DNA from: Nitrospirota bacterium
GTDB lineage: Bacteria; Nitrospirota; JACRHJ01
Length of the DNA: 64,000 nt
NCBI GenBank assembly: GCA_963845245.1
Contig: CAWJRJ010000014.1
Coordinates: 79,134 to 143,133 of the forward strand
Reading direction: 5' to 3'
The notes below the pieces were generated by a model. That model had not been told where the DNA came from. It was given only the letters and a program-made list of their open reading frames with translations, and ran no database searches. The stretch's first letter is position 1; every line of letters begins with the position of its first letter. This document shows, piece after piece, positions 1 to 64,000 of the stretch. Made by a program: the position numbers and the translations under genes.

Positions 1-1
1 C

Positions 2-544
2 GGCCTCGACGAATGGCAACTCGCGGATATACGTAATCAGAAGATAGGTTTCGTGTTCCAGGGCTTCAACCTTCTGGCCAGAACTTCCGCCATAGAAAAC
101 GTCGAACTCCCCCTTCTATACGACAGAAGCGGACGCATAAAAGACCCTGAGGCCAGAGCGCTTGAAATGCTTGAACTGGTGGGCCTGGGTGGTAGGATAC
201 ACCACGACCCGAACCAACTCTCCGGCGGCCAGCAGCAGCGTGTCGCAATCGCTAGGGCGCTTGTGAACAGGCCCGCAATTCTCCTTGCCGACGAGCCTAC
301 CGGCAACTTGGACAGCCTGACAACCATTGAGGTTATGTCAGTCCTGCAGAAGCTTAACGACAATGGAATAACCATAGTGATGGTTACGCATGAGCCGGAT
401 GTTTCGGTGTATGCTAAAAGAGTTGTCGTGATGCGTGACGGGGCGGTAATCAAAGACGGTCCGGTGATGGGGCGCAAGGACGCGCTCGCGGACCTGACAT
501 CGGCGAAATTGGTTCGGGAAGAAGATGGGATATGCGTACCTTAG
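2..544 (+). CDS. ABC transporter ATP-binding protein (MacB/LolD type), 5'-truncated by window edge
   Basis: Frame is open from base 2. ABC signature [15 protein letters not shown], Walker [13 protein letters not shown] and H-loop VTHE are present. An FtsX-type permease follows 22 nt downstream. Confidence 0.9.
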
Positions 545-566
545 AATATAGAGAGGCAGGGCAACC

Positions 567-1781
<1,215 letters not shown>

Positions 1782-1857
1782 TATTGAGATACTTCACAGT
1801 AAAAAGGGCTTGTATCTATGCTGCAAGCCCATGTCTTTTGACGTGCTGAAAGGAAAG

Positions 1858-1946
1858 CTTTGCGAAAGCCCCTATGCCTGCTATCATAACCGATTGATTT
1901 TCGGTGAATTTTGGCTGGGGGACAGGGATTCGAAACCTAAAAAGCC
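1858..1946 (-). repeat. Partial tRNA-Gln 3' end plus similar 3' flank (putative att repeat, distal copy)
   Basis: 1912-1934 (tggctgggggacagggattcgaa) is identical to 14866-14888, the last 23 nt of tRNA-Gln including CCA. 1858-1911 aligns to 14811-14865 at roughly 75 % identity. Similarity is weaker out to about 1946. Confidence 0.8.
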
Positions 1947-2017
1947 AGTTTCACCAAATACCCGATAATCAAGTAAATATCAACACTTACAAACAGTTAA
2001 ACCAGACTACCATCTGG

Positions 2018-2090
2018 ATTCAGTCCGTTAAAGTACGACAAAATACAGCTAAAATTGACATGTATTGCGAAAGTTTTGCGAAAGTCCGGG
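2018..2090. repeat. 73-nt repeat R1, copy A
   Basis: Aligns to 14656-14728 at roughly 85 % identity. Contains TTGCGAAAG twice, 11 bp apart (2065-2073 and 2076-2084). Confidence 0.8.
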
Positions 2091-2288
2091 TGCATATGTG
2101 GCGCATAAAGGTCTAAATGGTTTGTAAATGTTTTTTAGGGTATGGAGGACTATAGGGCGCGAGGATTTCTTCGTTAGTCATTTGAAAGAATAAAAGAATC
2201 ATATGCGGGTTGTCAGTTATGTACTGGGCGCACCTCTTGGCAAGAATTCGAGCGTCATGGTGGTAGGATTAGATTGTTTTAACAGGTA

Positions 2289-2576
2289 TCATCCGCCTTC
2301 AATAGGTCCACCCTCCTCCCAGATGGATTTGCTGGATAAATTTTCAAGAGACGATTTAGTCTGTTCGAGTAGCTCATAGTCCAGGTTCTCCCCTGTCGCT
2401 ATCTTCTCGAATACTGCTTTTGCATATGGGTTTTTGGCGTTCCTGGCCATGTCGGTGAAAATATCGAAATCCTCTCTCTTCATTCCCATCGCTAAGTCCA
2501 AGGCGTCTATGTCCGATGTAGCCGAGTTGGCGAGTCTGGTGTGAACAGCACTCTTCTTTGCTCTTGAGGAGTTCAT
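2289..2576 (-). CDS. Hypothetical protein (95 aa)
   Basis: ORF with GAGGT Shine-Dalgarno about 7 nt upstream of the ATG at 2576. Acidic, helical-looking. No family recognised. Confidence 0.45.
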   Translation of the reverse strand: MNSSRAKKSAVHTRLANSATSDIDALDLAMGMKREDFDIFTDMARNAKNPYAKAVFEKIATGENLDYELLEQTKSSLENLSSKSIWEEGGPIEGG

Positions 2577-2788
2577 GATATTACCTCGCATCGGGTAAGC
2601 TAATCGTTTTTTAACAAACTCTTAATGAAAAAGATACCAAAGCCCACCCAATGTGTCAAGGTAACCAGCCCTCAGTTCCCATGCTCAAACTTGTAAAAAA
2701 GCCGGACCCATGATATCTTTTAAGTGAATCTACTTTTTATTGTTTTTATTTCCAATAAAGTGTTCGGCTCTTCGTCAGAGGTACCTGG

Positions 2789-4549
2789 ATGATTGAGTTC
2801 GAAACTATCAAAAAACCTCTACACTCCTTGGCCATCCGGCCGAATATGTTGAATTACGAGAAAACGTGCGCCGCCTTTTCATGGGAAGATATCCGCCGCG
2901 AACTCAGCGGACCGTCCGCCGGCAAGGGCTTGAACATTGCCCACGAGGCGGTGGACCGGCATGCCCTCGGTCCGCTTCGAGACCGGCTTGCCATCCGCTG
3001 GCTTGGCAGGGACGGCACCGTAAAGGACTTCACTTACGGCGACCTCATGGAGCAGACAAGCCGTTTTGCCAATGTGCTGAGAAATTTGGGAATTAAAAAG
3101 GGCGACATGGTTTTCGTCCTGGCGGGCCGTATCCCGGAGTTATACATCGCTGCGCTTGGCACACTCAAAAACGGGAGCGTCTTCTGTCCGCTTTTCTCGG
3201 CATTCGGCCCAGAGCCTATCTTCCAGCGCCTGACCAAGGGTGAGGCGAAGGTCATTGTAACTACCGAGCGACTATACAAGAAAAACGTCGAAATATTGCG
3301 GGAGCGCCTGCCGCAGCTTAAACATGTCCTCCTGACTGACGTAAAGGAAAACATTGCTGAGGACGTCAGGTCACTCCCTAAAATGATGGCCCAGGCTCCC
3401 GGCGAGTTTGAAATACCGTTTACTGACCCCGAGGACATGGCTGTCCTTCACTTCACCAGCGGCACGACAGGGATGCCTAAAGGCGCGGCACATGTGCATA
3501 ACGCCGTGCTTACCCATTACATGACAGGGAAATATGTGCTGGACTTCCATGACGGAGACATCTTCTGGTGCACTGCGGACCCTGGCTGGGTTACAGGCAC
3601 ATCGTACGGAATCATCGCCCCATTGACGCACGGAGTGACAAGCATCATCGACGAGTCTGATTTTGACGCGGAGCGCTGGTGCCGAATCCTGGAAAAACAG
3701 AAGGTGACCGTCTGGTACACCGCACCCACGGCGATAAGGATGCTTATGCGCACGAATATCGTGCCTTGCCGCGAGTACGATATATGTTGCCTGCGCCTTG
3801 TCCACAGCGTCGGGGAGCCGCTCAACCCGGAAGCCGTTGTATGGGGGGAAAAGGCTCTCGGGATGCCCATACACGATAACTGGTGGCAGACGGAGACCGG
3901 CGGGATAATGATCTCCAACTATGCCTCGATGGAGATACGCCCCGGATCGATGGGCAGGCCCCTTCCTGGCATTGAGGCCGCGATAGTGCGTCGCCTTGAC
4001 GGGGACAGGCTGGAAGTCATTGATACACCCGGCGTCGAGGGCGACCTTGCGCTCAAGCCGGGCTGGCCATCCATGTTCAGGGGATATCTGCACGACGAGG
4101 AACGATACAGGAAATGTTTCGTGGACGGATGGTACATTACGGGGGACCTTGCCAGGAAAGATGCCGACGGCTACTTCTGGTTCGTTGGTCGAGCGGATGA
4201 CATAATCAAGACCTCCGGCCACATGGTGGGGCCTTTTGAGGTGGAAAGCGCGCTGCTCGAACACCCGGCGGTGGCCGAAGCAGGCGTCATAGGAAAGCCT
4301 GACCCTGTGATTGGGGAAATAGTCAAGGCGTTCATAGCCCTCAAGCCCGGCTATGAACCATCCGAAAGTCTGCGGCTGGAACTCATCGGCTTTGGCCGCA
4401 CCAAGCTCGGTTCGGCCGTGGCACCAAAGGAGATAGCGTTTATAGAGAACCTGCCAAGGACCAGAAGTGGCAAGATCATGCGGCGGCTACTCAAAGCACG
4501 CGAGCTTGGGTTGCCGGAAGGCGACATATCAACATTGGAGGCAGGCTGA
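2789..4549 (+). CDS. AMP-forming acetyl/acyl-CoA synthetase (AcsA-like adenylate-forming ligase)
   Basis: 586 aa. Adenylation core motifs [25 protein letters not shown] and a C-terminal SGKIMRR lysine motif. Confidence 0.85.
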
Positions 4550-4553
4550 AACC

Positions 4554-5552
4554 ATGCCGGAACCCAAAATTTCAGCGATGAAGCTCGAAAGAGAACAAGG
4601 CCTTCGCCTGCTCAAAATGATGGTGCTTATCAGGCGGTTCGAGGATAAGTCGGCCGAGCTTTATACCGCTACGAAAATACGCGGCTTCATGCACCTGTAT
4701 AACGGCGAGGAGGCCGTGGCCGTGGGGGTTATGGAGTCCCTGAGGCCCGAGGACGCCGTTGTGGCCACCTACCGCGAGCACGGACAGGCCCTGGCTCGGG
4801 GCGTTAGCGCTGGCTCCATTATGGCCGAGATGTACGGCAAGCTGGAGGGCTGTTGCCGGGGCCGCGGCGGTTCCATGCACATATTTGACGCCAATACGCG
4901 GTTCTATGGCGGGAATGCGATCGTCGGAGGAGGTCTCCCGGTCGCGGTGGGGCTGGCCCTTGCGGACAGGATGCAGGGTAGGCAGTTGGTAACGTGCTGC
5001 TTTTTCGGCGATGGCGGGGCTGCGGAGGGCGCGTTCCATGAGTCAATGAACCTGGCTGCTCTCTGGAAACTCCCGGTCTTCTTTGTCTGCGAGAACAATC
5101 TTTACGCAATGGGTACCAGGATAAATTTTGCCCATGCCGTCACGGACCTTGCCAGAAAAGCATGTTCCTACGACATCGCCTCGGCTTCTGTGGACGGTAT
5201 GGATGTACTCGCCGTGGAGTCTGCGGCAAAAGAGGCGGCAGAATTTGTGAGGTCCGGGGAAGGCCCTTATTTCCTGGAATGCCGCACGTACCGGTTCAGA
5301 GCGCATTCTATGTTCGACGCGGAACTTTACAGGACCAAAGAGGAAGTCGAGGAATGGAAGAAGCGCGACCCCATTGAAGGCCTGGCCATCCGGATGAGGG
5401 CGCAGGGGCTCCTCGAAGATTCCGACATGGAACAGATCGAACGGGAGGTGACCGACATAGTTGACAGGTCCGTGGCATTTGCGGAGTCTGGAACATTGGA
5501 GCCTGTGGAGGAACTGACACGTTTCGTTTACTCTGACCGGAGACCAGCATGA
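4554..5552 (+). CDS. 2-oxoacid (pyruvate/acetoin-type) dehydrogenase E1 alpha subunit, TPP-dependent
   Basis: TPP motif [31 protein letters not shown]. The ATG at 4554 was chosen because the track start at 4467 overlaps the ligase gene. Confidence 0.9.
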
Positions 5553-6538
5553 ACGGCGGGGATACAGTCAAGATTACGTACCGTGAGGCCATGCGCGAGG
5601 CTATCCGGGAGGCGATGCAAAAGGACAGCCGCGTGTTCCTGATGGGCGAGGATGTCGGCCGCTACGGCGGGTGCTTCGCAGTGAGCAAGGGCCTGATGGG
5701 GGAGTTCGGCCCCGAGCGCATAAGGGATACCCCGTTATCGGAAAACGGTTTTGTCGGCGCGGGAATCGGCGCTGCAATGGGGGGTATGCGCCCGATAGTA
5801 GAGGTAATGACTGTCAACTTCAGCCTGCTGGCCCTGGACCAGATACTGAACAACGCCGCCACGTTCCTCCACATGTCGGGTGGCCTCTTCAACGTACCGC
5901 TCGTCATACGCATGGCGACCGGGGCGGGCAGGCAGCTGGCTGCTCAGCATGCGCACTCCCTTGAAGGCTGGTACGCACATATCCCAGGTATAAAGATCGT
6001 TACCCCCGCTACACTGGAAGACGCGCGCGGCATGCTTTGGACGGCTCTCGAGGACCCGGACCCTGTTATCATATTCGAGAACAACACCCTCTACAACATG
6101 GAAGGTGAGCTTCCTGTGGACGCCGGCCCGGTCGATATCGACCATGCCCGTATCATCCGGCCGGGGCGCGACGTTACAGTCATCACATATGGCGCGAGCC
6201 TTTTCAAGGCGCTTGATGCGGCAGAAACCCTCTCTAAAGACGGGATCGAGGCAGAGGTTATAGACCTTCGCACGCTCAGGCCGCTTGACGATGATACATA
6301 TCTGTCTTCAATATCCCGGACCCACCGCGCCGTAATCGTGGACGAGGGTTGGCGCACCGGCAGTATCTCGGCAGAGATAAGCGCGCGCATCATGGAGAAG
6401 GCATTTTACGAACTGGATGCCCCTGTCGAGAGAATATGCAGCGCCGAGGTCCCGATGCCTTATGCAAAACACATGGAACAGGCAGCACTTCCCCAGGTTG
6501 AGACGATAGTCGCCACTATAAAGAGGATGGTGCATTAA
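5549..6538 (+). CDS. 2-oxoacid dehydrogenase E1 beta subunit
   Basis: 329 aa with transketolase-like pyrimidine-binding and C-terminal domains. ATGA overlap with the E1 alpha stop. Confidence 0.9.
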
Positions 6539-7729
6539 ATGGGTGAGTTCAGGATGCCCAGCCTTGGGGCGGACATGGATAAAGGCGCGCTGTCCGTCTG
6601 GCTTGTTGAGCCGGGAGACCCCGTCAAGCACGGTCAGGTCATCGCCGAGGTGGAAACAGACAAAGGGATCATTGGCATAGAGGTATACGAAGACGGCGTT
6701 GTGGAGCGGCTAATAGTGGAACCGGGCACGGAAGTCCCTGTCGGTGAGGTTCTTGCGATGATACGCTCTGAAGGCGCCCAGACAAAATCTACGGCAACTG
6801 AGGCTCCGCCGCCTCCAACTGGCCCTGTAATTGAAGAAAAGGCGGTTCATGAAGTCAGGCAGCCAGGTCCTTCGGTTGGGCGCATTAAAATATCGCCCGC
6901 CGCCCGCAAAAAGGCTGAGGAGCTTGGGATAGACGCCAGTACGATGAAGGGTACGGGACAGGAAGGTAGCTTAACCCTTGCCGATGTCGAGCGAGCGGCA
7001 AAGGAGCAGGGGATGGCAAGGGAAGAGTCGACGCCTGAGGCTGTTAAACCTTCCGCGGGACTGGACATGGCCGCGATGAGGAGGGCTATCGCGGCCGCGA
7101 TGGCACGCTCCAACCGCGAGATACCACACTACTACCTTGAAACAGAGATAGACATGAGCCGCGCACTCAAGTGGCTCGAGGCGGAGAATTTAAAACGCCC
7201 GGTAAAGGATCGCATACTGCCGGTAGCTCAGTTGCTGAAGGCCGTGGCGCTTGCCCTGAAGGAAGTGCCGGAGCTGAACGGCTACTGGCTTGACGACCGA
7301 AACCAGCCCTTGGAGTCCATACATGTCGGGTTTGCGATCTCCATAAAGAAGGGCGGTTTGTTTGTGCCGGCAATCCACGATGTTGACAAAAAGGGCCTGG
7401 GGGAGTTGATGGAGGCGATGGGCGACCTTATTACGCGGACACGTGCCGGGAGGCTTCGGGGGTCTGAACTTACCGATGCAACGATTACTTTCACGAGTCT
7501 GGGAGACCTTGGCGTGGAAGCCGTTTACGGAGTTATCTACCCGCCACAGGTCGCGCTTGTCGGCTTCGGCAGGATAACCGAACGTCCCTGGGCGGAAAAC
7601 GGCATGCTCGGGGTACGACCTGCGGTTACCGTGACACTCTCGGGCGACCACAGGGCCACTGATGGGATCGTTGGAGCGCGCTTTCTGGACACACTAAACC
7701 GCTACATGCAGGAACCGGATAAATTATGA
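6539..7729 (+). CDS. Dihydrolipoamide acyltransferase E2
   Basis: Lipoyl domain with EVETDKG, Ala/Pro linker, peripheral-subunit-binding domain ([15 protein letters not shown]) and catalytic domain with the DHRATDG motif. Confidence 0.9.
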
Positions 7730-8004
7730 CTACACTGGAGATCAAAAACACTATTTTCAAAATCCTGGGACAAATTGCGCCTGAGTCTGATTTCGACAAA
7801 CTCTTGCCGGAAGAAAACCTGCGCGAGGCCCTGGATATAGATTCCTTCGATTTTCTGAATGTGGTTATCGGGATCAGCAAGGAGTTGGGAGTTGATATCC
7901 CTGAATCAGACTATGGTAAAATCGGCTCACTTGCAGATATGATCAGCTACCTGTCAGAGAGAATCGGCCAAACACATAAAGTGATGTTGCTTCATATTCA
8001 ATAA
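7726..8004 (+). CDS. Acyl carrier protein-like protein
   Basis: 92 aa, acidic, with [12 protein letters not shown] (DSx phosphopantetheine-serine context). Start overlaps the E2 stop (ATGA). Confidence 0.7.
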
Positions 8005-8032
8005 CGGGGTCTATGCATTCCGGAGGTGCACC

Positions 8033-8179
8033 ATGCAAAAATACGTAAGGTGGGGGTTGGGATTAGCGGCCGGTATGGTGGCGGGTATCGCCGTTTATAA
8101 GTTCATGAACCGGGAGCAGGGAGAGACCTTTGCAGCCACGCCACCATTTGCGGAAGCGGCCGAAAGCAGTGAAAATTAA
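8033..8179 (+). CDS. Small single-TM protein (48 aa), not in the ORF track
   Basis: GGAGGTG Shine-Dalgarno 5 nt before the ATG. Sequence MQKYVRWGLGLAAGMVAGIAVYKF... includes one hydrophobic helix. Confidence 0.35.
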   Translation: MQKYVRWGLGLAAGMVAGIAVYKFMNREQGETFAATPPFAEAAESSEN

Positions 8180-8354
8180 CAAAAATCGCAAGGGCGGATT
8201 TCTGGATTACAAATAACTATTACAGGTCAGGAGGCATAAATGGCCAGAGTCACCCTGAGCGTCATAAAAGCCGCACGCGTCCGATTGAGGCAGCTATTTT
8301 CCTAACGGACAGACCTGATGCCTGCATACATCACCGCCAAGACAGACTAGGTAA

Positions 8355-10177
<1,823 letters not shown>

Positions 10178-10183
10178 GCCGCT

Positions 10184-10465
10184 ATGCGCAGGAAAGACTT
10201 CCTGGCTTCAGTGAACAAGGAGTCGCGGCGGATTGAGGCATCCCGGGATGACAGGAAAGGGCTTTGGCATTATGTGGTGACCGCCACGTCCATAGGGTGG
10301 GTCCTCGTGTTGCCCGCCCTCGGTGGCGTATACCTGGGCAGGTGGCTCGACCGATTGTCTGGGAAGAGCGGCTTCTGGACCTTAAGCCTGATGCTAGTTG
10401 GGTTAGTGGCCGGGATATTCTGGGTGTGGTACACGAACTTCCGCAACGGTGGGGACAAGGTATGA
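10184..10465 (+). CDS. atpQ: AtpQ (ATPase_gene1 / AtpI-like small membrane subunit of N-ATPase operons)
   Basis: 93 aa with 2 TM helices and the motif LPALGGVYLGRWLDRL. Sits between epsilon and subunit a. Confidence 0.7.
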   Translation: MRRKDFLASVNKESRRIEASRDDRKGLWHYVVTATSIGWVLVLPALGGVYLGRWLDRLSGKSGFWTLSLMLVGLVAGIFWVWYTNFRNGGDKV

Positions 10466-11145
10466 AACAGATCGCGCCGGAGATAATTTTTTCGGTGGGT
10501 CCGGTCGGAATCACTGACTCGGTGGTTATTACCTGGTGCGGGATGGCCGTTGCGATTGCGCTTGGATATGTCGCCGGGAGGAGGCTGACCCTTTATCCGC
10601 GCAAGTGGCAGAACTTGCTCGAGGCCGCAGTCGATGCCGTGAACTCCGCAATCGAGGAGGTCATGGAAAGGGACCCGTGGCCTTTTATGCCGGTCATATT
10701 CACCCTTTGGTTTTCAATCGGCGCAGCCAACCTGACCGGAATAGTGCCGGGGCTTATCTCGCCGACGAGGGATATTAGCACCGCCGCAGCGCTCGCAGCG
10801 CTCTCGTTCTTCTCCGTGCATTACTACGGCATCAGGTTCATGGGGCTGCGCAATTACATGAAGCACTACTTCGAGCCGGTGTGGATACTCTTCCCGTTCC
10901 ACATTATCAGCGAGTTATCGAGGACTCTTGCGCTGATGCTCAGGCTGTTCGGGAACATCATAAGCGGGGAGATGGTGGCCGGGGTGCTGCTTATTGTGGC
11001 GGGCTTTCTGGTCCCTGTACCTTTCGCGTTTCTAGAGGTGGTGGTCGCCATACTCCAGGCTTACATATTCGGTATGCTCACGCTGATATTCATAGCGGCC
11101 GGCATAAAAACCATAGAATCCGAGAAAAGAAGGGAGGCATCCTGA
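10462..11145 (+). CDS. atpB: N-type F-ATPase subunit a
   Basis: Essential Arg context [16 protein letters not shown] at 10462 overlaps the atpQ stop. The longer track ORF from 10264 lies inside atpQ. Confidence 0.85.
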
Positions 11146-11146
11146 A

Positions 11147-11413
11147 ATGGACCCCACTACATTGGTGGTTACTGTGTCGATAGCTGCAGCCGCGCTGGCA
11201 ATTGCGCTTGGCGGGTACGGCCCGGCGAGGGCTGAGGGCGAGGCTGTAGCCAAGGCGATGGAAGCAATCGCGAGGCAACCGGAGTCTTCCGGCCAGATAA
11301 TGAGGACGCTTTTCGTTGGCTTGGCGTTTATTGAGGCAATAGCGATATATGCCCTGGTCATCGCCATGGTCATCCTTTTTGCTAACCCATTGCTTGACTA
11401 CTTGAAAAAATGA
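11147..11413 (+). CDS. atpE: N-type F-ATPase subunit c
   Basis: 88-aa hairpin with RQPE loop and carboxylate in helix 2 (FIEAIAIY). Confidence 0.9.
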
Positions 11414-12147
11414 AGCTAAATCTGACGACCTTCATATTTCAGATCATTAACTTCGTACTCCTGGCCTATATCCTCCACCGGGTACTCTACAAACCGATCA
11501 GGGCCATAATGGAAAAGCGCAAGAGACTTGTCATGGAGGACGTGGACCGCGCCCTTCGCATGAAGGAGGACGCGATAACTATAAAGGAGAAGTATGAACG
11601 GTTGACGGGCGAGGCGGAGGTGTTCAGGAAGAAGGAGATGGAAAAAGCTATTGAACATGCGGAAGAGACAAAAAAGTTGATAATGGAGAAGGCGGTTCGA
11701 GAGGCAGAGGCCGAGAAGGAGAAGGCCCGCGCGGTGATAGAGAACGAAAGGATCGAGAAAACGGCCTCGCTGAGGAAGGACGCGGTGGAAATAAGCTCGG
11801 AGCTGGCCGCGCGACTCCTCGTGCCACTTGCGGATGAAACCCTCCACAAGAGGTTGGTAGAGCTGATGCTGCGGGAACTGGAGGAGCGTCCGCCTGCCGC
11901 GCCCGCCTACGACAAAGATGGCGCAAAGGCGTCCGTCGTGTCGGCGTTTCATTTGAACGATCCGGAGTTCCGGAGCATCGAGACTCTTCTGAAGGACTAC
12001 GGCGGGCCTTCGCTTTCAATAGAGTGGAAGGTAGATCCTGAGCTTATCGCAGGCGTTAGGATCTGGCTGGACGGGCTGGTGTTCGACGGATCGCTAAAGG
12101 GGCAGCTTGCAGCTTTCAGGGAGCGCGCCTTGAAAGCGGTTGATTGA
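11410..12147 (+). CDS. atpF: N-type F-ATPase subunit b with delta-like C-terminal extension
   Basis: 245 aa. N-terminal TM helix, long charged coiled coil, and a C-terminus ([26 protein letters not shown]) resembling the delta/OSCP C-terminus. The operon has no separate delta gene. Confidence 0.8.
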
Positions 12148-13693
12148 TATGGAAGACGTAATTGGCAGGTTAAAGGTTGCGGCGGCGGCTACGACCTTGG
12201 GAGTCATCAGGCAGTACGAGGGAGTCGTGCTCTCGGTAGGGGACGGCATCGCCGCAATCAGCGGACTTCAAGACGCAGGGCTGTACGAGCTTCTGGAGTT
12301 TCCAGGCGGTGTACGGGGTGTAGCGTTCGACTTGGAGCCAAGGGTTATAAATGTAGTGCTCCTTGACTGCGCCGAGGGCGTCGGGACAGGCGACCCCGTA
12401 AGGCTCACGGGCAGGACACTTTCCGTGCCGGTCGGAGAAGGCTTCATAGGCAGGGTTATAAACCCGCTCGGCAGGCCGCTTGACGGGCTTGCGCCTCCCG
12501 ATGTCGCAAACTACTATCCTCTCGAACGAACCGCTCCAGGCATTGTAAAAAGGGATTTCGTCTCCCAGCCGGTTTACACCGGCATCCGCGCTATCGACTC
12601 CATGGTGCCCATAGGCAGGGGGCAGCGCGAACTGGTCGCAGGCGACAGCACCACCGGCAAAACGTCAATCGCACTCGACACCATAATCAACCAGAAGGGC
12701 AAGGACCTGCTCTGCGTCTACGTGGCGATCGGCCAGAAGTCATCCACCACACTGAGGGTCCTGGAACACCTAAGGATGTATGATGCGATGGACCATACGG
12801 TGATGGTATGTGCCGGGGCGGACACGCCGCTCGGCTTGCAGTACATTGCTCCTTATGCGGGCTGCGCAATCGCCGAGTTCTTCTTCGACAAGGGGAAAGA
12901 CGTGCTCGTAGTCTATGATGACCTTACAAGACACGCGGAGGCGTACCGCTCTTTGTCGCTGCTGCTCCGCAGGCCGCCGGGGAGGGAGGCCTACCCCGGA
13001 GACATATTCTTCCTGCACTCCCGCTTGCTTGAACGTTCAGCAAAGCTCGCCAGCCGGTACGGTGGCGCTTCTATAACTGCTATCCCAATTGTAGAGACCC
13101 AGTCCGGCAGGATCTCCAGCTATATCCCGACAAACCTCATATCCATTACCGACGGGCAGATATATCTTGACGCCGAGCTTTTCGACAAGGGTATACTTCC
13201 CGCCATAGACCTCCGCAAATCGGTATCAAGGGTGGGCGGCAAGGCCCAGACGCAGCCGATGCGCGATGTGGCAGCAAGGCTTAAAATCGAGTACGAGCGT
13301 TTCCTTGAGGTCGAGGTCTTCACGAAGTTTGGAGCAAAGCTCGACAAGGAGACGGTCTCCGCGCTGAGACGCGGTGAAAGACTCAGGGAAGTCTTGAAAC
13401 AGGGCAGGTTCATGCCGATGCCGGTAGAGGAGCAGGTATGCGTCTTTTATGCCCACGGGCAGGGCTACCTTGACCAGTTGAAACTGGGAGAGGCCTGGCC
13501 ATTCCTTCAGATATACCTGAGCAAACTGCGCCTCCAGCAGCCCGACCTGCTGGATGACATCAGGCTTGGAATGACGCTTTCCACGAAGATGAAGGCAAGG
13601 CTTGACAAGACGCTCAAAAGGATGACCATTAAAAGGGGGACAGGCGCTGATGATCTCCAGCAGGGAACTGGAACTAAAGACCAAAAGCTATAA
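12140..13693 (+). CDS. atpA: N-type F-ATPase alpha subunit
   Basis: Walker A GDSTTGKTS. 517 aa. Start is either TTG 12140 or ATG 12149. Confidence 0.9.
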   Translation: MIDMEDVIGRLKVAAAATTLGVIRQYEGVVLSVGDGIAAISGLQDAGLYELLEFPGGVRGVAFDLEPRVINVVLLDCAEGVGTGDPVRLTGRTLSVPVGEGFIGRVINPLGRPLDGLAPPDVANYYPLERTAPGIVKRDFVSQPVYTGIRAIDSMVPIGRGQRELVAGDSTTGKTSIALDTIINQKGKDLLCVYVAIGQKSSTTLRVLEHLRMYDAMDHTVMVCAGADTPLGLQYIAPYAGCAIAEFFFDKGKDVLVVYDDLTRHAEAYRSLSLLLRRPPGREAYPGDIFFLHSRLLERSAKLASRYGGASITAIPIVETQSGRISSYIPTNLISITDGQIYLDAELFDKGILPAIDLRKSVSRVGGKAQTQPMRDVAARLKIEYERFLEVEVFTKFGAKLDKETVSALRRGERLREVLKQGRFMPMPVEEQVCVFYAHGQGYLDQLKLGEAWPFLQIYLSKLRLQQPDLLDDIRLGMTLSTKMKARLDKTLKRMTIKRGTGADDLQQGTGTKDQKL

Positions 13694-14517
13694 GTCCATC
13701 CTCGGGATAGTGAAGGCGATGAAGGCCCTTTCAGCGGCCAACGTGCGGAAGGGATCGTCTACGCTCGGGTATACACGCCGTTACAGGGAGTTCATAGATT
13801 CGTCTGTCTCGCTTGCCGCAACATTTCCGGGCGTAAGCATATCCGTCCTAGGCAGGAGGAAGCTCCTTGTGGCGTTCGGTTCGCAGTACGGGCTGTGCGG
13901 CGCGTTCAACGAACGGGTGCTTGAGGCTAGTGGCTGAGGCCGAGGAAGAGCTCGGTGAAGTGGTCGGGCTCGTGCTGGTGGGGAGGCGTTTTGCGGACCT
14001 TGCCCTGGACGCTTACAAGGACGTGCCTGGAAAACCTGTGGAGGTTGTCGAGGCGCCCGGTTCCGTGGAGGGCCTTGCGGAAACCATTAACGTACTTTTG
14101 GAGACCCTTTACATAAAATACAAAAACGACGATTTCGACGAAATGTACTTTGTTTTCCCTAGTTTTGTAAACGACGCCCTTTTGCTCCAGAGGAAGGTTG
14201 CCCTGCCTCCGCAGTTTACACGTCAAGAGGACGGCACCGAACCCCCGCTTCTTTATATACCTCCTTCCGAGGTGGTTGAAGGGCTAGTGGAGGAATACCT
14301 CTATGTGAACCTTTTTTCAACCGCACTTGAGACAGTGATAGCCGAGAACGAAAGCCGCATGAGGAGTATGGACTACGCACAGCGAAGCATAAAGAAAAAG
14401 GTGGAGGAGCTTGCATCCTCTTACAACTATGCCCTGCAGGAGGAAATAACGGGCGAGCTTTTGGAGATAATAGGCGGGTACGAGGCATTAAGAGAAGCCG
14501 GGCACAGCGGGGGTTGA
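13650..14517 (+). pseudogene. atpG: N-type F-ATPase gamma subunit, reading frame broken near 13925-13935
   Basis: The N-terminal 95 aa (to ...GLCGAFNERVLEASG*) and the C-terminal part (LVAEAEEELGEVVGLVLVGRR...) lie in different frames. One extra nucleotide around gaggct-a-gtggct restores continuity. Confidence 0.7.
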
Positions 14518-14655
14518 AAATTATCAATTTCTAAATGTTTAATTATCAGGGCAGGCTTGAGACGTTGTTCCTTGCGATGCCTTTTTCTGGGTATACAATG
14601 ACCGCCTAAAAAGGTTTTGAGGATGACGGATTCGCTTAAAATAGCGTCTGTCTAC

Positions 14656-14728
14656 ATTCAGTCCGCTAAAGTACGTCAAAATTCAGTTAAAATCGACATG
14701 TATTGCGAAAGATTTGCGAAAGTCTGGG
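14656..14728. repeat. 73-nt repeat R1, copy B
   Basis: Aligns to 2018-2090. TTGCGAAAG occurs at 14703-14711 and 14714-14722 (11-bp phasing). Confidence 0.8.
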
Positions 14729-14810
14729 GGAGATCAATAGCAATATTTAGATTTTCATCGGGTATAGAGTGGGGCTCTCAATGAGAGGATCAAGGTTTTT
14801 CGCCTGTGCT

Positions 14811-14865
14811 GTTGCGAAAGCCCCTTGACCCTCTGTTGTAACCGATTGATTTTTCAGTGTAGATT
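14811..14865. repeat. tRNA-Gln 3'-flank repeat R2, copy B
   Basis: Aligns to 1858-1911. Contains a third TTGCGAAAG (14812-14820), matching 1860-1868. Confidence 0.7.
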
Positions 14866-14939
14866 TGGCTGGGGGACAGGGATTCGAACCCCAGTAAGCA
14901 GATTCAGAGACTGCTGTCCTACCACTAGACGATCCCCCA
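14866..14939 (-). tRNA. tRNA-Gln (anticodon CUG)
   Basis: Hand-folded 74-nt cloverleaf: acceptor UGGGGGA/UCCCCCA, G73, encoded CCA, D stem GUCU/GGAC, anticodon loop CUCUGAA, T arm UGGGG-UUCGAAU-CCCUG. Confidence 0.9.
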
Positions 14940-14992
14940 ATATGAGAACGCTATAATAGCCAAATACAAAGAGGCTGTCAAGCGTGTTTTTA

Positions 14993-16420
14993 CTAGGCCT
15001 TGATGCCTGAAACGGCCTTTTTCAGCCGCGCGAGGCTCCTGTCCCTGCCGAGAATCAACAGCACGTCGTATATGCCGGGGCTCACCGTGCCGCCCGTGAG
15101 GGCCACGCGCACCGGCTGGGCCACCTTGCCCATCTTCAGTCCGGTCTCCTCCATCACCCCGTGGAAGACCTTCTCCAACGCCTCGTGGGTGAACTCCGCA
15201 GCCTCGATCTGGTCTATCAGCTTCTCCAGCACCGGCTTTATCTCGGGTGTGAGGAACTTCTCAGCGGATTTAGGGTCGAGTTCCACTCCCTCGCCGAAGA
15301 AGTACGTCGAAGACTCCACCAGCTCCACGAGGGTGTAGCTCTTCTCCCTCTGCGCAAGGACCAGCTTTACCAGCCAGCCCATGTCGGGCCGCTCGGTTAT
15401 GAGGCCCGCCTGCTCAAGCAGAGGCACAATAAGCTCCGCTATCTCCATAGGCTCCCTCTGGTTTATCCAGTGGTGGTTTATCCACTTGAGCTTGTCCGGG
15501 TTGAATACGGCGGCGGACGAGGATATGTTGTCCAGAGTGAAATGCTCCACCATCTCCTGCATCGAGAATATCTCCTGGTCCCCGTGCGACCAGCCCATGC
15601 GGACGAGGTAGTTCACCATGGCCTCGGGCAGATAGCCCATGGTCTTATACTCCATTATGGAGGTGGCGCCGTGCCGCTTACTAAGGCGCGCCTTGTCCGG
15701 CCCGAGTATCATGGAGAGGTGGCCGAACTCGGGCGTGGCATAGCCCAGCGCCTCGTACATCTGGATCTGGCGCGGCGTGTTGTTCAAGTGGTCGTCCCCG
15801 CGCAGCACGTGCGTTATCCCCATAGTGGCGTCGTCCACCACCACGACGAAGTTGTACGTCGGGTAGCCGTCCGTGCGCATTATTATCAGGTCGTCCATCA
15901 CCGAGTTGTCGAAGGTGACAGTGCCCTTTATCAGGTCGTTGACGACCGTCTTGCCATCATCGCTTGACTTGAACCGTATGACGGCTGTCCTCCCCTCCGG
16001 CGCGTGGTCTAAGCCCAGGCATTTCCTGTCATACTTCGGCGGACGCCCGGCGGCCATGGCCTCCTTCCTCCGCTCTTCTAATTCTTCCGGAGTGCAGTAG
16101 CATTTGTAGGCGCGGCCTGAGGCCAGGAGCTTCTCGACGTGTTCCCTGTAAATATCCAGTCGCTCGGTTTGTCTGTATGGCCCGTGCGGGCCGCCCACGC
16201 CGGGGCCCTCGTCGTAGTCCATGCCGCACCACTCCATGCCGTCGAGGATAGCCTTTATCGACTCGTCGGTGGAGCGGGTCTGGTCGGTGTCCTCTATCCT
16301 GAGGATAAACGTGCCCTTGTAGTGCCGTGCATAAAGCCAGTTGAAAAGCGCCGTCCTGACGCCGCCTATATGTAGGTATCCTGTAGGCGATGGGGCGAAG
16401 CGTACACGTACGTTGCTCAT
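14993..16420 (-). CDS. gltX: Glutamyl-tRNA synthetase
   Basis: RFAPSPTGYLHIGG (HIGH motif) and RLSKRHG (KMSKS-like motif). 475 aa. GGAGG Shine-Dalgarno. Confidence 0.95.
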   Translation of the reverse strand: MSNVRVRFAPSPTGYLHIGGVRTALFNWLYARHYKGTFILRIEDTDQTRSTDESIKAILDGMEWCGMDYDEGPGVGGPHGPYRQTERLDIYREHVEKLLASGRAYKCYCTPEELEERRKEAMAAGRPPKYDRKCLGLDHAPEGRTAVIRFKSSDDGKTVVNDLIKGTVTFDNSVMDDLIIMRTDGYPTYNFVVVVDDATMGITHVLRGDDHLNNTPRQIQMYEALGYATPEFGHLSMILGPDKARLSKRHGATSIMEYKTMGYLPEAMVNYLVRMGWSHGDQEIFSMQEMVEHFTLDNISSSAAVFNPDKLKWINHHWINQREPMEIAELIVPLLEQAGLITERPDMGWLVKLVLAQREKSYTLVELVESSTYFFGEGVELDPKSAEKFLTPEIKPVLEKLIDQIEAAEFTHEALEKVFHGVMEETGLKMGKVAQPVRVALTGGTVSPGIYDVLLILGRDRSLARLKKAVSGIKA

Positions 16421-16528
16421 TTGTGGTATTTCCTCCGTTTGCTATAAAAAGTAAAAACAAAGTATAATAAAAATAACCCTTTAAATAAAGAGTTATTTCC
16501 AGGGCCGGGGATTTATCTTGATTTAGGC

Positions 16529-16557
16529 TTGACTTTAAAAATCAAGTCTGGGATAAT
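16529..16557 (+). promoter_or_regulatory. Sigma-70-type promoter for the tRNA(CAU) gene
   Basis: TTGACT (16529-16534), 17-nt spacer, GATAAT (16552-16557), about 20 nt upstream of the tRNA 5' end. Confidence 0.45.
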
Positions 16558-16576
16558 ACCAACCTCTTGATAACAA

Positions 16577-16652
16577 GGGCCTATAGCTCAGTTGGTAGAG
16601 CTCCCGGCTCATAACCGGATTGTCCCAGGTTCGAATCCTGGTGGGCCCACCA
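16577..16652 (+). tRNA. tRNA with CAU anticodon (elongator Met or lysidine-modified Ile2)
   Basis: 76-nt cloverleaf with G1-C72 (so not an initiator), anticodon loop CUCAUAA, T loop UUCGAAU and encoded CCA. The C4-G69 / C5-G68 pairs resemble E. coli tRNA-Ile2. Confidence 0.85.
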
Positions 16653-16789
16653 GTTCATTCCTTGTTATACATAGTTGCTGAGGTGGACCAGGATGAGGCC
16701 AACACGGCCAGGTAGTTGCAGGGAAAAGTACAATATACATAAGAAAAGGCAAGGGAGTTCCGCTCAGGGTCCCTGCCATCAAAACACAT

Positions 16790-16823
16790 GATGCACCCGC
16801 AAAACGGGTGCATCTTTTTTTTT
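16790..16823 (+). terminator. Rho-independent terminator
   Basis: GATGCACCCG-caaaa-CGGGTGCATC hairpin followed by a run of 9 T. Confidence 0.65.
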
Positions 16824-16830
16824 GGAAAAC

Positions 16831-17634
16831 ATGCCAAAACTTAAAGAAATCATAGAGCTGGTCGAAAGGGTCGCACCGCCGTTCCTTGCGGAGGAATGGG
16901 ATAACTCCGGCCTGCAGGTCGGCGACCCGTCTGCTTCAATATCATCCGTGCTCATCGCGCTCGACCCTGTACGTGAAGTGGTGGAAGAGGCGAGAAATAT
17001 CGGCGCGGGCCTTCTGATAACGCACCACCCGTTCTTCTTCAGCCCGGTAAGGTCCCTGGACCTCTCAAAGGGGCAGGGCGCACTGCTGAACATTGCCATG
17101 CGAGAGGGCATCGCCATATATAGCGCCCATACAAGCCTCGACAAGGCCAGGCCGGGTGTGAGCGACGCCCTTGCAGGGATATTGGGGTTAAAGAAGACCG
17201 GCCCGATCGAACAGGACCTGGGCTGGCCATCCGGTATTGGACTGGGGCGTGTAGGCGACCTTCCGAAGAAAATGAGCTTAAGGGAACTAGCGCTTAAGCT
17301 TAAAAAGGCACTGGGTTCCGACGGGCTGAGGCTCATGGGCGACCCTGAAAGGCTTGTCAAGCGGGTTGCGGTCTGCGGTGGCAGCGGCGCAGGGCTTATT
17401 GACGCCGCATTGGCCGCAGGGGCGGAAGCCTATATTACAGGCGACATAAAGTATCACGAAGCGCTTTATGTATCTGAGGCAGGCTTGGCCCTCATGGACG
17501 CCGGTCATTTTTATACCGAGAGGTATTGTCTGGACTGGTTTGCGAAGGCCCTTAAAGGGTTGTTCAATGAAGCAGGCTTCAGGATAAAGGTTGAGGTTAG
17601 CGGGGTGCAGTCCGGGCCCTGGATGGATTTATAA
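16831..17634 (+). CDS. Nif3-family dinuclear metal centre protein
   Basis: N-terminus MPKLKEIIELVERVAPPFLAEEWDNSGLQVGD and C-terminal DAGHFYTER are typical of the NIF3/YbgI family. Confidence 0.85.
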   Translation: MPKLKEIIELVERVAPPFLAEEWDNSGLQVGDPSASISSVLIALDPVREVVEEARNIGAGLLITHHPFFFSPVRSLDLSKGQGALLNIAMREGIAIYSAHTSLDKARPGVSDALAGILGLKKTGPIEQDLGWPSGIGLGRVGDLPKKMSLRELALKLKKALGSDGLRLMGDPERLVKRVAVCGGSGAGLIDAALAAGAEAYITGDIKYHEALYVSEAGLALMDAGHFYTERYCLDWFAKALKGLFNEAGFRIKVEVSGVQSGPWMDL

Positions 17635-17648
17635 GGGAGGGGTAACAA

Positions 17649-18383
17649 ATGGTAGGCACAGGAGGGGACGTGTTGGAAGACATCAAGATTCTTGTAGGGT
17701 TGCAGGAGAACGATACCGAAATGTATCAGTTGGAGAAGAACAGGCAGAGGCTGCCCAGGCTGGTGGCGCTTGCCAGGGAGACACTCGATAACGTCGAGGC
17801 TGAGATGAACGCGGCCAAGGCTGCGCTTGATGCGGCAAATGCCGGGAAACGCGATGTCGAGAGCGAGCTTCAGACGGAAGCAGTGCACCTGGAGAAGCTG
17901 AAGGCGCGCAGTTCCGAGATAAAGAACAACAAAGAGTACTTCGCCCACCTGAAAGAGATAGAGGACTGCCAGAAGAAAATAGCGAAGATGGAAGAAACCT
18001 CTCTTGAGTTTATGGAAAAGGTCGAGAAGGCTGAGGCCGAGCTTGCGGAAAAGAAGAAGCTCTTCGAAGAGGAAGAGGTCAGGTTCTCCGAGTCCAAGAC
18101 GAACATAGAGAAGAGGTTCGTGGACGGCGACATAAGGATTGCCGAGCTTAAGGCCAAAAGGGCGGAGATCATCCCTATGCTCACCAAAGAAGTGTTCGAC
18201 TACTACGAGTTGAACAGGGAGAGGTACCCGGATTCGGTTGTGGTCGAGGCGGCTGACGGGCTTTGCACGGGCTGCAGGTTGATGTTGCCCCCTCAGATAT
18301 TCAACAACGTAAGGAAAGGCGAGACCATAGTCAAGTGCAATAACTGCCGCCGTATCCTGTTCTATAAAGAAAAAATCGGGTGA
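17649..18383 (+). CDS. COG1579-type coiled-coil protein with C-terminal zinc ribbon
   Basis: Long coiled coil plus CTGC...CNNCRR ribbon. This is the canonical neighbour of nif3. Confidence 0.75.
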   Translation: MVGTGGDVLEDIKILVGLQENDTEMYQLEKNRQRLPRLVALARETLDNVEAEMNAAKAALDAANAGKRDVESELQTEAVHLEKLKARSSEIKNNKEYFAHLKEIEDCQKKIAKMEETSLEFMEKVEKAEAELAEKKKLFEEEEVRFSESKTNIEKRFVDGDIRIAELKAKRAEIIPMLTKEVFDYYELNRERYPDSVVVEAADGLCTGCRLMLPPQIFNNVRKGETIVKCNNCRRILFYKEKIG

Positions 18384-18973
18384 CCTTGAAAAAATCCGAA
18401 CTGCTGGAGTCCTTCTCAAAACACTTGAGTGTCGAGAGGCTTTTGTCCGATAACCCCGGCCTGACAAAGGAAATGTTCTCAGCCCTGCTGAAGGAAACAG
18501 CCGGGGCTGTCGGCCACGGTATGATCCATAAAGCTCCAGCCCCCGCAGCCTCTCCAAAAAGAGGCGGAGCGGGGCGGCTTCGGATGTTCACCGACGGCGC
18601 CTCGAGGGGCAACCCCGGTGAGGCGGGCATAGGAGTCCTGATAGAGGATGAGAGCGGTCACATAGTAAAAAAGCTCGCCCGCTACCTGGGGAAGGCCACG
18701 AACAACCAGGCGGAGTATACCGCGCTCATCGACGGCCTGAAGGCCGCAGCCGAACTCGGCGCAGACGAAATATCCGTCTTCGCCGACTCCGAACTCGTCG
18801 TCAAACAGATGAAGGGCGAGTATAAGGTAAAAAACGCCGACCTCCAGGAAAAGCATGGAGAGGCAAAGAGGGTTGCGTCAGGCTTCAAAAAAGCCAGCTA
18901 TACTTACATCCCGAGAGAGAAGAACAAAGAGGCCGACGCACTGGCAAACGAGGCGATAGACAAGAGACTGTGA
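18380..18973 (+). CDS. rnhA: Ribonuclease HI-family protein with about 65-aa N-terminal extension
   Basis: FTDGASRGNPGEAGIG, NNQAEYTALIDGL, ADSELVV and NKEADALAN catalytic DEDD context. Confidence 0.85.
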   Translation: MTLKKSELLESFSKHLSVERLLSDNPGLTKEMFSALLKETAGAVGHGMIHKAPAPAASPKRGGAGRLRMFTDGASRGNPGEAGIGVLIEDESGHIVKKLARYLGKATNNQAEYTALIDGLKAAAELGADEISVFADSELVVKQMKGEYKVKNADLQEKHGEAKRVASGFKKASYTYIPREKNKEADALANEAIDKRL

Positions 18974-20484
18974 CAAAAAATCTTAAACTGTCAGTCTTCT
19001 ATATACTCATATTCCTGTCGCTTTGCGTTATCCACCTGTCGCTTTTCAACTACGCTTACGACGATGCATACATACATTTCAGGATAGCCGAAAACTTCCT
19101 CCTCTACGGTAAGCCATATTTCAACCTGGATGAAAAGGTGATGGCCAGTTCTTCACCCGGCTGGACCCTTACGCTCCTTGCGTTGTTTTTCATGACCGGT
19201 GTCAAGCTCAAGGCGGTTTCCATCTTCAATGCAGCCGTTACTGCCCTGGCCGTTTATGTCTATGCGCGGGTGGTGGATGAGGCTGTAGGCGTTGGTAAGA
19301 CATCGCATGACGCGCTTGTTGCGCTGGCATTACTGCCGATACTTGCCTACTCAAATATCGGGCTAATGGAAACTTCGCTTGCGCTGCTTCTTCTGGGAAC
19401 CGGGGTCCTTCTATACCTCAGGAAAAACAGCGTAGCCTTTCTGTTTTTTGGGATCAGCGTTTTTTTCAGGCTTGAACTGGCGGTCTTTGTGTCGCTTTTT
19501 CTGGCCTTCAATGCTTACAGGAAGGCCGTGCCGGTCTGGAAGTCGTGCCTTTATTCGGCGCTTGGCGCTGCCCCGTTTATTGCCTATGCATATTACTACT
19601 TCGGTACGATAATACCCCAGCCTGTCCGTGCAAAGCCGGTCGTTTTCTTGTTGAGCAGGGCTGATGTGATTGAGCTGGGGGTTCCAGGCTTTTTCTTTGA
19701 GGGTAGCAAAGGGACCATAATCGAGTCTGTCCTGTTGGCGATGCTGTCTTATATAGTATTCAGGACCGCCCTTAAGTACAGGCACAGATTCGAACAAGAT
19801 GTCATACTGCTGCTGTTGTCCGGCAGCGTGTTGATCTTCCTGACGTATTTCTTCAAAAAGACATATATCTGCAACTGGTACTTGCCGCTTTATTATGCGC
19901 CCTTTTTTCTTTCATCCCTGATATATGTGCTGGACAAGAGGAGCGCCTTGCTTGGTGCGTCATTAATAGCAGCGTTTTTGCCTGTTGGTGCAAACTTCTG
20001 CATTACAGCATATGCTTCGGTTTTTGATAAATCCGCCTATCCGATATATAGTTACGAAGCGAGGGTCCAGAAGTACCTTGAAGTCGGTCGCAGGTTGTAC
20101 GAAAGGTATCCGGACTATACATTAATGACCTCGGAGATAGGTGGACTTGGGTTTGCCTTCAAGGGTAAGGTCTACGATGGAGTAGGGTTGATTTCGGAAG
20201 GCGCTTTAAAGTATCATCCCATGAAGGTGCCTGAGCAAAGGCCCACAGGTGATTTCGGATCTATACCGGCAGGTTACATAAAAGAGATTCAGCCGGACAT
20301 CATTGTAAGTTATGATGTTTATATGGATGGGCTCATCACTCCGGATGTTCTTGACAAATATGTCAGGATCAAAGATGACATATACGCGCCAGAGGATTTG
20401 AAAATGTTGAGGGATAAGGGGCCTTTGCCCGGCAAGCTGCTATCCATACTTATTAAAAAAGGGCGTTATACAAGGGGATATTAG
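18970..20484 (+). CDS. Polytopic membrane protein, possible GT-C-fold glycosyltransferase
   Basis: 504 aa with more than 10 predicted TM helices. The first loop carries YDDAYIHFRIAEN (acidic DD motif as in GT-C enzymes). Function is tentative. Confidence 0.5.
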   Translation: MTKNLKLSVFYILIFLSLCVIHLSLFNYAYDDAYIHFRIAENFLLYGKPYFNLDEKVMASSSPGWTLTLLALFFMTGVKLKAVSIFNAAVTALAVYVYARVVDEAVGVGKTSHDALVALALLPILAYSNIGLMETSLALLLLGTGVLLYLRKNSVAFLFFGISVFFRLELAVFVSLFLAFNAYRKAVPVWKSCLYSALGAAPFIAYAYYYFGTIIPQPVRAKPVVFLLSRADVIELGVPGFFFEGSKGTIIESVLLAMLSYIVFRTALKYRHRFEQDVILLLLSGSVLIFLTYFFKKTYICNWYLPLYYAPFFLSSLIYVLDKRSALLGASLIAAFLPVGANFCITAYASVFDKSAYPIYSYEARVQKYLEVGRRLYERYPDYTLMTSEIGGLGFAFKGKVYDGVGLISEGALKYHPMKVPEQRPTGDFGSIPAGYIKEIQPDIIVSYDVYMDGLITPDVLDKYVRIKDDIYAPEDLKMLRDKGPLPGKLLSILIKKGRYTRGY

Positions 20485-20575
20485 CTGTTTAAGCAGTCAA
20501 AAGCCCTTAGGCTTCGTCAGCCGGGCCAATTAATATATAGACCCGCCTTCGATTATCCCATATAATAGGATTGAA

Positions 20576-20953
20576 CTCAAAGCCGTCCGGGCGGCCGCTG
20601 CTTTTGCGCAAGCAGGAGGAGAGGAAAGTCCGAACTCCGCAGGGCAGGGTGCTGGATAACGTCCAGGGGGGGAAACCTCACGGAAAGTGCCACAGAAAAC
20701 AGACCGCCCCGTAATGGGTAAGGGTGAAAAGGCGAGGTAAGAGCTCACCGCCCCGGTGGCGACATTCGGGGGCAAGGCAAACCCCACCCGGAGCAAGACC
20801 AAATAGGGGGACGTTTAAGGGCGGCCCGCCCGTGTCCCCGGGTCAGGTCGCTAAAGGTCCCGGGTAACCGGTACCGTAGAGGAATGGTCGCCATCTCTTT
20901 TCCCCCGAAAGGGGAAGGGATACAGAATTCGGCTTACAGGGCGGCTTTGAGTT
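20576..20953 (+). ncRNA. rnpB: RNase P RNA, bacterial type A
   Basis: Conserved blocks GAGGAAAGTCCG, ACAGAAAACAGACCGCC, GGTAAGGGTGAAA and ACAGAATTCGGCTTAC. P1 pairing of 20576-20588 with 20939-20952. Confidence 0.85.
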
Positions 20954-20979
20954 CTACTCTTACCATATCCCCAAGCTTC

Positions 20980-21180
20980 TCAACCCCGGCTGCGTCCAGA
21001 ATGGCTTATGGCCTTCTGCTCGTCGGCCGCGTTTACGCGGATTGCAAGCCCGCAGTCGGAGCTTATGTCCCTGGGTTTTGTGACTACCTTGCAGGCAAGG
21101 CCCGCGCCCTTCAGCGCCCTTTCGGCCTTGAATGTGAGGAACGTGCTTTTGAAGACTATTACCTTGAATGTATCAGACAT
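20980..21180 (-). CDS. DUF3343-type putative Se/S carrier protein (C-terminus probably frameshifted)
   Basis: FKSTFLTFKAERALKGAGL...PRDISSDCGLAIR matches my recollection of DUF3343. A frame shifted by 1 nt from about 21005 continues as ILDAAGVEKLGDMVRVELKAAL and stops at 20934-20936. Confidence 0.6.
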   Translation of the reverse strand: MSDTFKVIVFKSTFLTFKAERALKGAGLACKVVTKPRDISSDCGLAIRVNAADEQKAISHSGRSRG

Positions 21181-21217
21181 CTATTCGCCCTTTTGTGTAT
21201 GACCGGAAGCGGCTCAC

Positions 21218-22048
21218 TCACAGGTATTGAAGACTGAGTGTACCCTTTTCATGTTTGGGTATGATCTTCTGGAGCATCTCGATGATACCCCTTCCCATGC
21301 CCGTGATGATCTCCGGGCCGAGGTACGAGTCCGCCGTCGGGTCGAACATGACCCTCAGCTTCGAAGGAAATTCGTCCTCCTCCCGCCAGTAGAGCACCAG
21401 CATCGGCACATTGGGGAGCGGAAGCAGGGCTACCGCGTAATCGGCATCGAAGCCACCGACGCTCGTTCCTCCGAAAATCCTGAGAAGCTCGAAGAAGACG
21501 TCCGTGTGCTCGTCGGCTATGACCCTGAGCGGCTCCTCGAACCTCTTCGAAAAATAACCCACCGTGGTGGCTCCGCTCTTCAGCTCGCCGAAGGGGACCC
21601 AGCGGCCCTCAGTGGCCATTGGGTCTGGCGTCGAGGCGTATGTCAGCACAAGCCACTGTATCCAGTTGTTGACATGACACTCGGAGGATATAACGCCTTA
21701 GTCGTCCAACAGAAACTCCCTGCCCAGGACGCGCACCGAGAGCCTGTCCGTCTTTGAACTCCGCGCCGAGCCTTGGGGCGGCGGCCTTCAGGTCCGTGAC
21801 TGCGTACCTTGTCCCTGAGCGCGCCTATGGATTCTAAAGCCGGAAGCTGCAAAGCCACCAGACTGGTCCGCGTCGTCCATACGCCTGCCGATCTTTTCGG
21901 CTGCGTCGCCGCTTAAGTGGGGGCAATCTTCCGCGCCTTTGACGCCAGATGCGGCGGACTGGGCGAACGCCATGCATGTGGCAAGGCCGCACTCACCGCA
22001 GTTTGACTTGTTCAGGAGTTTGTATATTTCCAGCAGTTGAAGGGCCAT
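21218..22048 (-). pseudogene. Fe-S-cluster-domain / DUF3786 protein, disrupted
   Basis: The N-terminus carries the NCGECGLATCMAFA...CPHL Fe-S motif, and the C-terminal 143 aa look like DUF3786. The middle 200 nt reads sensibly only by hopping frames three times (near 21855, 21800 and 21745), and there is an in-frame TAA at 21698-21700. Confidence 0.6.
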
Positions 22049-22066
22049 GTAGATGATTCCGCCGGG

Positions 22067-23209
22067 TTAAACTGAAGAGGCGATGGCCTTTACCGCCTCA
22101 ACCGCCCGGTCTATCTCCTCGGCGGTGTTGAAAAAGCCCGGGCTCATCCTCACTGCACCCGTCGGGTAACTGCCGATCGTCCTGTGGGCGTCGGGCGCGC
22201 AGTGGATGCCCACCCGAACCGCAATATCATATTCTGAATCAAGGGCGTTACCGACAGCCGCGGGGTCGACCCCTTCTATGTTGAATGAGACCACGGATGC
22301 CCGCCGTGAAGGTTCCTTCACTCCGTATATATGTAGGCCTTTTATCGCCGTGAGGCCGTCCATCAGCCTGCCACAGAGCATAACCTCATGTCCCCGCACC
22401 TTCTCTATGCCTGTTTCCATAATGAACTCGATACCCGCACCCAGCCCGGCAATCCCCGGCGTGTTAAGTGTTCCGGCCTCGTGCCTGTCCGGAAGGAAGT
22501 CAGGCATCTTCTCAAGGTCGGACCTGCTGCCTGTCCCGCCGAATACCACCGGCCTCAGCCTCAGCTTCGACGAGATATAGAGGAATCCGGTCCCCTGCGG
22601 GCCGTATAGCCCCTTGTGGCCGGGGCAGGCCAGCATGTCTATCCCGAGCCTCTCGACGTCTATTGCCACCGAACCCGCCGTCTGTGCGGCGTCCAGCAGA
22701 ACCGGAATGCCAAGGCCGTGTGCCGCTTCGGCGATTTCTTTAACGGGAGTAATCGTCCCGATAACGTTTGATGCGTGGGTTATAACTATAAGCCTGGTCT
22801 TGTCCGTTACCGCTCCAAGTATATCCTTGGGATTTAAAACCCCCTCATTGGATGCGGGGACTTTCGTGACGCTCACGCCCGCCTGGGAGAGGAACCGTAG
22901 CGGTCTGACGACTGAGTTGTGCTCCATGGTGGTGGTTATGCACTCATCGCCCGGCTCAAGCAGGCCGTTGATTGCGAGGTTAAGCGCCGCAGTGGCGTTT
23001 GGGGTGAAGATGATCCTTTCGGTGTGGGTTATCCCGAAGAACCTTGCAACCGTCTCACGTGCCTCGAATATCACCCGGTCGGCCCCTATCGCCATGCTGT
23101 GACCGGAACGGCCGGGGTTTGCCGAAAGCGTACGCAGGACGAGGTTAATCTTTTCGTAGACCGTTTCCGGTTTCGGGTGCGATGTGGCGGCGTTGTCGAG
23201 ATATATCAT
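22067..23209 (-). CDS. Class V PLP-dependent cysteine (or selenocysteine) desulfurase/lyase
   Basis: 380 aa. PLP-lysine context GHKGLYGP and active-site GIHCAP loop. Reading frame is intact. Confidence 0.9.
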   Translation of the reverse strand: MIYLDNAATSHPKPETVYEKINLVLRTLSANPGRSGHSMAIGADRVIFEARETVARFFGITHTERIIFTPNATAALNLAINGLLEPGDECITTTMEHNSVVRPLRFLSQAGVSVTKVPASNEGVLNPKDILGAVTDKTRLIVITHASNVIGTITPVKEIAEAAHGLGIPVLLDAAQTAGSVAIDVERLGIDMLACPGHKGLYGPQGTGFLYISSKLRLRPVVFGGTGSRSDLEKMPDFLPDRHEAGTLNTPGIAGLGAGIEFIMETGIEKVRGHEVMLCGRLMDGLTAIKGLHIYGVKEPSRRASVVSFNIEGVDPAAVGNALDSEYDIAVRVGIHCAPDAHRTIGSYPTGAVRMSPGFFNTAEEIDRAVEAVKAIASSV

Positions 23210-23216
23210 GAACCCC

Positions 23217-24285
23217 CTAGTCCCTTACCCGCATTATCACCCCGAGCGCAAGCACGAATGCAAGGCCCAGGAGGGTGGATATCTGGCCCAGGTGGGAAGG
23301 CCCGGAGTTGCTGCTGGTTATCCCCCACGACTGTACTATGGCGCCCCCGGCTATCATCCCGAATACGGACGCGCCCGCATCGGCACTGCCCTGGCCTGCC
23401 AGTATAAGCTGGCGGAACGGGCAGCCGCCTATCATTATGGAGGTGACGCCTACAAGCGCCATGCCGAGGAAGCTCCAGCCGTAGGCAAGGTGCGAACCCG
23501 GCTGGCCTTCGAAGCCCGGCGAGAATGAACCGCCAAACCAACCGGCCAGGAAGGCGAAGAATACCATGGAAAGCAGGCCCCACAAGTAACTTTGTGTCGC
23601 CAGAGACGATGAAGTTACCGATGCTGCCTGTGACGCAGAAACGGGAACGCTGGGCAAGGTAGCCTATAAACAGGCCGGAACCCAGGGCCAATGTGCCGGG
23701 GGCTCTCTGCGCCCCGGGGCCTGTAGAACTGAAGTAGAGAAAGTCGGGTTTTATGACCACTGCGGCCACGAGGGCGGCCATGAATATCGGTATTATAAGG
23801 CCGTTTATGAAAGGCAGGGGTCTGGTGTCGCCCAGGTAGAAGCCGCGCCTAAGGAACACGTATCCGACCCAGATGCCAAAGACTAGGCCGGCCACTCCCG
23901 CTATGGCGGTGAAGTCGCCGTCAGTAAGCCTCAGCACCATCTTTATGGGACAGCCAAGGAATATCGAGCAGCCGACGATGAGCAGCACCCCGGCGAGGAA
24001 CCTGAGGATGGGAGACGAGCCGCCTTCGGGTTTGAACTCCCTTGCGATCAGGGCCGCAAACGTCCCACCCAGGACGAACCCCAGAAGCTCGGGCCTTATA
24101 TACTGCATCCTGTTGTTTGCGTGCAGTCCCAAGGAGCCCGAGAGGTTCTCCATGAAGCAAGAGACGCAGATACCGGAATTCCTGGGGTTTCCTTGGAAAG
24201 CAAGGAAAACTCCCAGTAGGCCGATGGCGCTGCCCGTCGCCACGATTACGATTATTTCTTTATGTCTGCGCCAGAAATTTATCAC
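23217..24285 (-). pseudogene. yedE: YedE-family Se/S transporter, frameshifted near 23578-23590
   Basis: The N-terminal 230 aa are YedE-like (CVSCF, RSRFCVTGS). The hydrophobic C-terminal half (LWGLLSMVFFAFLAGW...GGCPFRQL) continues in another frame (ORF 23217-23657). The in-frame continuation is Arg/Pro-rich nonsense. Confidence 0.7.
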
Positions 24286-24397
24286 TTATACCTGATGAAT
24301 AATAGTCTTTTACTATAGTTTTAGACGGATTTCCGTCCGTTATTCGCATCCCCCGGCAAGCATCCGCTCAAGATATTTGGCGTCGGTCAGGGCTGCT

Positions 24398-24868
24398 TTA
24401 GCCTTCTCGTCGCCGGGGTTTTTGACGAAGTGCCTCGGTAAACTGAGGCATGCCCTCCTTGACCGTCGCCTTTATCCTTTTGCCTATGAACCTGGGAGAC
24501 TTGTTGTCAATGTAGTCCGGATCGATAAGCAGGGCTAGCCGGAATTCCCTGACTGCGGAAGGATAATCCATCAGCCTGGAATACCCTTGCCCAAGAAGCG
24601 CATGCACTTCACCCGAGGCAGGGTTTGCGGCCTCCAGGGCAGTTAGCGACCCGACCGATTCTTTCAACTGCCCGGCTTCCATCAGGAGCCTTGCGGCCTC
24701 GACCTTTTGGATCAAGTCTGGGGATGGGACTGATGAGCATGTCTTGGCATATGCAGCACGGGGCCTTGTAGTATCAGCGCCTCCGGAAATGCCGTAATAG
24801 ACGGCAGCCCCTGCAAGCAGGGCGGCTGCGGTGAGGTTCAGTATATCGAACCGTTCAAGTTTCATCAT
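24398..24868 (-). CDS. Membrane-anchored TPR-repeat protein
   Basis: N-terminal TM helix followed by TPR-like helices (ALLGQGYSRLMDYPSAVREFRLALLIDPD). Confidence 0.6.
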   Translation of the reverse strand: MMKLERFDILNLTAAALLAGAAVYYGISGGADTTRPRAAYAKTCSSVPSPDLIQKVEAARLLMEAGQLKESVGSLTALEAANPASGEVHALLGQGYSRLMDYPSAVREFRLALLIDPDYIDNKSPRFIGKRIKATVKEGMPQFTEALRQKPRRREG

Positions 24869-25807
24869 TTAGAACTTCTGGTATGGAGGCATATTGCAGG
24901 CCTTGGCCATCTCCCGGACCGTGTCGTAATCCGAGTCCTTCACGTCGGCAAAACCCTCTACCATTGCCGATTTAAGGACCTTGAGTTTTTCCCCGTCATA
25001 TTCCACGGTGTCTTCGGGCTTTATTGAAAGGATGGTATCCTTGAACTTCTTCGCCAGGTCTTCATCTACGTTCTCGCAGACGCCGAAGCTGCAGTACGGA
25101 ATCGGCTCGGACTCGGCTATTATCCTGAAATCGCCTGGGTCTATCTTGCCCTGTTTTGACATCTGCTCGAAGTCGAGCATCGGCACTGCTGCCGCGTCAA
25201 AATCCCCGTACATCAGAGAGAAAAGTATCTTCTCATGCTTGAACGAACCCTGCGGTGTCTTTATTATGATATCCTTCTCCGGATCTATCCCCTGCTTTAT
25301 AAGCATGTAAGACTGTACAAGATAACCGGTCGGCGCAAAGATCGGCCCAAATACCATCCTCTTGCCCTTGAGTTCGGACAGGGTCTTGATAGGGCTGTCC
25401 TTCAGGACCATTACAGCGCCGCTGGACTTGTTCTTGTATTTGCCGTTTACATCGCCGGCAAGTATCTCGACCCCGTACTTCTTGTTTAAATCAATATAGA
25501 GCAGTGAGTTGGTGTGGGTGAAGTCCACCTTCTTGTCACGGACGGCCTGATCGAAGTCTATGGTGTCTATGGTTACAGGTACTACGTTCATTCCGAGCTT
25601 TTGGGAGAGGTATGCTGTAAGTGGCTTGAACCTTGCTTCGGTCTCTTCCTTGCTGTTGCAGATCATAAAACCTACCCGCACGGTTTTCTTTGCGGCCTCG
25701 GGTTGGCTTTCCTTGCCCTTGCAGCCCGCGAACGAGGCGGCCACAGCTATAAAGACTACCGCGAGGACTGCAGGACGAAATAATTTGAACATAAAACTGG
25801 CTCCCAT
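24869..25807 (-). CDS. PhnD-like periplasmic substrate-binding lipoprotein
   Basis: Lipobox SFAGC. The pattern VRVGF...ARFKPLTAYLSQKLG...LKGKRMVFG is typical of phosphonate-type SBPs. No cognate permease or ATPase is adjacent. Confidence 0.7.
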   Translation of the reverse strand: MGASFMFKLFRPAVLAVVFIAVAASFAGCKGKESQPEAAKKTVRVGFMICNSKEETEARFKPLTAYLSQKLGMNVVPVTIDTIDFDQAVRDKKVDFTHTNSLLYIDLNKKYGVEILAGDVNGKYKNKSSGAVMVLKDSPIKTLSELKGKRMVFGPIFAPTGYLVQSYMLIKQGIDPEKDIIIKTPQGSFKHEKILFSLMYGDFDAAAVPMLDFEQMSKQGKIDPGDFRIIAESEPIPYCSFGVCENVDEDLAKKFKDTILSIKPEDTVEYDGEKLKVLKSAMVEGFADVKDSDYDTVREMAKACNMPPYQKF

Positions 25808-25909
25808 AAATTAGTGATAAAAAGCAACAAACGTGCCAAGCCTGTTTATTTTATCACAGGCTTTTTTTAAAAAAAAGAATTTTCGGGTCTAATACTTACA
25901 TACGGTTTT

Positions 25910-26020
25910 ATGGGACAATCAAGGGATATGTGTGGCAATAGTGTCCCATTTGCCAATTAATGACAAAAAGTCTTTATTAATTAAGATAAATATCCGATAA
26001 ATGTGGCATATAAGTCCCAT
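25910..26020. promoter_or_regulatory. Candidate enhancer (UAS) repeats upstream of the sigma-54 promoter
   Basis: Direct repeat TGTGGCAnnnnnGTCCCAT at 25931-25949 and 26002-26020. Inverted repeat ATGGGACA (25910-25917) / TGTCCCAT (25942-25949). These lie 95-205 bp upstream of the -24/-12 element. AT-rich DNA lies in between. Confidence 0.45.
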
Positions 26021-26114
26021 ATGTAAATCGTTCTTGAAGAACGCTATATCTGCGCTAGTTTTTAAGTATCTGTTTTTAAAGTATTTTATTCTATAACTTC
26101 CATCTTGGGGCGGA

Positions 26115-26130
26115 TGGCAGAACTTTTGCA
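26115..26130 (+). promoter_or_regulatory. Sigma-54 (-24/-12) promoter
   Basis: TGGCAG-aactt-TTGCA has the exact GG/GC spacing of the TGGCAC-N5-TTGCA consensus, 81 nt upstream of the yeeE ATG. Confidence 0.6.
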
Positions 26131-26210
26131 ATATTAATGCAGTGGTTTGGTATTTTTATTGGGGGAGGAAGGCTTTTTAGTCGGATATTAATCAAGGAGG
26201 TCAGGTTCAG

Positions 26211-27323
26211 ATGATGCTGATTGCTTCCGGTGTTTTAACTGGTTTTCTGTTCGGTTACGTGCTGCAGCACGGGCGCTTCTGCATGAATACTGCGTTTCGG
26301 GAGGTACTCCTGTCAAAGGATTTTACCGTTTTCCGTGCGTATATTGTTGCGCTTCTTGTCTCGATTGTGGGCGCGAACCTTCTTGATCATTTCGGTTACA
26401 TGCACCTTAAGTCCTATCCTTTCACCTGGGTTGCCAACGTGCTTGGCGGTTACCTCTTCGGGATAGCGATGGTCATCGGGGGCGGTTGCGCATCCGGTAC
26501 CCTCTACAGGGTCGGCGAGGGCATGATAGGTTCGTGGTTTGCGGCCATTGGTTTCATGATAACAGCTAGCGCGACCCTCTCGGGCTTTCTCCGCCCGGTA
26601 GCGGAGTTCTTCTGGTTCGGCCCCGGTTTCGATCCGTCAAACCCGTCTACCGCCAAGTTTATGTATTCTGTTGTCGATGCAGAAGGAAACCCGGTACCTG
26701 TCAACCTGTACAACATAATAGGCGTCAACCGCTGGATAGTCATCTGCGTCCTTGGCGCTGCCGCGCTGATCTTTATCGCGAAGGGCAAGTTCAAGAAACC
26801 CGCAAACCAGAAGGGGTTTGTCTGGTGGACCACCGGCATCATGATAGGCCTCATAAGCGTAATGGCTCTTTATACTTCGGAAGTTTATGGCGGTTTTGCT
26901 CAGGCCAGGGGTATTTCTTTCTCCGGGCCGTATAACGAGCTTGTTGCATGGTTCACAAACTCCGGAAACCTGGGCGACCTGAAATCAATGGCGGGTGCCG
27001 CACCCGACGCAGATCTCGGCTCGCTTGCAAAGGTTGGAACCGTGACCTGGAGCCTGTGGCTGCTCCTTGGCATCGTGCTCGGTTCCCTGACATCCGCCAT
27101 TTCTACCAAAGAGTTTGGCTGGCGCGCACCAAATGCCAAGACACTTGTCACCCAGTTCGGCGGCGGCCTCTTGATGGGTTTTGCAGGCACACTGGCAGGT
27201 GGCTGCAACGTCGGCCACGGCCTGACCGGCATGGCGTCGCTTGCGCTGGCAAGCCTTGTCAGCCTTATCTTTATAATACTTGGATGTTGGACTATGGTCT
27301 ACTTCCTGTTCATCAGGGATTAG
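26211..27323 (+). CDS. yeeE: YeeE/YedE-family thiosulfate/sulfur-compound transporter
   Basis: 370 aa, two sulf_transp-type halves. The three conserved cysteines are in GRFCMNTAF, GGGCASGTLYR and GGCNVGHGL. AGGAGG Shine-Dalgarno. Confidence 0.85.
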   Translation: MMLIASGVLTGFLFGYVLQHGRFCMNTAFREVLLSKDFTVFRAYIVALLVSIVGANLLDHFGYMHLKSYPFTWVANVLGGYLFGIAMVIGGGCASGTLYRVGEGMIGSWFAAIGFMITASATLSGFLRPVAEFFWFGPGFDPSNPSTAKFMYSVVDAEGNPVPVNLYNIIGVNRWIVICVLGAAALIFIAKGKFKKPANQKGFVWWTTGIMIGLISVMALYTSEVYGGFAQARGISFSGPYNELVAWFTNSGNLGDLKSMAGAAPDADLGSLAKVGTVTWSLWLLLGIVLGSLTSAISTKEFGWRAPNAKTLVTQFGGGLLMGFAGTLAGGCNVGHGLTGMASLALASLVSLIFIILGCWTMVYFLFIRD

Positions 27324-27465
27324 CCTTTGACATTGATTGTTTCTAAAGGAGGTGATCAAGGAATAAGTTGTGGAAGCCCGGGGAGTTCCCGGCAGGAGCA
27401 GGTTTCAGGTAAGGCGATACCGGAGACCGCAATATATCGAGTTTCAACCAATTCGGGAGGAAAAG

Positions 27466-28521
27466 ATGAAGAAAGGTATTTTGGCATCAATCGGGTTAAT
27501 GTCCGCCGCAGCCGTGCTGTCGGCAGGCATAGTAGTCGCGGGCGCGGCCGATGCTGCCGCTCCGAAGCTTAAGGGTATAGCTTATGTTGCTGGCCACGGC
27601 GGCCACCTGGCCGTCTTGAACCTGGCGACCGGCGATCTTGACAGGATAGTCATAACAGGCGCTGGCGGTGAGCTGGAAGGCAAGATAGCCGGCCTCGAAC
27701 TCGACGCGGCCCATAAGGGCGCCGGTGGCGGCACGCACGGCCAGGCGCTTGTCGGCCGCAACCTCTACGTCGGCCTTTTGAACGGCAAGATGATGAAGTA
27801 CAACCTCGACACCGAAAAGCTTACGGACCTCGGCCAGGTCGGCAAGAAGTTCTGCGGTACGGTCGAGGGGCCGGGCGGCAACCTCTACTGCGAGGATATG
27901 GCCGACGGCAACGTTTACGTATTTGACCCGTCCAAGGACAAGGCTGCCGACGTCATACCGGCCGGCATGTCGGTCTGCGGCATAGGCTGGGACAAGGGCG
28001 ACAAGAACGCCTTCATCTCAGACATGGTCCAGGGCAAGGTCTTCGTATACGACTGGAAGACCAAGAAGAAGACGGACACCATCGATATCGGCACCTTTAT
28101 CCACCAGGGCCGCACCAACCCCGCCCGTACCGAGTTCTGGGTAACCTCTCCTAACGAGTTCACCGTCGGCGACAAAGGCCCGGTGCCCAACTCCGTTGAC
28201 CCGAACCGCAAGGACAGGAGCAAGAGCGAAGTTGTCATTGTCGACATGGCGAAGAAGAAGGTCAAGGACAGGATAGACCTGACCGCCGAGCAGGCGTTCC
28301 CGCATGACCTCGCCTTTACCAAGGATGGCAAGTACGCCCTCGTTACCGCCAGGACATATGGCGACGACTCCATCCTGCTCACCATCGACGCCAAGACCCA
28401 CAAGGTCCTGAACGAGACCTCACTTTGCAAGGCCTGCCACGAGCCGTCCGGCATAAAGGTCAGCATAGACCAGGGCTCCCCGCTTCTCTGCGGCATAGAA
28501 GTAGATTGGGCTGCGAAGTAA
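27466..28521 (+). CDS. Exported beta-propeller protein with a single C-terminal CxxCH motif
   Basis: Signal peptide MKKGILASIGLMSAAAVLSAGIVVAGAADA. Repeated blade-like segments (YVAGHGG, LYVGL, VYVFD, VFVYD, FWVTS, ALVTA). CKACH lies 35 aa from the C-terminus. GGGAGG Shine-Dalgarno before 27466. Confidence 0.7.
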   Translation: MKKGILASIGLMSAAAVLSAGIVVAGAADAAAPKLKGIAYVAGHGGHLAVLNLATGDLDRIVITGAGGELEGKIAGLELDAAHKGAGGGTHGQALVGRNLYVGLLNGKMMKYNLDTEKLTDLGQVGKKFCGTVEGPGGNLYCEDMADGNVYVFDPSKDKAADVIPAGMSVCGIGWDKGDKNAFISDMVQGKVFVYDWKTKKKTDTIDIGTFIHQGRTNPARTEFWVTSPNEFTVGDKGPVPNSVDPNRKDRSKSEVVIVDMAKKKVKDRIDLTAEQAFPHDLAFTKDGKYALVTARTYGDDSILLTIDAKTHKVLNETSLCKACHEPSGIKVSIDQGSPLLCGIEVDWAAK

Positions 28522-28540
28522 GAATTGCAACTTGCCAAAA

Positions 28541-28571
28541 CCCCCGGGCCTTTATGGCTCGGGGGTTTTTT
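28541..28571 (+). terminator. Rho-independent terminator
   Basis: 10-bp stem CCCCCGGGCC/GGCTCGGGGG with a 5-nt loop, followed by TTTTTT. Confidence 0.8.
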
Positions 28572-28572
28572 A

Positions 28573-28600
28573 TGGACAACATGTAGCCTTAATGTATAAT
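28573..28600 (+). promoter_or_regulatory. Sigma-70-type promoter for the DUF4418-FtsX-ABC operon
   Basis: TGGACA (28573-28578), 16-nt spacer, TATAAT (28595-28600). Confidence 0.4.
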
Positions 28601-28672
28601 TATAAATAATGTTAAACACGTACGGTTTCAAAGAAATCATCTCTTCAAAGATTTTCAGAAGACAGGCGAAAA

Positions 28673-29071
28673 TTGATAAATAGAAAAAGAGTAACAGGTT
28701 TTCTGTTCGGCGGCATCATACTATCCTCGTTGCTGGTCGTGATTTTGCCTCGCTTTGTTTTTCCGGTCTGCGAGTCGCCGATGCACTGCTATTACAGTTA
28801 TATGGCCGAGCTGGCATTGTCAGCCGTAGCCGTTTCGTCCTCACTTGCCGCCATTTTTTCGAAAGGACTTGAGGCGCCGAGGATGCTATCAATACCAGTG
28901 TTTGTCTGCGGCATTTTCGCAATCGCGTTTCCTTCCTTTCTGATAGGGGTTTGCGCCAGTCCGGAGATGGCCTGCCATTATGGTGACCTCCCTGTCTGGA
29001 ACCTGTCAGGCGGACTGATGGTTCTGTTGTCACTTGCGGTATTTCTGATCTCAAAGGAGGAGGCCGATTGA
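28673..29071 (+). CDS. DUF4418-like 4-TM membrane protein with Cys/Met/His motifs
   Basis: 132 aa with four hydrophobic helices and motifs PVCESPMHCYY and GVCASPEMACHYG. TTG start. Stop overlaps the permease start. Confidence 0.6.
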   Translation: MINRKRVTGFLFGGIILSSLLVVILPRFVFPVCESPMHCYYSYMAELALSAVAVSSSLAAIFSKGLEAPRMLSIPVFVCGIFAIAFPSFLIGVCASPEMACHYGDLPVWNLSGGLMVLLSLAVFLISKEEAD

Positions 29072-30270
29072 GGAAGCTCGGGCTTTTTTACCTTGCTACA
29101 AGCAATATTAAACGAAAATTATTCAGGACCATCTCGATAGTCCTGTCCGTCGCCGTTGTGGCCGGTACGCTCTTTTCGGCTACGATGGTCATATACAGCG
29201 TCAAGAGGAGCATAAACATAGGTACGGAGCGGCTCGGGGCCGACATACTCGTGGTGCCTGCCTCGGCCGAGCAGCAGGCGCGTACAGCGCTTATTTCAGG
29301 AGAGCCTGGTACATACTACATGGACCGTTCTGTGCTGGACAAGGTCAGGCAGGTAGAGGGCGTGGAGAAGGCTACCCCGCAGGTTTTTATCGAGTCGTCG
29401 TCTTTTTCGTGCTGTTACGTCGGCAATGTGCTTCTCATCGGATTCGACCCGGCAACCGACTTCTCCGTCACCTCCTGGCTTTCTGATTTCTCCGGCAAGT
29501 TCGGCTCGGACGACATAATAGCCGGACGTGAAATACCGACATTAAAGGGCAGGACACTGACATTTTACGGCCACCCGTTCAAGGTCGTCGGAACTCTTGC
29601 CCCGACCGGGATGCATTACCTGGACAACTCAGCATTTATAACAATGGATTCCGCCTACCTTATGGCGGCGGAGTCAAGCAAGAAGGCCAAGAAGACCATC
29701 CAGGTTACGCCTAACCAGATTTCCACCGTACTGGTGAAGGTGAAGGAAGGTTTCACTCCCCAGAGGGTCGCGGTAAAGATAAACTATGCGGTCGACGGGG
29801 TAAAGGCCATCGCATCGAGTGAGGTGATCTCCACCGTAAAGGAGCAGCTCTCGACGCTTTTCACCTACCTCTTCACGATAGGCGGGATAGTATGGGTTAT
29901 GGCGCTCCTCCTTATAGCCGTGGTCTTTTCCATGATAGTCAACGAGAGGCAGCGTGAGATAGGGCTGCTGCGGGCGATGGGCGCTACCAAGGGCTACATG
30001 TTCCGCCTGCTCGTCACCGAGGCCTGCATCCTTACCACGGCCGGAGGGGTTACAGGTGTGAGTCTAGGGGCGATAATCGTGTACAGTTTCAAAAACCTTA
30101 TAGTAAAGGAACTGAACGTGCCCTACCTCTGGCCTTCGGCCTCTTTCACAGCGATGCTTATGGCAGGGTGCGTTGCCGTATCTTTGATCACAGGCGTCAT
30201 TGCGGCCCTCTACCCTGCATCGTTGTCCGCAAGGATGGAGCCGTACAGCGCCATCAGGAAAGGGGAGTGA
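29068..30270 (+). CDS. FtsX-family (MacB-like) ABC transporter permease
   Basis: 400 aa. TM1, a periplasmic domain of about 230 aa, and a C-terminal FtsX bundle (VNERQREIGLLRAMGAT). Confidence 0.85.
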   Translation: MRKLGLFYLATSNIKRKLFRTISIVLSVAVVAGTLFSATMVIYSVKRSINIGTERLGADILVVPASAEQQARTALISGEPGTYYMDRSVLDKVRQVEGVEKATPQVFIESSSFSCCYVGNVLLIGFDPATDFSVTSWLSDFSGKFGSDDIIAGREIPTLKGRTLTFYGHPFKVVGTLAPTGMHYLDNSAFITMDSAYLMAAESSKKAKKTIQVTPNQISTVLVKVKEGFTPQRVAVKINYAVDGVKAIASSEVISTVKEQLSTLFTYLFTIGGIVWVMALLLIAVVFSMIVNERQREIGLLRAMGATKGYMFRLLVTEACILTTAGGVTGVSLGAIIVYSFKNLIVKELNVPYLWPSASFTAMLMAGCVAVSLITGVIAALYPASLSARMEPYSAIRKGE

Positions 30271-30274
30271 GGCT

Positions 30275-30941
30275 ATGATAGAGATAGTAAACCTCACCAA
30301 AACATACCATGACGGTGAACAGTCGCTTACGGTAGTCAATGAGGTCAACCTCAAAGTGGCGCAGGGCGAGCTTGTAAGCATAGTAGGACATTCCGGCAGC
30401 GGCAAGACCACGCTCCTCTCGCTTATGGGCGGTCTTACGAAGCCGGACGGCGGTACCGTCAAAATAGGAGGTACGGATATCTGGTCGCTTGGTGACGACC
30501 GGCTCTCCGAGTTCAGGAACCGGAACGTCAACTTCATATTCCAGTTCGCAAGCCTCATCCCGACACTCAACGTCCTCGACAATGTGCTCCTGCCTTCTGC
30601 ATTCGGGAGCCAGCACCCCAGGCCTCGAAGATTATGCAGTGGAGCTTCTGAAGTTGGTCGGCCTGGGGGACAAGGTCAGGAGTTATCCGGCCAGGCTCTC
30701 AGGCGGACAGCAGCGAAGGGTCGCCATAGCGCGGGCGTTCATAAATTCTCCCAAGGTGGTACTGGCTGACGAGCCGACAGGCGACCTCGACGAGGCTACT
30801 GAGGCCGAGATCATGGAGATATTCAAAAAACAGAACGAGGGCGGCACGACGTTTGTGATAGTGACCCACAACAGCGCCCTTGCCGCTATAGCTCCGAAGC
30901 GGTATACTATGACTCACGGCATACTATCGGAGAAGATTTGA
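30275..30941 (+). pseudogene. ABC transporter ATP-binding protein, frameshifted near 30608-30622
   Basis: Walker A GHSGSGKTTL is in one frame (ORF 30200-30769). The signature LSGGQQRRVAIARAF, Walker B LADEPTGDLD and H-loop VTHN are in another (ORF 30489-30941). The junction is at a CCCC run. Confidence 0.75.
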
Positions 30942-31243
30942 AGACCATCCATGTAAAAATGGCATGCATCTTTCTGGTCTTCTTCATCGTCCAGGCGATG
31001 TTGCTGAGTTCCGTTTGCGTCTCCACCAAGGGCTTTTCCGCCGCCAAGGAGAAGGTCCTGATTTCCCTTGATGTCTGCGGCCACGGCGGGGCAACCGGAG
31101 TTTTAAGTTTGACCGACTTCGACATTACGATACCTACCGTGCCTCAAATCTTCCTGATAGAATCAACAGTTTTTCCTCCGACCCCGGGTGAAACCGTCGC
31201 TTCGGTTGAACCTGGAGAAATAGACGACCCCCCGAAATCCTGA
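30938..31243 (+). CDS. Small signal-anchored or exported protein (101 aa)
   Basis: TTG start overlapping the ATPase stop. N-terminal hydrophobic helix. Motif LDVCGHGGATG. No family recognised. Confidence 0.4.
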   Translation: MKTIHVKMACIFLVFFIVQAMLLSSVCVSTKGFSAAKEKVLISLDVCGHGGATGVLSLTDFDITIPTVPQIFLIESTVFPPTPGETVASVEPGEIDDPPKS

Positions 31244-31353
31244 TGGGGCAACCGCCCCCCCGCTGCAACCCCAATAAATTTTAAAAGGCTACTCCTCATT
31301 AAGCCTTCATGAGGATGTTCGAGTTCTGCCATAAACAAGCAAGGAGTAGTACG

Positions 31354-32388
31354 ATGAAAGGGTTCATTTTGTCATTGCGCCTTAAATGCGCAGTTACGCT
31401 TGGTTTGGTCGCTATCGGCTGGCTGCTGGCGCCGGTGAATGCTCTGGCCTGTGCAAGTTGTGGCTGCACATTGAGTCCCGATTGGGAAAACCTGCCGTCT
31501 TCCGTTTCGTACATGCCGGGATTAAGGATGGACTTGCGCTATGACTATCTGGACCAGGACCAACTGCGACGCAGGGGCGGGACTATTTCCGCCCATGACG
31601 CCAGCCGGATTACGAACGGCGGCAATCCCCAGGAAGTAGAAAAATTCACCAGAAACAATTACCTGACACTGGGAGCCGATTACAGCATAAACCACGACTG
31701 GGGAGTTAATGTCCAACTCCCTTACATAGATAGAGCCCATAGCACGCTTGGGACGGCATCGAACGGGGTGACCCCGGGGCCTGGCGGAGGGCAGTACGAC
31801 TCGCATACCGCTAACATTGGCGATATAAAGTTGATAGGGCGCTACCAGGGTTTTACCCCGGATTGCAACTTTGGCGTTCTTTTTGGGGTCAAGCTGCCGA
31901 CCGGCAGCTTCAGGCAGACAGGAAATTCGACCGACCCGACTGCGCCGGGTGCCGTCCCTATCGACCGCGGCTTGCAGCCTGGTACAGGTACTACCGATCT
32001 GATTTTTGGCACATATTATTCCGATGAGCTGACTCAGAACGTGGATTACTTCGGTCAGGCGATTTACCAGAAAGCATTGGACTCAAGAGTCCAGTTTAAG
32101 CCAGGCGATGGCCTTAACCTCAACCTGGGGTTGCGGTACTTGGGGTTTTCTCGTATTATCCCCCAGCTCCAGTTTAACTTCCGTTACGTCCTGCACGATA
32201 TGGGTCATAATGCGGACACCGTCAGTACAGGAGGGACATTGATGTATATCAGCCCGGGTATCTCCGTGCCGGTCATAAGGCATGTTTCGATGTATGGTTT
32301 TGTGCAGGTGCCGGTTTACCAGTACGTACATGGAGTACAACTCGCGCCGCGTTTTACAACCTCTGTAGGTGTGCGTTACTCATTTTAA
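31354..32388 (+). CDS. Outer-membrane beta-barrel protein with Cys cluster at the mature N-terminus
   Basis: AAGGAG Shine-Dalgarno. Signal peptide ends ...VNALA, then CASCGC. Alternating beta-strand pattern, motif LQPGTGTTD, and a C-terminal aromatic residue (VRYSF). Confidence 0.7.
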   Translation: MKGFILSLRLKCAVTLGLVAIGWLLAPVNALACASCGCTLSPDWENLPSSVSYMPGLRMDLRYDYLDQDQLRRRGGTISAHDASRITNGGNPQEVEKFTRNNYLTLGADYSINHDWGVNVQLPYIDRAHSTLGTASNGVTPGPGGGQYDSHTANIGDIKLIGRYQGFTPDCNFGVLFGVKLPTGSFRQTGNSTDPTAPGAVPIDRGLQPGTGTTDLIFGTYYSDELTQNVDYFGQAIYQKALDSRVQFKPGDGLNLNLGLRYLGFSRIIPQLQFNFRYVLHDMGHNADTVSTGGTLMYISPGISVPVIRHVSMYGFVQVPVYQYVHGVQLAPRFTTSVGVRYSF

Positions 32389-32430
32389 GGTCAAGGGGCA
32401 TTTATCAACCGATTTTCAAAAGGGGTACAA

Positions 32431-33487
32431 ATGAATTCGAAATACAAAAGACGGCTATTTTTTATAACGATTTTAGTTTCTTTTCTATACGGGTCTGTCG
32501 CTTGGGCAGGCGGTTTCTGCTGCCAGATGCAGTCCGGTGTGGGGCAGAACGGCCTTTCGGGCGCCGGAAACGTCAGCCTCGGCGTGGATTACTCCTACAG
32601 CAGGATGTCCAGGTTCATGCAGGGTGACGACTCGGTGAGTCTTGCGGCAGTGCTTGACGACCCGAGGTTCAGGCCTGCGGCGATGGGAAAAATGATGGGT
32701 ATGGGTGTAGTGCCGGATGAGATGACTATGCAGCGCGTAACCCTGACCGCAGCCTACCAGCCTACCGACAGGCTTGCATTGTCGTTGTCCGTCCCATGGG
32801 TGATAAACGATATGACCATGTTCATGTGGAAAGACATGGGACTGGGTGGCAGTTGGACCAAGATAAAGATGGACCAGGTATCCGGGCTTGGCGACATAAC
32901 CCTGTTTGGCTCTTATAGGGTCTACCAGGACCAGGAAATGAGGCCCAGGACCTCGCTTTGGGCGGGGGTCGGAATAAAGTCACGCATCAGGTTCTTCAAC
33001 AGTGGACGAGGGTGGGAAGAGGGTCCACGCACACATGCAACCTGGCACCGGCTCCTGGGACCCAATTCTGAGCCTGAACTACGTCAAGATGATAAGCTCG
33101 GCCTTCCTGTTGAAGGCTGGCGGGACGTATCATATCGCGACCGACAACAACCTGAATTATAATTATGGCAACACTCTCGCCGTTGACACCGACCTTGCCT
33201 ACAACCTGACCGACTACATGAACGTCTCGCTTGGTTTCAATTATTTTCATTCAGATAAAGCCCAAGACCCGGACAATAATTATAACGGACAGAATCCGCA
33301 CAGGCTGACGGACTATGTAGGATATACCGGAGAGGACAGTATCTGGGTTTCGCCCACAATGCGTATAATGCCTCTGGCTGGCATGGCCGTTGATTTTAAG
33401 TTCCAATATCCGCTGTATTATCATATCCCGGTCATCGCGCAGGTCACGGACTTCCGGGTAACGGGAGGCCTCTCCTACAGTTTCTAA
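32431..33487 (+). pseudogene. Paralogous outer-membrane beta-barrel protein, frameshifted near 32974-32985
   Basis: The N-terminal part (signal peptide, GGFCCQMQSG) and the C-terminal part (MQPGTGSWDPIL...GGLSYSF) lie in different frames. The homologous motif in the paralog (LPTGSF...LQPGTGTTD) spans the break. Confidence 0.65.
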
Positions 33488-33502
33488 CATCTGCACAAAT
33501 CA

Positions 33503-33531
33503 AAACGGCGCGGGCATGGCCCGCGCCGTTT
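33503..33531. terminator. Bidirectional hairpin terminator between convergent genes
   Basis: Near-perfect palindrome AAACGGCGCGGGC-atg-GCCCGCGCCGTTT flanked by A-rich and T-rich tracts. Confidence 0.6.
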
Positions 33532-33551
33532 ATTCTTTTACGCTCTACTCC

Positions 33552-33989
33552 TTAAAACCATTCCGCCCCGGCCTCGACATCGCTTTGGGAGATAACCAGG
33601 TTCCCCCCCTCCGCCTTGCTGGGGATTTTAATCGGCACGCAGTTCCCGATACCCGTATCGAGGTTTTCGATGCTGAAGGCCGTGTTGCAGTACCTGCATA
33701 CCACGCAGCCATTTTCGGTCCTGTACCCCATGTGGTGAGGGTAGCAGGTGATGCAGGCGTCGAAGGCTGTCTTGAACTCCCCGTCTTCCGAACGGGCAAC
33801 GAGGAACACAATATCCTTGTCGCCATAATGATGGCTGAAGAACCGGACATTCCCTTTTTCAATACTGGCTGTATTAATTATAAACTTGCCGTCCCGTGGC
33901 GCGATCTCCTCGCCCCTGGATTTTTTGCCGCAGGCGAATAGGGACACAAGGACAAGAGACAGGATTATTGTCGTCGTGATTTTTTTCAT
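33552..33989 (-). CDS. DUF2318-type 4-Cys lipoprotein
   Basis: Lipobox SLFAC. Motif DACITCYPHHMGY...GCVVCRYCNTAF (CxxC ... CxxC) as I recall for DUF2318. Confidence 0.7.
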   Translation of the reverse strand: MKKITTTIILSLVLVSLFACGKKSRGEEIAPRDGKFIINTASIEKGNVRFFSHHYGDKDIVFLVARSEDGEFKTAFDACITCYPHHMGYRTENGCVVCRYCNTAFSIENLDTGIGNCVPIKIPSKAEGGNLVISQSDVEAGAEWF

Positions 33990-34065
33990 TATCCAGATTA
34001 AACCATAAATTGATACGACATGGAAGAGTTTTAGTGCAGGCCTGAGTGTTTTTTATCTCTGTTGA

Positions 34066-34094
34066 TTGACTTCGTTTTTGCATGATGTTATTAT
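34066..34094 (+). promoter_or_regulatory. Sigma-70-type promoter for the multihaem cytochrome gene
   Basis: TTGACT (34066-34071), 17-nt spacer, TATTAT (34089-34094). This places the track start at 34082 upstream of the transcription start. Confidence 0.5.
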
Positions 34095-34120
34095 TTTGTA
34101 ACGCCATAAAAAGGAAGCTG

Positions 34121-35989
34121 ATGAGTAACAGGCTTGTTATCGGGAAATTAAGTGATATCCTATCCAAACCCTTCGTTATTTTTATTCTTTTTGCCCAGTT
34201 CGCGGCAGCGATAATCATAGCCTCGGCATACCACGGCCGTAGCAGTTCCGACGGCTGCCTCTACTGCCATGCGGACAAGCGGGCCATGGCCCGCATGGGC
34301 GCGCCCGGCCTCTATGTCACCCGTGAACAGGTCGAGAAGGAATCCAATATGCCCGGCGTCACCTGCCTGGACTGCCACCTGGGCGACGGCCGCTCACACG
34401 ACAAGGACACAGCCCACAAGGGCATGCTCAGCCTGATACTTCTCGACCAGGACTTGAACCGCATCCCGCGCAAGGGCAGGATGGATATAATCGCCCCCTC
34501 AGGCTCCGACAGGCTCTACGCCATGTTCCCCAAGATAAACTACGACGGCGCCCAGGTCCCCGACCCGGACATCTTCACCGTCCTGTGGCATGACAGAGAC
34601 CCCATAACCCTCGGTTACGACAAGACCATATCCCAGAAGACCTGCGGTAAGAGCGGCTGCCACCCGCAGGAGGTCAAGCAGTTCTCCGATACCGTTATGG
34701 GCGGCAACGTCCGCCAGCGTTCCATGGGTCACTGGCTCGACAAGCATGGCCCAAACAACTGCGGGCCGTCGTTTGCCGACCTGCCTCCCGGCAGCGGGGC
34801 CGGTTTCTCCGAAGCCAATTACAAGATCATAAAGGACGACCTGGCGTGCCCGTCCACCTACAGGAACGCCACCGACCGCCAGCGCTTCTGCAACGTCTGC
34901 CACGCAGGCTGTCTTGACTGCCATTACCAGCCCGTAAAGAGCATGCATTCCTTCAGCAGGCGGATACCTTCCGAGAACTGCACCGGAGGCGGACGCGGCA
35001 CCGGCATGTGCCATTCCGGGAGCCAGGAGCGAAGGCGCGGCGACAGCTACCTCGGTGCGGAGTTCTCGCAGCCGCCCGGACTGCCGACGGACGCACACTA
35101 CAAAAAGAAGATGGAATGCATGGACTGCCATGAGACGGGCGAGAAGGGGATGGGCGACATGCAGCGGAAGGTGGACTGTAGCGGCTGCCATTACGCCATC
35201 GTCAAGGCGCACGACGCCGGCGTACACCGGAAGCTCCGGTGCCAGGCCTGCCACATCTCCACGCTCGGGGGCTACCAGATGACCGTCTGGGGCGAGGGCC
35301 ACGTATCAGGTAGGCAGACCCCGTTCAAGAAGTACAGCCTGTACTACGGCACGATCGAGGAGCCCATCCTCATCAAGGACATGGAAGGCATGTATACCCC
35401 GTACAAGGTGTTCCCGAACGTCGCGACAAACATCAAAAGGCCGGAGGCCAAACGCGACGGCATCACGTTCCGCTGGCCGGGAGGGGAGACGAGGGACGCT
35501 TACGCCTTCCTCGGCACGTATGACACGCTCCCGAAGGCCAACCTCGCCCTTGCATTCATACAGATAGAGGCGGTCGGCCACCCCCTCGGCAAGTCCCGCA
35601 CGTGCGAGTCCTGCCACGGCTCGGATACCCAGTCCGCGAAGGCGCAGTGGGAGTACCTGGGCTTCACCGGCTCAGAGGCCTTCAAGGGCGCAAGCCTCGT
35701 TACCGCAGGCAAGGACGGCCTGAAGATAAGCGGGTTCAAGAATACCACGCCTATCAATATGATAGGTGATGCGGAACTGGCCGACTTTGCCGCGTGGCTC
35801 TACCTCGGCGACATATGGAACGTCAAAGGCGACTTCTCCATCCCGAAGTCCGACCCTGTGAAGTACCGGGAATATCTGAGGCAGGAGGGCGAGTTCAAGA
35901 GCCTGCTCGGGAAGAAGGCCGTGACCGCGAAAATCAAGTCCATAGGCGAGCATAACCCGAAGATGGGGCTGGATATTTTGAATAGGTAA
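34121..35989 (+). CDS. Membrane-anchored multihaem c-type cytochrome
   Basis: N-terminal TM anchor. Eight CxxCH motifs (CLYCH, CLDCH, CNVCH, CLDCH, CMDCH, CSGCH, CQACH, CESCH), plus CGKSGCH (CX4CH) and CTGGGRGTGMCH (CX9CH). Confidence 0.85.
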   Translation: MSNRLVIGKLSDILSKPFVIFILFAQFAAAIIIASAYHGRSSSDGCLYCHADKRAMARMGAPGLYVTREQVEKESNMPGVTCLDCHLGDGRSHDKDTAHKGMLSLILLDQDLNRIPRKGRMDIIAPSGSDRLYAMFPKINYDGAQVPDPDIFTVLWHDRDPITLGYDKTISQKTCGKSGCHPQEVKQFSDTVMGGNVRQRSMGHWLDKHGPNNCGPSFADLPPGSGAGFSEANYKIIKDDLACPSTYRNATDRQRFCNVCHAGCLDCHYQPVKSMHSFSRRIPSENCTGGGRGTGMCHSGSQERRRGDSYLGAEFSQPPGLPTDAHYKKKMECMDCHETGEKGMGDMQRKVDCSGCHYAIVKAHDAGVHRKLRCQACHISTLGGYQMTVWGEGHVSGRQTPFKKYSLYYGTIEEPILIKDMEGMYTPYKVFPNVATNIKRPEAKRDGITFRWPGGETRDAYAFLGTYDTLPKANLALAFIQIEAVGHPLGKSRTCESCHGSDTQSAKAQWEYLGFTGSEAFKGASLVTAGKDGLKISGFKNTTPINMIGDAELADFAAWLYLGDIWNVKGDFSIPKSDPVKYREYLRQEGEFKSLLGKKAVTAKIKSIGEHNPKMGLDILNR

Positions 35990-36071
35990 CGGTGGGCAAA
36001 TTGATTGACACGCCTCCTTACGAGGTAGTAAGATAAGGAATAGACTGAATTAACCGGAGCCAACGAAATCC

Positions 36072-37388
36072 ATGAAAAAGACCTTCGTTCTTGACACAAA
36101 CGTACTCCTGCATGACCCGAATTCCATATTTTCCTTTGAAGACAACGACGTAATAATACCCATCGTAGTGATAGAGGAGCTGGACAAGTTCAAAAAGGGT
36201 CTGGACGAGATAGGCCGTAACGCCAGGCAGGTCTCAAGGCACCTGGACGAGCTTCGGATGAAGAACAAGCTCTCCGTCGGTGTTAACCTCGACAACGGCG
36301 GCACCCTGAAGGTGGAGCTGAACCACCAGCGCGAAGAGCCCTGTCCGCTCCCGACCGACCTGTCGCTTGCCGTAGCCGACAACCGTATCCTGATGGTGGC
36401 GCTGTGTTACTCAAAGGAAAGGGAGGGCGTGGTCCTTGTCACAAAGGACACCAACCTCCGCATAAAGGCGGACGCGGTGGGCCTGACGACCGAGGACTAC
36501 GAGACGGGCACCATCAATATCGACGAGCTTTACACGGGCGAGACCGAACTGGACGTCGAGCAGGCCGCGCTTACCGAATTCTTCGAAAAAGGGGAGCTTG
36601 CCGTCCCTGCGGATGTGTACTACCCGAACCAGTTCGTCATGGTAAGGAACCAGGCCAACCCGAGCCAGACCGGGCTTGCAAAGTACAACCCCAAAAGGAA
36701 GGCCGTTGTCCAGCTTGCCGGGGCCAAGCAGGGCGTGTGGGGCGTTTCGGCAAGGAACAAGGAGCAGAATTACGCGCTCGACCTTCTGCTGGACGACGAG
36801 ATAAAGCTGGTCACTCTCGTAGGCAGGGCGGGCACGGGCAAGACCCTGCTGGCGCTCGCCGCCGGGCTTGAGAAGACGGTCGAGGAGCGCATATACCAGA
36901 GGCTGGTCGTTTCCAGGCCGATCTTCCCGCTGGGCCGCGACATCGGCTTCCTCCCGGGCGACGTCGAGGAAAAGCTGAAGCCCTGGATGCAGCCTATATT
37001 CGACAACCTGGAGTTCCTCATGGGCCCCTCCGAGGGGCGCGGCCGCAGGCCAAAGGACTACCACGGCCTGGTGGACCTGGGGATGCTGGAGCTTGAACCG
37101 CTCACATACATCAGGGGCAGGAGCATGCCAAACCGCTATCTCATAGTGGACGAGGCCCAGAACCTGACCCCGCATGAGATAAAGACAATAATAAGCCGCG
37201 CGGGGGAGAATACCAAGATCGTCCTTACCGGCGACCCGTACCAGATAGACAACCCGTACATCGATTCGTCCTCGAACGGCCTCACATATGTTGCGGAGAG
37301 GTTCAAGCACGAGGCTATAGCCGGCCACATAACCCTCATAAAGGGCGAACGCTCATCCCTGGCCGAGCTTGCGACAAGGCTGCTATAG
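36072..37388 (+). CDS. PhoH2: PIN-domain / PhoH-like ATPase fusion
   Basis: N-terminal PIN (FVLDTNVLLHDP) and C-terminal PhoH with Walker A GRAGTGKT and Walker B IVDEAQN. Confidence 0.9.
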   Translation: MKKTFVLDTNVLLHDPNSIFSFEDNDVIIPIVVIEELDKFKKGLDEIGRNARQVSRHLDELRMKNKLSVGVNLDNGGTLKVELNHQREEPCPLPTDLSLAVADNRILMVALCYSKEREGVVLVTKDTNLRIKADAVGLTTEDYETGTINIDELYTGETELDVEQAALTEFFEKGELAVPADVYYPNQFVMVRNQANPSQTGLAKYNPKRKAVVQLAGAKQGVWGVSARNKEQNYALDLLLDDEIKLVTLVGRAGTGKTLLALAAGLEKTVEERIYQRLVVSRPIFPLGRDIGFLPGDVEEKLKPWMQPIFDNLEFLMGPSEGRGRRPKDYHGLVDLGMLELEPLTYIRGRSMPNRYLIVDEAQNLTPHEIKTIISRAGENTKIVLTGDPYQIDNPYIDSSSNGLTYVAERFKHEAIAGHITLIKGERSSLAELATRLL

Positions 37389-37396
37389 CGTTTTCT

Positions 37397-37426
37397 CTTG
37401 ACTTGGGGGAGGTCTGCCCTTTATAA
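37397..37426 (+). promoter_or_regulatory. Sigma-70-type promoter upstream of the hem cluster
   Basis: TTGACT (37397-37402), 18-nt spacer, TATAAT (37421-37426). Confidence 0.4.
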
Positions 37427-37460
37427 TTTAACTTTGTCGAACGCTTGCAAGAGGTGATAT

Positions 37461-37640
37461 TTGTCCGTACTTTACGCACTTATGATACCCGCAGGTCTAT
37501 TATGTCTGGGATGGGGTTTCTGGGCAGCGCATAACGCTAAAAAGCCTGTTGACATCATAGGTTCGCTTGCAATCCTTGCAGGTCTGGCGACGGCGCTGCT
37601 CGGTACGCTTCTGGTCTGCGTCCCGCGTTTTTTCTCCTGA
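37461..37640 (+). CDS. Small 2-TM membrane protein (59 aa), below the ORF-track cutoff
   Basis: TTG start with GAGGTGA Shine-Dalgarno. Two hydrophobic helices. The stop lies 8 nt before the next gene. Confidence 0.35.
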   Translation: MSVLYALMIPAGLLCLGWGFWAAHNAKKPVDIIGSLAILAGLATALLGTLLVCVPRFFS

Positions 37641-37647
37641 GGGCCTG

Positions 37648-38097
37648 ATGGAAAAAGCCAAACTCATAAAGTTTCTCAGAAACGCCCTGCTGGTCTTTGT
37701 TGTGCTGATTTCGATGGTGTGGGTAAAGACCTATTCTTACGGCAGGGGCCAGTACCTGGAGGGCGAGAAGGCATTCGCGGCTGGCGACTATAAAACCGCC
37801 ATATCAGATTATGAGACCGCAATACATATGTACACACCCTTAAGCGGCTATGTGCCCGCTTCGGCCCAGAGGCTCTGGGAGATAGGCCAGGGTTTTGAAA
37901 ACGCGGGGGAATATGACTGGTCGCTTATAGCATACCGCTCGCTCCGGAGCAGTTTCTATGCGGTCAGGAGCTTCTACACCCCATACAAGGACTGGATCGA
38001 CCGCTCCGAAAAACAGATAGACGTCGTACTTGCCATGCAGAGCAAGCGTAACGGCCAAACGCCCACCAAGGAGGCCTCGCCGTCAGCTCATGAATAG
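37648..38097 (+). CDS. Membrane-anchored hypothetical protein with TPR-like helix pair
   Basis: 149 aa. An N-terminal TM helix is followed by GEKAFAAGDYKTAISDYETAI. Confidence 0.5.
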   Translation: MEKAKLIKFLRNALLVFVVLISMVWVKTYSYGRGQYLEGEKAFAAGDYKTAISDYETAIHMYTPLSGYVPASAQRLWEIGQGFENAGEYDWSLIAYRSLRSSFYAVRSFYTPYKDWIDRSEKQIDVVLAMQSKRNGQTPTKEASPSAHE

Positions 38098-38905
38098 GGT
38101 TCTTTTCGGCATTACGCTGTTTTTTTATTTTCTTGCCACCTTCCACTACCTCCTCTTTCTCATCAACCAGAGGGAGAGTATAGGGAAGGTCTGTCAGATA
38201 ACCACCATAGTGGGGTTCGGTTTCCATACGGCATCCATCATATACCAGATGGTGAGCCTTAGCCACATCCCCCTTACCAGCATAAGGGAATCGCTCGGTT
38301 TTTTTGCCTGGGCTATAGTGCTCATTTACCTTATCCTCGAGTACAAGGTGAAGATCCGGGTGATGGGGGCGTTCATAATCCCGCTCGCCTTCATCGCCGT
38401 TGCGGTCTCGCTCACGTTCCCCATAATCACGACGCCTCTGCCTGCATATTTCAGCAGCGCATGGCTGGGTATACATACGACGCTTGCCTTCCTCGCTGAC
38501 GCGTCCTTTGCCATCGCGTTCGGCGTGGGTATCATGTACCTGATACAGGAGCGGCAGCTAAAACACAAGAACCCCGGTGCGTTTTACCACCGTCTGCCAA
38601 ACCTTGACGTTCTGGACGAACTGGACTATAAGGCCATCGCGCTCGGCTTCCCGCTGCTTACCCTTGCCATCGTCACAGGATCGATATGGGCCAACAGCGC
38701 ATGGGGTTATTACTGGGGCTGGGAACCAAAAGAGATATGGTCGCTTATCACCTGGCTAATATATGCGGCATATCTGCACGCCCGCCTGGTCGGCGGATGG
38801 CGGGGCCGCAAGGCGGCATACCTTGCCGTTATTGGTTTTGTGCTTGTTATATTTACATTCCTGGGCGTGAACCTGCTTCTGCCCGGGCAACACGCTTTTA
38901 AATAA
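38090..38905 (+). CDS. CcsA-like cytochrome c assembly family protein (HemX-type, upstream of hemA)
   Basis: 8-TM protein with the Trp-rich motif WGYYWGWEPKEIWSLITW. Its position matches hemX of hemAXCDBL-type operons. Confidence 0.8.
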   Translation: MNRVLFGITLFFYFLATFHYLLFLINQRESIGKVCQITTIVGFGFHTASIIYQMVSLSHIPLTSIRESLGFFAWAIVLIYLILEYKVKIRVMGAFIIPLAFIAVAVSLTFPIITTPLPAYFSSAWLGIHTTLAFLADASFAIAFGVGIMYLIQERQLKHKNPGAFYHRLPNLDVLDELDYKAIALGFPLLTLAIVTGSIWANSAWGYYWGWEPKEIWSLITWLIYAAYLHARLVGGWRGRKAAYLAVIGFVLVIFTFLGVNLLLPGQHAFK

Positions 38906-38916
38906 CCGGAAGAGCC

Positions 38917-40242
38917 ATGAGTATTGTCGTCGTAGGTCTCAGCCATAAGACAGCCTCCGTTGAGGTGAGGGAAAAACTTTCGTTCCCGGAGGCGAAACTG
39001 CCGGATGCGCTCAGTTGCATGGGCAAGTGCACCATGGTGAACGAGAACGTCATCCTCTCCACCTGTAACAGGGTCGAGACCTATGCCTTGGTGAAGGACG
39101 TCGAAAAAGGCTCCGAGGTGTTGAAGGATTTCTATCTCGAATACCACGGCCTGAAAGACAATATATACAGGGACAGCCTTTATGCCTACACTGGAAGGGA
39201 AGCGGTCCGCCACATATTCCGCGTCGCCGCCAGCCTCGATTCCATGGTCGTGGGCGAGCCCCAGATACTGGGCCAGTTAAAAGACGCGTTCGACCACGCC
39301 CTTGCGAACAAGACTACCGGCGTGGTGATGAACCGTCTCATGAAGAAGACTATCTCGGTGGCGAAGAGGATACGCACCGAGACCAAGATAGCCGAGTCTG
39401 CGGTATCCATAAGCTTTGCCGCGGTCGAGCTTGCCAGGAAGATATTCGGCGACCTGGAAGGCAAGTCGGTAATGCTTGCCGGCGCCGGCGAGATGGCCGA
39501 GCTTGCGGCCAGACACCTGGTTAATAACGGCGTAAAGACGGTGCTGGTTGCAAACAGGACATTCGAGCGCGCGGAAACCCTTGCCGATGAATTTGGAGGC
39601 AGGGCCGTGAAATACGAAGACTTATCCGATGAGATGGTCCATGCCGACATACTGATAGCCTCGACCGGGGCCCAGCACTACATACTTACCCAGAAGGACA
39701 TGGCCAAGGTCATAAAGGAGCGCAAGAACCGCCCCGTGTTCCTGATAGACATAGCCGTGCCCAGGAACCTTGACCCGGACATAAACAAGATAGACAACGT
39801 ATACCTTTACGACATCGACGACCTTCAGTCCGTGGTCGCGTCCAACATAAAAGAAAGGCAGAAGGAGGCGGAGCTTGCCGAGGAGATAGTGGAGGAGGAG
39901 ATAAACACCTTCATGTCCTGGCTCCGCTCGATCGACGTCGTCCCGACCATCGTAGCAATACGAGACAAGGCCGAATCGATAAGGCAGGCCGAGCTCGAAC
40001 GCTCGCTCTCGAAGATGGGCGAACTAAGCGAAAAGCAGAAGAAGCAGGTTGAGAGCCTGACCCAGGCGATAGTGAACAAGATACTGCATACGCCGCTGGT
40101 CGCACTGAAGCAGAGCGCGGGCGACCCGGAAGGAAGCAGCCATGTAGAGGCCGCGCGTGTGCTTTTCGACCTTGACCGTCAGGAACCGGACGAAGGCGCG
40201 GTCGAACCCGCCGGCCATGGTTCCGGGGCGGAAACCAGATAG
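38917..40242 (+). CDS. hemA: Glutamyl-tRNA reductase
   Basis: MSIVVVGLSHKTASVEVREKLSF, active-site STCNRVE and NADPH motif GAGEMAE. Confidence 0.95.
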   Translation: MSIVVVGLSHKTASVEVREKLSFPEAKLPDALSCMGKCTMVNENVILSTCNRVETYALVKDVEKGSEVLKDFYLEYHGLKDNIYRDSLYAYTGREAVRHIFRVAASLDSMVVGEPQILGQLKDAFDHALANKTTGVVMNRLMKKTISVAKRIRTETKIAESAVSISFAAVELARKIFGDLEGKSVMLAGAGEMAELAARHLVNNGVKTVLVANRTFERAETLADEFGGRAVKYEDLSDEMVHADILIASTGAQHYILTQKDMAKVIKERKNRPVFLIDIAVPRNLDPDINKIDNVYLYDIDDLQSVVASNIKERQKEAELAEEIVEEEINTFMSWLRSIDVVPTIVAIRDKAESIRQAELERSLSKMGELSEKQKKQVESLTQAIVNKILHTPLVALKQSAGDPEGSSHVEAARVLFDLDRQEPDEGAVEPAGHGSGAETR

Positions 40243-40251
40243 GGGGATGAT

Positions 40252-41211
40252 TTGTCTAAGAGGGACAAAATTGTAATAGGTACGCGCGGCAGCCAGCTTG
40301 CACTCTGGCAGGCGGAATACGTACAGCGCGAGCTGATAAAGGCCTGTCCGGGTGTCGAGGTCACGCTCCAGAAGATAAAGACTACTGGCGACATGATACT
40401 AGACGTACCGCTTGCAAAGGTGGGCGGCAAGGGGCTCTTCGTCAAGGAGATCGAGGACGCAATGCTGAGGGGCGAGATCGACCTTGCCGTGCACAGCATG
40501 AAGGACGTACCGACCGTGCTCCCGGACAGTCTGCACCTGCGCTGCATGCCGAAGCGCGAGGACCCGAGCGACGCCTTCCTGTCAAAGGAGGCCAAAAGCT
40601 TTAAAGATCTGAAACAGGGCGGTACCGTCGGTACCAGCAGCCTTAGAAGGCAGTGCCAGCTCATGAGTGTGAGGCCGGACATAAAGATAGAACAGCTCCG
40701 CGGCAACCTCGATACCCGCATAAGGAAGATGGAGGAAGGGCAGTTCGATGCGATCATACTCGCCGCCGCCGGCATCAGGAGGCTGGGCTGGGGCGAGAAG
40801 ATAAAAGAATACATAGACCCGGAGATGTGCATCCCGGCCATCGGCCAGGGTGCGATAGGCATCGAGTGCAGGGTGGACGACGCCTTCATGAACGAGACGC
40901 TATCGGTACTCCAGCACCAGGACACGTGGGATTGTGTGGTAGCCGAGCGGGCGCTTTTGAAAAGGCTCGAAGGCGGCTGTCAGGTACCCATCGCAGCGCA
41001 TGCCCGGATCTTGCGGGAAAACGGCCGTGAGAAGCTGGTGCTGGTAGGCCTTGTCGGGAGTGTTTCCGGTGACCGTATTATCAGGGACAAAATAGAGACC
41101 ACAGTGAAAGACGGCGAGAAAGCCGGTGTGGCGCTTGCCGAAACGCTTCTCTCTCGCGGTGCAGGCGAGATACTGAAAGAAGTTTACGGAAGGGATGTCA
41201 CAGGTTATTAA
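40252..41211 (+). CDS. hemC: Porphobilinogen deaminase (hydroxymethylbilane synthase)
   Basis: IGTRGSQLALWQA, KGLFVKEIE, RGNLDTR, and the C-terminal domain cysteine in GGCQVPI. Confidence 0.95.
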   Translation: MSKRDKIVIGTRGSQLALWQAEYVQRELIKACPGVEVTLQKIKTTGDMILDVPLAKVGGKGLFVKEIEDAMLRGEIDLAVHSMKDVPTVLPDSLHLRCMPKREDPSDAFLSKEAKSFKDLKQGGTVGTSSLRRQCQLMSVRPDIKIEQLRGNLDTRIRKMEEGQFDAIILAAAGIRRLGWGEKIKEYIDPEMCIPAIGQGAIGIECRVDDAFMNETLSVLQHQDTWDCVVAERALLKRLEGGCQVPIAAHARILRENGREKLVLVGLVGSVSGDRIIRDKIETTVKDGEKAGVALAETLLSRGAGEILKEVYGRDVTGY

Positions 41212-41260
41212 AGAGCCGTGCTGGCGTTACACAAGGCCTTTTAATAGCAGGAGGAAAGTC

Positions 41261-42121
41261 ATGTCAGGAAAATCGGCCCTTTCTTTGTTAATCACATTAT
41301 CTCTCTTCTTCGCCGGTTGCGCCGCGTCGAACACCGCCGGAAAACCGGAAGCGGAAAATGTCGATAAAGACAAGGCACAAACAGCCATCGAGGCAAAAGA
41401 CTCCAAGGTAGAGGCAAAGGACAAATATACCAAAGGGCTGATGGCCATGAGCCACGGCAACATGGTAGATGCCGAAAAGTATTTCCTCGAGTCCATAAAG
41501 CTTGACCCCGACCACGTAAGCACGCACATGTTTCTGGCGCGGGCTTATGAAAAACAGAAAAAATATGAAGAGTCCGCCGATCAGTACGAAGCGGCTATGA
41601 AGTTAAAGCCTGAGGACCCGAACCCCTATGCCGGGCTTATAGGCATCTACCTTGAGAAGGGCCTTTCGGACAATGCGATCGCAACCGCCGAGAAAGCCGC
41701 CAAAAAGGGTATACCGATGAGTACGTACGCCGGGAACCTGGGCTGGGCGTATTATATGAAAGGCGACCTTGTTAATGCGGAGAAATATTTAAAGGAAGCG
41801 AAAGAGCAAAGCAAGGACGAGTCCGTCCCGCGGAACAACCTTGGCCTGTTGTATTTCAGGCAAGGCCGTTATGAGGACGCCCTTGCCAATTTCAAGGAGG
41901 CTTCAGAGCTGAACAAGCAGAGTGTCGTGCTCCCATACTTTCTGGCCCTTACCTACAATAAGCTTGGCAAGGATGACGAAGTTGCAAATGCCTTGCGGGA
42001 GGGTTTGAAGAGGGACCCGGACATCGAGAGTAAAGTAAAGTCCTATAAGAGAAGATTTTTTGCAGATGACCCCGGCGACCTTTCGGCCGTATTTAAGAAG
42101 CTTAAGGAAGAGAAGAACTGA
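41261..42121 (+). CDS. TPR-repeat lipoprotein
   Basis: AGGAGG Shine-Dalgarno. Lipobox LFFAGC. Multiple TPR units. Confidence 0.7.
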   Translation: MSGKSALSLLITLSLFFAGCAASNTAGKPEAENVDKDKAQTAIEAKDSKVEAKDKYTKGLMAMSHGNMVDAEKYFLESIKLDPDHVSTHMFLARAYEKQKKYEESADQYEAAMKLKPEDPNPYAGLIGIYLEKGLSDNAIATAEKAAKKGIPMSTYAGNLGWAYYMKGDLVNAEKYLKEAKEQSKDESVPRNNLGLLYFRQGRYEDALANFKEASELNKQSVVLPYFLALTYNKLGKDDEVANALREGLKRDPDIESKVKSYKRRFFADDPGDLSAVFKKLKEEKN

Positions 42122-42127
42122 GGCACC

Positions 42128-42934
42128 TTGAGTTTAGATGTGGCAAAAAAGGGGCCTCTTGCAGGCAGGAAGGTGGTAGTTACCAGGACCGCGGAGCAGG
42201 CGGGCAGCTTTGTCTCGAAGTTGCGGGCAGAAGGCGCAGATGTAATCGAGTTCCCTACCATTGAGACTGTCCCGCCCGAAAATTATTCAAGCATAGATTC
42301 TGCTATAGCACGCCTTCCTCGCTTTGATTACACTATCTTTACCAGCGCCAATGCGTTGAAATATTTTATCTCACGGTTGGAAGAACTAGGGAGGCCGAGC
42401 AGCCTCCTGAGAGAAAGCCGGCTGATTGCGGTCGGGCCCAAGACGGCCCAGGAGATGGCGGCACGCGGACTGAAGCCGGATATTATACCTGAGGAATACA
42501 AGGCTGAAGGCGTCCTGGCGGCGCTTGAGGGCACCGACATCGCCGGCAAAAGTTTTCTTTACCCCAGGGCGCTTGAGGCAAGGGAACTGCTCCCTGAAAA
42601 ATTGAGAGACAGGGGTGCCGAGGTCGTTGTGGCGGTTGCCTACCGTACCGTCGCTCCAAGGGTGGAGCGGGAATACCTTAAAGGTCTTTTTAGCGGGGGA
42701 GTATCCGCTATTACGTTTACAAGTTCTTCGACCGTCAAAAACTTTATGCTCATGGCGGGCGATGATGCGTCGGAGTTGTTGAAGGGGGTGTGCGTGGCCT
42801 GCATAGGCCCCGTGACAGCCAGAACATGTGAGGAGATGGGCGTGGGCGTCGACGTGATGCCGGGTGATTATACCGTTGAAGCCCTCCTCCTCTCTTTAAC
42901 CGGATATTTTGCAAGGAGAAAAGACAATGATTGA
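42128..42934 (+). CDS. hemD: Uroporphyrinogen-III synthase
   Basis: 268 aa with the HEM4 two-lobe pattern (VVVTR...FTSANA...IGPKTA...FTSSSTV), in hem-operon context. Confidence 0.85.
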   Translation: MSLDVAKKGPLAGRKVVVTRTAEQAGSFVSKLRAEGADVIEFPTIETVPPENYSSIDSAIARLPRFDYTIFTSANALKYFISRLEELGRPSSLLRESRLIAVGPKTAQEMAARGLKPDIIPEEYKAEGVLAALEGTDIAGKSFLYPRALEARELLPEKLRDRGAEVVVAVAYRTVAPRVEREYLKGLFSGGVSAITFTSSSTVKNFMLMAGDDASELLKGVCVACIGPVTARTCEEMGVGVDVMPGDYTVEALLLSLTGYFARRKDND

Positions 42935-43274
42935 AGTAAGTGAAAAGGCGTTGGGTGAGTTTAAAAGGGTGCTTTCAGGTGAGGACAGGAAGGGCCTTGG
43001 AATAAAGATAAAGGCGTTCATGTCCGAGTCTTCCTGCTGCTCATGCGGCCCAAGCCAGAGCTATGAGATGGACCTCGTAGAAAAAGGCGAGGCTGGCGAC
43101 CTGTCTGTCGACAAGGGTGGGATTAACTTCTACATGGACCCGGCGAGCGCCGGTCTCATGGAGGGCTTCGAGATAGATTTCATCGACGACCACGGCTTCA
43201 TCGTCAAAGACAACAACGCGGCGCCCTCATGCGGCTGTGGCGGCGGCGAAGGCGGCGGTTCCTGCTGCGGTTAG
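42927..43274 (+). CDS. HesB/IscA-like protein with atypical Cys-rich motifs
   Basis: IscA-like fold pattern (IEVSEKALGEFKRVL...GLGIKIKA...GFEIDFID), but with SSCCSCG and a C-terminal SCGCGGGEGGGSCCG tail. Confidence 0.6.
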   Translation: MIEVSEKALGEFKRVLSGEDRKGLGIKIKAFMSESSCCSCGPSQSYEMDLVEKGEAGDLSVDKGGINFYMDPASAGLMEGFEIDFIDDHGFIVKDNNAAPSCGCGGGEGGGSCCG

Positions 43275-43288
43275 AAAAGGAGCCTATC

Positions 43289-43603
43289 ATGGCAGAGAAG
43301 ACAAACCCTGATGCCCAGCCGGTAGGCCTCACGTTCGAGATAAGGCCTGATGTCGATGGAGGGGTGTACTCGAACGTCGCGAGCATAGTGCATAACCCGA
43401 ACGAGTTCATACTGGACTTTGCCGCCATACTGCCGGGCAAGGAATCGGCTACGGTGCGCGCAAGGGTGATAACCAGCCCGTCCCATGCCAAGCAGTTCCT
43501 TGCCGCCCTGGCCGAGAATATCGCAGGGTATGAGAGGAACTTCGGTGAGATAAAGATGCTTGTGCCTCCACCGGTCATAAAAGGCACGGAGACAATTCAC
43601 TAG
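43289..43603 (+). CDS. DUF3467-like protein
   Basis: 104 aa. GGVYSNVASIVHNPNEFILDF is typical of DUF3467 as I recall it. AAAGGAG Shine-Dalgarno. Confidence 0.5.
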   Translation: MAEKTNPDAQPVGLTFEIRPDVDGGVYSNVASIVHNPNEFILDFAAILPGKESATVRARVITSPSHAKQFLAALAENIAGYERNFGEIKMLVPPPVIKGTETIH

Positions 43604-43624
43604 GCATAGAAGAAGGAGCCAAAC

Positions 43625-44599
43625 ATGTTTTTCCCTTCCTACCGCGCAAGACGCATGAGGTCCTCGGACGCAATGAGGCGGATGGTCCGTGAGACCATTA
43701 TTACGCCAGCGGACTTTGTATATCCGCTCTTCGTCACGCACGGAAAAGGCGTAAAAAAAGAGATATCGTCCATGCCCGGGAACTACCAGCAGTCGGTTGA
43801 CAACATCGTCAAGGACTGCAAGGAGGTCAAGTCCCTGGGTATACCCTCCGTGCTCCTCTTCGGCATCCCTGAGAAAAAGGACGCAAAGGGAAGCGAGGCT
43901 TATGCGGATAACGGGATAGTACAGCAGGCCGTGAAGGCTATAAAAGACGCAGTCCCTGACCTACTCGTCATTACCGATGTTTGTCTTTGTGAGTACACCG
44001 ACCATGGCCATTGCGGCATAGTTAAAGGTGACAAGATACTAAACGACCCGACTGTAGAACTGCTGTGCAAAGAGGCGCTTTCCCATGCCAGGGCTGGCGC
44101 CGACATAGTCGCCCCTTCCGACATGATGGACGGCAGGGTCGGAGCGATAAGGGAGGCCCTTGACGAGAAAGGCTTCGGCGACACGCCGATAATGTCCTAC
44201 GCCGTCAAATACGCCTCATCCTTCTATGGGCCTTTCAGGGAGGCGGCGGAGTCAACTCCCGCCTTCGGCGACAGGAGGAGCCACCAGATGGACCCCGGCA
44301 ATGCCCGCGAGGCCATGAGGGAGGCAGACCTTGATGTTGACGAAGGGGCGGATATATTAATGGTCAAACCGGCGTTGCCGTACCTGGACATTATATACAG
44401 GCTCAGGGAGAACTACGACCTGCCTATCGCGGCCTATAACGTCTCCGGCGAGGTCTCCATGATTATTGCAGCGGAGAAGCTGGGATGGATGGACGGCCAG
44501 CGCGCTATGATGGAGTCGCTTACGTGCATCAAGAGGGCAGGGGCAGACATTATTATCACCTATTTTGCCAAGGAAGCGGCAAAGATCTTAAACAAGTAG
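43625..44599 (+). CDS. hemB: Porphobilinogen synthase (ALA dehydratase), Zn-type
   Basis: Cys-rich metal site [14 protein letters not shown]. Schiff-base lysines in the MVKP and YAVKYAS contexts. Confidence 0.95.
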
Positions 44600-44604
44600 C
44601 CTGA

Positions 44605-45351
44605 TTGCTTCGAATAGAAACCAACCTTGACGGTAAAAAGGTCAGGTATTACGAGGCCGGCAAGGGAGAGGCTGTCGTACTCCTGCACGGCGCGGGCGCG
44701 ACAGCCCGACTCTGGCGGAAGCAGATGGGCCCTCTTTCAGGGCTATTTAGGGTCATTGCGCCTGACCTGCCGGGATTTGGCGGCACCGATGTCTTTCCGG
44801 AAACCAAAGACGTTAAGGGTTATGCCGGTTTTATTGCAGCATTCCTTGAGAATGCAGGAATATGCCGGGCCTCGCTCATCGGTAGTTCCATGGGCGGCTG
44901 GGTAGCATGCTGGTTCGCGTTGCTTTATCCCGAGAAAATCAACAAGCTGGTACTTGTATCGCCTGCCGGGGCATATCAGCCTGAGGACCCCCCGATGTCC
45001 ATTCAACGCCTTCTGGAAGAGATAAGACTTTGGCATGGTTCTGCGGGGGTAGCTCAGAACGAGGGCGCTACGAATGAGCTTGAAAAGGGACTTGCTACGG
45101 TCAAACGACTGTACGAGAGCGGTGGGATGGAGCCTGATCTTGCAGGAAACCTGTCGAAGATAAAGGCTAATACACTTGTTATCTGGGGCGATGAAGACAG
45201 GGTCATACCCGTGTCCTATTCAGAGACTTTCAGTGTCGGCATAAAATACTCCAGGGTAGATATAATAAAGGGTGCAGGCCATCTCCCCTATGCGGAGAAG
45301 CCTGACATCTTTAATAAAATAGTGTCGGATTTTTTAAAGGAAGCGTCCTAG
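44605..45351 (+). CDS. Alpha/beta-fold hydrolase
   Basis: HG oxyanion motif (LLHGAG), nucleophile elbow GSSMGG and a C-terminal GAGH histidine. Confidence 0.75.
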   Translation: MLRIETNLDGKKVRYYEAGKGEAVVLLHGAGATARLWRKQMGPLSGLFRVIAPDLPGFGGTDVFPETKDVKGYAGFIAAFLENAGICRASLIGSSMGGWVACWFALLYPEKINKLVLVSPAGAYQPEDPPMSIQRLLEEIRLWHGSAGVAQNEGATNELEKGLATVKRLYESGGMEPDLAGNLSKIKANTLVIWGDEDRVIPVSYSETFSVGIKYSRVDIIKGAGHLPYAEKPDIFNKIVSDFLKEAS

Positions 45352-45361
45352 GAGCGTTCAG

Positions 45362-45745
45362 GTGATAAAAGTATTTTTGGTGGACGACAGCCCGATTGTC
45401 ACTAACCTTGTCTCGGGTTATCTTAAAGGCCGCGGTTTCAGCGTGAGTACCTTTAACAGCCCGTTCGGCGTCATCAATAAATTAAAAGATGCAAGGCCGC
45501 ATGTCATACTCATGGACCTGGGACTCCCGGGCCTGAGAGGGGATAAGCTCATAGACCTCTGCAAAAAAGAGAAGGAGACATGCGACTGCCGTATAATATT
45601 GTTCTCGTCCTCCGATGACCAGGAGATGAAAGACCTGGTGGATAAGGGCATCGCCCACGATTATTTTGTCAAGGGCGGCGCCTTGAAGGAGCTGGAAGAC
45701 AAGATTATAGCGCAGGCAGGCACGGTGCAGGAGAAAAAGAAGTAA
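45362..45745 (+). CDS. Stand-alone response-regulator receiver domain protein
   Basis: CheY-like: DD at the N-terminus, phospho-acceptor ILMDLGLPG, conserved S and K positions. No output domain. Confidence 0.8.
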   Translation: MIKVFLVDDSPIVTNLVSGYLKGRGFSVSTFNSPFGVINKLKDARPHVILMDLGLPGLRGDKLIDLCKKEKETCDCRIILFSSSDDQEMKDLVDKGIAHDYFVKGGALKELEDKIIAQAGTVQEKKK

Positions 45746-46318
45746 GTGTCCATCCCGAAGATCATCCTCGCATCAGCCTCCCCCAGAAGGACAGAACTGC
45801 TTGGTCTCGCCGGCATAGATCATATTATCGATCCGGCCGACGTTGACGAATCCCTCCTTCCGGACGAGGATGCCGCCGAATACGCCAAAAGGATAGCCCT
45901 TGTCAAGGCTATAAAGACAGCTGAGAGGCATGCTTCCGGCCTGGTGCTTGGTGCTGACACCATAGTCGTTGTCGAGGGCGAGGTCCTGGGCAAGCCAGCT
46001 TCACGCGAAGATGCCGCCAGGATGCTCCAGCTTATTTCAGGGAGGGAGCATGAGGTCATAACCTCTATCGCCCTGGTGGATGCACAGACCGGACGGAGCA
46101 AGGTAGGGCTTGAAGTCACGGAGGTCAAGGTGAAAGTTCTTACCGCAGACGATATCGAAGAGTATCTGGAGACCGGAGAGGCGTTCGACAAGGCCGGCGC
46201 ATATGGCATTCAGGGCAGGGCCTCGGTGTTTGTCGAAGGTATACGGGGCTGTTTTTTCAACGTTGTCGGCCTGCCTCTTGCCAGGCTTGACAGGATGATC
46301 AAAGAATTTCAAACATGA
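45746..46318 (+). CDS. maf: Maf-family nucleoside triphosphate pyrophosphatase
   Basis: ILASASPRRTELL, GADTIVV, KAGAYGIQG. Confidence 0.9.
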   Translation: MSIPKIILASASPRRTELLGLAGIDHIIDPADVDESLLPDEDAAEYAKRIALVKAIKTAERHASGLVLGADTIVVVEGEVLGKPASREDAARMLQLISGREHEVITSIALVDAQTGRSKVGLEVTEVKVKVLTADDIEEYLETGEAFDKAGAYGIQGRASVFVEGIRGCFFNVVGLPLARLDRMIKEFQT

Positions 46319-47328
46319 ATGCCGCAGTATTTGGAATAACGCCCTTTGGCTGCACGATAGCCTGCATGTTAATGGACGCAGGGGTTGATGTGGCTCTTAT
46401 AGGGCCTGCCGCCAAGGTTGCCCAGGTCAAGCAGTCCGGTGTTACGGTCCGCCAGACCTGGGACGGTAAAGTAATTACCGCATACGTACCTGCCTTTGCA
46501 AGCCTTGATTTTGCCCCTGAGATTGCAATATTTGCAACAAAGACCCAGGATACCCTTGCTGCTGCAACCGCAGCGTCACCATGGCTTTCCAACTCAATAA
46601 TAGCCACGGTGCAATACGGGACAAAGATCGAGCAGCTCGTTGCCAGGGTATTACCCAGAGACAATATCGTAACCTGTGTGCTTACCATGGGCGCGAACTG
46701 TCACCGTGCAGGAGACGTTACGCTCAACTTCAAGGGCGACATGGTCATAGGGAAGGCCTACGGCGCGACGGATGAGAAGGTTGACAGGCTTATCGAAGTA
46801 ATGGGCAGGATACTAACCGTCCACAAGGGCGCAAAAATCGCCCATTTCAACTGTACCAGGCTGTTGTTGAACCTTCCATATTGCATCCCGGCCATAATCG
46901 GAGAAAAGGTCCAAACCGCTTTTGCCGACATCGAAATATCGAAGGTGGCCATACTCCTGCTGCAGGAAGGGATAAAGGTGATTGAAGAGGCCGAGGTCCA
47001 TATAGAAAACCTCCCGGATTTCAGCGAGGCTTCACTTAAGACTCTCCTCGCTGCCCCTCTCGACGAGGCGGCAGTCCATTTCGGCGAGCTTGTGAGGCTG
47101 ATGAGCAAGACCCCTTGCGAAGGGCCGGTACTCGGTAGCATTGAGCACGGCGAAGTCTCTGAGATAGATTACCAGAACGGCGAGGTTGTGAAGATTGCGG
47201 ATGTCCTCGGTTTTCCAACACCACTGAATTCGCTAATGGTCGAGCTGGTACATGAGCTTGAAAACACCAATAAATTCATTTCGAAACAACATTTCCTGTC
47301 CAAAGTTTCAGAACGCCTGCAGAAATAG
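46315..47328 (+). CDS. Ketopantoate reductase (PanE/ApbA) family protein
   Basis: ApbA-like N-terminal domain with the TK(T)QD lysine, and C-terminal SEIDYQNGEVVKIADVLGFPTPLN. The Rossmann glycine motif is degenerate. Confidence 0.6.
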   Translation: MNAAVFGITPFGCTIACMLMDAGVDVALIGPAAKVAQVKQSGVTVRQTWDGKVITAYVPAFASLDFAPEIAIFATKTQDTLAAATAASPWLSNSIIATVQYGTKIEQLVARVLPRDNIVTCVLTMGANCHRAGDVTLNFKGDMVIGKAYGATDEKVDRLIEVMGRILTVHKGAKIAHFNCTRLLLNLPYCIPAIIGEKVQTAFADIEISKVAILLLQEGIKVIEEAEVHIENLPDFSEASLKTLLAAPLDEAAVHFGELVRLMSKTPCEGPVLGSIEHGEVSEIDYQNGEVVKIADVLGFPTPLNSLMVELVHELENTNKFISKQHFLSKVSERLQK

Positions 47329-47389
47329 GCAAACCGTCCTCTCTCAAACGAAATATCTGAACTCTTACGGCATTAGCGGGTATTTTGGC

Positions 47390-48619
47390 TTAAAGGATGA
47401 AAACCTGCGCCAGCGCGACAACCAGCACAATCCCTTCCGGAATGAGCATTATCCGGAAAATGGGCCACAGGTCTGATTTGAAGTAGTCCTTGGTAAGCAC
47501 GAGGCAGAGGTGGACCGGAGAGAACATAAGTCCGGCAAAACCTGAGGCGAACGCGAAGGCGAGCATAGGCAGGTCCGGGTGCGCACCTCCGATAAGCGGC
47601 AGTATCATGGGGAAGGTTACGCCGACGAACGCGAGGGTGATCCCGGTTATCAGCCCGACGAGGAAGGGCAACAGGAATATTATCACCAGCACGGGCACGC
47701 CAGCCTGCTGAAAGAACTGCGGCAGGTGGTCGACCGCTCCGGACTTTGTCATCACTCCCCTGAATATCTCGACGCCCAAAACAAGCAGAAGCGTCTTGTA
47801 AGAGAGGCTTTCTTTAAGGGTTTCCCTGATCTTTGCCACAGGATACCGAAAATAAAGAAATAATCCGGTTACCACGATAACCAGCGCAATGGCGATATCA
47901 ACCTTCAGAAGCATTACGAGCAGCATGACTATAAGTATGGGACTGAAGCTGACAGCCGCGTTCAAAAAGTCGGCCTGCCTGCCCTTTCTAGAGGGTACTG
48001 CCTTGCCCGCACGGATATCCTTGAAGCCATAAAGTGCGCCAGTCACCAGGACGGTTGCAGGGAATGCAGCCTGGTACAGGAACAGCCGTCCCATCGGGAC
48101 GTTCGTTATCGCGGCCATCATTATAAAACCCGGATAAAGCGGCGATATATACTCCCATATATGCCTGAACCAGTAGTTAATGAAACTCATACGTTCAGGT
48201 TTAATATGTGAGCCATCCGCAGAGGCCTCTACCATCGGTGCTGAGAAGAAAGCTCCGCCCGCCGAAGGCAGTATCCCGATAATGGCAGGCATGAGAGCCA
48301 TGACTGCTCGCTGGTCGCCTATGAGGCCCTTGAATGATTCCACGAGTTTTTTTAGCGTCTCTGTCTTTCTGAGTATGTTTTCCAAGACCATTATCAGAGC
48401 CAGAGCGATTATCAGGGAGACGGCGGTCTTATCCATAGCCGCGTGCAGTGCAGTCCTCAGGATGTCAAGGGGGGCCAACCCCATCAGGAGGCCAAGTGCG
48501 GCCGCTCCGATAAGCATTACTCCGCCGAGGTTCCATTTTAGCTGTAAGAGCCGGATTATAAGGATGAATACGAGGAGTATCTTGATGAGGTCAAACAACG
48601 TCAGGCCTCTCCAGGTCAT
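47390..48619 (-). CDS. DUF401-family polytopic membrane protein (putative transporter)
   Basis: 409 aa, about 11 TM helices. MPAIIGILPSAGGAFFSAPMVE resembles DUF401 as I recall it. Confidence 0.6.
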   Translation of the reverse strand: MTWRGLTLFDLIKILLVFILIIRLLQLKWNLGGVMLIGAAALGLLMGLAPLDILRTALHAAMDKTAVSLIIALALIMVLENILRKTETLKKLVESFKGLIGDQRAVMALMPAIIGILPSAGGAFFSAPMVEASADGSHIKPERMSFINYWFRHIWEYISPLYPGFIMMAAITNVPMGRLFLYQAAFPATVLVTGALYGFKDIRAGKAVPSRKGRQADFLNAAVSFSPILIVMLLVMLLKVDIAIALVIVVTGLFLYFRYPVAKIRETLKESLSYKTLLLVLGVEIFRGVMTKSGAVDHLPQFFQQAGVPVLVIIFLLPFLVGLITGITLAFVGVTFPMILPLIGGAHPDLPMLAFAFASGFAGLMFSPVHLCLVLTKDYFKSDLWPIFRIMLIPEGIVLVVALAQVFIL

Positions 48620-49682
48620 GGAACTGCACGACCTGGTCCTTTCCGAGCCTCTTTGCCTTATACAGGGCCTTGTCAGCCCTCTTTATGAGGTCAAGCCTTT
48701 TTGTGGCGTCTTTTGGGTATTCAGCCACGCCGACGCTGATGGTGAGGGGCGCTTTTTTGCGCATGAGAGAGGCGGACTTTATCTTGACCTGCTTCCGTAT
48801 GCGTTGCGCCATCAGGGACGCCTGCTCAGACGCGACCCTTGGAAGTATGACTGCGAACTCTTCCCCGCCATATCTGGCCGGTGTGTCGGAATCCCGTATA
48901 GAAGCCGTAAATATATCGGCAAGCTTCTGAAGTACCTTGTCTCCGAAAGTATGCCCGAATTTGTCGTTTATGCATTTAAAGTCGTCGATGTCGATCATCA
49001 GGAGTGAGAATGTCTCTTTGTGTCTTGATGAACGGGATATCTCCTTCTCTAGCTGTTCCTGAAAGTGGCGGTGGTTATAAAGGCCGGTAAGCCCGTCAGT
49101 AAACGCCATCTTTCTGGTATTCTCATGCAGCCTTGCGTGGTCGATGCTCATAGCCGCGAATGAGGATAGTATGGAGAGAAGGTTCAGCTGGCTTTTCTCA
49201 AACTTCCTCGGAGAGAAGTCGTCCACATAGAGGATGCCGATGATGTCGTCCTTGAAGGCAAGCGGGACGCAGACTATGGATTTAATACCCTCTTTCAGGG
49301 CGAGAGGGTTGGTGAAAAACTTTTTATTGGTAGTGTCGTTTATGACCGTCGGCTTGTTGGATTTCAGTATCCTGTCGGTAAGCCCGCCCGGCCTGACCCT
49401 CCAGACGGTATTTCCGATAAAGTCCTGGCTCAGCCCCCTGTGTGCATGGAGTTCGAGTTCCTGGGTATCCTTCTTGTAAAGCGCGATGCTTCCGGCGCTT
49501 GTGTCGGTCAATTTCATCGCGCTTTTGAGTATAGCTTCGAGGACCTGGTCCATTTCAAGGGTGGAAACTACGAGCCGGGCGACTTCAAGCAGGTCGATAA
49601 GGTCCTGCACGTTGCTGCTCTGAATATCAGACGTTGGCACTTTTAGGTTCCTCATCGGGGAAGACTGCGTTGACAAGCTCAA
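48591..49682 (-). CDS. GAF-domain diguanylate cyclase (GGDEF)
   Basis: N-terminal GAF and C-terminal GGDEF domain with an intact RYGGEEF active site. Confidence 0.85.
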   Translation of the reverse strand: MSLSTQSSPMRNLKVPTSDIQSSNVQDLIDLLEVARLVVSTLEMDQVLEAILKSAMKLTDTSAGSIALYKKDTQELELHAHRGLSQDFIGNTVWRVRPGGLTDRILKSNKPTVINDTTNKKFFTNPLALKEGIKSIVCVPLAFKDDIIGILYVDDFSPRKFEKSQLNLLSILSSFAAMSIDHARLHENTRKMAFTDGLTGLYNHRHFQEQLEKEISRSSRHKETFSLLMIDIDDFKCINDKFGHTFGDKVLQKLADIFTASIRDSDTPARYGGEEFAVILPRVASEQASLMAQRIRKQVKIKSASLMRKKAPLTISVGVAEYPKDATKRLDLIKRADKALYKAKRLGKDQVVQFHDLERPDVV

Positions 49683-51228
49683 GAAATATATCTACTACGT
49701 TCGGGTCGAACTGGTTACCCCTGCCTTGCAAAAACTCTTTTTTTACCACGTCCATCGGGAGCGCCTTCCGGTAAGGTCTGTCAGAGCTCATGGCGTGGAA
49801 TGCGTCCGCTACTGAAAGTATCCTAGCGCCTAAGGGGATTTCCTCGCCTTTCAATCCCGCAGGGTAGCCGGAACCGTCGTAGTGTTCGTGGTGGCAGCTT
49901 ATTACCTGTCGGCTCTCTTCCAGGTAGAACGTGTGTTTAAGGATATGTTCAGCTTCTTCGATGTGCGTCTTTATTTTTTCGTACTCGCCCTTTGTAAGTT
50001 TCCCTTTCTTGTTCAGGATGGGCTCTGGTATGCCTATTTTGCCTATGTCATGCAAAAGGGCTGCAATCTCGAGGTCCTCTTTTTCCTTGTGAGAAAGTCC
50101 AAGCTGGTCCGCTATCATGCCGCAGAGAGACTCTACGCCGTCCGAATGGCCCTTTGTATACGGGTCCTTTGACTCCAATACTGCGGAGAGGACCTTGACT
50201 GTTGACAGGTATGCTATCTTTGACTCATTGTAATAGCGTGCCTTTTCTATAGCGATTGCCACAAGGTTGGAATAATTGACCAGTGCTTCGAGCTGTTCGG
50301 ACGTAAACGGCTTCCCGTCGTGGCGCTGGGTGAAATTCAGGACGCCGATGGTGGATACGCTTTTTAGGGCTACGTTTAAGGCGTAGGGCGTCTGATATTT
50401 CAGGTTAAGCGGGACCACTATAAACGACCCAGGCTTGTTGAGTATTTTGAAACGCCGGTCTTTTGTACCGTCCTTGACGCTTTTTATTAATACTGGCTCT
50501 CCCGTCTTCCACACATAACCGGAAACGCTTTCCCCGAGGAGTCTCCTCTCGCCAACAATTTTGCGGTCGGTGCTCTCCTTTACTACGAGGCAGTGGCTGC
50601 CGTCTGGGTCTTTCTCCACAAGCATGAGAGATGCCTCGCGGCAATCTAGAATGCCTGCACCCTTTTCAATGACAAGCCTGTATATGTCTGCAAGCGAGTT
50701 TGTCTGGTTTATTTCCCGTATTATCTCGTTTACGAGCAGGACGCCTTTATTCTGGCGCTCCAGTTTGAGCGCGATACCGCAGTATTCGGCAAGCATCTCC
50801 GCAAGCTTGAGGTCTTTACGGGTGAATTTTCCACCGCCGGTCCTGTTGTTGATGTTCAGTACGGCTATCGCAACAGATTCTTCTAGAATAGGTACTATAA
50901 GAGAGCTGCTGTACTTAGCGGAGTCAGTCTCAACCTTTATGCCAGGAAAATCTTTTTTAAGCTGCGCGAGGTCGTTTATTATGATAGGTTTCCCGGTCTT
51001 GGCAACCATGCCGGACACGCTATGCCCCAGCTTGACCTTCGTATTTTTTACAATGCCCTTTGAAAGGGGGTCGGAATTCAGAGAGGCTGCCGCCTTTATC
51101 TTGAGGACTTTCTCCGTACTGTTTACGACCATCAGCGAGCCGTTCTCGGCCTTGAGGTCCTTAAGCGCTTTCAGCAGAAGGTTCTCAACCCCGTCTATAA
51201 ACCTGTCCAGTGCATAAAGTTTGACCAT
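49627..51228 (-). CDS. Tandem-GAF HD-GYP phosphodiesterase
   Basis: Two GAF domains, then an HD-GYP domain (GHSDGV, LLHDIGK, HHEHYDGSGYP). Confidence 0.85.
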   Translation of the reverse strand: MVKLYALDRFIDGVENLLLKALKDLKAENGSLMVVNSTEKVLKIKAAASLNSDPLSKGIVKNTKVKLGHSVSGMVAKTGKPIIINDLAQLKKDFPGIKVETDSAKYSSSLIVPILEESVAIAVLNINNRTGGGKFTRKDLKLAEMLAEYCGIALKLERQNKGVLLVNEIIREINQTNSLADIYRLVIEKGAGILDCREASLMLVEKDPDGSHCLVVKESTDRKIVGERRLLGESVSGYVWKTGEPVLIKSVKDGTKDRRFKILNKPGSFIVVPLNLKYQTPYALNVALKSVSTIGVLNFTQRHDGKPFTSEQLEALVNYSNLVAIAIEKARYYNESKIAYLSTVKVLSAVLESKDPYTKGHSDGVESLCGMIADQLGLSHKEKEDLEIAALLHDIGKIGIPEPILNKKGKLTKGEYEKIKTHIEEAEHILKHTFYLEESRQVISCHHEHYDGSGYPAGLKGEEIPLGARILSVADAFHAMSSDRPYRKALPMDVVKKEFLQGRGNQFDPNVVDIFLELVNAVFPDEEPKSANV

Positions 51229-51281
51229 CTGCTATCCTTGGTTAAATAAATGAATGATTATAAAATATTATAATATATTAA

Positions 51282-52124
51282 TCAACGGATTATAACGTTG
51301 TCGATAAGCCTCGTACCGCCGATCCTTACCGCGGCAGCAATAACCGCGCTGCTACCTGTGTGCAGCAAGGGCTTCAGGTTATCAGGTTCTACAACCTCAA
51401 CATATTCTGGCTCAATCAACGGCTCTTCCCTGAACTTTTCAAGTATGTGAGAGGTAAGCATGTCCGTGGGCACATCGCTTTTTTCTGCAAGTAAACGCGC
51501 CGATTCAAGCGCACGATATAATGCTGGTGCGGCATGCCTCTCGTCAGGTTTCAAATACGCGTTACGGGAGCTCATGGCAAGGCCGTCAGGCTCGCGCACT
51601 GTAGGGGCTACCACTACATCGACCGCCATATTCAGGTCTATGACCATCCGCCTGATAACTGCGGTCTGCTGGAAATCCTTCTGGCCGAAGAAGGCCTTGT
51701 CAGGTTGTACTACATTGAAAAGCTTGGCAACGACCGTTGCCACTCCCTTAAAATGCCCAGGCCTGCTCCTGCCGCAGAGCCCGTCGGTAATTCCCTCGAC
51801 ATTAACGTAGGTCTCGTATCCAACCGGGTACATGTCGCCGGGCTCAGGCATGAAAACAATGCCCACGCCCTCTTTACGGCACTTTTCAAGGTCGCCTTCT
51901 ATATCGCGCGGGTATTTTTCGAGATCTTCTTTGGGTCCGAACTGAGTCGGGTTTACAAAGATAGAAAGGATGGTTGAGCCGGTGTTTTTTTGGGAGAGCC
52001 GGACCAGCGACAGGTGGCCCTCATGCAGGTAACCCATGGTGGGTACAAAGCCTGTCGCCACGCCGGAGGCCTTCAGCCTCCTTGTTGCCACTGTCATCTC
52101 CGTAACGGTCCTTATAACTTCCAC
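51282..52124 (-). CDS. panC: Pantoate--beta-alanine ligase
   Basis: GFVPTMGYLHEGHLSL, FVNPTQFGP, FGQKDFQQ. Confidence 0.9.
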   Translation of the reverse strand: MEVIRTVTEMTVATRRLKASGVATGFVPTMGYLHEGHLSLVRLSQKNTGSTILSIFVNPTQFGPKEDLEKYPRDIEGDLEKCRKEGVGIVFMPEPGDMYPVGYETYVNVEGITDGLCGRSRPGHFKGVATVVAKLFNVVQPDKAFFGQKDFQQTAVIRRMVIDLNMAVDVVVAPTVREPDGLAMSSRNAYLKPDERHAAPALYRALESARLLAEKSDVPTDMLTSHILEKFREEPLIEPEYVEVVEPDNLKPLLHTGSSAVIAAAVRIGGTRLIDNVIIR

Positions 52125-52133
52125 AACATTGTC

Positions 52134-52598
52134 TCACAGGTTTTTCAAAAGTTCTTTTGTGGTCTTTTTTAAAACTGGGTGCAGCACATCCGGGTCCAAC
52201 TCGCAGAGAGGCTCCAGCACAAAAGCCCTTTCGTGCATGAGTGGGTGTGGTATCTCAAGCTCCGGCATGTCGATTATGGAGTCACCGAAAAGCAGTATGT
52301 CAAGGTCGATTGTCCTGGGCCCCCAGCGTACAGTCCGGACACGGCCCAGTTGGTTTTCTATTTCATGGCATACGTCGAGGAGTTCATTCGGCGAAAGCGT
52401 GGTTTCAATCCGGGCGGCCGCGTTTAGGAATGGTTCCTGTTCCACGTAACCTACAGGCTCTGTCTCGTAATAAGAGGACACCCTGACTGCATCTATCCCC
52501 CGCGCCTCCGAGAGGAGCCTGACCGCATCGTCAAGGTTCTTTCTCTTGTCTCCCAGGTTCGTGCCAAGTCCTATATATGCTGTGACAGCTTTTTCCAT
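52134..52598 (-). CDS. folK: 6-hydroxymethyl-7,8-dihydropterin pyrophosphokinase
   Basis: AYIGLGTNLGD, RWGPRTIDLDILLF, IPHP. ATG at 52598 is preferred over 52661. Confidence 0.85.
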   Translation of the reverse strand: MEKAVTAYIGLGTNLGDKRKNLDDAVRLLSEARGIDAVRVSSYYETEPVGYVEQEPFLNAAARIETTLSPNELLDVCHEIENQLGRVRTVRWGPRTIDLDILLFGDSIIDMPELEIPHPLMHERAFVLEPLCELDPDVLHPVLKKTTKELLKNL

Positions 52599-52711
52599 AG
52601 CATGCGTATTACACCACAATCCCTTATAATTGTCAACGCCGCAGGGGTTTTCGCTTTGCAATAAAAAACCATAAATGGTATCTTAATAGTCATCGTCAAT
52701 ACGGAGAAAAG

Positions 52712-53419
52712 ATGATTTATCTGATAGTTCCGACAATAATGGAATCGGCGTCTTTCGCGTCCTGTTTAAAGGATGCCATCCCGTTTGAAGTGGGCCACAG
52801 GCGCGGCATTTCTGGCCGGGTCGGCGGAAAGACCGTAAAGGTCCTGGTAACCGGCATCGGTCATGTGAATGTCGCTCAGGCGGTTACGGCCATGATGGAG
52901 TATGGCAGGCCGGACATCTTTATAATGGTAGGATGCGCCGGGGCCTATACCGGCTCGTCGCTTAAAGTTGGCGATGTCGCCGTTGCGACAGAGGAGATAT
53001 TTGCCGAGGCTGGCGTTATTACTCCTGAAGGCTTTAAAGGCATGGAAGAAACTGGTTTTCCGCTGGTAGTGTCTAAAGGGCGTCCTTATTTTTCGCGGTT
53101 CCCCTTATCTGAAAGGTATAACAAAATTATTAAGGATGCAAATCCGGGCATATACAACGGCCCGTTCCTGACAGTCTCCACCATAAGCGGGACGGCGAAA
53201 CGCGGCAGAGAACTATCCGCACGGTTCGGGGCGCTTTGTGAGAACATGGAGGGCGCGGCCGCGGCCCAGGTCAGCCTTATATACGGAGTCCCCTTTGTAG
53301 AGGTCAGGGGCATAAGCAATATGGTAGAAGACCGCAACAAAGACAGATGGGATATAGATACGGCTATGAAGAACTGCGCTAACGCAGTCATCGCCTTTAT
53401 AAAGAGACTGGAGTTGTGA
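52712..53419 (+). CDS. mqnB: Futalosine hydrolase-like nucleosidase
   Basis: PNP/MTAN-family motifs (GIGHVNVA, GCAGAY, ENMEGAA). Translationally coupled to mqnD. Confidence 0.7.
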   Translation: MIYLIVPTIMESASFASCLKDAIPFEVGHRRGISGRVGGKTVKVLVTGIGHVNVAQAVTAMMEYGRPDIFIMVGCAGAYTGSSLKVGDVAVATEEIFAEAGVITPEGFKGMEETGFPLVVSKGRPYFSRFPLSERYNKIIKDANPGIYNGPFLTVSTISGTAKRGRELSARFGALCENMEGAAAAQVSLIYGVPFVEVRGISNMVEDRNKDRWDIDTAMKNCANAVIAFIKRLEL

Positions 53420-54249
53420 TGCGCGAATTGACTCTGGGCTATTCACCATGCCCGAACGACACGTTTATATTCTACGCCCTGACCCACGGCAAGATTGGCC
53501 TGAAAGACATCAAGATAGTAGAGTCTCTGGACGACGTGGAGACGCTCAACAAAAAGGCGCTCAAAGGCGAACTCGACCTCACCAAGGTCTCATTCCATGC
53601 CTTCGCGTATCTGCGGGACAAGTATGTACTTTTAAGGTCAGGCGGGGCCCTGGGGCGCGGATGCGGACCGCTTGTCGTATCCAAAAAGTACCCGTCTATG
53701 TCGGAACTCTATGGCCGTACGATTGCAATACCAGGAAAGTATACGACGGCTCACCTGCTTCTGATGCTCTATGACAGCGGCATTGACAAAGTCAAGATTA
53801 TGCCTTTCGACAAGATAATGCCGGCCGTGGCCGCCGGCGAGGTGGATGCAGGCCTCATTATCCACGAGGGCCGATTTACCTACCAGGGCTACGGGCTTGT
53901 AAAGCTGCTCGACCTGGGCGAGTGGTGGGAGGCCGAGACTGGCCTTCCTATACCGCTTGGCTGCATACTCGCAAAACGCTCGCTCGGAGAGGATACCATC
54001 CGGCTCGTCGAAGACGGAATCCGGGACAGCATCATCTACGCCCGCTCCCACAATGACGAGACGAAATCCTATATAAAGTGCCATGCCCAGGAGATGGAGG
54101 ACAGCGTCATCGAGGGTCATATCGGCCTCTATGTAAACGACTTCTCGCTGGACATGGGCGTTGAAGGCGAAAAGGCGGTCGAGGTGCTCTTTGAGCGCGC
54201 AATGTCCAAAGGCGTTATACCGGGCAGTTATACCGACCTCTTCAAATGA
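53416..54249 (+). CDS. mqnD: 1,4-dihydroxy-6-naphthoate synthase
   Basis: LGYSPCPNDTFIFYAL and RSGGALGRGCGPLVV match MqnD as I recall it from Thermus. Confidence 0.75.
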   Translation: MMRELTLGYSPCPNDTFIFYALTHGKIGLKDIKIVESLDDVETLNKKALKGELDLTKVSFHAFAYLRDKYVLLRSGGALGRGCGPLVVSKKYPSMSELYGRTIAIPGKYTTAHLLLMLYDSGIDKVKIMPFDKIMPAVAAGEVDAGLIIHEGRFTYQGYGLVKLLDLGEWWEAETGLPIPLGCILAKRSLGEDTIRLVEDGIRDSIIYARSHNDETKSYIKCHAQEMEDSVIEGHIGLYVNDFSLDMGVEGEKAVEVLFERAMSKGVIPGSYTDLFK

Positions 54250-55454
54250 AGTTCAAGACGTTCACTGCCCTCAGGCACCGCAATTTCAGGCTGTTCTTTT
54301 ACGGTCAGGGCTTATCCCTTATAGGCACCTGGATGCATTCGCTGGCCCAAGGCTGGCTGATGCTCGAACTTACCAACTCTGCGTTTTACCTGTCCCTCGT
54401 GCAGGCGATGGGCTCGCTTCCCATCCTGTTCTTTTCGCTCATCGGCGGCGTCATAGCCGACAGGTCCGACAAGAAAAAGCTCCTCCTGTTCACCCAGACA
54501 ACCTCGATGGTCCTTGTCCTCGCGCTTGCGGTTGTAGTAACGCTTGGTATTGTGCGGCCCTGGCACGTCATTGTATTTGCTGGCCTGTCCGGCGTTGTAA
54601 ACACCTTTGACGTACCTGGACGCCAATCGTTCATAATAGACCTTGTCGGCCGGGAAGACCTGATGAACGGTATTGCGCTTAACTCCGCTGCGTTTAACGG
54701 CGCCAGGATCATCGGCCCATCGATCGCAGGCTTGATAATAGGTTACATCGGTCTCCAGTCGTGTTTCTATATAAATTCCTTTTCTTTTCTCGCGATTATC
54801 ATAGCGCTCCTTATGATGAAGTTCGACGCCCCCGCCCCGCGCAAAGAGCAACGCCCTTTATTAAAAGAACTACGCGAAGGTTTGAGCTATGTAAAGCATG
54901 CGCCTGCGGTATCCTCGTTCATCTTCATGGTTGGGGTCACCAGCCTTCTGGCTATACCGTATATCGCACTTATGCCGATTTTCGCGCGCGACGTGCTTCA
55001 CATCGGCGCAAAGGGACTGGGCATCATGATGGGCTCGGCAGGTGTAGGCGCGCTTGGAGGCGCACTTACCCTTGCTTCTCTGGGCAGTATCAGGAGGAAG
55101 GGCCTTGTTGCATTTGTGTCTGCGTTCGCGTCCGCATCCGCGCTTCTGGCGTTCTCTTTTTCAAGGAGCACGCCGCTCTCGCTGGTGCTACTGGCCGTGG
55201 TCGGCTGGGGCATGATAACCCAACTCGCAACGGTCAACACAATGCTCCAGAACGACGTCCCCGACGAGCTGAGAGGAAGGGTGATGAGCCTGTATACCCT
55301 CGTGTTCCTGGGGTTCATACCCATTGGCAACCTTATCGTTGGCACGCTTGCACACTATCTGGGCACCCCTCATGCGGTCGCGCTCAGTGCGAGCCTATGC
55401 ATCATCATCTACGCCCTCATGATAGTCCGTAAAAGTGAACTTCTGCGTCACTGA
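54246..55454 (+). CDS. MFS transporter
   Basis: 402 aa, 12 TM helices. N-terminus FRLFFYGQGLSLIGTWM and loop motif GVIADRSDKKK. Confidence 0.85.
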   Translation: MKFKTFTALRHRNFRLFFYGQGLSLIGTWMHSLAQGWLMLELTNSAFYLSLVQAMGSLPILFFSLIGGVIADRSDKKKLLLFTQTTSMVLVLALAVVVTLGIVRPWHVIVFAGLSGVVNTFDVPGRQSFIIDLVGREDLMNGIALNSAAFNGARIIGPSIAGLIIGYIGLQSCFYINSFSFLAIIIALLMMKFDAPAPRKEQRPLLKELREGLSYVKHAPAVSSFIFMVGVTSLLAIPYIALMPIFARDVLHIGAKGLGIMMGSAGVGALGGALTLASLGSIRRKGLVAFVSAFASASALLAFSFSRSTPLSLVLLAVVGWGMITQLATVNTMLQNDVPDELRGRVMSLYTLVFLGFIPIGNLIVGTLAHYLGTPHAVALSASLCIIIYALMIVRKSELLRH

Positions 55455-55592
55455 TTTAAAAAAACTTTTCTTCAGCCCTTAAGTAAAACTCTCCCCGAAG
55501 ATTTACCCTGAAAGCATTTTTTCAACCGCTTCGTGCGACATTGAGAACGGCCTCGTTTACCATGCATCCTCATTAACCAAACGGAGGAGTGT

Positions 55593-56018
55593 ATGAGGAC
55601 ATGCGCAAAATGCAAGAAAAGGGAATATTGCTCAAAGGTCTGTGATTATATCGAGAAATACCTGCCATCCGAATATTCCGGTAAAAACCCATATCACGAA
55701 ATTAACTTAAGCCCTGAAGGACTCGATGCAGTGTCGGATCGGGCCTCAATAGCCGGCTGGAGCCGTTTTGAGAGATTGGGCCTAAGAAGGGAGCTTGACC
55801 TTTCCCTCCTGACACCTAAAGAAAAAACGGCGCTGACATTTATCGCATCTGGTATGCCGCAGAGCGAGGCGGCAAGGCGTTTGAAAATTACCCGCTCTTC
55901 ACTGCGAAGCCGCATCAATAAAGCACGGAAGAGGCTATCGGCCACCCAAAACTTATATCTTATGGAAGGGCAAAACAAGGGCGTTAGGCAAAACGAAGAG
56001 GGGTGCGCCAATGGATAA
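55593..56018 (+). CDS. Zn-finger plus HTH (sigma-70 region-4/LuxR-like) DNA-binding protein; possible small terminase or regulator
   Basis: CAKCKKREYCSKVC at the N-terminus. LTPKEKTALTFIASGMPQSEAARRLKITRSSLRSRINKARKRL at the C-terminus. Confidence 0.55.
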   Translation: MRTCAKCKKREYCSKVCDYIEKYLPSEYSGKNPYHEINLSPEGLDAVSDRASIAGWSRFERLGLRRELDLSLLTPKEKTALTFIASGMPQSEAARRLKITRSSLRSRINKARKRLSATQNLYLMEGQNKGVRQNEEGCANG

Positions 56019-56229
56019 TGTTTCATGCCGCCGATGCGGCAACACTGCCATGCTGAAAAGTTTCATAAGCGTCCGCTGTCCCATATGCGGTGAATACAAG
56101 TTTATGGAAAAGGCCGGGGACGATCTGCTATGGTCCGAACACAGGCTGGGGCTTTTGTTCCAGAAGGGTGGCTGGCAATTTCTCGGCGTAAACTCGCCGC
56201 CGTCATGGTTTATCGAAAACATCGTATAG
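56011..56229 (+). CDS. Small zinc-ribbon protein
   Basis: CRRCGN...CPICGE ribbon. Overlaps the neighbouring genes in the operon. Confidence 0.45.
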   Translation: MDNVSCRRCGNTAMLKSFISVRCPICGEYKFMEKAGDDLLWSEHRLGLLFQKGGWQFLGVNSPPSWFIENIV

Positions 56230-56244
56230 GTTCCGGAGGGCAAC

Positions 56245-56514
56245 ATGGCTCAGAGAATATTGAATGATAAAGTCAACGTCCGCCACCTGAGGGGCTTTAG
56301 AAAAATCCAGCAGGAGGTACTGAGGGCGCTAAAGGCCGGCGTGTCTCCTAAGGAGTACAGGTCGGTTGCCGCCGCATACAAAGAGGCGGTGTCAGGCGAG
56401 AGGATGGTGCTTGGCATGGAAGGTACAGGACAGTCCGGGTGGCCGGACGAGATGGTGGTCCGGTGGGTGGACGAAGAAGACGAAGCCGGGGAGAACGCCG
56501 AAGATGCTTCGTGA
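56245..56514 (+). CDS. Hypothetical phage protein (possible small terminase subunit)
   Basis: 89 aa with an acidic tail. Lies immediately upstream of TerL and overlaps it. Confidence 0.4.
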   Translation: MAQRILNDKVNVRHLRGFRKIQQEVLRALKAGVSPKEYRSVAAAYKEAVSGERMVLGMEGTGQSGWPDEMVVRWVDEEDEAGENAEDAS

Positions 56515-57784
56515 GGTCGGCATCGCCTACAAGAAGCTCCCTTCTCAGCGCAGGTTCCACAGCTCCAGGGCAAAGTTCAAGGCATATGTCGGTGGCTATG
56601 GTTCCGGAAAGACATACGCTGGCTGCCACGAAGCGCTGAAGCTATCGCTTTTGAACCGTGGTCTGACCGGCATGATGCTGGCGCCGACATACGGGATGCT
56701 GGAGGATTCAACGCTGCCAGCGTTTATGGAGATACTTGACAGGGCAGGGCTAAAGTATAAGTTCCGGACGTCCGAAGGCCGGATGATCCTCCCTTGGGGC
56801 TCGAAGGTATTGTTCCGTTCCGCGGACAACCCTGCGAGGCTTAAAGGGCCGAACCTGGCCTGGGTCGGGATAGACGAGGGCGCTCTGATATCGAGGGCCG
56901 CGTGGGAGGTGGCTATATCGCGCATAAGGCACCCGGAGGCAAAGAAGCTCGCCGCATTCATCACCACGACGCCGGAGGGTTTCAACTGGCTGTATGAGGA
57001 GTTTGTGGAGAAGGGCAGGCGTCGAGGGTACCAGGTCATATATGCCCGCACCAGCGAGAATACATACCTGCCTGATGAATACGTGCAGGACCTTGAAGCG
57101 GCCTACGACCCCACGCTTGTCAGGCAGTACCTTATGGGTGAGTTTACAAATCCCGCCTCGGGCCGTGTCTATCACTCCTTTGACAGGGCCGTGCATGTCA
57201 GGCCGGGAATTACATATGACCCGGCAAGGCCGGTGTCCCTGGCAATAGATTTCAACGTCGACCCGTTGCACGCAGCAGTCATCCAGACGGAAAAAGGCAC
57301 CGTGCTGGTTGTTGACGAGATTGTCCTGCCATCCTCAAACACTTATGAGCTTTGCAGGGAGACGAGGGAACGGTTCGGTGACGGGCATATAACAGCATAT
57401 CCCGACCCGACAGGCCGTGCGAGAAAGACGGCAGGCTCATCGGATGCGCCTTCGGACTTCGCAATACTCATGTCGCACGGGTTCGAGGTAAGGTCACACA
57501 GGTCTTCACCGGCCATAAGGGACAGGGTTAACGCGGTGAACAGGAAGCTACTGGGTGCCGAAGGGCAGGCGGGTCTGCTCATTAACGAACGCTGCCGAGA
57601 GACTATTCGCTCCTTCGAACAGACATGCTTCAAGCCCGGCAGCTCGATAATCGACAAGGCCGCAAGCATGGAGCACATGACCGACGCCATAGGCTACTTC
57701 ATCGAATACGAGTATCCTATCCGACCGCCGGTGCTGGTCGAATATCAGGGGCTTGGCCGTCGAAGTCATAACAAGGGTTTTTAG
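56504..57784 (+). CDS. Terminase large subunit
   Basis: Walker A GGYGSGKT, Walker B AWVGIDEG, and a C-terminal nuclease-like region. ATG at 56504. Confidence 0.85.
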   Translation: MLREVGIAYKKLPSQRRFHSSRAKFKAYVGGYGSGKTYAGCHEALKLSLLNRGLTGMMLAPTYGMLEDSTLPAFMEILDRAGLKYKFRTSEGRMILPWGSKVLFRSADNPARLKGPNLAWVGIDEGALISRAAWEVAISRIRHPEAKKLAAFITTTPEGFNWLYEEFVEKGRRRGYQVIYARTSENTYLPDEYVQDLEAAYDPTLVRQYLMGEFTNPASGRVYHSFDRAVHVRPGITYDPARPVSLAIDFNVDPLHAAVIQTEKGTVLVVDEIVLPSSNTYELCRETRERFGDGHITAYPDPTGRARKTAGSSDAPSDFAILMSHGFEVRSHRSSPAIRDRVNAVNRKLLGAEGQAGLLINERCRETIRSFEQTCFKPGSSIIDKAASMEHMTDAIGYFIEYEYPIRPPVLVEYQGLGRRSHNKGF

Positions 57785-57810
57785 TAATTTTCAGCAATGG
57801 AGGAGGTCAT

Positions 57811-58722
57811 ATGACGGAACTGTCGGAGAGGTTGTGCTTTACACTCGACAACGAGCTTGTAGACATACCGGAATTTGTGCAGGTGTTGCCTGCCGGTGAG
57901 GTGAAGCCCAGGGGGAAGACGAACTTCCTCGTGGACGAGGAGTCGCGCGGCCTACTTATGTCCGCGTTCGCCGGGAGCAGCAATGATCTGGTAATCGACT
58001 ACGAGCACCAGAGCCTTTCGGGCTCGGAGGCCCCGGCCGCGGGCTGGATAAAGGATGTCGAGGACAGGGGCGCGGACGGCGTCTGGGCGAAGGTCCAGTG
58101 GACGGAGAGGGCGAAGGAATATCTTGCAAAACGCGAGTACCGCTACCTTTCGCCCGTGGTGCTCATACGGAAGAAAGACGGCAGGGCGGTTGAGCTGTTG
58201 GGCGCGGGGCTTACAAACCTGCCCGCCATCGACGGCATGACGCCGGTTGTAAACACAAGCCGGCCGGGCTTGGGGGAGGAGGTGAATGAGATGGAAGAGG
58301 ATTACAAACAGCTCTATCTGAACGTGCTTGGGTTGTTCGGCCTACCGGATGATTCCGGGTTTGAAGAGGTCAAGGCGAAGGTAGATTCTATCGCAACGCC
58401 CAAGGGTTTCGTTGCGGAAGAGGAATACGTAGCTCTCAAAGAGACTTTAAAGATGCGCGAGACGGACATGCTCATAAAGGAAGCGCTTTCAAACGGCAGG
58501 CTCACCCCATCACTCACGGGCTGGGCGAAAGCATACGCCACGAAGGACATGGATGGTTTCAGGGATTTCATCGGCCGTGCGATGCCGGTTGTGCCACTTG
58601 GAATCAGCGATCTAAGGCATGCCGCACCGCTTGAACACACGCAGACCCAGGTGAACAGGCTTCTCGGCATAACCGATGAGTCGTTCATCCGCTTTTCCGA
58701 TATGGCCGTACAGACGAGGTGA
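57811..58722 (+). CDS. Mu gpI-like prohead protease/scaffold
   Basis: LVIDYEHQSL...APAAGWIKDVEDRGADGVWAKVQWTERAKEYLAKREYRYLSPVV matches the Mu-like prophage I protein family as I recall it. Confidence 0.7.
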   Translation: MTELSERLCFTLDNELVDIPEFVQVLPAGEVKPRGKTNFLVDEESRGLLMSAFAGSSNDLVIDYEHQSLSGSEAPAAGWIKDVEDRGADGVWAKVQWTERAKEYLAKREYRYLSPVVLIRKKDGRAVELLGAGLTNLPAIDGMTPVVNTSRPGLGEEVNEMEEDYKQLYLNVLGLFGLPDDSGFEEVKAKVDSIATPKGFVAEEEYVALKETLKMRETDMLIKEALSNGRLTPSLTGWAKAYATKDMDGFRDFIGRAMPVVPLGISDLRHAAPLEHTQTQVNRLLGITDESFIRFSDMAVQTR

Positions 58723-59810
58723 TGATGGCAGAGATGAAGAAAACGCCCGTGACAAGGGAGATAGCGGCTGCATCTATACGCGACCGTTGGTCGGGTTACC
58801 CTTCCGCAGGCCTGACTCCAAGGCGGCTGGCCGCTATACTGCGAGAGGCCGACGTTGGGGACCCGCTCCGGCAGATGGAGCTTTTCTCCGAGATGGAGGA
58901 AAAGGATGCCCACCTGTATTCCTGTTTGCAGACGAGGAAGCTTTCCGTATCCGGACTTGACTGGGATGTCATCCACAAAGGGACGGGGTCTGGTGGGCAA
59001 GATGTTGCGGATTTTGCAAAAGAGGCTTTGGGCGGAATAGATAATTTTGAGGAAGCGTTACTGGACCTGCTTGATGCAGTTGGTAAGGGTTACTCCATAT
59101 CAGAGATTATGTGGGCGTACCGGGACGGGAGTGTCGTACCGTCGGCGCTTAAGAAACGGCAGCAGAAGAGGTTCACGTTCATGGAGAAAGACGGCGTATC
59201 CGAAAGGCCGCGCCTGCTTACTACTGGTGAACCCGTATACGGTATCCCGCTCTTACCCGACAAGTTCATAGTCCACGTATACAGAGCTGGCTCTGACCTG
59301 CCCGAGCGCGGCGGACTGTTAAGGGTGCTGGCCTGGATATACCTTTTCAAGAACTATGCGCTCAAGGACTGGGTCTCGTTCTGCGAGGTGTTCGGTATGC
59401 CGCTTAGGCTTGGGATATACTCGCCAACCGCATCCAAGGAGGATAGGGAGTCGCTGGTCCAGGCTGTGACCCAACTCGGTAGCGATGCAGCGGGTGTAAT
59501 ATCCGAGAGCACCAGGATCGAGTTCGTCGAGGCAGCGCAAAAAAGCGGTGCGCCATACAAGGACCTTATAGAGCTTCTTAACAAAGAGATATCAAAGGCC
59601 GCCCTGGGCCAGACCTTGACGACAGACGTGGGCGATAAGGGGAGCTACGCGGCAGGGGTAGTCCATGACGGAGTCCGGGCGGACATAATGCGCGCCGATG
59701 CCCGTGCACTTGAGCGGACCATCAACCGCGATCTCGTCAGGCCGCTTGTGTTGTTTAATTTCGGTCCCGGCATAAAACCGCCGGTATTCAAATTCATATT
59801 CAGGCAGTAA
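58719..59810 (+). CDS. DUF935-type (Mu gp29-like) portal protein, short form
   Basis: GLTPRRLAAILREADVGDPLRQMELFSEMEEKDAHLYSCLQTRK is the typical DUF935 N-terminus. Only 363 aa. Confidence 0.65.
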   Translation: MMMAEMKKTPVTREIAAASIRDRWSGYPSAGLTPRRLAAILREADVGDPLRQMELFSEMEEKDAHLYSCLQTRKLSVSGLDWDVIHKGTGSGGQDVADFAKEALGGIDNFEEALLDLLDAVGKGYSISEIMWAYRDGSVVPSALKKRQQKRFTFMEKDGVSERPRLLTTGEPVYGIPLLPDKFIVHVYRAGSDLPERGGLLRVLAWIYLFKNYALKDWVSFCEVFGMPLRLGIYSPTASKEDRESLVQAVTQLGSDAAGVISESTRIEFVEAAQKSGAPYKDLIELLNKEISKAALGQTLTTDVGDKGSYAAGVVHDGVRADIMRADARALERTINRDLVRPLVLFNFGPGIKPPVFKFIFRQ

Positions 59811-59830
59811 ATATCAAAAGGAGGTAGAAG

Positions 59831-60235
59831 ATGTCAGCACTTACAAAGGACAGGAACACGGTCAGGAAGGAAGGGGACTACGCCGCATATCAGCTCAAGG
59901 CGAACGCGAAGATATTTGCAGGAAGCCAGGTGTGCATAGACTCGACGGGCTATGCCGTACCGGGCTCAGACACCGCTGGTCTGAAGTTCGTGGGAATAAG
60001 CCGTGGTTATGCAGACAATACCGGCGGGGCCAACGGGGACCTGAGCATAGAGGTTTGGAGGCGCGGCTCATTTGAACTGGCAGCAACAGGCATGACAAAG
60101 GGTAACGTTGGGGACAACGTGTTTGTGGTCGACGACCAGACAGTTGGCCTAGCCGCAATCACCACCAACGACGTGCCATGCGGGAAGATATCCGAGTACA
60201 ACTCGGCTACCAGCGTATATGTCAGCATAGACTGA
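59831..60235 (+). CDS. DUF2190-like head decoration/cement protein
   Basis: 134 aa, Gly/Val-rich beta pattern. Lies immediately upstream of the major capsid gene. Confidence 0.45.
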   Translation: MSALTKDRNTVRKEGDYAAYQLKANAKIFAGSQVCIDSTGYAVPGSDTAGLKFVGISRGYADNTGGANGDLSIEVWRRGSFELAATGMTKGNVGDNVFVVDDQTVGLAAITTNDVPCGKISEYNSATSVYVSID

Positions 60236-60258
60236 ACCAATTAAAAGGAGAACTGAAG

Positions 60259-61149
60259 ATGATAATAAACCAGGCTAACCTTTCATCCCTTTACAAGGGC
60301 TTTTCGTCCATATTCAAGGAGGTCTTCGACACTGCATCCGCCCTCTATCCGCGCCTTGCCACAGAGGTGCCCTCGACATCGAGACAGGAAGAATACAAGT
60401 GGTTGGGGCGTGTACCAAGGATGCGCGAATGGCTGGGCGAACGGGTTATACAGAACCTGTCCGCGTATTCATACACCATCAAAAACCTGGATTGGGAGGC
60501 GACGGTAGCTGTAGACAGAAATGATGTTGAGGACGATGCGGTAGGTATATACACGCCGATGGTCAGGGCGCTTGCGGATGCTGCCGCGACACACCCGGAC
60601 GAACTGGTATTCGACCTTCTGGCGGGAGGATTTACAAACGTCTCATATGACGGAAGGCCGTTCTTCGACATTGCGCACACGACTGGCAGCGGGCCAGCCC
60701 AGTCAAATAAAAGTAATGCGGTCCTTTCTACAGCCAGCTACGCAGCTGCGCGGGCAGCTATGATGTCGCTGGTGGACGAGAACGGAAAGCCTCTCAACGT
60801 TGTTCCTGACCTCCTGGTCGTGCCGCCCCAGCTTGAGAAGGCCGCGCTCGAGATCTTGCGTGCGGATCTGGATGTCAACGGCTCTTCGAATATATACAAG
60901 GACTCGGTCGACCTTGTGGTCGCTCCGTACCTCGCAGGGCATCCTACGGCCTGGTACCTGCTCGACACCAAGAAGCCGGTCAAGACGTTCATATTCCAGA
61001 GGCGTAAGGCACCGGTATTCGTGGCGAAGGACTCGCCCGATGACGAGAATGTGTTCATGAAGAAGGAGTTCCTCTTCGGCGTGGACTCAAGAGACAACGC
61101 GGGCTACGGCCTCTGGCAGCTTGCATACGGCAGCGACGGCACGGTCTAA
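60259..61149 (+). CDS. Mu gpT-like major capsid protein
   Basis: LSSLYKGFSSIFKEVF...EEYKWLGRVPRMREWLGERV is characteristic of the gpT family. AAAGGAG Shine-Dalgarno. Confidence 0.8.
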   Translation: MIINQANLSSLYKGFSSIFKEVFDTASALYPRLATEVPSTSRQEEYKWLGRVPRMREWLGERVIQNLSAYSYTIKNLDWEATVAVDRNDVEDDAVGIYTPMVRALADAAATHPDELVFDLLAGGFTNVSYDGRPFFDIAHTTGSGPAQSNKSNAVLSTASYAAARAAMMSLVDENGKPLNVVPDLLVVPPQLEKAALEILRADLDVNGSSNIYKDSVDLVVAPYLAGHPTAWYLLDTKKPVKTFIFQRRKAPVFVAKDSPDDENVFMKKEFLFGVDSRDNAGYGLWQLAYGSDGTV

Positions 61150-61166
61150 ACGCAAAAGGTGATCAT

Positions 61167-61565
61167 ATGTACATTGCCGTTTCTGAAATCAGTATATCTG
61201 ACCAGTTGTTGATAAAGTTGACAGATGACGAAGGGGCTGGTGCAATAAATACCTCCCGGGCAGAGTCTGCCATAATCGCGGCACAAGCCATCGTAGATGC
61301 TGCCCTGTCAAGGACTTACAGCGTGCCGTTTTCAGATCCTCCTGAAATAATAAAGAGACTGACTGAGGATATCGCGGTTTACAGGCTATACCAGAGAGCC
61401 GGCATCCTGACAGATGAGCAAAGATCGGTCTACGATAATGCGATGGCAGTACTCGATAAGGCTGTAAGGGGCGAAGTCATAATCGGCTCATACGCGCCTG
61501 GTAGCAGTCCTGAGTTCTCGTGTCAGGAGAGAGAATTCACGCGCGAGTACATGGAGGGTCTTTGA
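61167..61565 (+). CDS. DUF1320 (Mu gp36-like) head completion/adaptor protein
   Basis: 132 aa. LIKLTDDEG...IDAALSRTYSVPF...DIAVYRLY pattern. Confidence 0.6.
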   Translation: MYIAVSEISISDQLLIKLTDDEGAGAINTSRAESAIIAAQAIVDAALSRTYSVPFSDPPEIIKRLTEDIAVYRLYQRAGILTDEQRSVYDNAMAVLDKAVRGEVIIGSYAPGSSPEFSCQEREFTREYMEGL

Positions 61566-61984
61566 TGGCTGAATTCTTGATGAACCTTGGCCTTGACGGT
61601 CTTGCCCCCGGTCTTTCTGGACTTGCAGACAGGCTCTCTAACCTCTCCCCGGCCCTTGACAGGGCCGGGGAGGTCATGCATACGTCAATTATGACTAACT
61701 TCGCTTCACAAGGGCGGCCACAAGCATGGGAGATATTGAAGCCTGAGACTGTCGAAAGAAAAGGGCATGACAGAATACTGTTTGAAACCGGACGCCTTAT
61801 GGGTTCGATTTTATGCAGAGCATCAGAGGATAGCCTGAGAATAACCGCGGATGTCCCATATGCGCAGCCGCTTCAGCATGGGACAGGTTCAGCAGGGATG
61901 CCAGCAAGGCCGTTCCTGATATTTCAGGACGGAGACTTAAACACGATAACCTCGTTGATTGAAACATACATTGTAACCGGCTAA
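61565..61984 (+). CDS. Mu gpG-like virion morphogenesis protein
   Basis: NFASQGRPQAWEILKPETVERKGHDRILFETGRL...YAQPLQHG...ARPFL pattern. ATGA overlap with the preceding gene. Confidence 0.6.
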   Translation: MAEFLMNLGLDGLAPGLSGLADRLSNLSPALDRAGEVMHTSIMTNFASQGRPQAWEILKPETVERKGHDRILFETGRLMGSILCRASEDSLRITADVPYAQPLQHGTGSAGMPARPFLIFQDGDLNTITSLIETYIVTG

Positions 61985-61996
61985 AGAAGGTAAAGC

Positions 61997-62440
61997 ATGC
62001 CTGACTACTACAAGAAAAGCGAGATTGAAACAGCAATACTTATTGCTTTAAGCCCGCTCGTTGTAAAAAATGGAGGGTATCTGATTGAGCTTGATGTATA
62101 CAAGGGCGAGTTGTCGGCATCAGGAGTATTTAAAGAATCGGTCAGGACGCCATCGGTATTCCTTGCATATTCTGGCTCCACCTATGGCACAGGCAATTAT
62201 TTGCATGCAGAAGAAACCATAACATATAACCTCGTTGCTCTTTGCAGGACCGGTGCAACGCCTGATGCCTGCACGGTGCTTGAGAATGTCAGAGATCATC
62301 TCTGTGGAAACAGTATGGGGCTTGACATAAAACCTCTAAAACTTCTGCGAGAATATTCCGTGGGCGTCACGAAAGAGCTTACAACTTTGTCGGCAGTATA
62401 TTCGGTCACTCAGAAGGTGTACATGCCATTACAGGCGTGA
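61997..62440 (+). CDS. Mu gp37-like (DUF1834-type) protein
   Basis: Call rests on its position after the gpG-like gene, its size of 147 aa, and LSPLV...PSVFLAYSG. Family assignment is tentative. Confidence 0.4.
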   Translation: MPDYYKKSEIETAILIALSPLVVKNGGYLIELDVYKGELSASGVFKESVRTPSVFLAYSGSTYGTGNYLHAEETITYNLVALCRTGATPDACTVLENVRDHLCGNSMGLDIKPLKLLREYSVGVTKELTTLSAVYSVTQKVYMPLQA

Positions 62441-62456
62441 AAGAACGGAGTTCAAA

Positions 62457-62624
62457 ATGGATGCAGTAACAGGACTTACCATAACGGTAAGAGTTGATAC
62501 CACTTCCGCAAGGCAGGATGTGTACGAATTTCAGAGATATGCTTTGCAGGTACTTGAGGATATAAGAGCGGCGTATGCCGCTACGGAGCAGGACCTTTTC
62601 TCAGGGTTAAGGAGGAGCGTCTAG
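62457..62624 (+). CDS. Small phage protein (55 aa), below the ORF-track cutoff
   Basis: ATG preceded by ACGGAG. The TAG stop abuts the next ATG (TAGATG), which fits the operon packing. Confidence 0.35.
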   Translation: MDAVTGLTITVRVDTTSARQDVYEFQRYALQVLEDIRAAYAATEQDLFSGLRRSV

Positions 62625-63044
62625 ATGGGGCAGGCAACTTTCATGGTTTCCGGGGCTGCATCCTTGGTATTCTCTGTAAACCCTGTCTACCCAGGCAAGA
62701 CAACGATTTTTTCCGGGTCGGTTTCAGGTCAAACCGAGGGTGGAGACGAATATGTATACCGCAAAGGCAATCCATATGTCCTGATAGAGCTCAGGTTTGA
62801 AGGTCTGTCAGCAAACGTTTTTGACGGTGGATTTGATTATGCTACAAAGAGTCAGAATGTGGGCACGCAGTGCATAGTGAACTGGTATCTTAATGTCTCT
62901 GGTGGCAGCCGGGAGCACTTTACTTACAGGGACCCATTTGGAGTTGACCACTCCGTAACCATTTATGGAGACCATATTGATTTTGCACTTACTGATTATG
63001 GCCTTTATAGTGGACAGATTTTGTTAAAGAAAAAATTGGACTGA
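62625..63044 (+). CDS. Hypothetical phage structural protein
   Basis: 139 aa, beta-rich, tightly coupled to the flanking genes. Confidence 0.45.
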   Translation: MGQATFMVSGAASLVFSVNPVYPGKTTIFSGSVSGQTEGGDEYVYRKGNPYVLIELRFEGLSANVFDGGFDYATKSQNVGTQCIVNWYLNVSGGSREHFTYRDPFGVDHSVTIYGDHIDFALTDYGLYSGQILLKKKLD

Positions 63045-63045
63045 T

Positions 63046-64000
63046 ATGAAAACTCTTAGCGAGAACTTTACAACCAAAAAGAACAGCAAGACAGCTTGCC
63101 CGTTGATACTTGCGGTTTTTCATTTTAATGCTGGCGACGTGTTTGTGTCAGACCGCACTATTACGGCTGGAAGCGGGAGTCCGGTATTTAATGGCCTGGT
63201 GACATCATGGGGTGTACTTACAAATCCTGCGAGAGGACCTTTTGCGGTTTCCATGCCGGAAATAGCTATTGAAATTTCGAATGCCGGTATGCCATCTTTC
63301 ATGTCCCACCTCGAGAATGGAATTGCCGAGGATACAGAAGTAGAGCTTTTTCTCTGGTTTGATGGATTAACGTACAACGAAAAGGAACCTTTAGGCAGGT
63401 TTGCCATAACTTCTCCAGTAACCTATGGTTACGATAAGGTATCACTTGTACTTGTAAGTGCATTCCTCAAGAGAAACAGGGTATTAGGCACAAAGATAAG
63501 CCGTGAAGATTACCCCAATGCCGACCCGGATGCCGTGGGAAAGACAGAGAGAATAATATATGGGCAGGCAAAAAATGTAAAGTGTCTTCCAGTTGTGGCA
63601 GGCGCTTGCACCACCCTTGTCGCTGATGTTACAGATATTCAAACTGCCGGTATAGAGTTAAGCATTTTGCCGGACGGGATTTCATTTCCTGTAGCTGGAG
63701 TTATTCAGGCAGGCAATGAAAAAATTTCCTATTCAGGTATATCGAACAGGGTGCTCACGGGGGTGTCTAGGGGGGCCTCGGGCACGACTCCTGCCAAGCA
63801 TAACAAAGGATCAGTTGTTTTCGAGCCAAGGACCGATTTTACTTATCAGGTTGCTGGACATCCGGTAAAAAGCATTGGAGATGTTTTCGTGGGTGGGATC
63901 CGGATTGCATCGGGAGTGACAAAGCAGGCGAACGCGAACGGTAAAGCGAACGTGATTATCAACAGTAAATTCACGATAGAAAAGTCCGTTTCACTTAGCG
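63046..64000 (+). CDS. Phage structural (tail / host-interaction-like) protein, 3'-truncated by window end
   Basis: The frame is open from ATG 63046 to the window end (318 codons). It is not in the ORF track because no stop is reached. Begins MKTLSENFTTKKNSKTACPLILAVFHFNAGDVFVSDRTI. Confidence 0.55.
   Translation, partial: MKTLSENFTTKKNSKTACPLILAVFHFNAGDVFVSDRTITAGSGSPVFNGLVTSWGVLTNPARGPFAVSMPEIAIEISNAGMPSFMSHLENGIAEDTEVELFLWFDGLTYNEKEPLGRFAITSPVTYGYDKVSLVLVSAFLKRNRVLGTKISREDYPNADPDAVGKTERIIYGQAKNVKCLPVVAGACTTLVADVTDIQTAGIELSILPDGISFPVAGVIQAGNEKISYSGISNRVLTGVSRGASGTTPAKHNKGSVVFEPRTDFTYQVAGHPVKSIGDVFVGGIRIASGVTKQANANGKANVIINSKFTIEKSVSLS

Follow-up and report, generated by a model that had tools for sequence, protein, structure and literature searches.

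A putative integrase-less genomic island at a tRNA-Gln(CUG) gene of a Nitrospirota bacterium, with mosaic dehydrogenase and N-ATPase-like cargo

Analysis of a 64,000-nt stretch of DNA from a Nitrospirota bacterium (the whole of which is referred to here as the window) indicated that the interval 1935-14865 is likely to be a genomic island brought into the gene for tRNA-Gln(CUG) through one reciprocal crossover of the Campbell type. The interval probably represents an old tRNA-gene island without an integrase that adjoins a second inserted unit. Features of the locus are given in Table 1.

Table 1. Features identified at the tRNA-Gln locus (window coordinates)
Feature	Position	Strand	Basis
MacB-type ABC permease	567-1781	+	Pfam
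macB terminator	1806-1830	+	terminator scan
Arm D3, directly 3' of displaced fragment	1858-1911	-	about 80% identical to D3'
Box B in D3	1860-1868	-	motif scan
Box A in D3	1888-1899	-	motif scan
Displaced tRNA-Gln 3' fragment, putative attR core	1912-1934	-	23/23 identical to 14866-14888, direct orientation
Island-internal arm beside displaced fragment, P' side	1935-2012		about 93% conserved in contigs of metagenomes X1, X18 and X20
Repeat Y, two TTGCGAAAG boxes 11 nt apart (2065-2073, 2076-2084)	2013-2090	+	repeat search, shuffles
Cargo module A, acyl-carrier-linked dehydrogenase cluster	2133-8179	+	Pfam
orf100	2289-2591	-	module A
Acetate-CoA-ligase-like AMP-binding enzyme	2789-4549	+	Pfam, module A
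E1 alpha (longest ORF starts at 4467)	~4554-5552	+	Pfam, module A
E1 beta	5549-6538	+	Pfam, module A
E2 acyltransferase	6539-7729	+	Pfam, module A
Acyl carrier protein	7726-8004	+	Pfam, module A
48-aa ORF	8033-8179	+	module A
Cargo module B, N-ATPase-like operon	8382-14517	+	profile matches
atpD	8382-9794	+	module B
atpC	9791-10177	+	module B
atpQ	10184-10465	+	module B
atpB	~10462-11145	+	module B
atpE	11147-11413	+	module B
atpF, b/delta fusion	11410-12147	+	module B
atpA	12140-13693	+	module B
atpG, frameshifted near 13929	13650-14517	+	module B
Repeat Y', two TTGCGAAAG boxes (14703-14711, 14714-14722)	14651-14728	+	direct orientation to Y
Arm D3', directly 3' of intact tRNA-Gln	14810-14865	-	repeat and motif scans
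Box B CTTTCGCAA in D3'	14812-14820	-	motif scan
Box A AATCAATCGGTT in D3'	14840-14851	-	19 nt before box B
tRNA-Gln core repeat TGGCTGGGGGACAGGGATTCGAA, last 23 nt, T-loop to CCA	14866-14888	-	sequence
Intact tRNA-Gln(CUG), CCA encoded	14866-14939	-	ARAGORN; Rfam tRNA, 55.9 bits
Promoter-like site TTGACA-17-TATTAT in gltX-tRNA spacer, upstream of tRNA-Gln	14953-14981	-	11/12 matches
gltX, conserved backbone gene upstream of tRNA-Gln	14993-16420	-	relatives' gene order

The earlier note on this DNA had described an intact tRNA-Gln(CUG), an exact direct repeat of its last 23 nt at a distance, and an interval lying entirely on the 3' side of the gene, as is the geometry of insertion into a tRNA 3' end. 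All three observations were confirmed, with ARAGORN and Rfam agreeing on the tRNA gene. The two copies of the tRNA-Gln end lie 12,954 nt apart and are among the longest repeats found in the window, the number of 23-mer repeat pairs expected by chance in 64 kb being approximately 3e-5 by the authors' estimate. The shared orientation of the copies and the similar trailer that follows each would also be seen if 1912-1934 were what is left of a decayed tandem tRNA-Gln duplicate and the intervening 12.9 kb ordinary chromosome; the earlier note had named such a duplicate as a refuting outcome. This can be regarded as effectively refuted. Past the core, similarity between the displaced fragment and the tRNA body was not significant, with the other 50 nt aligning no better than shuffled sequence (the score was reached by 1492 of 2000 shuffles), and the displaced copy is thus not a decayed duplicate gene. 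A partial copy reaching the anticodon loop (approximately 42 nt) was considered at first and was ruled out by the same shuffles. Decay would furthermore have to stop at a sharp edge, total to one side of it and nil to the other. In relatives the fragment has island DNA at one end and a native terminator at the other, and a second full tRNA-Gln gene at this locus was found in none of those examined.

Support for the boundaries came from related metagenome contigs. The displaced fragment was found together with the island end, at 93% identity, in contigs of two metagenomes, X1 (1912-2037) and X18 (1908-2070). Homology to the window ends in these contigs at, or no more than 4 nt from, the 3' end of the fragment (1912 and 1908, respectively), and a plain terminator comes next, the outward flanks reading CCCGAAAAAAAAGGGGCCTTTTCTATTTTA followed by TGGCTGG, and AAAGGCCCCGCACTTCGCGGAGCCTCGTTT. 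An empty type of site, in which an intact tRNA-Gln with the same 3' end is followed by such a terminator, was identified in contigs of metagenomes X13, X14, X7, X5 and X16, as well as in MAG loci L002, L082, L001 and L004. Terminators of X14 and X13 resemble the X1 flank base for base. The gltX-tRNA spacer is nearly invariant, with X13 (empty type, 99%) and X1 being 99-100% identical to the window over 14864-14991. The displaced-fragment contigs and the empty-site pattern together support the island boundaries as real, the metagenome evidence of both types consisting of contigs of 150-260 nt at low depth. Long contigs of close relatives stop short of the site, that of L081 ending at gltX. A second island at the same site was identified in L012, where 3.6 kb of unrelated genes is inserted at tRNA-Gln; the far end of the insert is formed by 25 nt of tRNA-Gln 3'-end sequence (23/25 identical), directly before a conserved thioredoxin-like gene. 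An apparent joint from 1934 to 14899 in X4 was considered as an excision product and was rejected, a foreign tRNA-Gln having been split between both copies by the aligner. The source strain was not found in public runs (best share of sampled words 0.12), and the whole interval gave no match to plasmids or phages by megablast. Exact look-ups of the macB permease and of the window's own ligase in a contig index likewise returned no match.

It appears quite improbable that the island is ancestral in the lineage, with the empty sites being later deletions between the repeats and the whole an old event that has no current mobility. Equal divergence of island and backbone in the X1 relative, the frameshifted atpG, the lack of an integrase and the ameliorated composition would all agree with this. 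However, it is no true rival on origin, as the repeats still require an insertion, and in the more distant relatives L002, L082, L001 and L004 the site is occupied by plain terminators and different genes, which indicates that an empty site is widely found and probably the ancestral condition.

The gene order NIF3, tRNA-Met, gltX, tRNA-Gln was found to be kept in Nitrospirota relatives, and in no relative examined did macB lie near tRNA-Gln. On the empty-site comparison envisaged in the earlier note, with macB directly beside tRNA-Gln, contigs of attR type (X1, X18) and short contigs of empty type were found, together with the empty-type MAG loci L002 and L082. A metagenome scan for the macB permease returned only relatives of at most 51% identity, which are too distant for an empty-site test. 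Arm module D3 follows the displaced fragment, which suggests that the macB side holds another inserted unit and that macB is therefore probably not the original neighbour of the tRNA-Gln site; its DNA may be the cargo of another island adjoining this one. On the evidence of D3 lying outside the displaced fragment, the macB side may be a second unit of the same island family in a tandem array, a suggestion that falls a little short of an even chance. A contig in X7 joins box B to the macB terminator. In layout, D3 together with 1912-2090 resembles what an attP, or the join of two islands in tandem, would be expected to show.

Similarity between the two ends was found to extend beyond the tRNA. 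The earlier note had reported similarity for approximately 55 nt past the tRNA end, and this proved real, with 1860-1901 and 14812-14853 being 81% identical and ungapped and the local alignment of 1841-1911 with 14791-14865 scoring 49, compared to a maximum of 28 in 2000 shuffles (0/2000 reaching the score). It is not, however, the trait of a single event, but a conserved module of insert-bearing loci. The module, AATCAATCGGTT-N19-CTTTCGCA (box A-N19-box B), is found 3' of both tRNA ends in the window and, with identical 19-nt spacing, 3' of tRNA-Gln in the other Nitrospirota loci L005, L012 and L030, whose inserts are unrelated to that of the window. After tRNA-Gln it was seen only in insert-bearing loci (these three, and the window twice), and these span both tRNA sequence types. 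Just inside the island ends, a further pair of repeats absent from the earlier note, Y and Y', was identified with 88% identity over 78 nt (0/2000 shuffles reach the score), Y' lying 83 nt from D3'. Motif TTGCGAAAG occurs six times in the window, always inside the repeats at the two island ends, where 0.63 occurrences would be expected in the window by chance. Homology breaks off sharply at the right edge of Y, and the sequence that follows differs among X5 (two variants), X13, X14 and X16.

By analogy, boxes A and B and repeat Y could be arm-type sites of a tyrosine-integrase attP. Y gave no qualifying score as a sigma-70 promoter, and neither the arms nor the ligase gene's long 5' leader had an Rfam match. 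A hairpin at box A, in RNA or DNA (ACCGA...TCGGT), was rejected by eye; its left arm varies without compensation and the 12-mer is invariant, so box A was treated as a sequence box and not as a structure. A small ORF by the arm in L005, L012 and L030, resembling the 3' end of the thioredoxin-like gene at 50-55% in a forced alignment, was dropped. The box A-N19-box B pattern had no match in scans of metagenome or viral contigs, the tRNA end with box A had none in viral contigs, and a double box B had none in viral contigs or the fetched loci; these scans therefore revealed no member of the family that is free or carries an integrase.

As had been stated in the earlier note, the interval lacks an integrase, excisionase or transposase, none being found among ORFs of at least 70 aa in 1935-14865 (Pfam and NCBIfam). 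The ORF list of the island's non-coding ends held no recombinase, a scan of the larger ORFs elsewhere in the window yielded no integrase, excisionase or transposase, and no integrase was seen in the other arm-bearing islands (L005, L012, L030). Two small ORFs have no family match (2289-2591 on the minus strand, and 8033-8179). A distinct composition for 1.9-14.9 kb, another prospect raised by the earlier note, was not found. GC is 0.550 in the island compared to 0.535, and its tetranucleotide distance of 0.0097 falls among those of other 12.9-kb segments (0.0074-0.0118), making it indistinguishable from the rest of the window.

Under the favoured explanation, the crossover would have taken place within the last 23 bp of tRNA-Gln, from T-loop to CCA. 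The incoming DNA would have brought a replacement tRNA 3' end followed by a trailer made up of arm D3' and repeat Y', pushing the original 3' end 12.95 kb away to 1912-1934; the intact tRNA-Gln would then be the regenerated target gene on the attL side. In circularised form, the core would have repeated short boxes on both sides, a layout that would suit a tyrosine-integrase attP that has arm-type sites. The recombinase may have been lost, or may act from elsewhere in the genome. The island would be old, or come from a close relative, since it matches the backbone both in composition and in how far it has diverged from relatives.

A simple attP/attB core is opposed by the repeat running approximately 55 nt past the tRNA end, by which homologous recombination would be equally helped. 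A recombinase-free hot spot has to be weighed, in which circularised or plasmid-borne DNA of a related strain, bearing a tRNA-Gln end and trailer, entered by a RecA-type single crossover in approximately 78 bp of homology, later rearrangements joined both operons, and the boxes are trailer or regulatory sequence of the tRNA-Gln locus. This combined reading is rather unlikely. It would accommodate the lack of an integrase in any of the four arm-bearing islands, the continuation of the repeat into the trailer, the host-like composition, metabolic operons that are chromosomal in relatives as cargo, and an X1 relative in which island and backbone have diverged about equally (88-91%). However, two independent islands have the tRNA-side edge of their repeat at nearly one T-stem/T-loop position, the repeat being 23 nt in the window and 25 nt in L012, and 23 identical bp within 78 bp at approximately 85% identity is a poor RecA substrate. 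The box A-N19-box B module is missing from empty sites in both tRNA sequence groups, indicating that it travels with the inserts and not with the locus, and Y is conserved and sharp-edged, with varied DNA beyond it in several metagenomes.

Two operon modules, each with its own history, make up a mosaic cargo. Module A is 88% identical at the DNA level to L169 and L170 over 2280-8165, and 91% identical to L171 over 2133-7231, up to the end of that contig; in all three, the genes flanking it differ from those of the window. Both operons do lie between the repeats, as the earlier note had described for one island, but no single coherent vehicle is apparent, module A occurring elsewhere in relatives. 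That the cargo modules are ordinary chromosomal operons in relatives is an observation at odds with an island.

Module B is only N-ATPase-like and non-canonical. Its order, D-C-Q-B-E-F-A-G, agrees with atpD-C-Q-R-B-E-F-A-G save for the absent atpR (TIGR03165), for which there was no NCBIfam match, and no ORF or room between the end of atpQ at 10465 and atpB at approximately 10462; homologous operons in L086 and L087 likewise have no atpR. AtpF (245 aa) matches ATP-synt_B and, at its C-terminus, OSCP, with no separate delta subunit. The c subunit reads IEAIAIY by the authors' reading rather than the ESTxxY Na+ motif, lacks the full Na+ ligand set and scores 101 bits against TIGR03322 (cut-off 131), and every subunit falls under the NCBIfam 'alternate F1F0' cut-off. 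Of the N-ATPase identity given in the earlier note, atpQ, the fused atpF and, apart from atpR, the gene order agree, whereas the Na+ motif and the NCBIfam scores do not. The operon is possibly broken, its gamma gene being frameshifted. The X1 relative covers 8482-14216 at approximately 89% identity, the nearest relatives of the operon (70-77% alpha protein identity) are not beside tRNA-Gln, and no other atp operon was found in the 64-kb window. Given the mosaic cargo, the host-like composition and an operon that is only N-ATPase-like, with its nearest relatives elsewhere, the earlier proposal that the island is a vehicle for N-ATPase transfer was not demonstrated.

If the favoured explanation is true, it traces to the exact nucleotide how an uncultured Nitrospirota lineage gained a second ATPase operon by insertion, and in this clade the region immediately 3' of tRNA-Gln serves as a slot for exchanging unrelated operons. 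The patchy distribution of N-ATPases is not explained by the island alone, as the closest operons lie elsewhere and the one here is non-canonical and possibly broken. The sole unusual element is an arm module that recurs without an integrase, which could point to cargo islands mobilised in trans; such islands would be missed by standard island finders, which require an integrase gene. It is a speculative and unlikely extension that arm, Y and core define a family of small integrase-less Nitrospirota cargo islands, inserted at tRNA-Gln and stacked in tandem by an integrase acting in trans, that shuttle whole operons; if so, the tRNA gene would be a cassette-like exchange site. Cargo named for such a family comprises the ATPase operon, the dehydrogenase cluster, LuxR/LuxI pairs and cell-wall enzymes. 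Otherwise, the feature is of a common kind, a degenerate and fairly ordinary tRNA-gene island.

The attP of phage lambda consists of a core flanked by arm-type integrase-binding repeats. When the island ends are joined conceptually, a similar arrangement is obtained, with a short core and direct repeats of a 9-bp box on both sides within approximately 200 bp, partly in tandem at a spacing of one helical turn (11 bp). The likeness is one of layout only; unlike lambda, no binding protein is encoded or known, and the 78 bp conserved exceeds what a binding site needs. An E. coli island without an integrase, reported to excise through short direct repeats by RecA-independent deletion (PMC5426353), resembles the present island in being small, with short direct repeats and no site-specific recombinase of its own, and appears to differ in having no tRNA target or conserved arm module. 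N-ATPase operons have atpR as their tell-tale gene (Dibrova, Galperin and Mulkidjanian 2010, PMC2881411), a c subunit with full Na+ ligands (ESTxxY plus an extra Glu) and a GC content matching the host, and always accompany a normal F- or A-type ATPase as a second copy (PMC2881411). Module B is like them in its atpD-atpC start, atpQ (PF09527) ahead of atpB, the lack of a separate delta, a long atpF with a delta-like C-terminus, a variable locus and host-like GC, and unlike them in its missing atpR, IEAIAIY c subunit, sub-cut-off scores and frameshifted gamma. Islands formed by tyrosine integrases are marked by a regenerated tRNA gene and a displaced 3' fragment, the T-stem attP class being the commonest among tRNA-gene islands, and the Islander software needs a tyrosine integrase gene to call one (Hudson, Lau and Williams 2015, PMC4383910). 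Unlike such islands, that of the window has no tyrosine integrase, excisionase, phage or conjugation genes, its repeat runs on into a conserved trailer module, and it is small, host-like in composition and carries only metabolic and bioenergetic operons. Like them, it has a regenerated intact tRNA, a direct 3' fragment at the far end and an insert wholly 3' of the gene, with a crossover segment from T-loop to CCA as in the T-stem-region class, differing islands at the same site in different strains and, perhaps, a tandem array.

The feature is a mosaic tRNA-gene island that lacks an integrase, with insertion boundaries marked by a repeat of the tRNA 3' end that is itself real. The last 23 nt of tRNA-Gln, reading TGGCTGGGGGACAGGGATTCGAA on the plus strand (14866-14888) with the CCA encoded, were found by repeat search to recur in the same orientation at 1912-1934, as the earlier note had reported; by our estimate, approximately 3e-5 identical 23-mer pairs would be expected by chance in 64 kb. 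The similarity of the flanks past the tRNA 3' end, also claimed there, was confirmed: 1860-1901 and 14812-14853 share 81% identity without gaps, and local alignment of the 70-nt flanks gave a score of 49 against a shuffle maximum of 28 (n=2000). Toward the tRNA body, similarity stops at this 23-nt core, the next 60 nt being at shuffle level (1492 of 2000 shuffles reach the score), which rules out a decayed duplicate of the tRNA gene, the alternative that the note had set against its own reading.

A third and longer repeat, Y, missing from the earlier note and identified by repeat search, lies inside each island end, with the copies Y and Y' sharing 88% identity over 78 nt (0 of 2000 shuffles reach the score). 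The elements are all direct and run D3-core-Y at the left end and Y'-D3'-core/tRNA at the right end, where D3 and D3' are the arms 3' of the displaced and intact tRNA ends; tandem duplication as the source of the layout is incompatible with this order. The 9-mer TTGCGAAAG has six copies in the window (0.63 expected), one in each D3 arm and two, 11 nt apart, in each Y repeat, while the 12-mer AATCAATCGGTT has exactly two, one per D3 arm. Homology is lost abruptly at the right-hand end of Y (2088-2090), and different DNA follows in the public sequencing runs X5 (two variants), X13, X14 and X16, as would be the case for an island whose end is conserved and whose cargo varies. A reciprocal crossover at the 23-bp segment is the best-supported origin of these ends. 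A single such event, joining the chromosome to a circular element that bears the same T-loop-to-CCA segment, would regenerate the tRNA and displace its old 3' end; a circle Y'-D3'-core-(78 nt)-Y recombining via the core with a chromosomal D3-core-tRNA would give the observed order.

Features of the window and of the tRNA-Gln site in related loci
Feature	Locus	Position	Strand	Setting
ABC ATPase fragment, and MacB-type permease (position of the permease)	window	567-1781		outside left copy
Terminator	window	1806-1830		outside left copy
D3	window	1858-1911		arm 3' of displaced tRNA end
Displaced tRNA-Gln 3' end	window	1912-1934		left copy
Y	window	2013-2090		left island end
100-aa ORF, no family match	window	2289-2591	minus	between copies
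Acetate-CoA-ligase-like enzyme, E1 alpha, E1 beta, E2 acyltransferase, acyl carrier protein, 48-aa ORF	window			between copies, next
ATPase operon atpD-C-Q-B-E-F-A-G	window	8382-14517		between copies, last
Y'	window	14651-14728		right island end
D3'	window	14810-14865		arm 3' of intact tRNA end
tRNA-Gln(ctg), ARAGORN, Rfam agrees	window	14866-14939	minus	intact copy
Second MacB/FtsX-type permease gene	window	29068-30270
Large terminase	window	56366-57784		Mu-like module
Mu protease gpI	window	57811-58722		Mu-like module
Mu portal	window	58719-59810		Mu-like module
Major head protein gpT	window	60178-61149		Mu-like module
Plain terminator, then convergent thioredoxin-like gene, rubrerythrin, purD, purH	L002			3' of tRNA-Gln
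LuxR/LuxI insert, ~2.4 kb	L005, L030			ahead of L002-type backbone (thioredoxin-like gene, rubrerythrin, purD, purH)
LuxR/LuxI pair	L005	11811-14180		directly behind tRNA-Gln and arm module
LuxR/LuxI pair	L030	11813-15698		directly behind tRNA-Gln and arm module
3.6-kb insert, cell-envelope genes: DUF2846, PEGA, YkuD L,D-transpeptidase, M15 peptidase	L012	1641-5276		3' of tRNA-Gln
Plain terminators, then other genes	L001, L004, L082			3' of tRNA-Gln

The gene-content scan bore out that no integrase, excisionase or transposase lies between the copies, and a scan of the larger ORFs in the remainder of the window likewise gave none. The stretch of ~700 nt from Y to the ligase gene (2091-2789) is AT-rich (GC ~0.46) and has no Rfam match; most of it is filled, on the opposite strand, by the 100-aa ORF, which is conserved with 76% identity to its counterpart in contig L169. 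The comparison of composition proposed in the earlier note did not set the interval apart from the rest of the window, with a GC of 0.550 versus 0.535 and a tetranucleotide distance of 0.0097 in a range of 0.0074-0.0118 for other 12.9-kb segments. N-ATPase operons in general also match their host in GC (PMC2881411). The strain itself was not found in the public runs searched, several of which hold relatives at 87-98% identity, and island and backbone were about equally diverged (88-91%) from the relative in run X1. This equal divergence, together with the host-like composition, indicates either an old insertion, made before the two lineages parted, or a close relative as its source; the island is probably old.

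Relatives of the ligase/dehydrogenase cargo (module A) were found via a ligase search at 93-96% protein identity. Contigs L169 and L170 align with 2280-8165 at 88% DNA identity and L171 with 2133-7231 at 91%, as far as its contig reaches, with homology starting and stopping at gene boundaries. The module lies in L169 and L170 between RND-efflux/NMO genes and YidB/ComEA-like genes, with no ATPase operon, tRNA or Y nearby. For the ATPase alpha subunit, relatives form a small clade at 95, 93 and 78-70% identity, several of them labelled Nitrospirota, followed by matches below 60%; loci L086 (77%) and L087 (70%) carry the operon in other contexts without tRNA-Gln. Given these separate contexts, the 12.9 kb consists of at least two modules joined within one arm pair. 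The X1 relative covers macB (96%), the operon at 8482-14216 (~89%), gltX (91%) and D3' with the 3' part of the tRNA (90%), with 6800-8000 of module A uncovered even at an 80% threshold; it apparently has the arms and the ATPase operon but lacks module A.

In its gene order and its b/delta fusion the ATPase operon agrees with N-ATPases. However, atpR, the hallmark gene of N-ATPases (PMC2881411), is absent (10177-10465 region), since atpQ and atpB overlap, the c subunit (11147-11413) reads IEAIAIY in place of the Na+-binding motif ESTxxY, and all subunits score under the NCBIfam 'alternate F1F0' cut-offs. It is thus no canonical N-ATPase operon, and the proposal that the island is a vehicle of N-ATPase transfer found no support. 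The same atpR-less layout in L086 and L087 points to a distinct small clade. The gamma-subunit gene atpG (13650-14517) is split into two overlapping ORFs, with deletion of one base at 13929 giving an intact product of 288 aa; that base is missing from the X1 relative, and the split reflects either a genuine pseudogene or an error of assembly. The gamma gene of the homologous operon in L086 (10755-11606) is likewise called in two pieces, which may be an indel error rather than biology, the contig name (contig_69896) hinting at a long-read assembly.

A gltX-anchored scan with one genome per species gave Nitrospirota MAGs at 71-83% protein identity, all of which keep the order NIF3 ... tRNA-Met / gltX / tRNA-Gln, with variable DNA directly 3' of tRNA-Gln. 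The macB gene, dehydrogenase cluster and ATPase operon were found in none of these loci, and none of their backbone genes in the window. The insert of L012 terminates with 25 nt copied from the tRNA-Gln 3' end (23/25 identical), which abut the terminator of the thioredoxin-like gene; the insert contains no integrase and represents another, independent island, its scar being of the same type and at the same tRNA position. No displaced tRNA fragment was detectable for the inserts of L005 and L030. The L030 insert holds two LuxR genes and a RadC-like gene, with ~6 tandem copies of the 23-nt unit TTGACAAATGATATAAGCTATAT between the LuxR genes (12813-12950) that may be repeated promoter or lux-box-like sites. 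L012 and L030 are different gltX/tRNA-Gln loci of one MAG (MFD00991.bin.2.105), which probably mixes two related strains or species.

Behind the intact tRNA, L005, L012 and L030 carry an arm module (box A-N19-box B) of AATCAATCGGTT, exactly 19 variable nt and CTTTCGCA, the latter in one copy or in two that are 11 nt apart. The window has this module twice, with identical 19-nt spacing, once behind the intact tRNA and once behind the displaced fragment; among the loci compared, it is absent from genomes with a plain terminator behind tRNA-Gln. It was found with both tRNA-Gln sequence types, GGTTCGAATCC (window) and GGTTCGAGTCC (L005, L012, L030), and is missing from the nearest neighbours within each, indicating that it travels with inserts and not with the lineage. 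The copy beyond the displaced fragment suggests that DNA on the macB side likewise entered as a unit of this family; 1858-2090 would then be an attP-like junction inside a tandem array, a reading that agrees with a 151-nt X7 contig joining the macB terminator to box B. The island thus probably adjoins a second unit.

The site was also seen in public runs. In X1, a contig of 225 nt shares 93% identity with 1912-2037 and runs on outward into '...CCCGAAAAAAAAGGGGCCTTTTCTATTTTA' rather than D3; in X18, a contig of 196 nt covers 1908-2070, likewise at 93%, and leads into '...AAAGGCCCCGCACTTCGCGGAGCCTCGTTT'. Both flanks are terminator hairpins. The window's exact tRNA-Gln 3' end leads into terminators of the same kind in five runs (X13, X14, X7, X5 and X16), an X13 contig matching at 99% over 14864-14991, spacer included. 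The flank behind tRNA-Gln in X14 reads 'GCCCCGCAAAAACGGGGCCTTTTGATTTTA'; compared base by base, the terminators of X13 and X14 are similar to the flank in X1. These contigs suggest that relatives exist in two states: occupied, where the displaced fragment has island DNA on one side and the native terminator on the other, and empty, where the intact tRNA-Gln abuts the native terminator. The pattern expected of the empty site sought in the earlier note was thus seen alongside that of an occupied one, in short contigs of low depth. Assemblies tend to break at polymorphic or repeated sites, and in the closest relatives the tRNA is where contigs tend to stop (L003, L004, L081, X1 record 4).

Insertion by homologous recombination through the ~78-bp similar stretch is the main rival explanation. 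It was rated lower because two independent islands (window and L012) share the position of their tRNA-side edge, the arm module is missing from empty sites, and Y is conserved and sharp-edged in several environments.

Elsewhere in the window, a Mu-like phage head module (~55600-64000) begins directly behind the gene for a host MFS transporter. No transposase was seen to the left of the module, and GC drops to 0.46 at 62-64 kb.

No recombinase gene was found in the window island or in the three other arm-bearing islands (L005, L012, L030); either the recombinase acts in trans or the islands are relics. The single point worth following up is that the arm module is conserved with no integrase alongside. 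The repeated 9-bp boxes, which flank the core on either side and are in part spaced by 11 bp, are like arm-type sites in layout only. A regenerated tRNA with a displaced 3' end is the standard signature of tyrosine-integrase islands, most commonly of the T-stem class with a 3' fragment (PMC4383910), and the integrase-less tRNA-gene island described here belongs to a well-known kind.

Follow-up and report, generated by a model that had tools for sequence, protein, structure and literature searches.

The locus at the centre of the window (the whole stretch of 64,000 nucleotides of Nitrospirota DNA that was analysed) raises the question of whether its envelope genes, many of them bearing Cys motifs, belong together and, if so, what they handle. 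An initial annotation had read seven of them as an inner-membrane to outer-membrane relay for a thiophilic cargo. All of the genes named there and every Cys motif quoted were confirmed at their coordinates, giving the following layout.

28573..28600 (+): promoter-like TGGACA-16-TATAAT, a match to consensus only, 5' of DUF4418
28673..29071 (+): DUF4418 four-helix membrane protein (PF14387, E 8e-21)
29068..30270 (+): MacB-type FtsX permease (PF02687 and PF12704, FtsX and MacB_PCD)
30272..30941 (+): ABC ATPase, split by a 1-nt insertion near 30608
30938..31243 (+): 101-aa exported ORF, candidate CruR/CutF-like sensor/arrest leader
31244..31353 (+): leader-barrel spacer
31354..32388 (+): barrel 1, outer-membrane β-barrel, predicted mature N-terminus CASCGC
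32431..33487 (+): barrel 2, Phenol_MetA_deg/COG4313 family, predicted mature N-terminus GGFCCQ
33503..33531 (both strands): bidirectional terminator-like hairpin between the convergent barrel 2 and FtrD-like genes
33552..33989 (-): FtrD-like (DUF2318) lipoprotein (PF10080, E 4e-22; lipobox LFAC20)
34066-34094: promoter-like site by the cytochrome start
34082..35989 (+): membrane-anchored multihaem cytochrome c, divergent from the FtrD-like gene

A conserved unit larger than seven genes

The same gene order was found in at least eight contigs, the organism-named ones being Nitrospirota MAGs, and is shared by L025, L028, L053, L063, L086, L088 and L102 (DUF4418 identity 41-96%). Cys residues were invariant or nearly invariant among relatives, far above chance, with A-C-x-S-C-G-C present in 72/72 barrel-1 homologues, GGFCCQ in 6/6 barrel-2 sequences, the pattern C79xxC82, C98xxC101, C117 in 14/14 relatives of the FtrD-like protein, and D[VIL]C with a terminal PP in 18/18 relatives of the leader. 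Judged on gene order and residue conservation, these genes genuinely belong together, as had been supposed, and did not come to lie side by side by chance: they are a conserved, undescribed cluster of anaerobic Nitrospirota-type bacteria, in which the envelope is lined with Cys-bearing proteins. The extent of the unit had been drawn too narrowly, as it also takes in a β-propeller and TsuA/YedE-type genes and, in relatives, NosL.

The plus-strand genes from DUF4418 through FtsX, ATPase and leader to the barrel(s) are proposed to form one operon from the promoter-like site at 28573 to the terminator at 33503-33531, with genes that abut or overlap between these two ends. The promoter-like site, matching at 11/12 positions, was the best sigma-70-type match in a scan of 25.5-36.2 kb and is the probable start of the transcription unit; the hairpin, detected on both strands, has a 13 bp stem with 10 G-C pairs. 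The divergent lipoprotein/cytochrome pair accompanies this operon. Relative to L086 (a relative 91-95% identical), the ATPase and barrel 2 carry one +1 insertion each, and these frameshifts are probably assembly errors.

The DUF4418-FtsX-ATPase triad

In DUF4418 the Cys pairs C33/C39 and C94/C101 flank two short extracytoplasmic loops, and in an alignment of 43 sequences, which takes in Ruminococcus and a DUF1894-neighboured (archaeal-looking) contig, C33, C94 and C101 were invariant and C39 nearly so. The His residues of the quoted DUF4418 motifs varied among homologues, as did the first Cys of CVVCRYC in the FtrD-like protein among its relatives. The AF2 model of DUF4418 (pLDDT 91.5; helices 4-29, 38-61, 67-90 and 100-126) gave no PDB fold match. 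The large periplasmic domain of FtsX bears a conserved vicinal Cys pair, C115-C116, which had escaped the initial annotation and is kept in all DUF4418-linked FtsX orthologues, those of the distant loci L089-L091 included (L089 has two FtsX copies, with the pair in one). Both halves of the split ATPase matched ABC_tran, LolD and MacB models; the L086 ATPase is intact at 221 aa, the window insertion was placed by DNA alignment, and the repaired protein matched ABC_tran with E 2e-33.

The window ORFs that were scanned included no membrane-fusion protein, P19, FTR1 or TonB-dependent receptor, as had been annotated, and P19 and FTR1 were likewise absent from all Nitrospirota-type loci examined. 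The MacB-like unit had been cast as the energiser of a relay from inner to outer membrane, a role that was not borne out, since it has no adaptor and the DUF4418 triad is also present in organisms without an outer membrane. The broader claim of a thiophilic-cargo relay is retained in part: a soft cargo is the best reading, with copper and selenium/sulfur both live, and pumping between the membranes lacks support.

A candidate exported leader upstream of the barrels

The 101-aa ORF begins with a signal-like segment, contains DVC47GHGG, ends in DDPP98-99KS directly before the stop codon, and gave no Pfam match. Its Cys-to-PP spacing is 51, against 49-51 in 18/18 relatives and 45-49 in the DUF2946 leaders of barrel-1 operons; the stop codon lies 2-6 codons, mostly 2, past the PP, and the C-terminal 15 residues are highly conserved. 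Leader-like ORFs stand ahead of the barrel in 70/89 loci, compared with a rate of 0.3% among background ORFs. In Proteobacteria, barrel-1 operons are headed by true DUF2946 (E 3e-14), to which the 101-aa ORF had no detectable homology (hhalign probability 6.6%), and window-type leaders have a single conserved Cys in place of CxxC or CxxxC. An export signal, a sensor Cys before a C-terminal PP and a downstream barrel gene nevertheless liken it to the copper-sensing arrest peptides CruR/CutF, for which architecture and spacing criteria have been described (PMC9426467, PMC9973294). By this analogy in architecture, spacing and enrichment, a metal-sensing regulatory arrest peptide of the CruR/CutF type is a likelier identity for the 101-aa protein than the relay subunit it was taken for.

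In the spacer, a G+C hairpin (31245-31258) starts 2 nt past the leader stop, and the minimum-free-energy fold pairs an anti-SD stretch (~31288-31296) with the SD of barrel 1; the fold energy was no better than that of shuffles (z -0.32), giving no significant RNA structure. A similar post-stop hairpin occurs in L087 and L088 and is absent in L086. The single-Cys leaders without detectable DUF2946 homology and the lack of significant spacer structure were counted against the favoured reading, leader-gated copper uptake.

Alternative outer-membrane barrels

Barrel 1, which starts at 31309 in the ORF list and at 31354 if the SD-preceded ATG is taken, gave an AF2 model (pLDDT 83) matching 12-stranded FapF/COG4313 channels (Foldseek: FapF 5o67, E 3.5e-13; COG4313 channel 4rl8, E 5e-9). 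Its N-terminal Cys segment had pLDDT <50 and was not confidently placed, which also counts against that reading. Homologues numbered 2293, the 120 listed being 60-74% identical, and relatives were found in 419 species genomes, those kept being 58-74% identical. Barrel 2 is split by a 1-nt insertion near 32980; once repaired it scored 22.5 bits for Phenol_MetA_deg (cutoff 22), and its orthologues carry PF13557. An orthologue of barrel 2 is the single barrel of L086, L087, L088, L096 and L099 (56-76% identical to one another; window barrel 2 fragments 61-67% to L086). Among the loci compared, relatives have barrel 1 or barrel 2, and both occur only in this window; on this distribution the two are alternatives at one position, not the joint parts that had been envisaged. 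In COG4313 channels the N-terminal segment occludes the lumen (PMC4493636).

FapF, the top structural match of barrel 1, is a polypeptide transporter. Peptides are secreted by MacB-type systems, and the small Pro-rich exported protein, with its conserved last 15 residues, could be a substrate that the MacB-type ABC unit helps to release by way of the FapF-like barrel. We consider this highly improbable: the fixed Cys-to-PP spacing and nearby stop resemble an arrest peptide, the same position in Proteobacteria is held by DUF2946, a family in which the members studied are regulators that get degraded, and barrel-1 operons mostly have no ABC unit at all.

Outward action is characteristic of MacB-type transporters and vicinal Cys pairs are typical of proteins handling Hg and As, so the unit was also weighed as an exporter that clears soft metals or metalloids (Cu, Hg, As, Cd) out of the periplasm or outer leaflet, with the leader switching the system on as CutF does CutO; CutF-type leaders do induce detoxification genes. 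This appears very unlikely, as the membrane-fusion adaptor and TolC-like duct are absent, COG4313 barrels are uptake channels, uptake genes (TonB-dependent receptor/ExbBD) and NosL are among the neighbours, and the loci have no P-type ATPase, CusCBA or Mer genes.

The FtrD-like lipoprotein and its cytochrome partner

The FtrD(-)/cytochrome(+) pair is kept in L015, L025, L028, L034, L053, L063, L086, L088 and L102. The cytochrome, annotated with at least eight CxxCH, has 8 CxxCH and 1 CxxxxCH; its true start may be 34121, and the divergent spacer, previously put at 131 bp, is 131 nt or 92 nt depending on the start chosen. The five-Cys pattern of the lipoprotein is that reported for C. jejuni FetA (PMC10783030). 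The link of DUF2318 and FtsX/ATPase with P19 systems, stated in the initial annotation, was seen in L101, where FTR1-P19-FtrD-like (FetA-like)-FtsX-FtsX-ATPase is followed directly by DUF4418-FtsX-ATPase; on gene order, this connection is real. The triad's place behind a Cu-dependent system of this kind was counted for copper.

FetABCDEF is proposed to pass redox equivalents in support of FetMP (FetA/FetBCD/FetEF model, PMC10783030), and this model favours a relay free of cargo, in which the cytochrome, FtrD-like Cys centre, DUF4418 and FtsX Cys pair would supply periplasmic or outer-membrane thiols with reducing or oxidising equivalents. The constant partnership of a multihaem cytochrome with the FtrD-like gene, the DsbB-like topology of DUF4418 with its two extracytoplasmic Cys pairs, and the redoxins and split-Soret-like cytochromes adjoining barrel 1 are consistent with it. 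We nevertheless regard it as unlikely, because DUF4418 has no fold match to DsbB/VKOR (best E 0.17), electron transfer needs no ATPase, and the ligand-sensing leader and NosL would be left unexplained.

Neighbouring genes and the choice between copper and selenium or sulfur

The choice of cargo draws on the genes upstream of the operon.

20980..27323 (mixed strands): conserved flanking S/Se set, as follows
20980-21180 (-): DUF3343-like carrier
22067-23209 (-): SclA-like cysteine desulfurase
23206-24285 (-): seleno-YedE, frameshifted
24398-24868 (-): TPR protein
24869-25807 (-): PhnD-like binding protein
26211-27323 (+): TsuA-like YeeE, same strand as DUF4418 and two genes before it
27466..28521 (+): exported YVTN/lactonase-type β-propeller 'c48', upstream syntenic neighbour

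The β-propeller, present in all Nitrospirota-type loci with sufficient flank, has invariant His, Cys and Met residues (alignment A4) and a C-terminal CxxCH. PDB profiles matched 1l0q (E 4e-17) and thiocyanate dehydrogenase (E ~0.03), and the best NCBIfam was L-NosZ, whose 28 bits fall far short of the cutoff of 700; the propeller is a possible client enzyme.

Seleno-YedE, SclA-like desulfurase and DUF3343 together make up precisely the gene set predicted for Se (PMC5322559), and an orthologue of YedE1 scored 392 bits on TIGR04112 (cutoff 200). The main rival to copper, itself doubtful, is an acquisition relay for selenium (or sulfane sulfur/thiosulfate). The Cys pairs of the barrel, FtsX, DUF4418 and FtrD-like protein would hold Se or S in the form of a selenotrisulfide or persulfide, oxidised Se/S would be reduced by the cytochrome, and the product would pass via the adjacent YedE/TsuA-type carriers to the SclA-like enzyme and DUF3343. 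The Se set is divergently adjacent in every Nitrospirota-type locus with sufficient flank, a TsuA-like gene heads the same strand, and the distant triads (4/4) lie among sulfur-assimilation rather than copper genes, their neighbours being Cys/Met synthesis, sulfate assimilation, NMT1 binding protein and nitrogenase-like genes; all three observations count against copper. So do the near-purely Cys motifs and the vicinal pair, which would fit Se, sulfane sulfur, As or Hg too, and the lack of any NosL, redoxin or Met/His-rich protein in the window itself. However, NIF3, RNase H and PhoH, which are housekeeping neighbours, show the same degree of synteny within this narrow clade, and the adjacency may therefore be inherited rather than functional.

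Other neighbours indicate copper. In 8 related contigs, among them two pairs that each look like one sequence, NosL directly precedes DUF4418; Met/His-rich periplasmic proteins adjoin barrel 1 in 9 loci, and ResA/TlpA-like redoxins flank it in about half. Genes for a TonB-dependent receptor, ExbB, ExbD and a protein weakly matching TonB_C stand ahead of leader-barrel 1 in 2 loci, and this set adjoins barrel 1 in 2 further loci. Proteobacterial barrel 1 stands behind DUF2946 leaders, and the P. protegens copy, with no YedE, adjoins an MbnB/MbnC/MbnP/MauG-type/TonB-dependent-receptor locus. Copper is the favoured cargo.

Proposed mechanism and comparison with known systems

We put at about 40% the probability that the operon and the FtrD-like/cytochrome pair import a thiophilic cargo, Cu(I) being the likeliest, and pass it along. 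The cargo would enter through the 12-stranded FapF/COG4313-type channel, with the invariant Cys cluster on its N-terminal segment. The 101-aa ORF would control barrel synthesis in the manner of CruR/CutF, acting as a sensor while still a nascent chain under export: once the ribosome is at the C-terminal PP, the sensing Cys, which lies 51 residues earlier, would be just out of the translocon, and a ligand on it may alter stalling and so change downstream expression. Periplasmic thiol sites, namely NosL (in relatives), the FtrD-like lipoprotein, the FtsX Cys pair and the outer mouth of DUF4418 with its four Cys, would pass the cargo on, and the cytochrome with the FtrD-like Cys centre would keep cargo and thiols reduced. 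The MacB-type ATPase/permease would act as a mechanotransducer that drives this hand-over and pumps nothing across the membrane. Such a role has its precedent in NosDFY-NosL, an ABC-driven periplasmic Cu relay (summarised in PMC13068155), and a similar one has been proposed for FetBCD-FetA.

Gene content and operon limits

The ORF map and profile scans recovered every gene that the initial annotation had listed at the centre of the window, and all of the Cys motifs quoted there were found in the sequence; a periplasmic CC in the FtsX permease was missing from its list. Three points needed correction: the SD-preceded start of barrel 1 is at 31354, the ATPase and barrel 2 frames are split, and the cytochrome may start at 34121 instead of 34082, the latter being overlapped by a promoter-like site. 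The features of the locus are:

27466-28521, plus strand, YVTN/lactonase-type exported propeller, 351 aa (alignment)
28573-28600, 5' of DUF4418, best promoter-like site of the region (promoter scan)
28673-29071, plus strand, DUF4418 protein (PF14387, E 8e-21)
29068-30270, plus strand, FtsX permease with MacB periplasmic core domain (PF02687, E 5e-18; PF12704, E 3e-10)
30272-30941, plus strand, ABC ATPase, LolD/MacB-like (profile scans)
30938-31243, plus strand, candidate leader ORF, 101 aa (ORF map)
31354-32388, plus strand, barrel 1, predicted outer-membrane protein (SD-preceded start at 31354, not 31309)
32431-33487, plus strand, barrel 2, predicted outer-membrane protein (ORF map)
33503-33531, both strands, bidirectional terminator hairpin, 13 bp
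33552-33989, minus strand, FtrD-like (DUF2318) lipoprotein (PF10080, E 4e-22)
34082-35989, plus strand, membrane-anchored cytochrome with eight CxxCH and one CxxxxCH

The plus-strand genes, five or six in number, overlap or abut and have a promoter-like site and a terminator hairpin at their ends; they therefore resemble a single operon, convergent on the FtrD-like gene. The DUF4418 ORF scored 75 bits against its family model (gathering cutoff 27). The permease has TM-like segments at residues 17-46, 261-295, 319-346 and 356-388. With its FtsX C-terminal domain, a MacB core domain that falls between TM1 and TM2, and the adjoining ATPase, it classes as a MacB-type (type VII) ABC transporter. 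A riboswitch match would have named the ligand, and the search of the 20-37 kb region gave none at E values up to 1. Elsewhere, the window carries an RNase P RNA (bacterial class A, 20579-20952, plus strand, 315 bits against a gathering score of 100) and, at its start, a second MacB-type ATPase/FtsX pair (53-544 and 567-1781, plus strand; MacB_PCD E 6e-54) that has no DUF4418 partner and is unrelated to the locus.

The ATPase and barrel 2 genes of the window are each divided over two reading frames. The related contig L086, which has the same gene order and proteins 91-95% identical to those of the window, has intact genes for the ATPase (221 aa), the barrel and YedE, and comparison with it revealed three single-base insertions in the window, at about 30608 (ATPase), about 32980 (barrel 2) and about 23578-23597 (seleno-YedE gene, 23206-24285). 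Because these three lone +1 bases fall within 10 kb and an open, conserved frame continues 3' of each, the frameshifts probably reflect indel errors of the assembly rather than decay, and pseudogenisation of the ATPase and barrel 2 was considered less likely. An ATP synthase gamma ORF (13867-14517) that looks truncated, aligning with its profile over no more than the C-terminal two thirds, also points to assembly indel errors. On the minus strand, two small ORFs at 21218-22048, between the DUF3343-like and desulfurase genes, may be one frameshifted or inserted gene, as L086 has just a 42-nt gap there with no gene called; one of the two contains CGECGLATC, a motif typical of a putative Fe-S domain.

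Conservation of the block in relatives

Scanning genomes with barrel 1 identified relatives in 419 species genomes, with 80 loci kept; further loci were added by look-ups from DUF4418 homologues, and a metagenome scan with the DUF4418 profile gave nine. The block recurs in contigs with DUF4418 proteins 41-96% identical, and those bearing organism names are Nitrospirota MAGs; best hits and synteny point to Nitrospirota for the window as well. It begins on the minus strand with DUF3343, an SclA-like desulfurase, seleno-YedE, a TPR protein and a PhnD-like binding protein, continues on the plus strand with a TsuA-like YeeE, the β-propeller, sometimes NosL, DUF4418, FtsX, the ATPase, the small ORF and one barrel, and ends with the FtrD-like gene (minus) and the cytochrome (plus). 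Of nine loci of the set with enough downstream flank, seven have the FtrD/cytochrome pair, as does locus L102. The order of the genes recurs across relatives, and the set is not a juxtaposition by chance. P19, FTR1, a membrane-fusion protein and a TonB-dependent receptor were found neither in Nitrospirota-type loci nor in the window ORFs scanned, so that P19/FTR1 do not always accompany orthologous loci, and the Cys motifs are invariant or nearly so among orthologues; on all three counts the initial annotation stands. Barrel 1 occurs alone in L025, L028, L053, L063 and L102, barrel 2 alone in L086-L088, L094-L096 and L099, and both together only in this window among the loci compared. Since relatives carry one barrel or the other, the two are, judged by gene order, alternatives at one position and not a pair.

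In three of the barrel-1 loci (L028:9089-9931, L053:1457-2317 and L102:12756-13550) a Tat-signal, split-Soret-cytochrome-like C_GCAxxG protein ending with a C-terminal CxxCH is encoded between leader and barrel 1, and relatives of this protein lie near barrel 1 in L014, L021, L022, L029 and L030. In Collimonas and Pseudomonas the further neighbours of barrel 1 (YceI, PhoD, SulP, MipA and OprB) seem to reflect synteny of the lineage and were set aside as giving no functional signal.

Cysteine motifs of DUF4418, FtsX and the FtrD-like lipoprotein

In DUF4418, C33, C94 and C101 are kept in 43/43 sequences, a set that includes Ruminococcus and a contig bearing an archaeal-type DUF1894 gene, and C39 is kept nearly always; the Cys of the motifs noted initially are therefore conserved, but the His residues are not. 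The AF2 model (pLDDT 91.5) is a four-helix bundle in which one Cys pair straddles each of two short outward loops. This topology fits a DsbB/VKOR-like protein, but Foldseek gave no PDB match (best E 0.17), the best hits being generic four-helix bundles, and the identity was rejected. The periplasmic domain of FtsX has its vicinal CC at residues 115-116, kept in all DUF4418-linked FtsX proteins including distant ones (in one of two copies in the distant locus L089). The FtrD-like protein has CxxC...CxxC plus one further Cys in 14/14 relatives (C79xxC82 and C98xxC101 in the window), the same Cys pattern as reported for C. jejuni FetA (PMC10783030). Our literature search found nothing on DUF4418 beyond a gene-list mention, and no paper on the barrel-1 family or this gene arrangement.

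The barrels as candidate entry channels

The homologues of barrel 1 number 2293. Identity is 58-74% for the 120 listed and for the 80 kept genomic loci, whose sources include Nitrospirota, Burkholderiales, Pseudomonas and Verrucomicrobiota. The motif A-C-x-S-C-G-C after its signal peptide is invariant (72/72), and the GGFCCQ of barrel 2, kept in 6/6, aligns with this Cys cluster. The barrel-1 model (pLDDT 83) matched FapF (E 3.5e-13, TM 0.73) and the COG4313 channel Pput2725 (4rl8; E 5e-9, TM 0.71), whose lumen is occluded by its first 14 residues (PMC4493636). In both barrels the segment equivalent to that N-terminus holds the Cys cluster; the barrel-1 model leaves this segment unplaced (residues 24-52, pLDDT <50). 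Repaired barrel 2 scored 22.5 bits on Phenol_MetA_deg (PF13557, cutoff 22) and its orthologues are flagged PF13557, a family that barrel 1 does not match.

Public records name a number of barrel-1 homologues 'TonB-dependent receptor' (P0018, P0029, P0047, P0108 and others; 330-355 aa). Such receptors have a plug domain and a 22-stranded barrel. Barrel 1 (344 aa) has no Plug or TonB_dep_Rec match and its model fits 12-stranded barrels; the label is wrong, as there is no plug domain.

A small exported ORF precedes barrel 1

A small exported ORF, here called the leader, lies almost always directly 5' of barrel 1. In Proteobacteria this ORF is a DUF2946 protein (E 3e-14). CruR and CutF, which belong to this family, sense copper as nascent peptides, and about 45 residues separate their Cys motif from a proline arrest motif at the C-terminus (PMC9426467, PMC9973294). 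The small ORFs of Nitrospirota-type loci form three other groups including the window type, none with a Pfam match. All share a design with a signal-like N-terminus, D/N-x-C and a terminal PP, the PP being 2-3 residues from the stop in most. The distance from Cys to PP is 45-49 residues in the DUF2946 group (n=29), 50-54 in the DVCH group (n=24) and 49-51 in the window type (7 loci and 18 library representatives), with 51 in the window ORF itself, which is hydrophobic over residues 1-31, has its PP at 98-99 and ends 110 nt ahead of the barrel-1 start. ORFs fitting this leader design were found 5' of the barrel in 70/89 loci, compared with 0.3% of other ORFs in those loci. The window-type family is rare (19 representatives among 1.84 billion proteins); its one conserved Cys lies in DVCG[H/K], not in CxxC or CxxxC, and the His is frequent, not invariant. 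The window ORF did not match PF11162 (DUF2946), and homology to this family was rejected on a profile-profile probability of 6.6% by hhalign, only the design being shared. Because of this result the small protein is, on its sequence features, CruR/CutF-like in design and not a member of the DUF2946 family.

A G+C-rich hairpin starts 2-7 nt 3' of the leader stop in 3/4 loci examined (the window, at 31245-31258, L087 and L088), and an anti-SD stretch at about 31288-31296 pairs with the barrel-1 SD in the minimum-free-energy fold of the window. Neither the SD pairing nor the post-stop hairpin is conserved in L086, and an RNA switch in the leader-barrel spacer was discarded, its fold energy being no better than that of shuffled sequences (z -0.32).

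Proposed uptake and hand-over of a soft cargo

From the combined analysis we tentatively propose, at a probability of about 0.4, that the locus takes up a soft cargo, most likely Cu(I), and passes it on within the periplasm. The leader would gate uptake of the cargo, the MacB-type unit would act as a mechanotransducer, and the FtrD-like/cytochrome pair would supply redox support; the FtsX CC and the four Cys of DUF4418 would make up a single site. The precedents for a mechanotransducer are NosDFY-NosL, for which such an ABC-driven role is summarised in PMC13068155, and the role proposed for FetBCD-FetA. The core job of the triad of DUF4418, FtsX and ATPase cannot be to bridge two membranes, because the triad is also present in organisms without an outer membrane.

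In favour of copper are the CruR/CutF-like leader type and several neighbours. Eight related contigs, among them two pairs that each appear to be one sequence, encode NosL (PF05573, E 1.7e-15) immediately 5' of DUF4418. Nine barrel-1 loci contain Met/His-rich periplasmic proteins, and roughly half of the loci have ResA/TlpA-like redoxins. Genes for a TonB-dependent receptor, ExbB, ExbD and a weakly matching TonB_C protein come before leader-barrel 1 in two loci and adjoin barrel 1 in two others. In P. protegens (CP060289; L001, 54-11633) the barrel-1 operon, made up of a DUF2946-like ORF, the barrel and a redoxin, adjoins a methanobactin-like locus comprising MbnB, MbnC, MbnP, MauG-type peroxidase, TonB-dependent receptor and additional DUF2946 genes. 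The triad itself is tied to the copper-dependent Fet/P19 system by contig L101 (863-9529), which places DUF4418, FtsX and ATPase directly behind FTR1, P19, a 414-aa FtrD-like protein, FtsX, FtsX and ATPase, in agreement with the link to P19/FTR1 systems given in the initial annotation; sulfate ABC transporter and PAPS reductase/CysN-type genes follow this triad.

The main rival cargo is selenium or sulfur. The operon of seleno-YedE (392 bits, cutoff 200), SclA-like desulfurase and DUF3343 is adjacent in every Nitrospirota-type locus with enough flank, and the TsuA-like gene lies on the same strand, but housekeeping neighbours are equally syntenic in the narrow clade sampled, which weakens the adjacency as evidence. 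Four distant DUF4418-FtsX-ATPase triads are also all embedded in sulfur assimilation, with Cys/Met enzymes, NMT1 binding proteins, nitrogenase-like genes, sulfate ABC genes and PAPS reductase as neighbours. In L089, L090 and L091 (about 7000-9500 in each) the triads are flanked by Oxidored_nitro, NifB-like radical SAM, Cys_Met_Meta_PP, PALP and NMT1; these look like sulfur-salvage clusters of Firmicutes, L089, which carries DUF1894, being probably from an archaeon.

The neighbouring propeller as a possible client

The propeller is syntenic in every relative locus with enough flank, and its invariant residues are H44, H47, H91, C130, M145, C171, M187, H213, H280, H312, C342 and a C-terminal CxxCH (C321xxC324H325). 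Its best NCBIfam match was the clade III lactonase-type L-NosZ (NF052460), with about 75 residues aligned and 28 bits against a cutoff of 700, a score far too low for it to be taken as L-NosZ; the only other profile matches were distant, thiocyanate dehydrogenase and cd1-type propellers among them. The propeller could be a client of the system. An unlikely extension of this is that the block matures a new metalloenzyme of the periplasm in a Nos-like way. The part of NosA would then fall to the Cys-tipped barrel and that of NosDFY to DUF4418-FtsX(CC)-ATPase, NosL being present in relatives; copper, perhaps sulfide, would be delivered to the adjacent propeller, which, distantly related to L-NosZ and thiocyanate dehydrogenase, would act on a sulfur or selenium compound with the cytochrome as redox partner. 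The product would enter via the neighbouring TsuA/YedE carriers, and the leader, as an arrest peptide of a new family, would adjust the entry of copper.

If the leader-gated uptake reading holds, it would put a name to a very widespread, highly conserved outer-membrane protein, barrel 1 (419 species genomes), through which copper or another soft element would enter under control of a leader and independently of TonB, and would extend CruR/CutF-type nascent-chain sensing to Nitrospirota via families that current models miss. It would offer a first lead on the function of DUF4418 and of the FtsX with Cys that partners it, and on the role of the enigmatic FetBCD/FetA-type modules. It also bears on the supply of copper or selenium, both nearly insoluble in sulfidic habitats, to the anaerobes living there. 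Because Pseudomonas and Collimonas strains amenable to experiment carry barrel-1/DUF2946/redoxin operons, the main claims are open to direct test.

Comparison with known systems

A MacB-type tripartite pump was rejected as no adaptor or TolC-like duct is encoded: the scanned window ORFs and L086-L088 and L102 have no HlyD/MFP or OEP family protein of MacAB-TolC-type efflux. With C. jejuni FetMP-FetABCDEF (P19/FTR1 iron uptake) the locus shares a DUF2318/FtrD-like domain with two CxxC and one Cys, an FtsX-type permease with ATPase and, in related loci, thiol oxidoreductases, and in L101 the triad comes right after the FTR1-P19-FetA-like-FtsX-FtsX-ATPase genes. However, P19 (PF10634) and FTR1 (PF03239) are absent from the window and all Nitrospirota-type loci, occurring only in L101; the window encodes an FtrD-like lipoprotein of 145 aa where the Fet system has an 8-TM protein with a YHS domain, and a single permease gene where that system has two; and the window locus adds DUF4418, leader, outer-membrane barrels and multihaem cytochrome. 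NosDFY-NosL (with NosA), which delivers copper to N2O reductase, resembles the proposed scheme in its ABC ATPase/permease acting in the periplasm, its outer-membrane entry protein, the NosL adjacent in 8 related loci and a neighbouring propeller rich in His, Cys and Met, but here the permease is of FtsX/MacB type and not NosY (ABC-2), NosD is lacking, the window has no NosL or NosY, and the propeller is not NosZ and has no CuA domain.

The barrel-1 model fits 12-stranded barrels of the COG4313/Phenol_MetA_deg channels (Pput2725, SphA) and FapF, a family in which a short N-terminal segment before strand 1 occludes the lumen, and barrel 2 reaches the Pfam threshold; in contrast, barrel 1 misses the Pfam model, both barrels have a Cys cluster at the predicted mature N-terminus, and the context is metal/thiol rather than aromatic or lipid catabolism or amyloid export. 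Like CruR (B. pertussis Bp2923) and CutF (R. capsulatus), the leader has fewer than 150 aa, an N-terminal export signal, a putative sensor Cys that precedes a C-terminal PP by about 45-51 residues, the PP being 2-3 residues from the stop, and a gene directly 5' of an envelope gene on the same strand, and true DUF2946 members head barrel-1 operons in Proteobacteria. It differs in that the window ORF and its relatives lack a PF11162 match (hhalign 6.6%), in a single conserved Cys instead of CxxC or CxxxC, in a KPPKA-like instead of RAPP terminal motif, and in its place inside the operon after the ABC ATPase gene, not at its head. The parts of the locus relate to arrest-peptide leaders, COG4313 barrels and Fet-type ABC/DUF2318 modules, all known kinds, and there is a real chance that the locus is more than a variant of them if the propeller-maturation reading is right.
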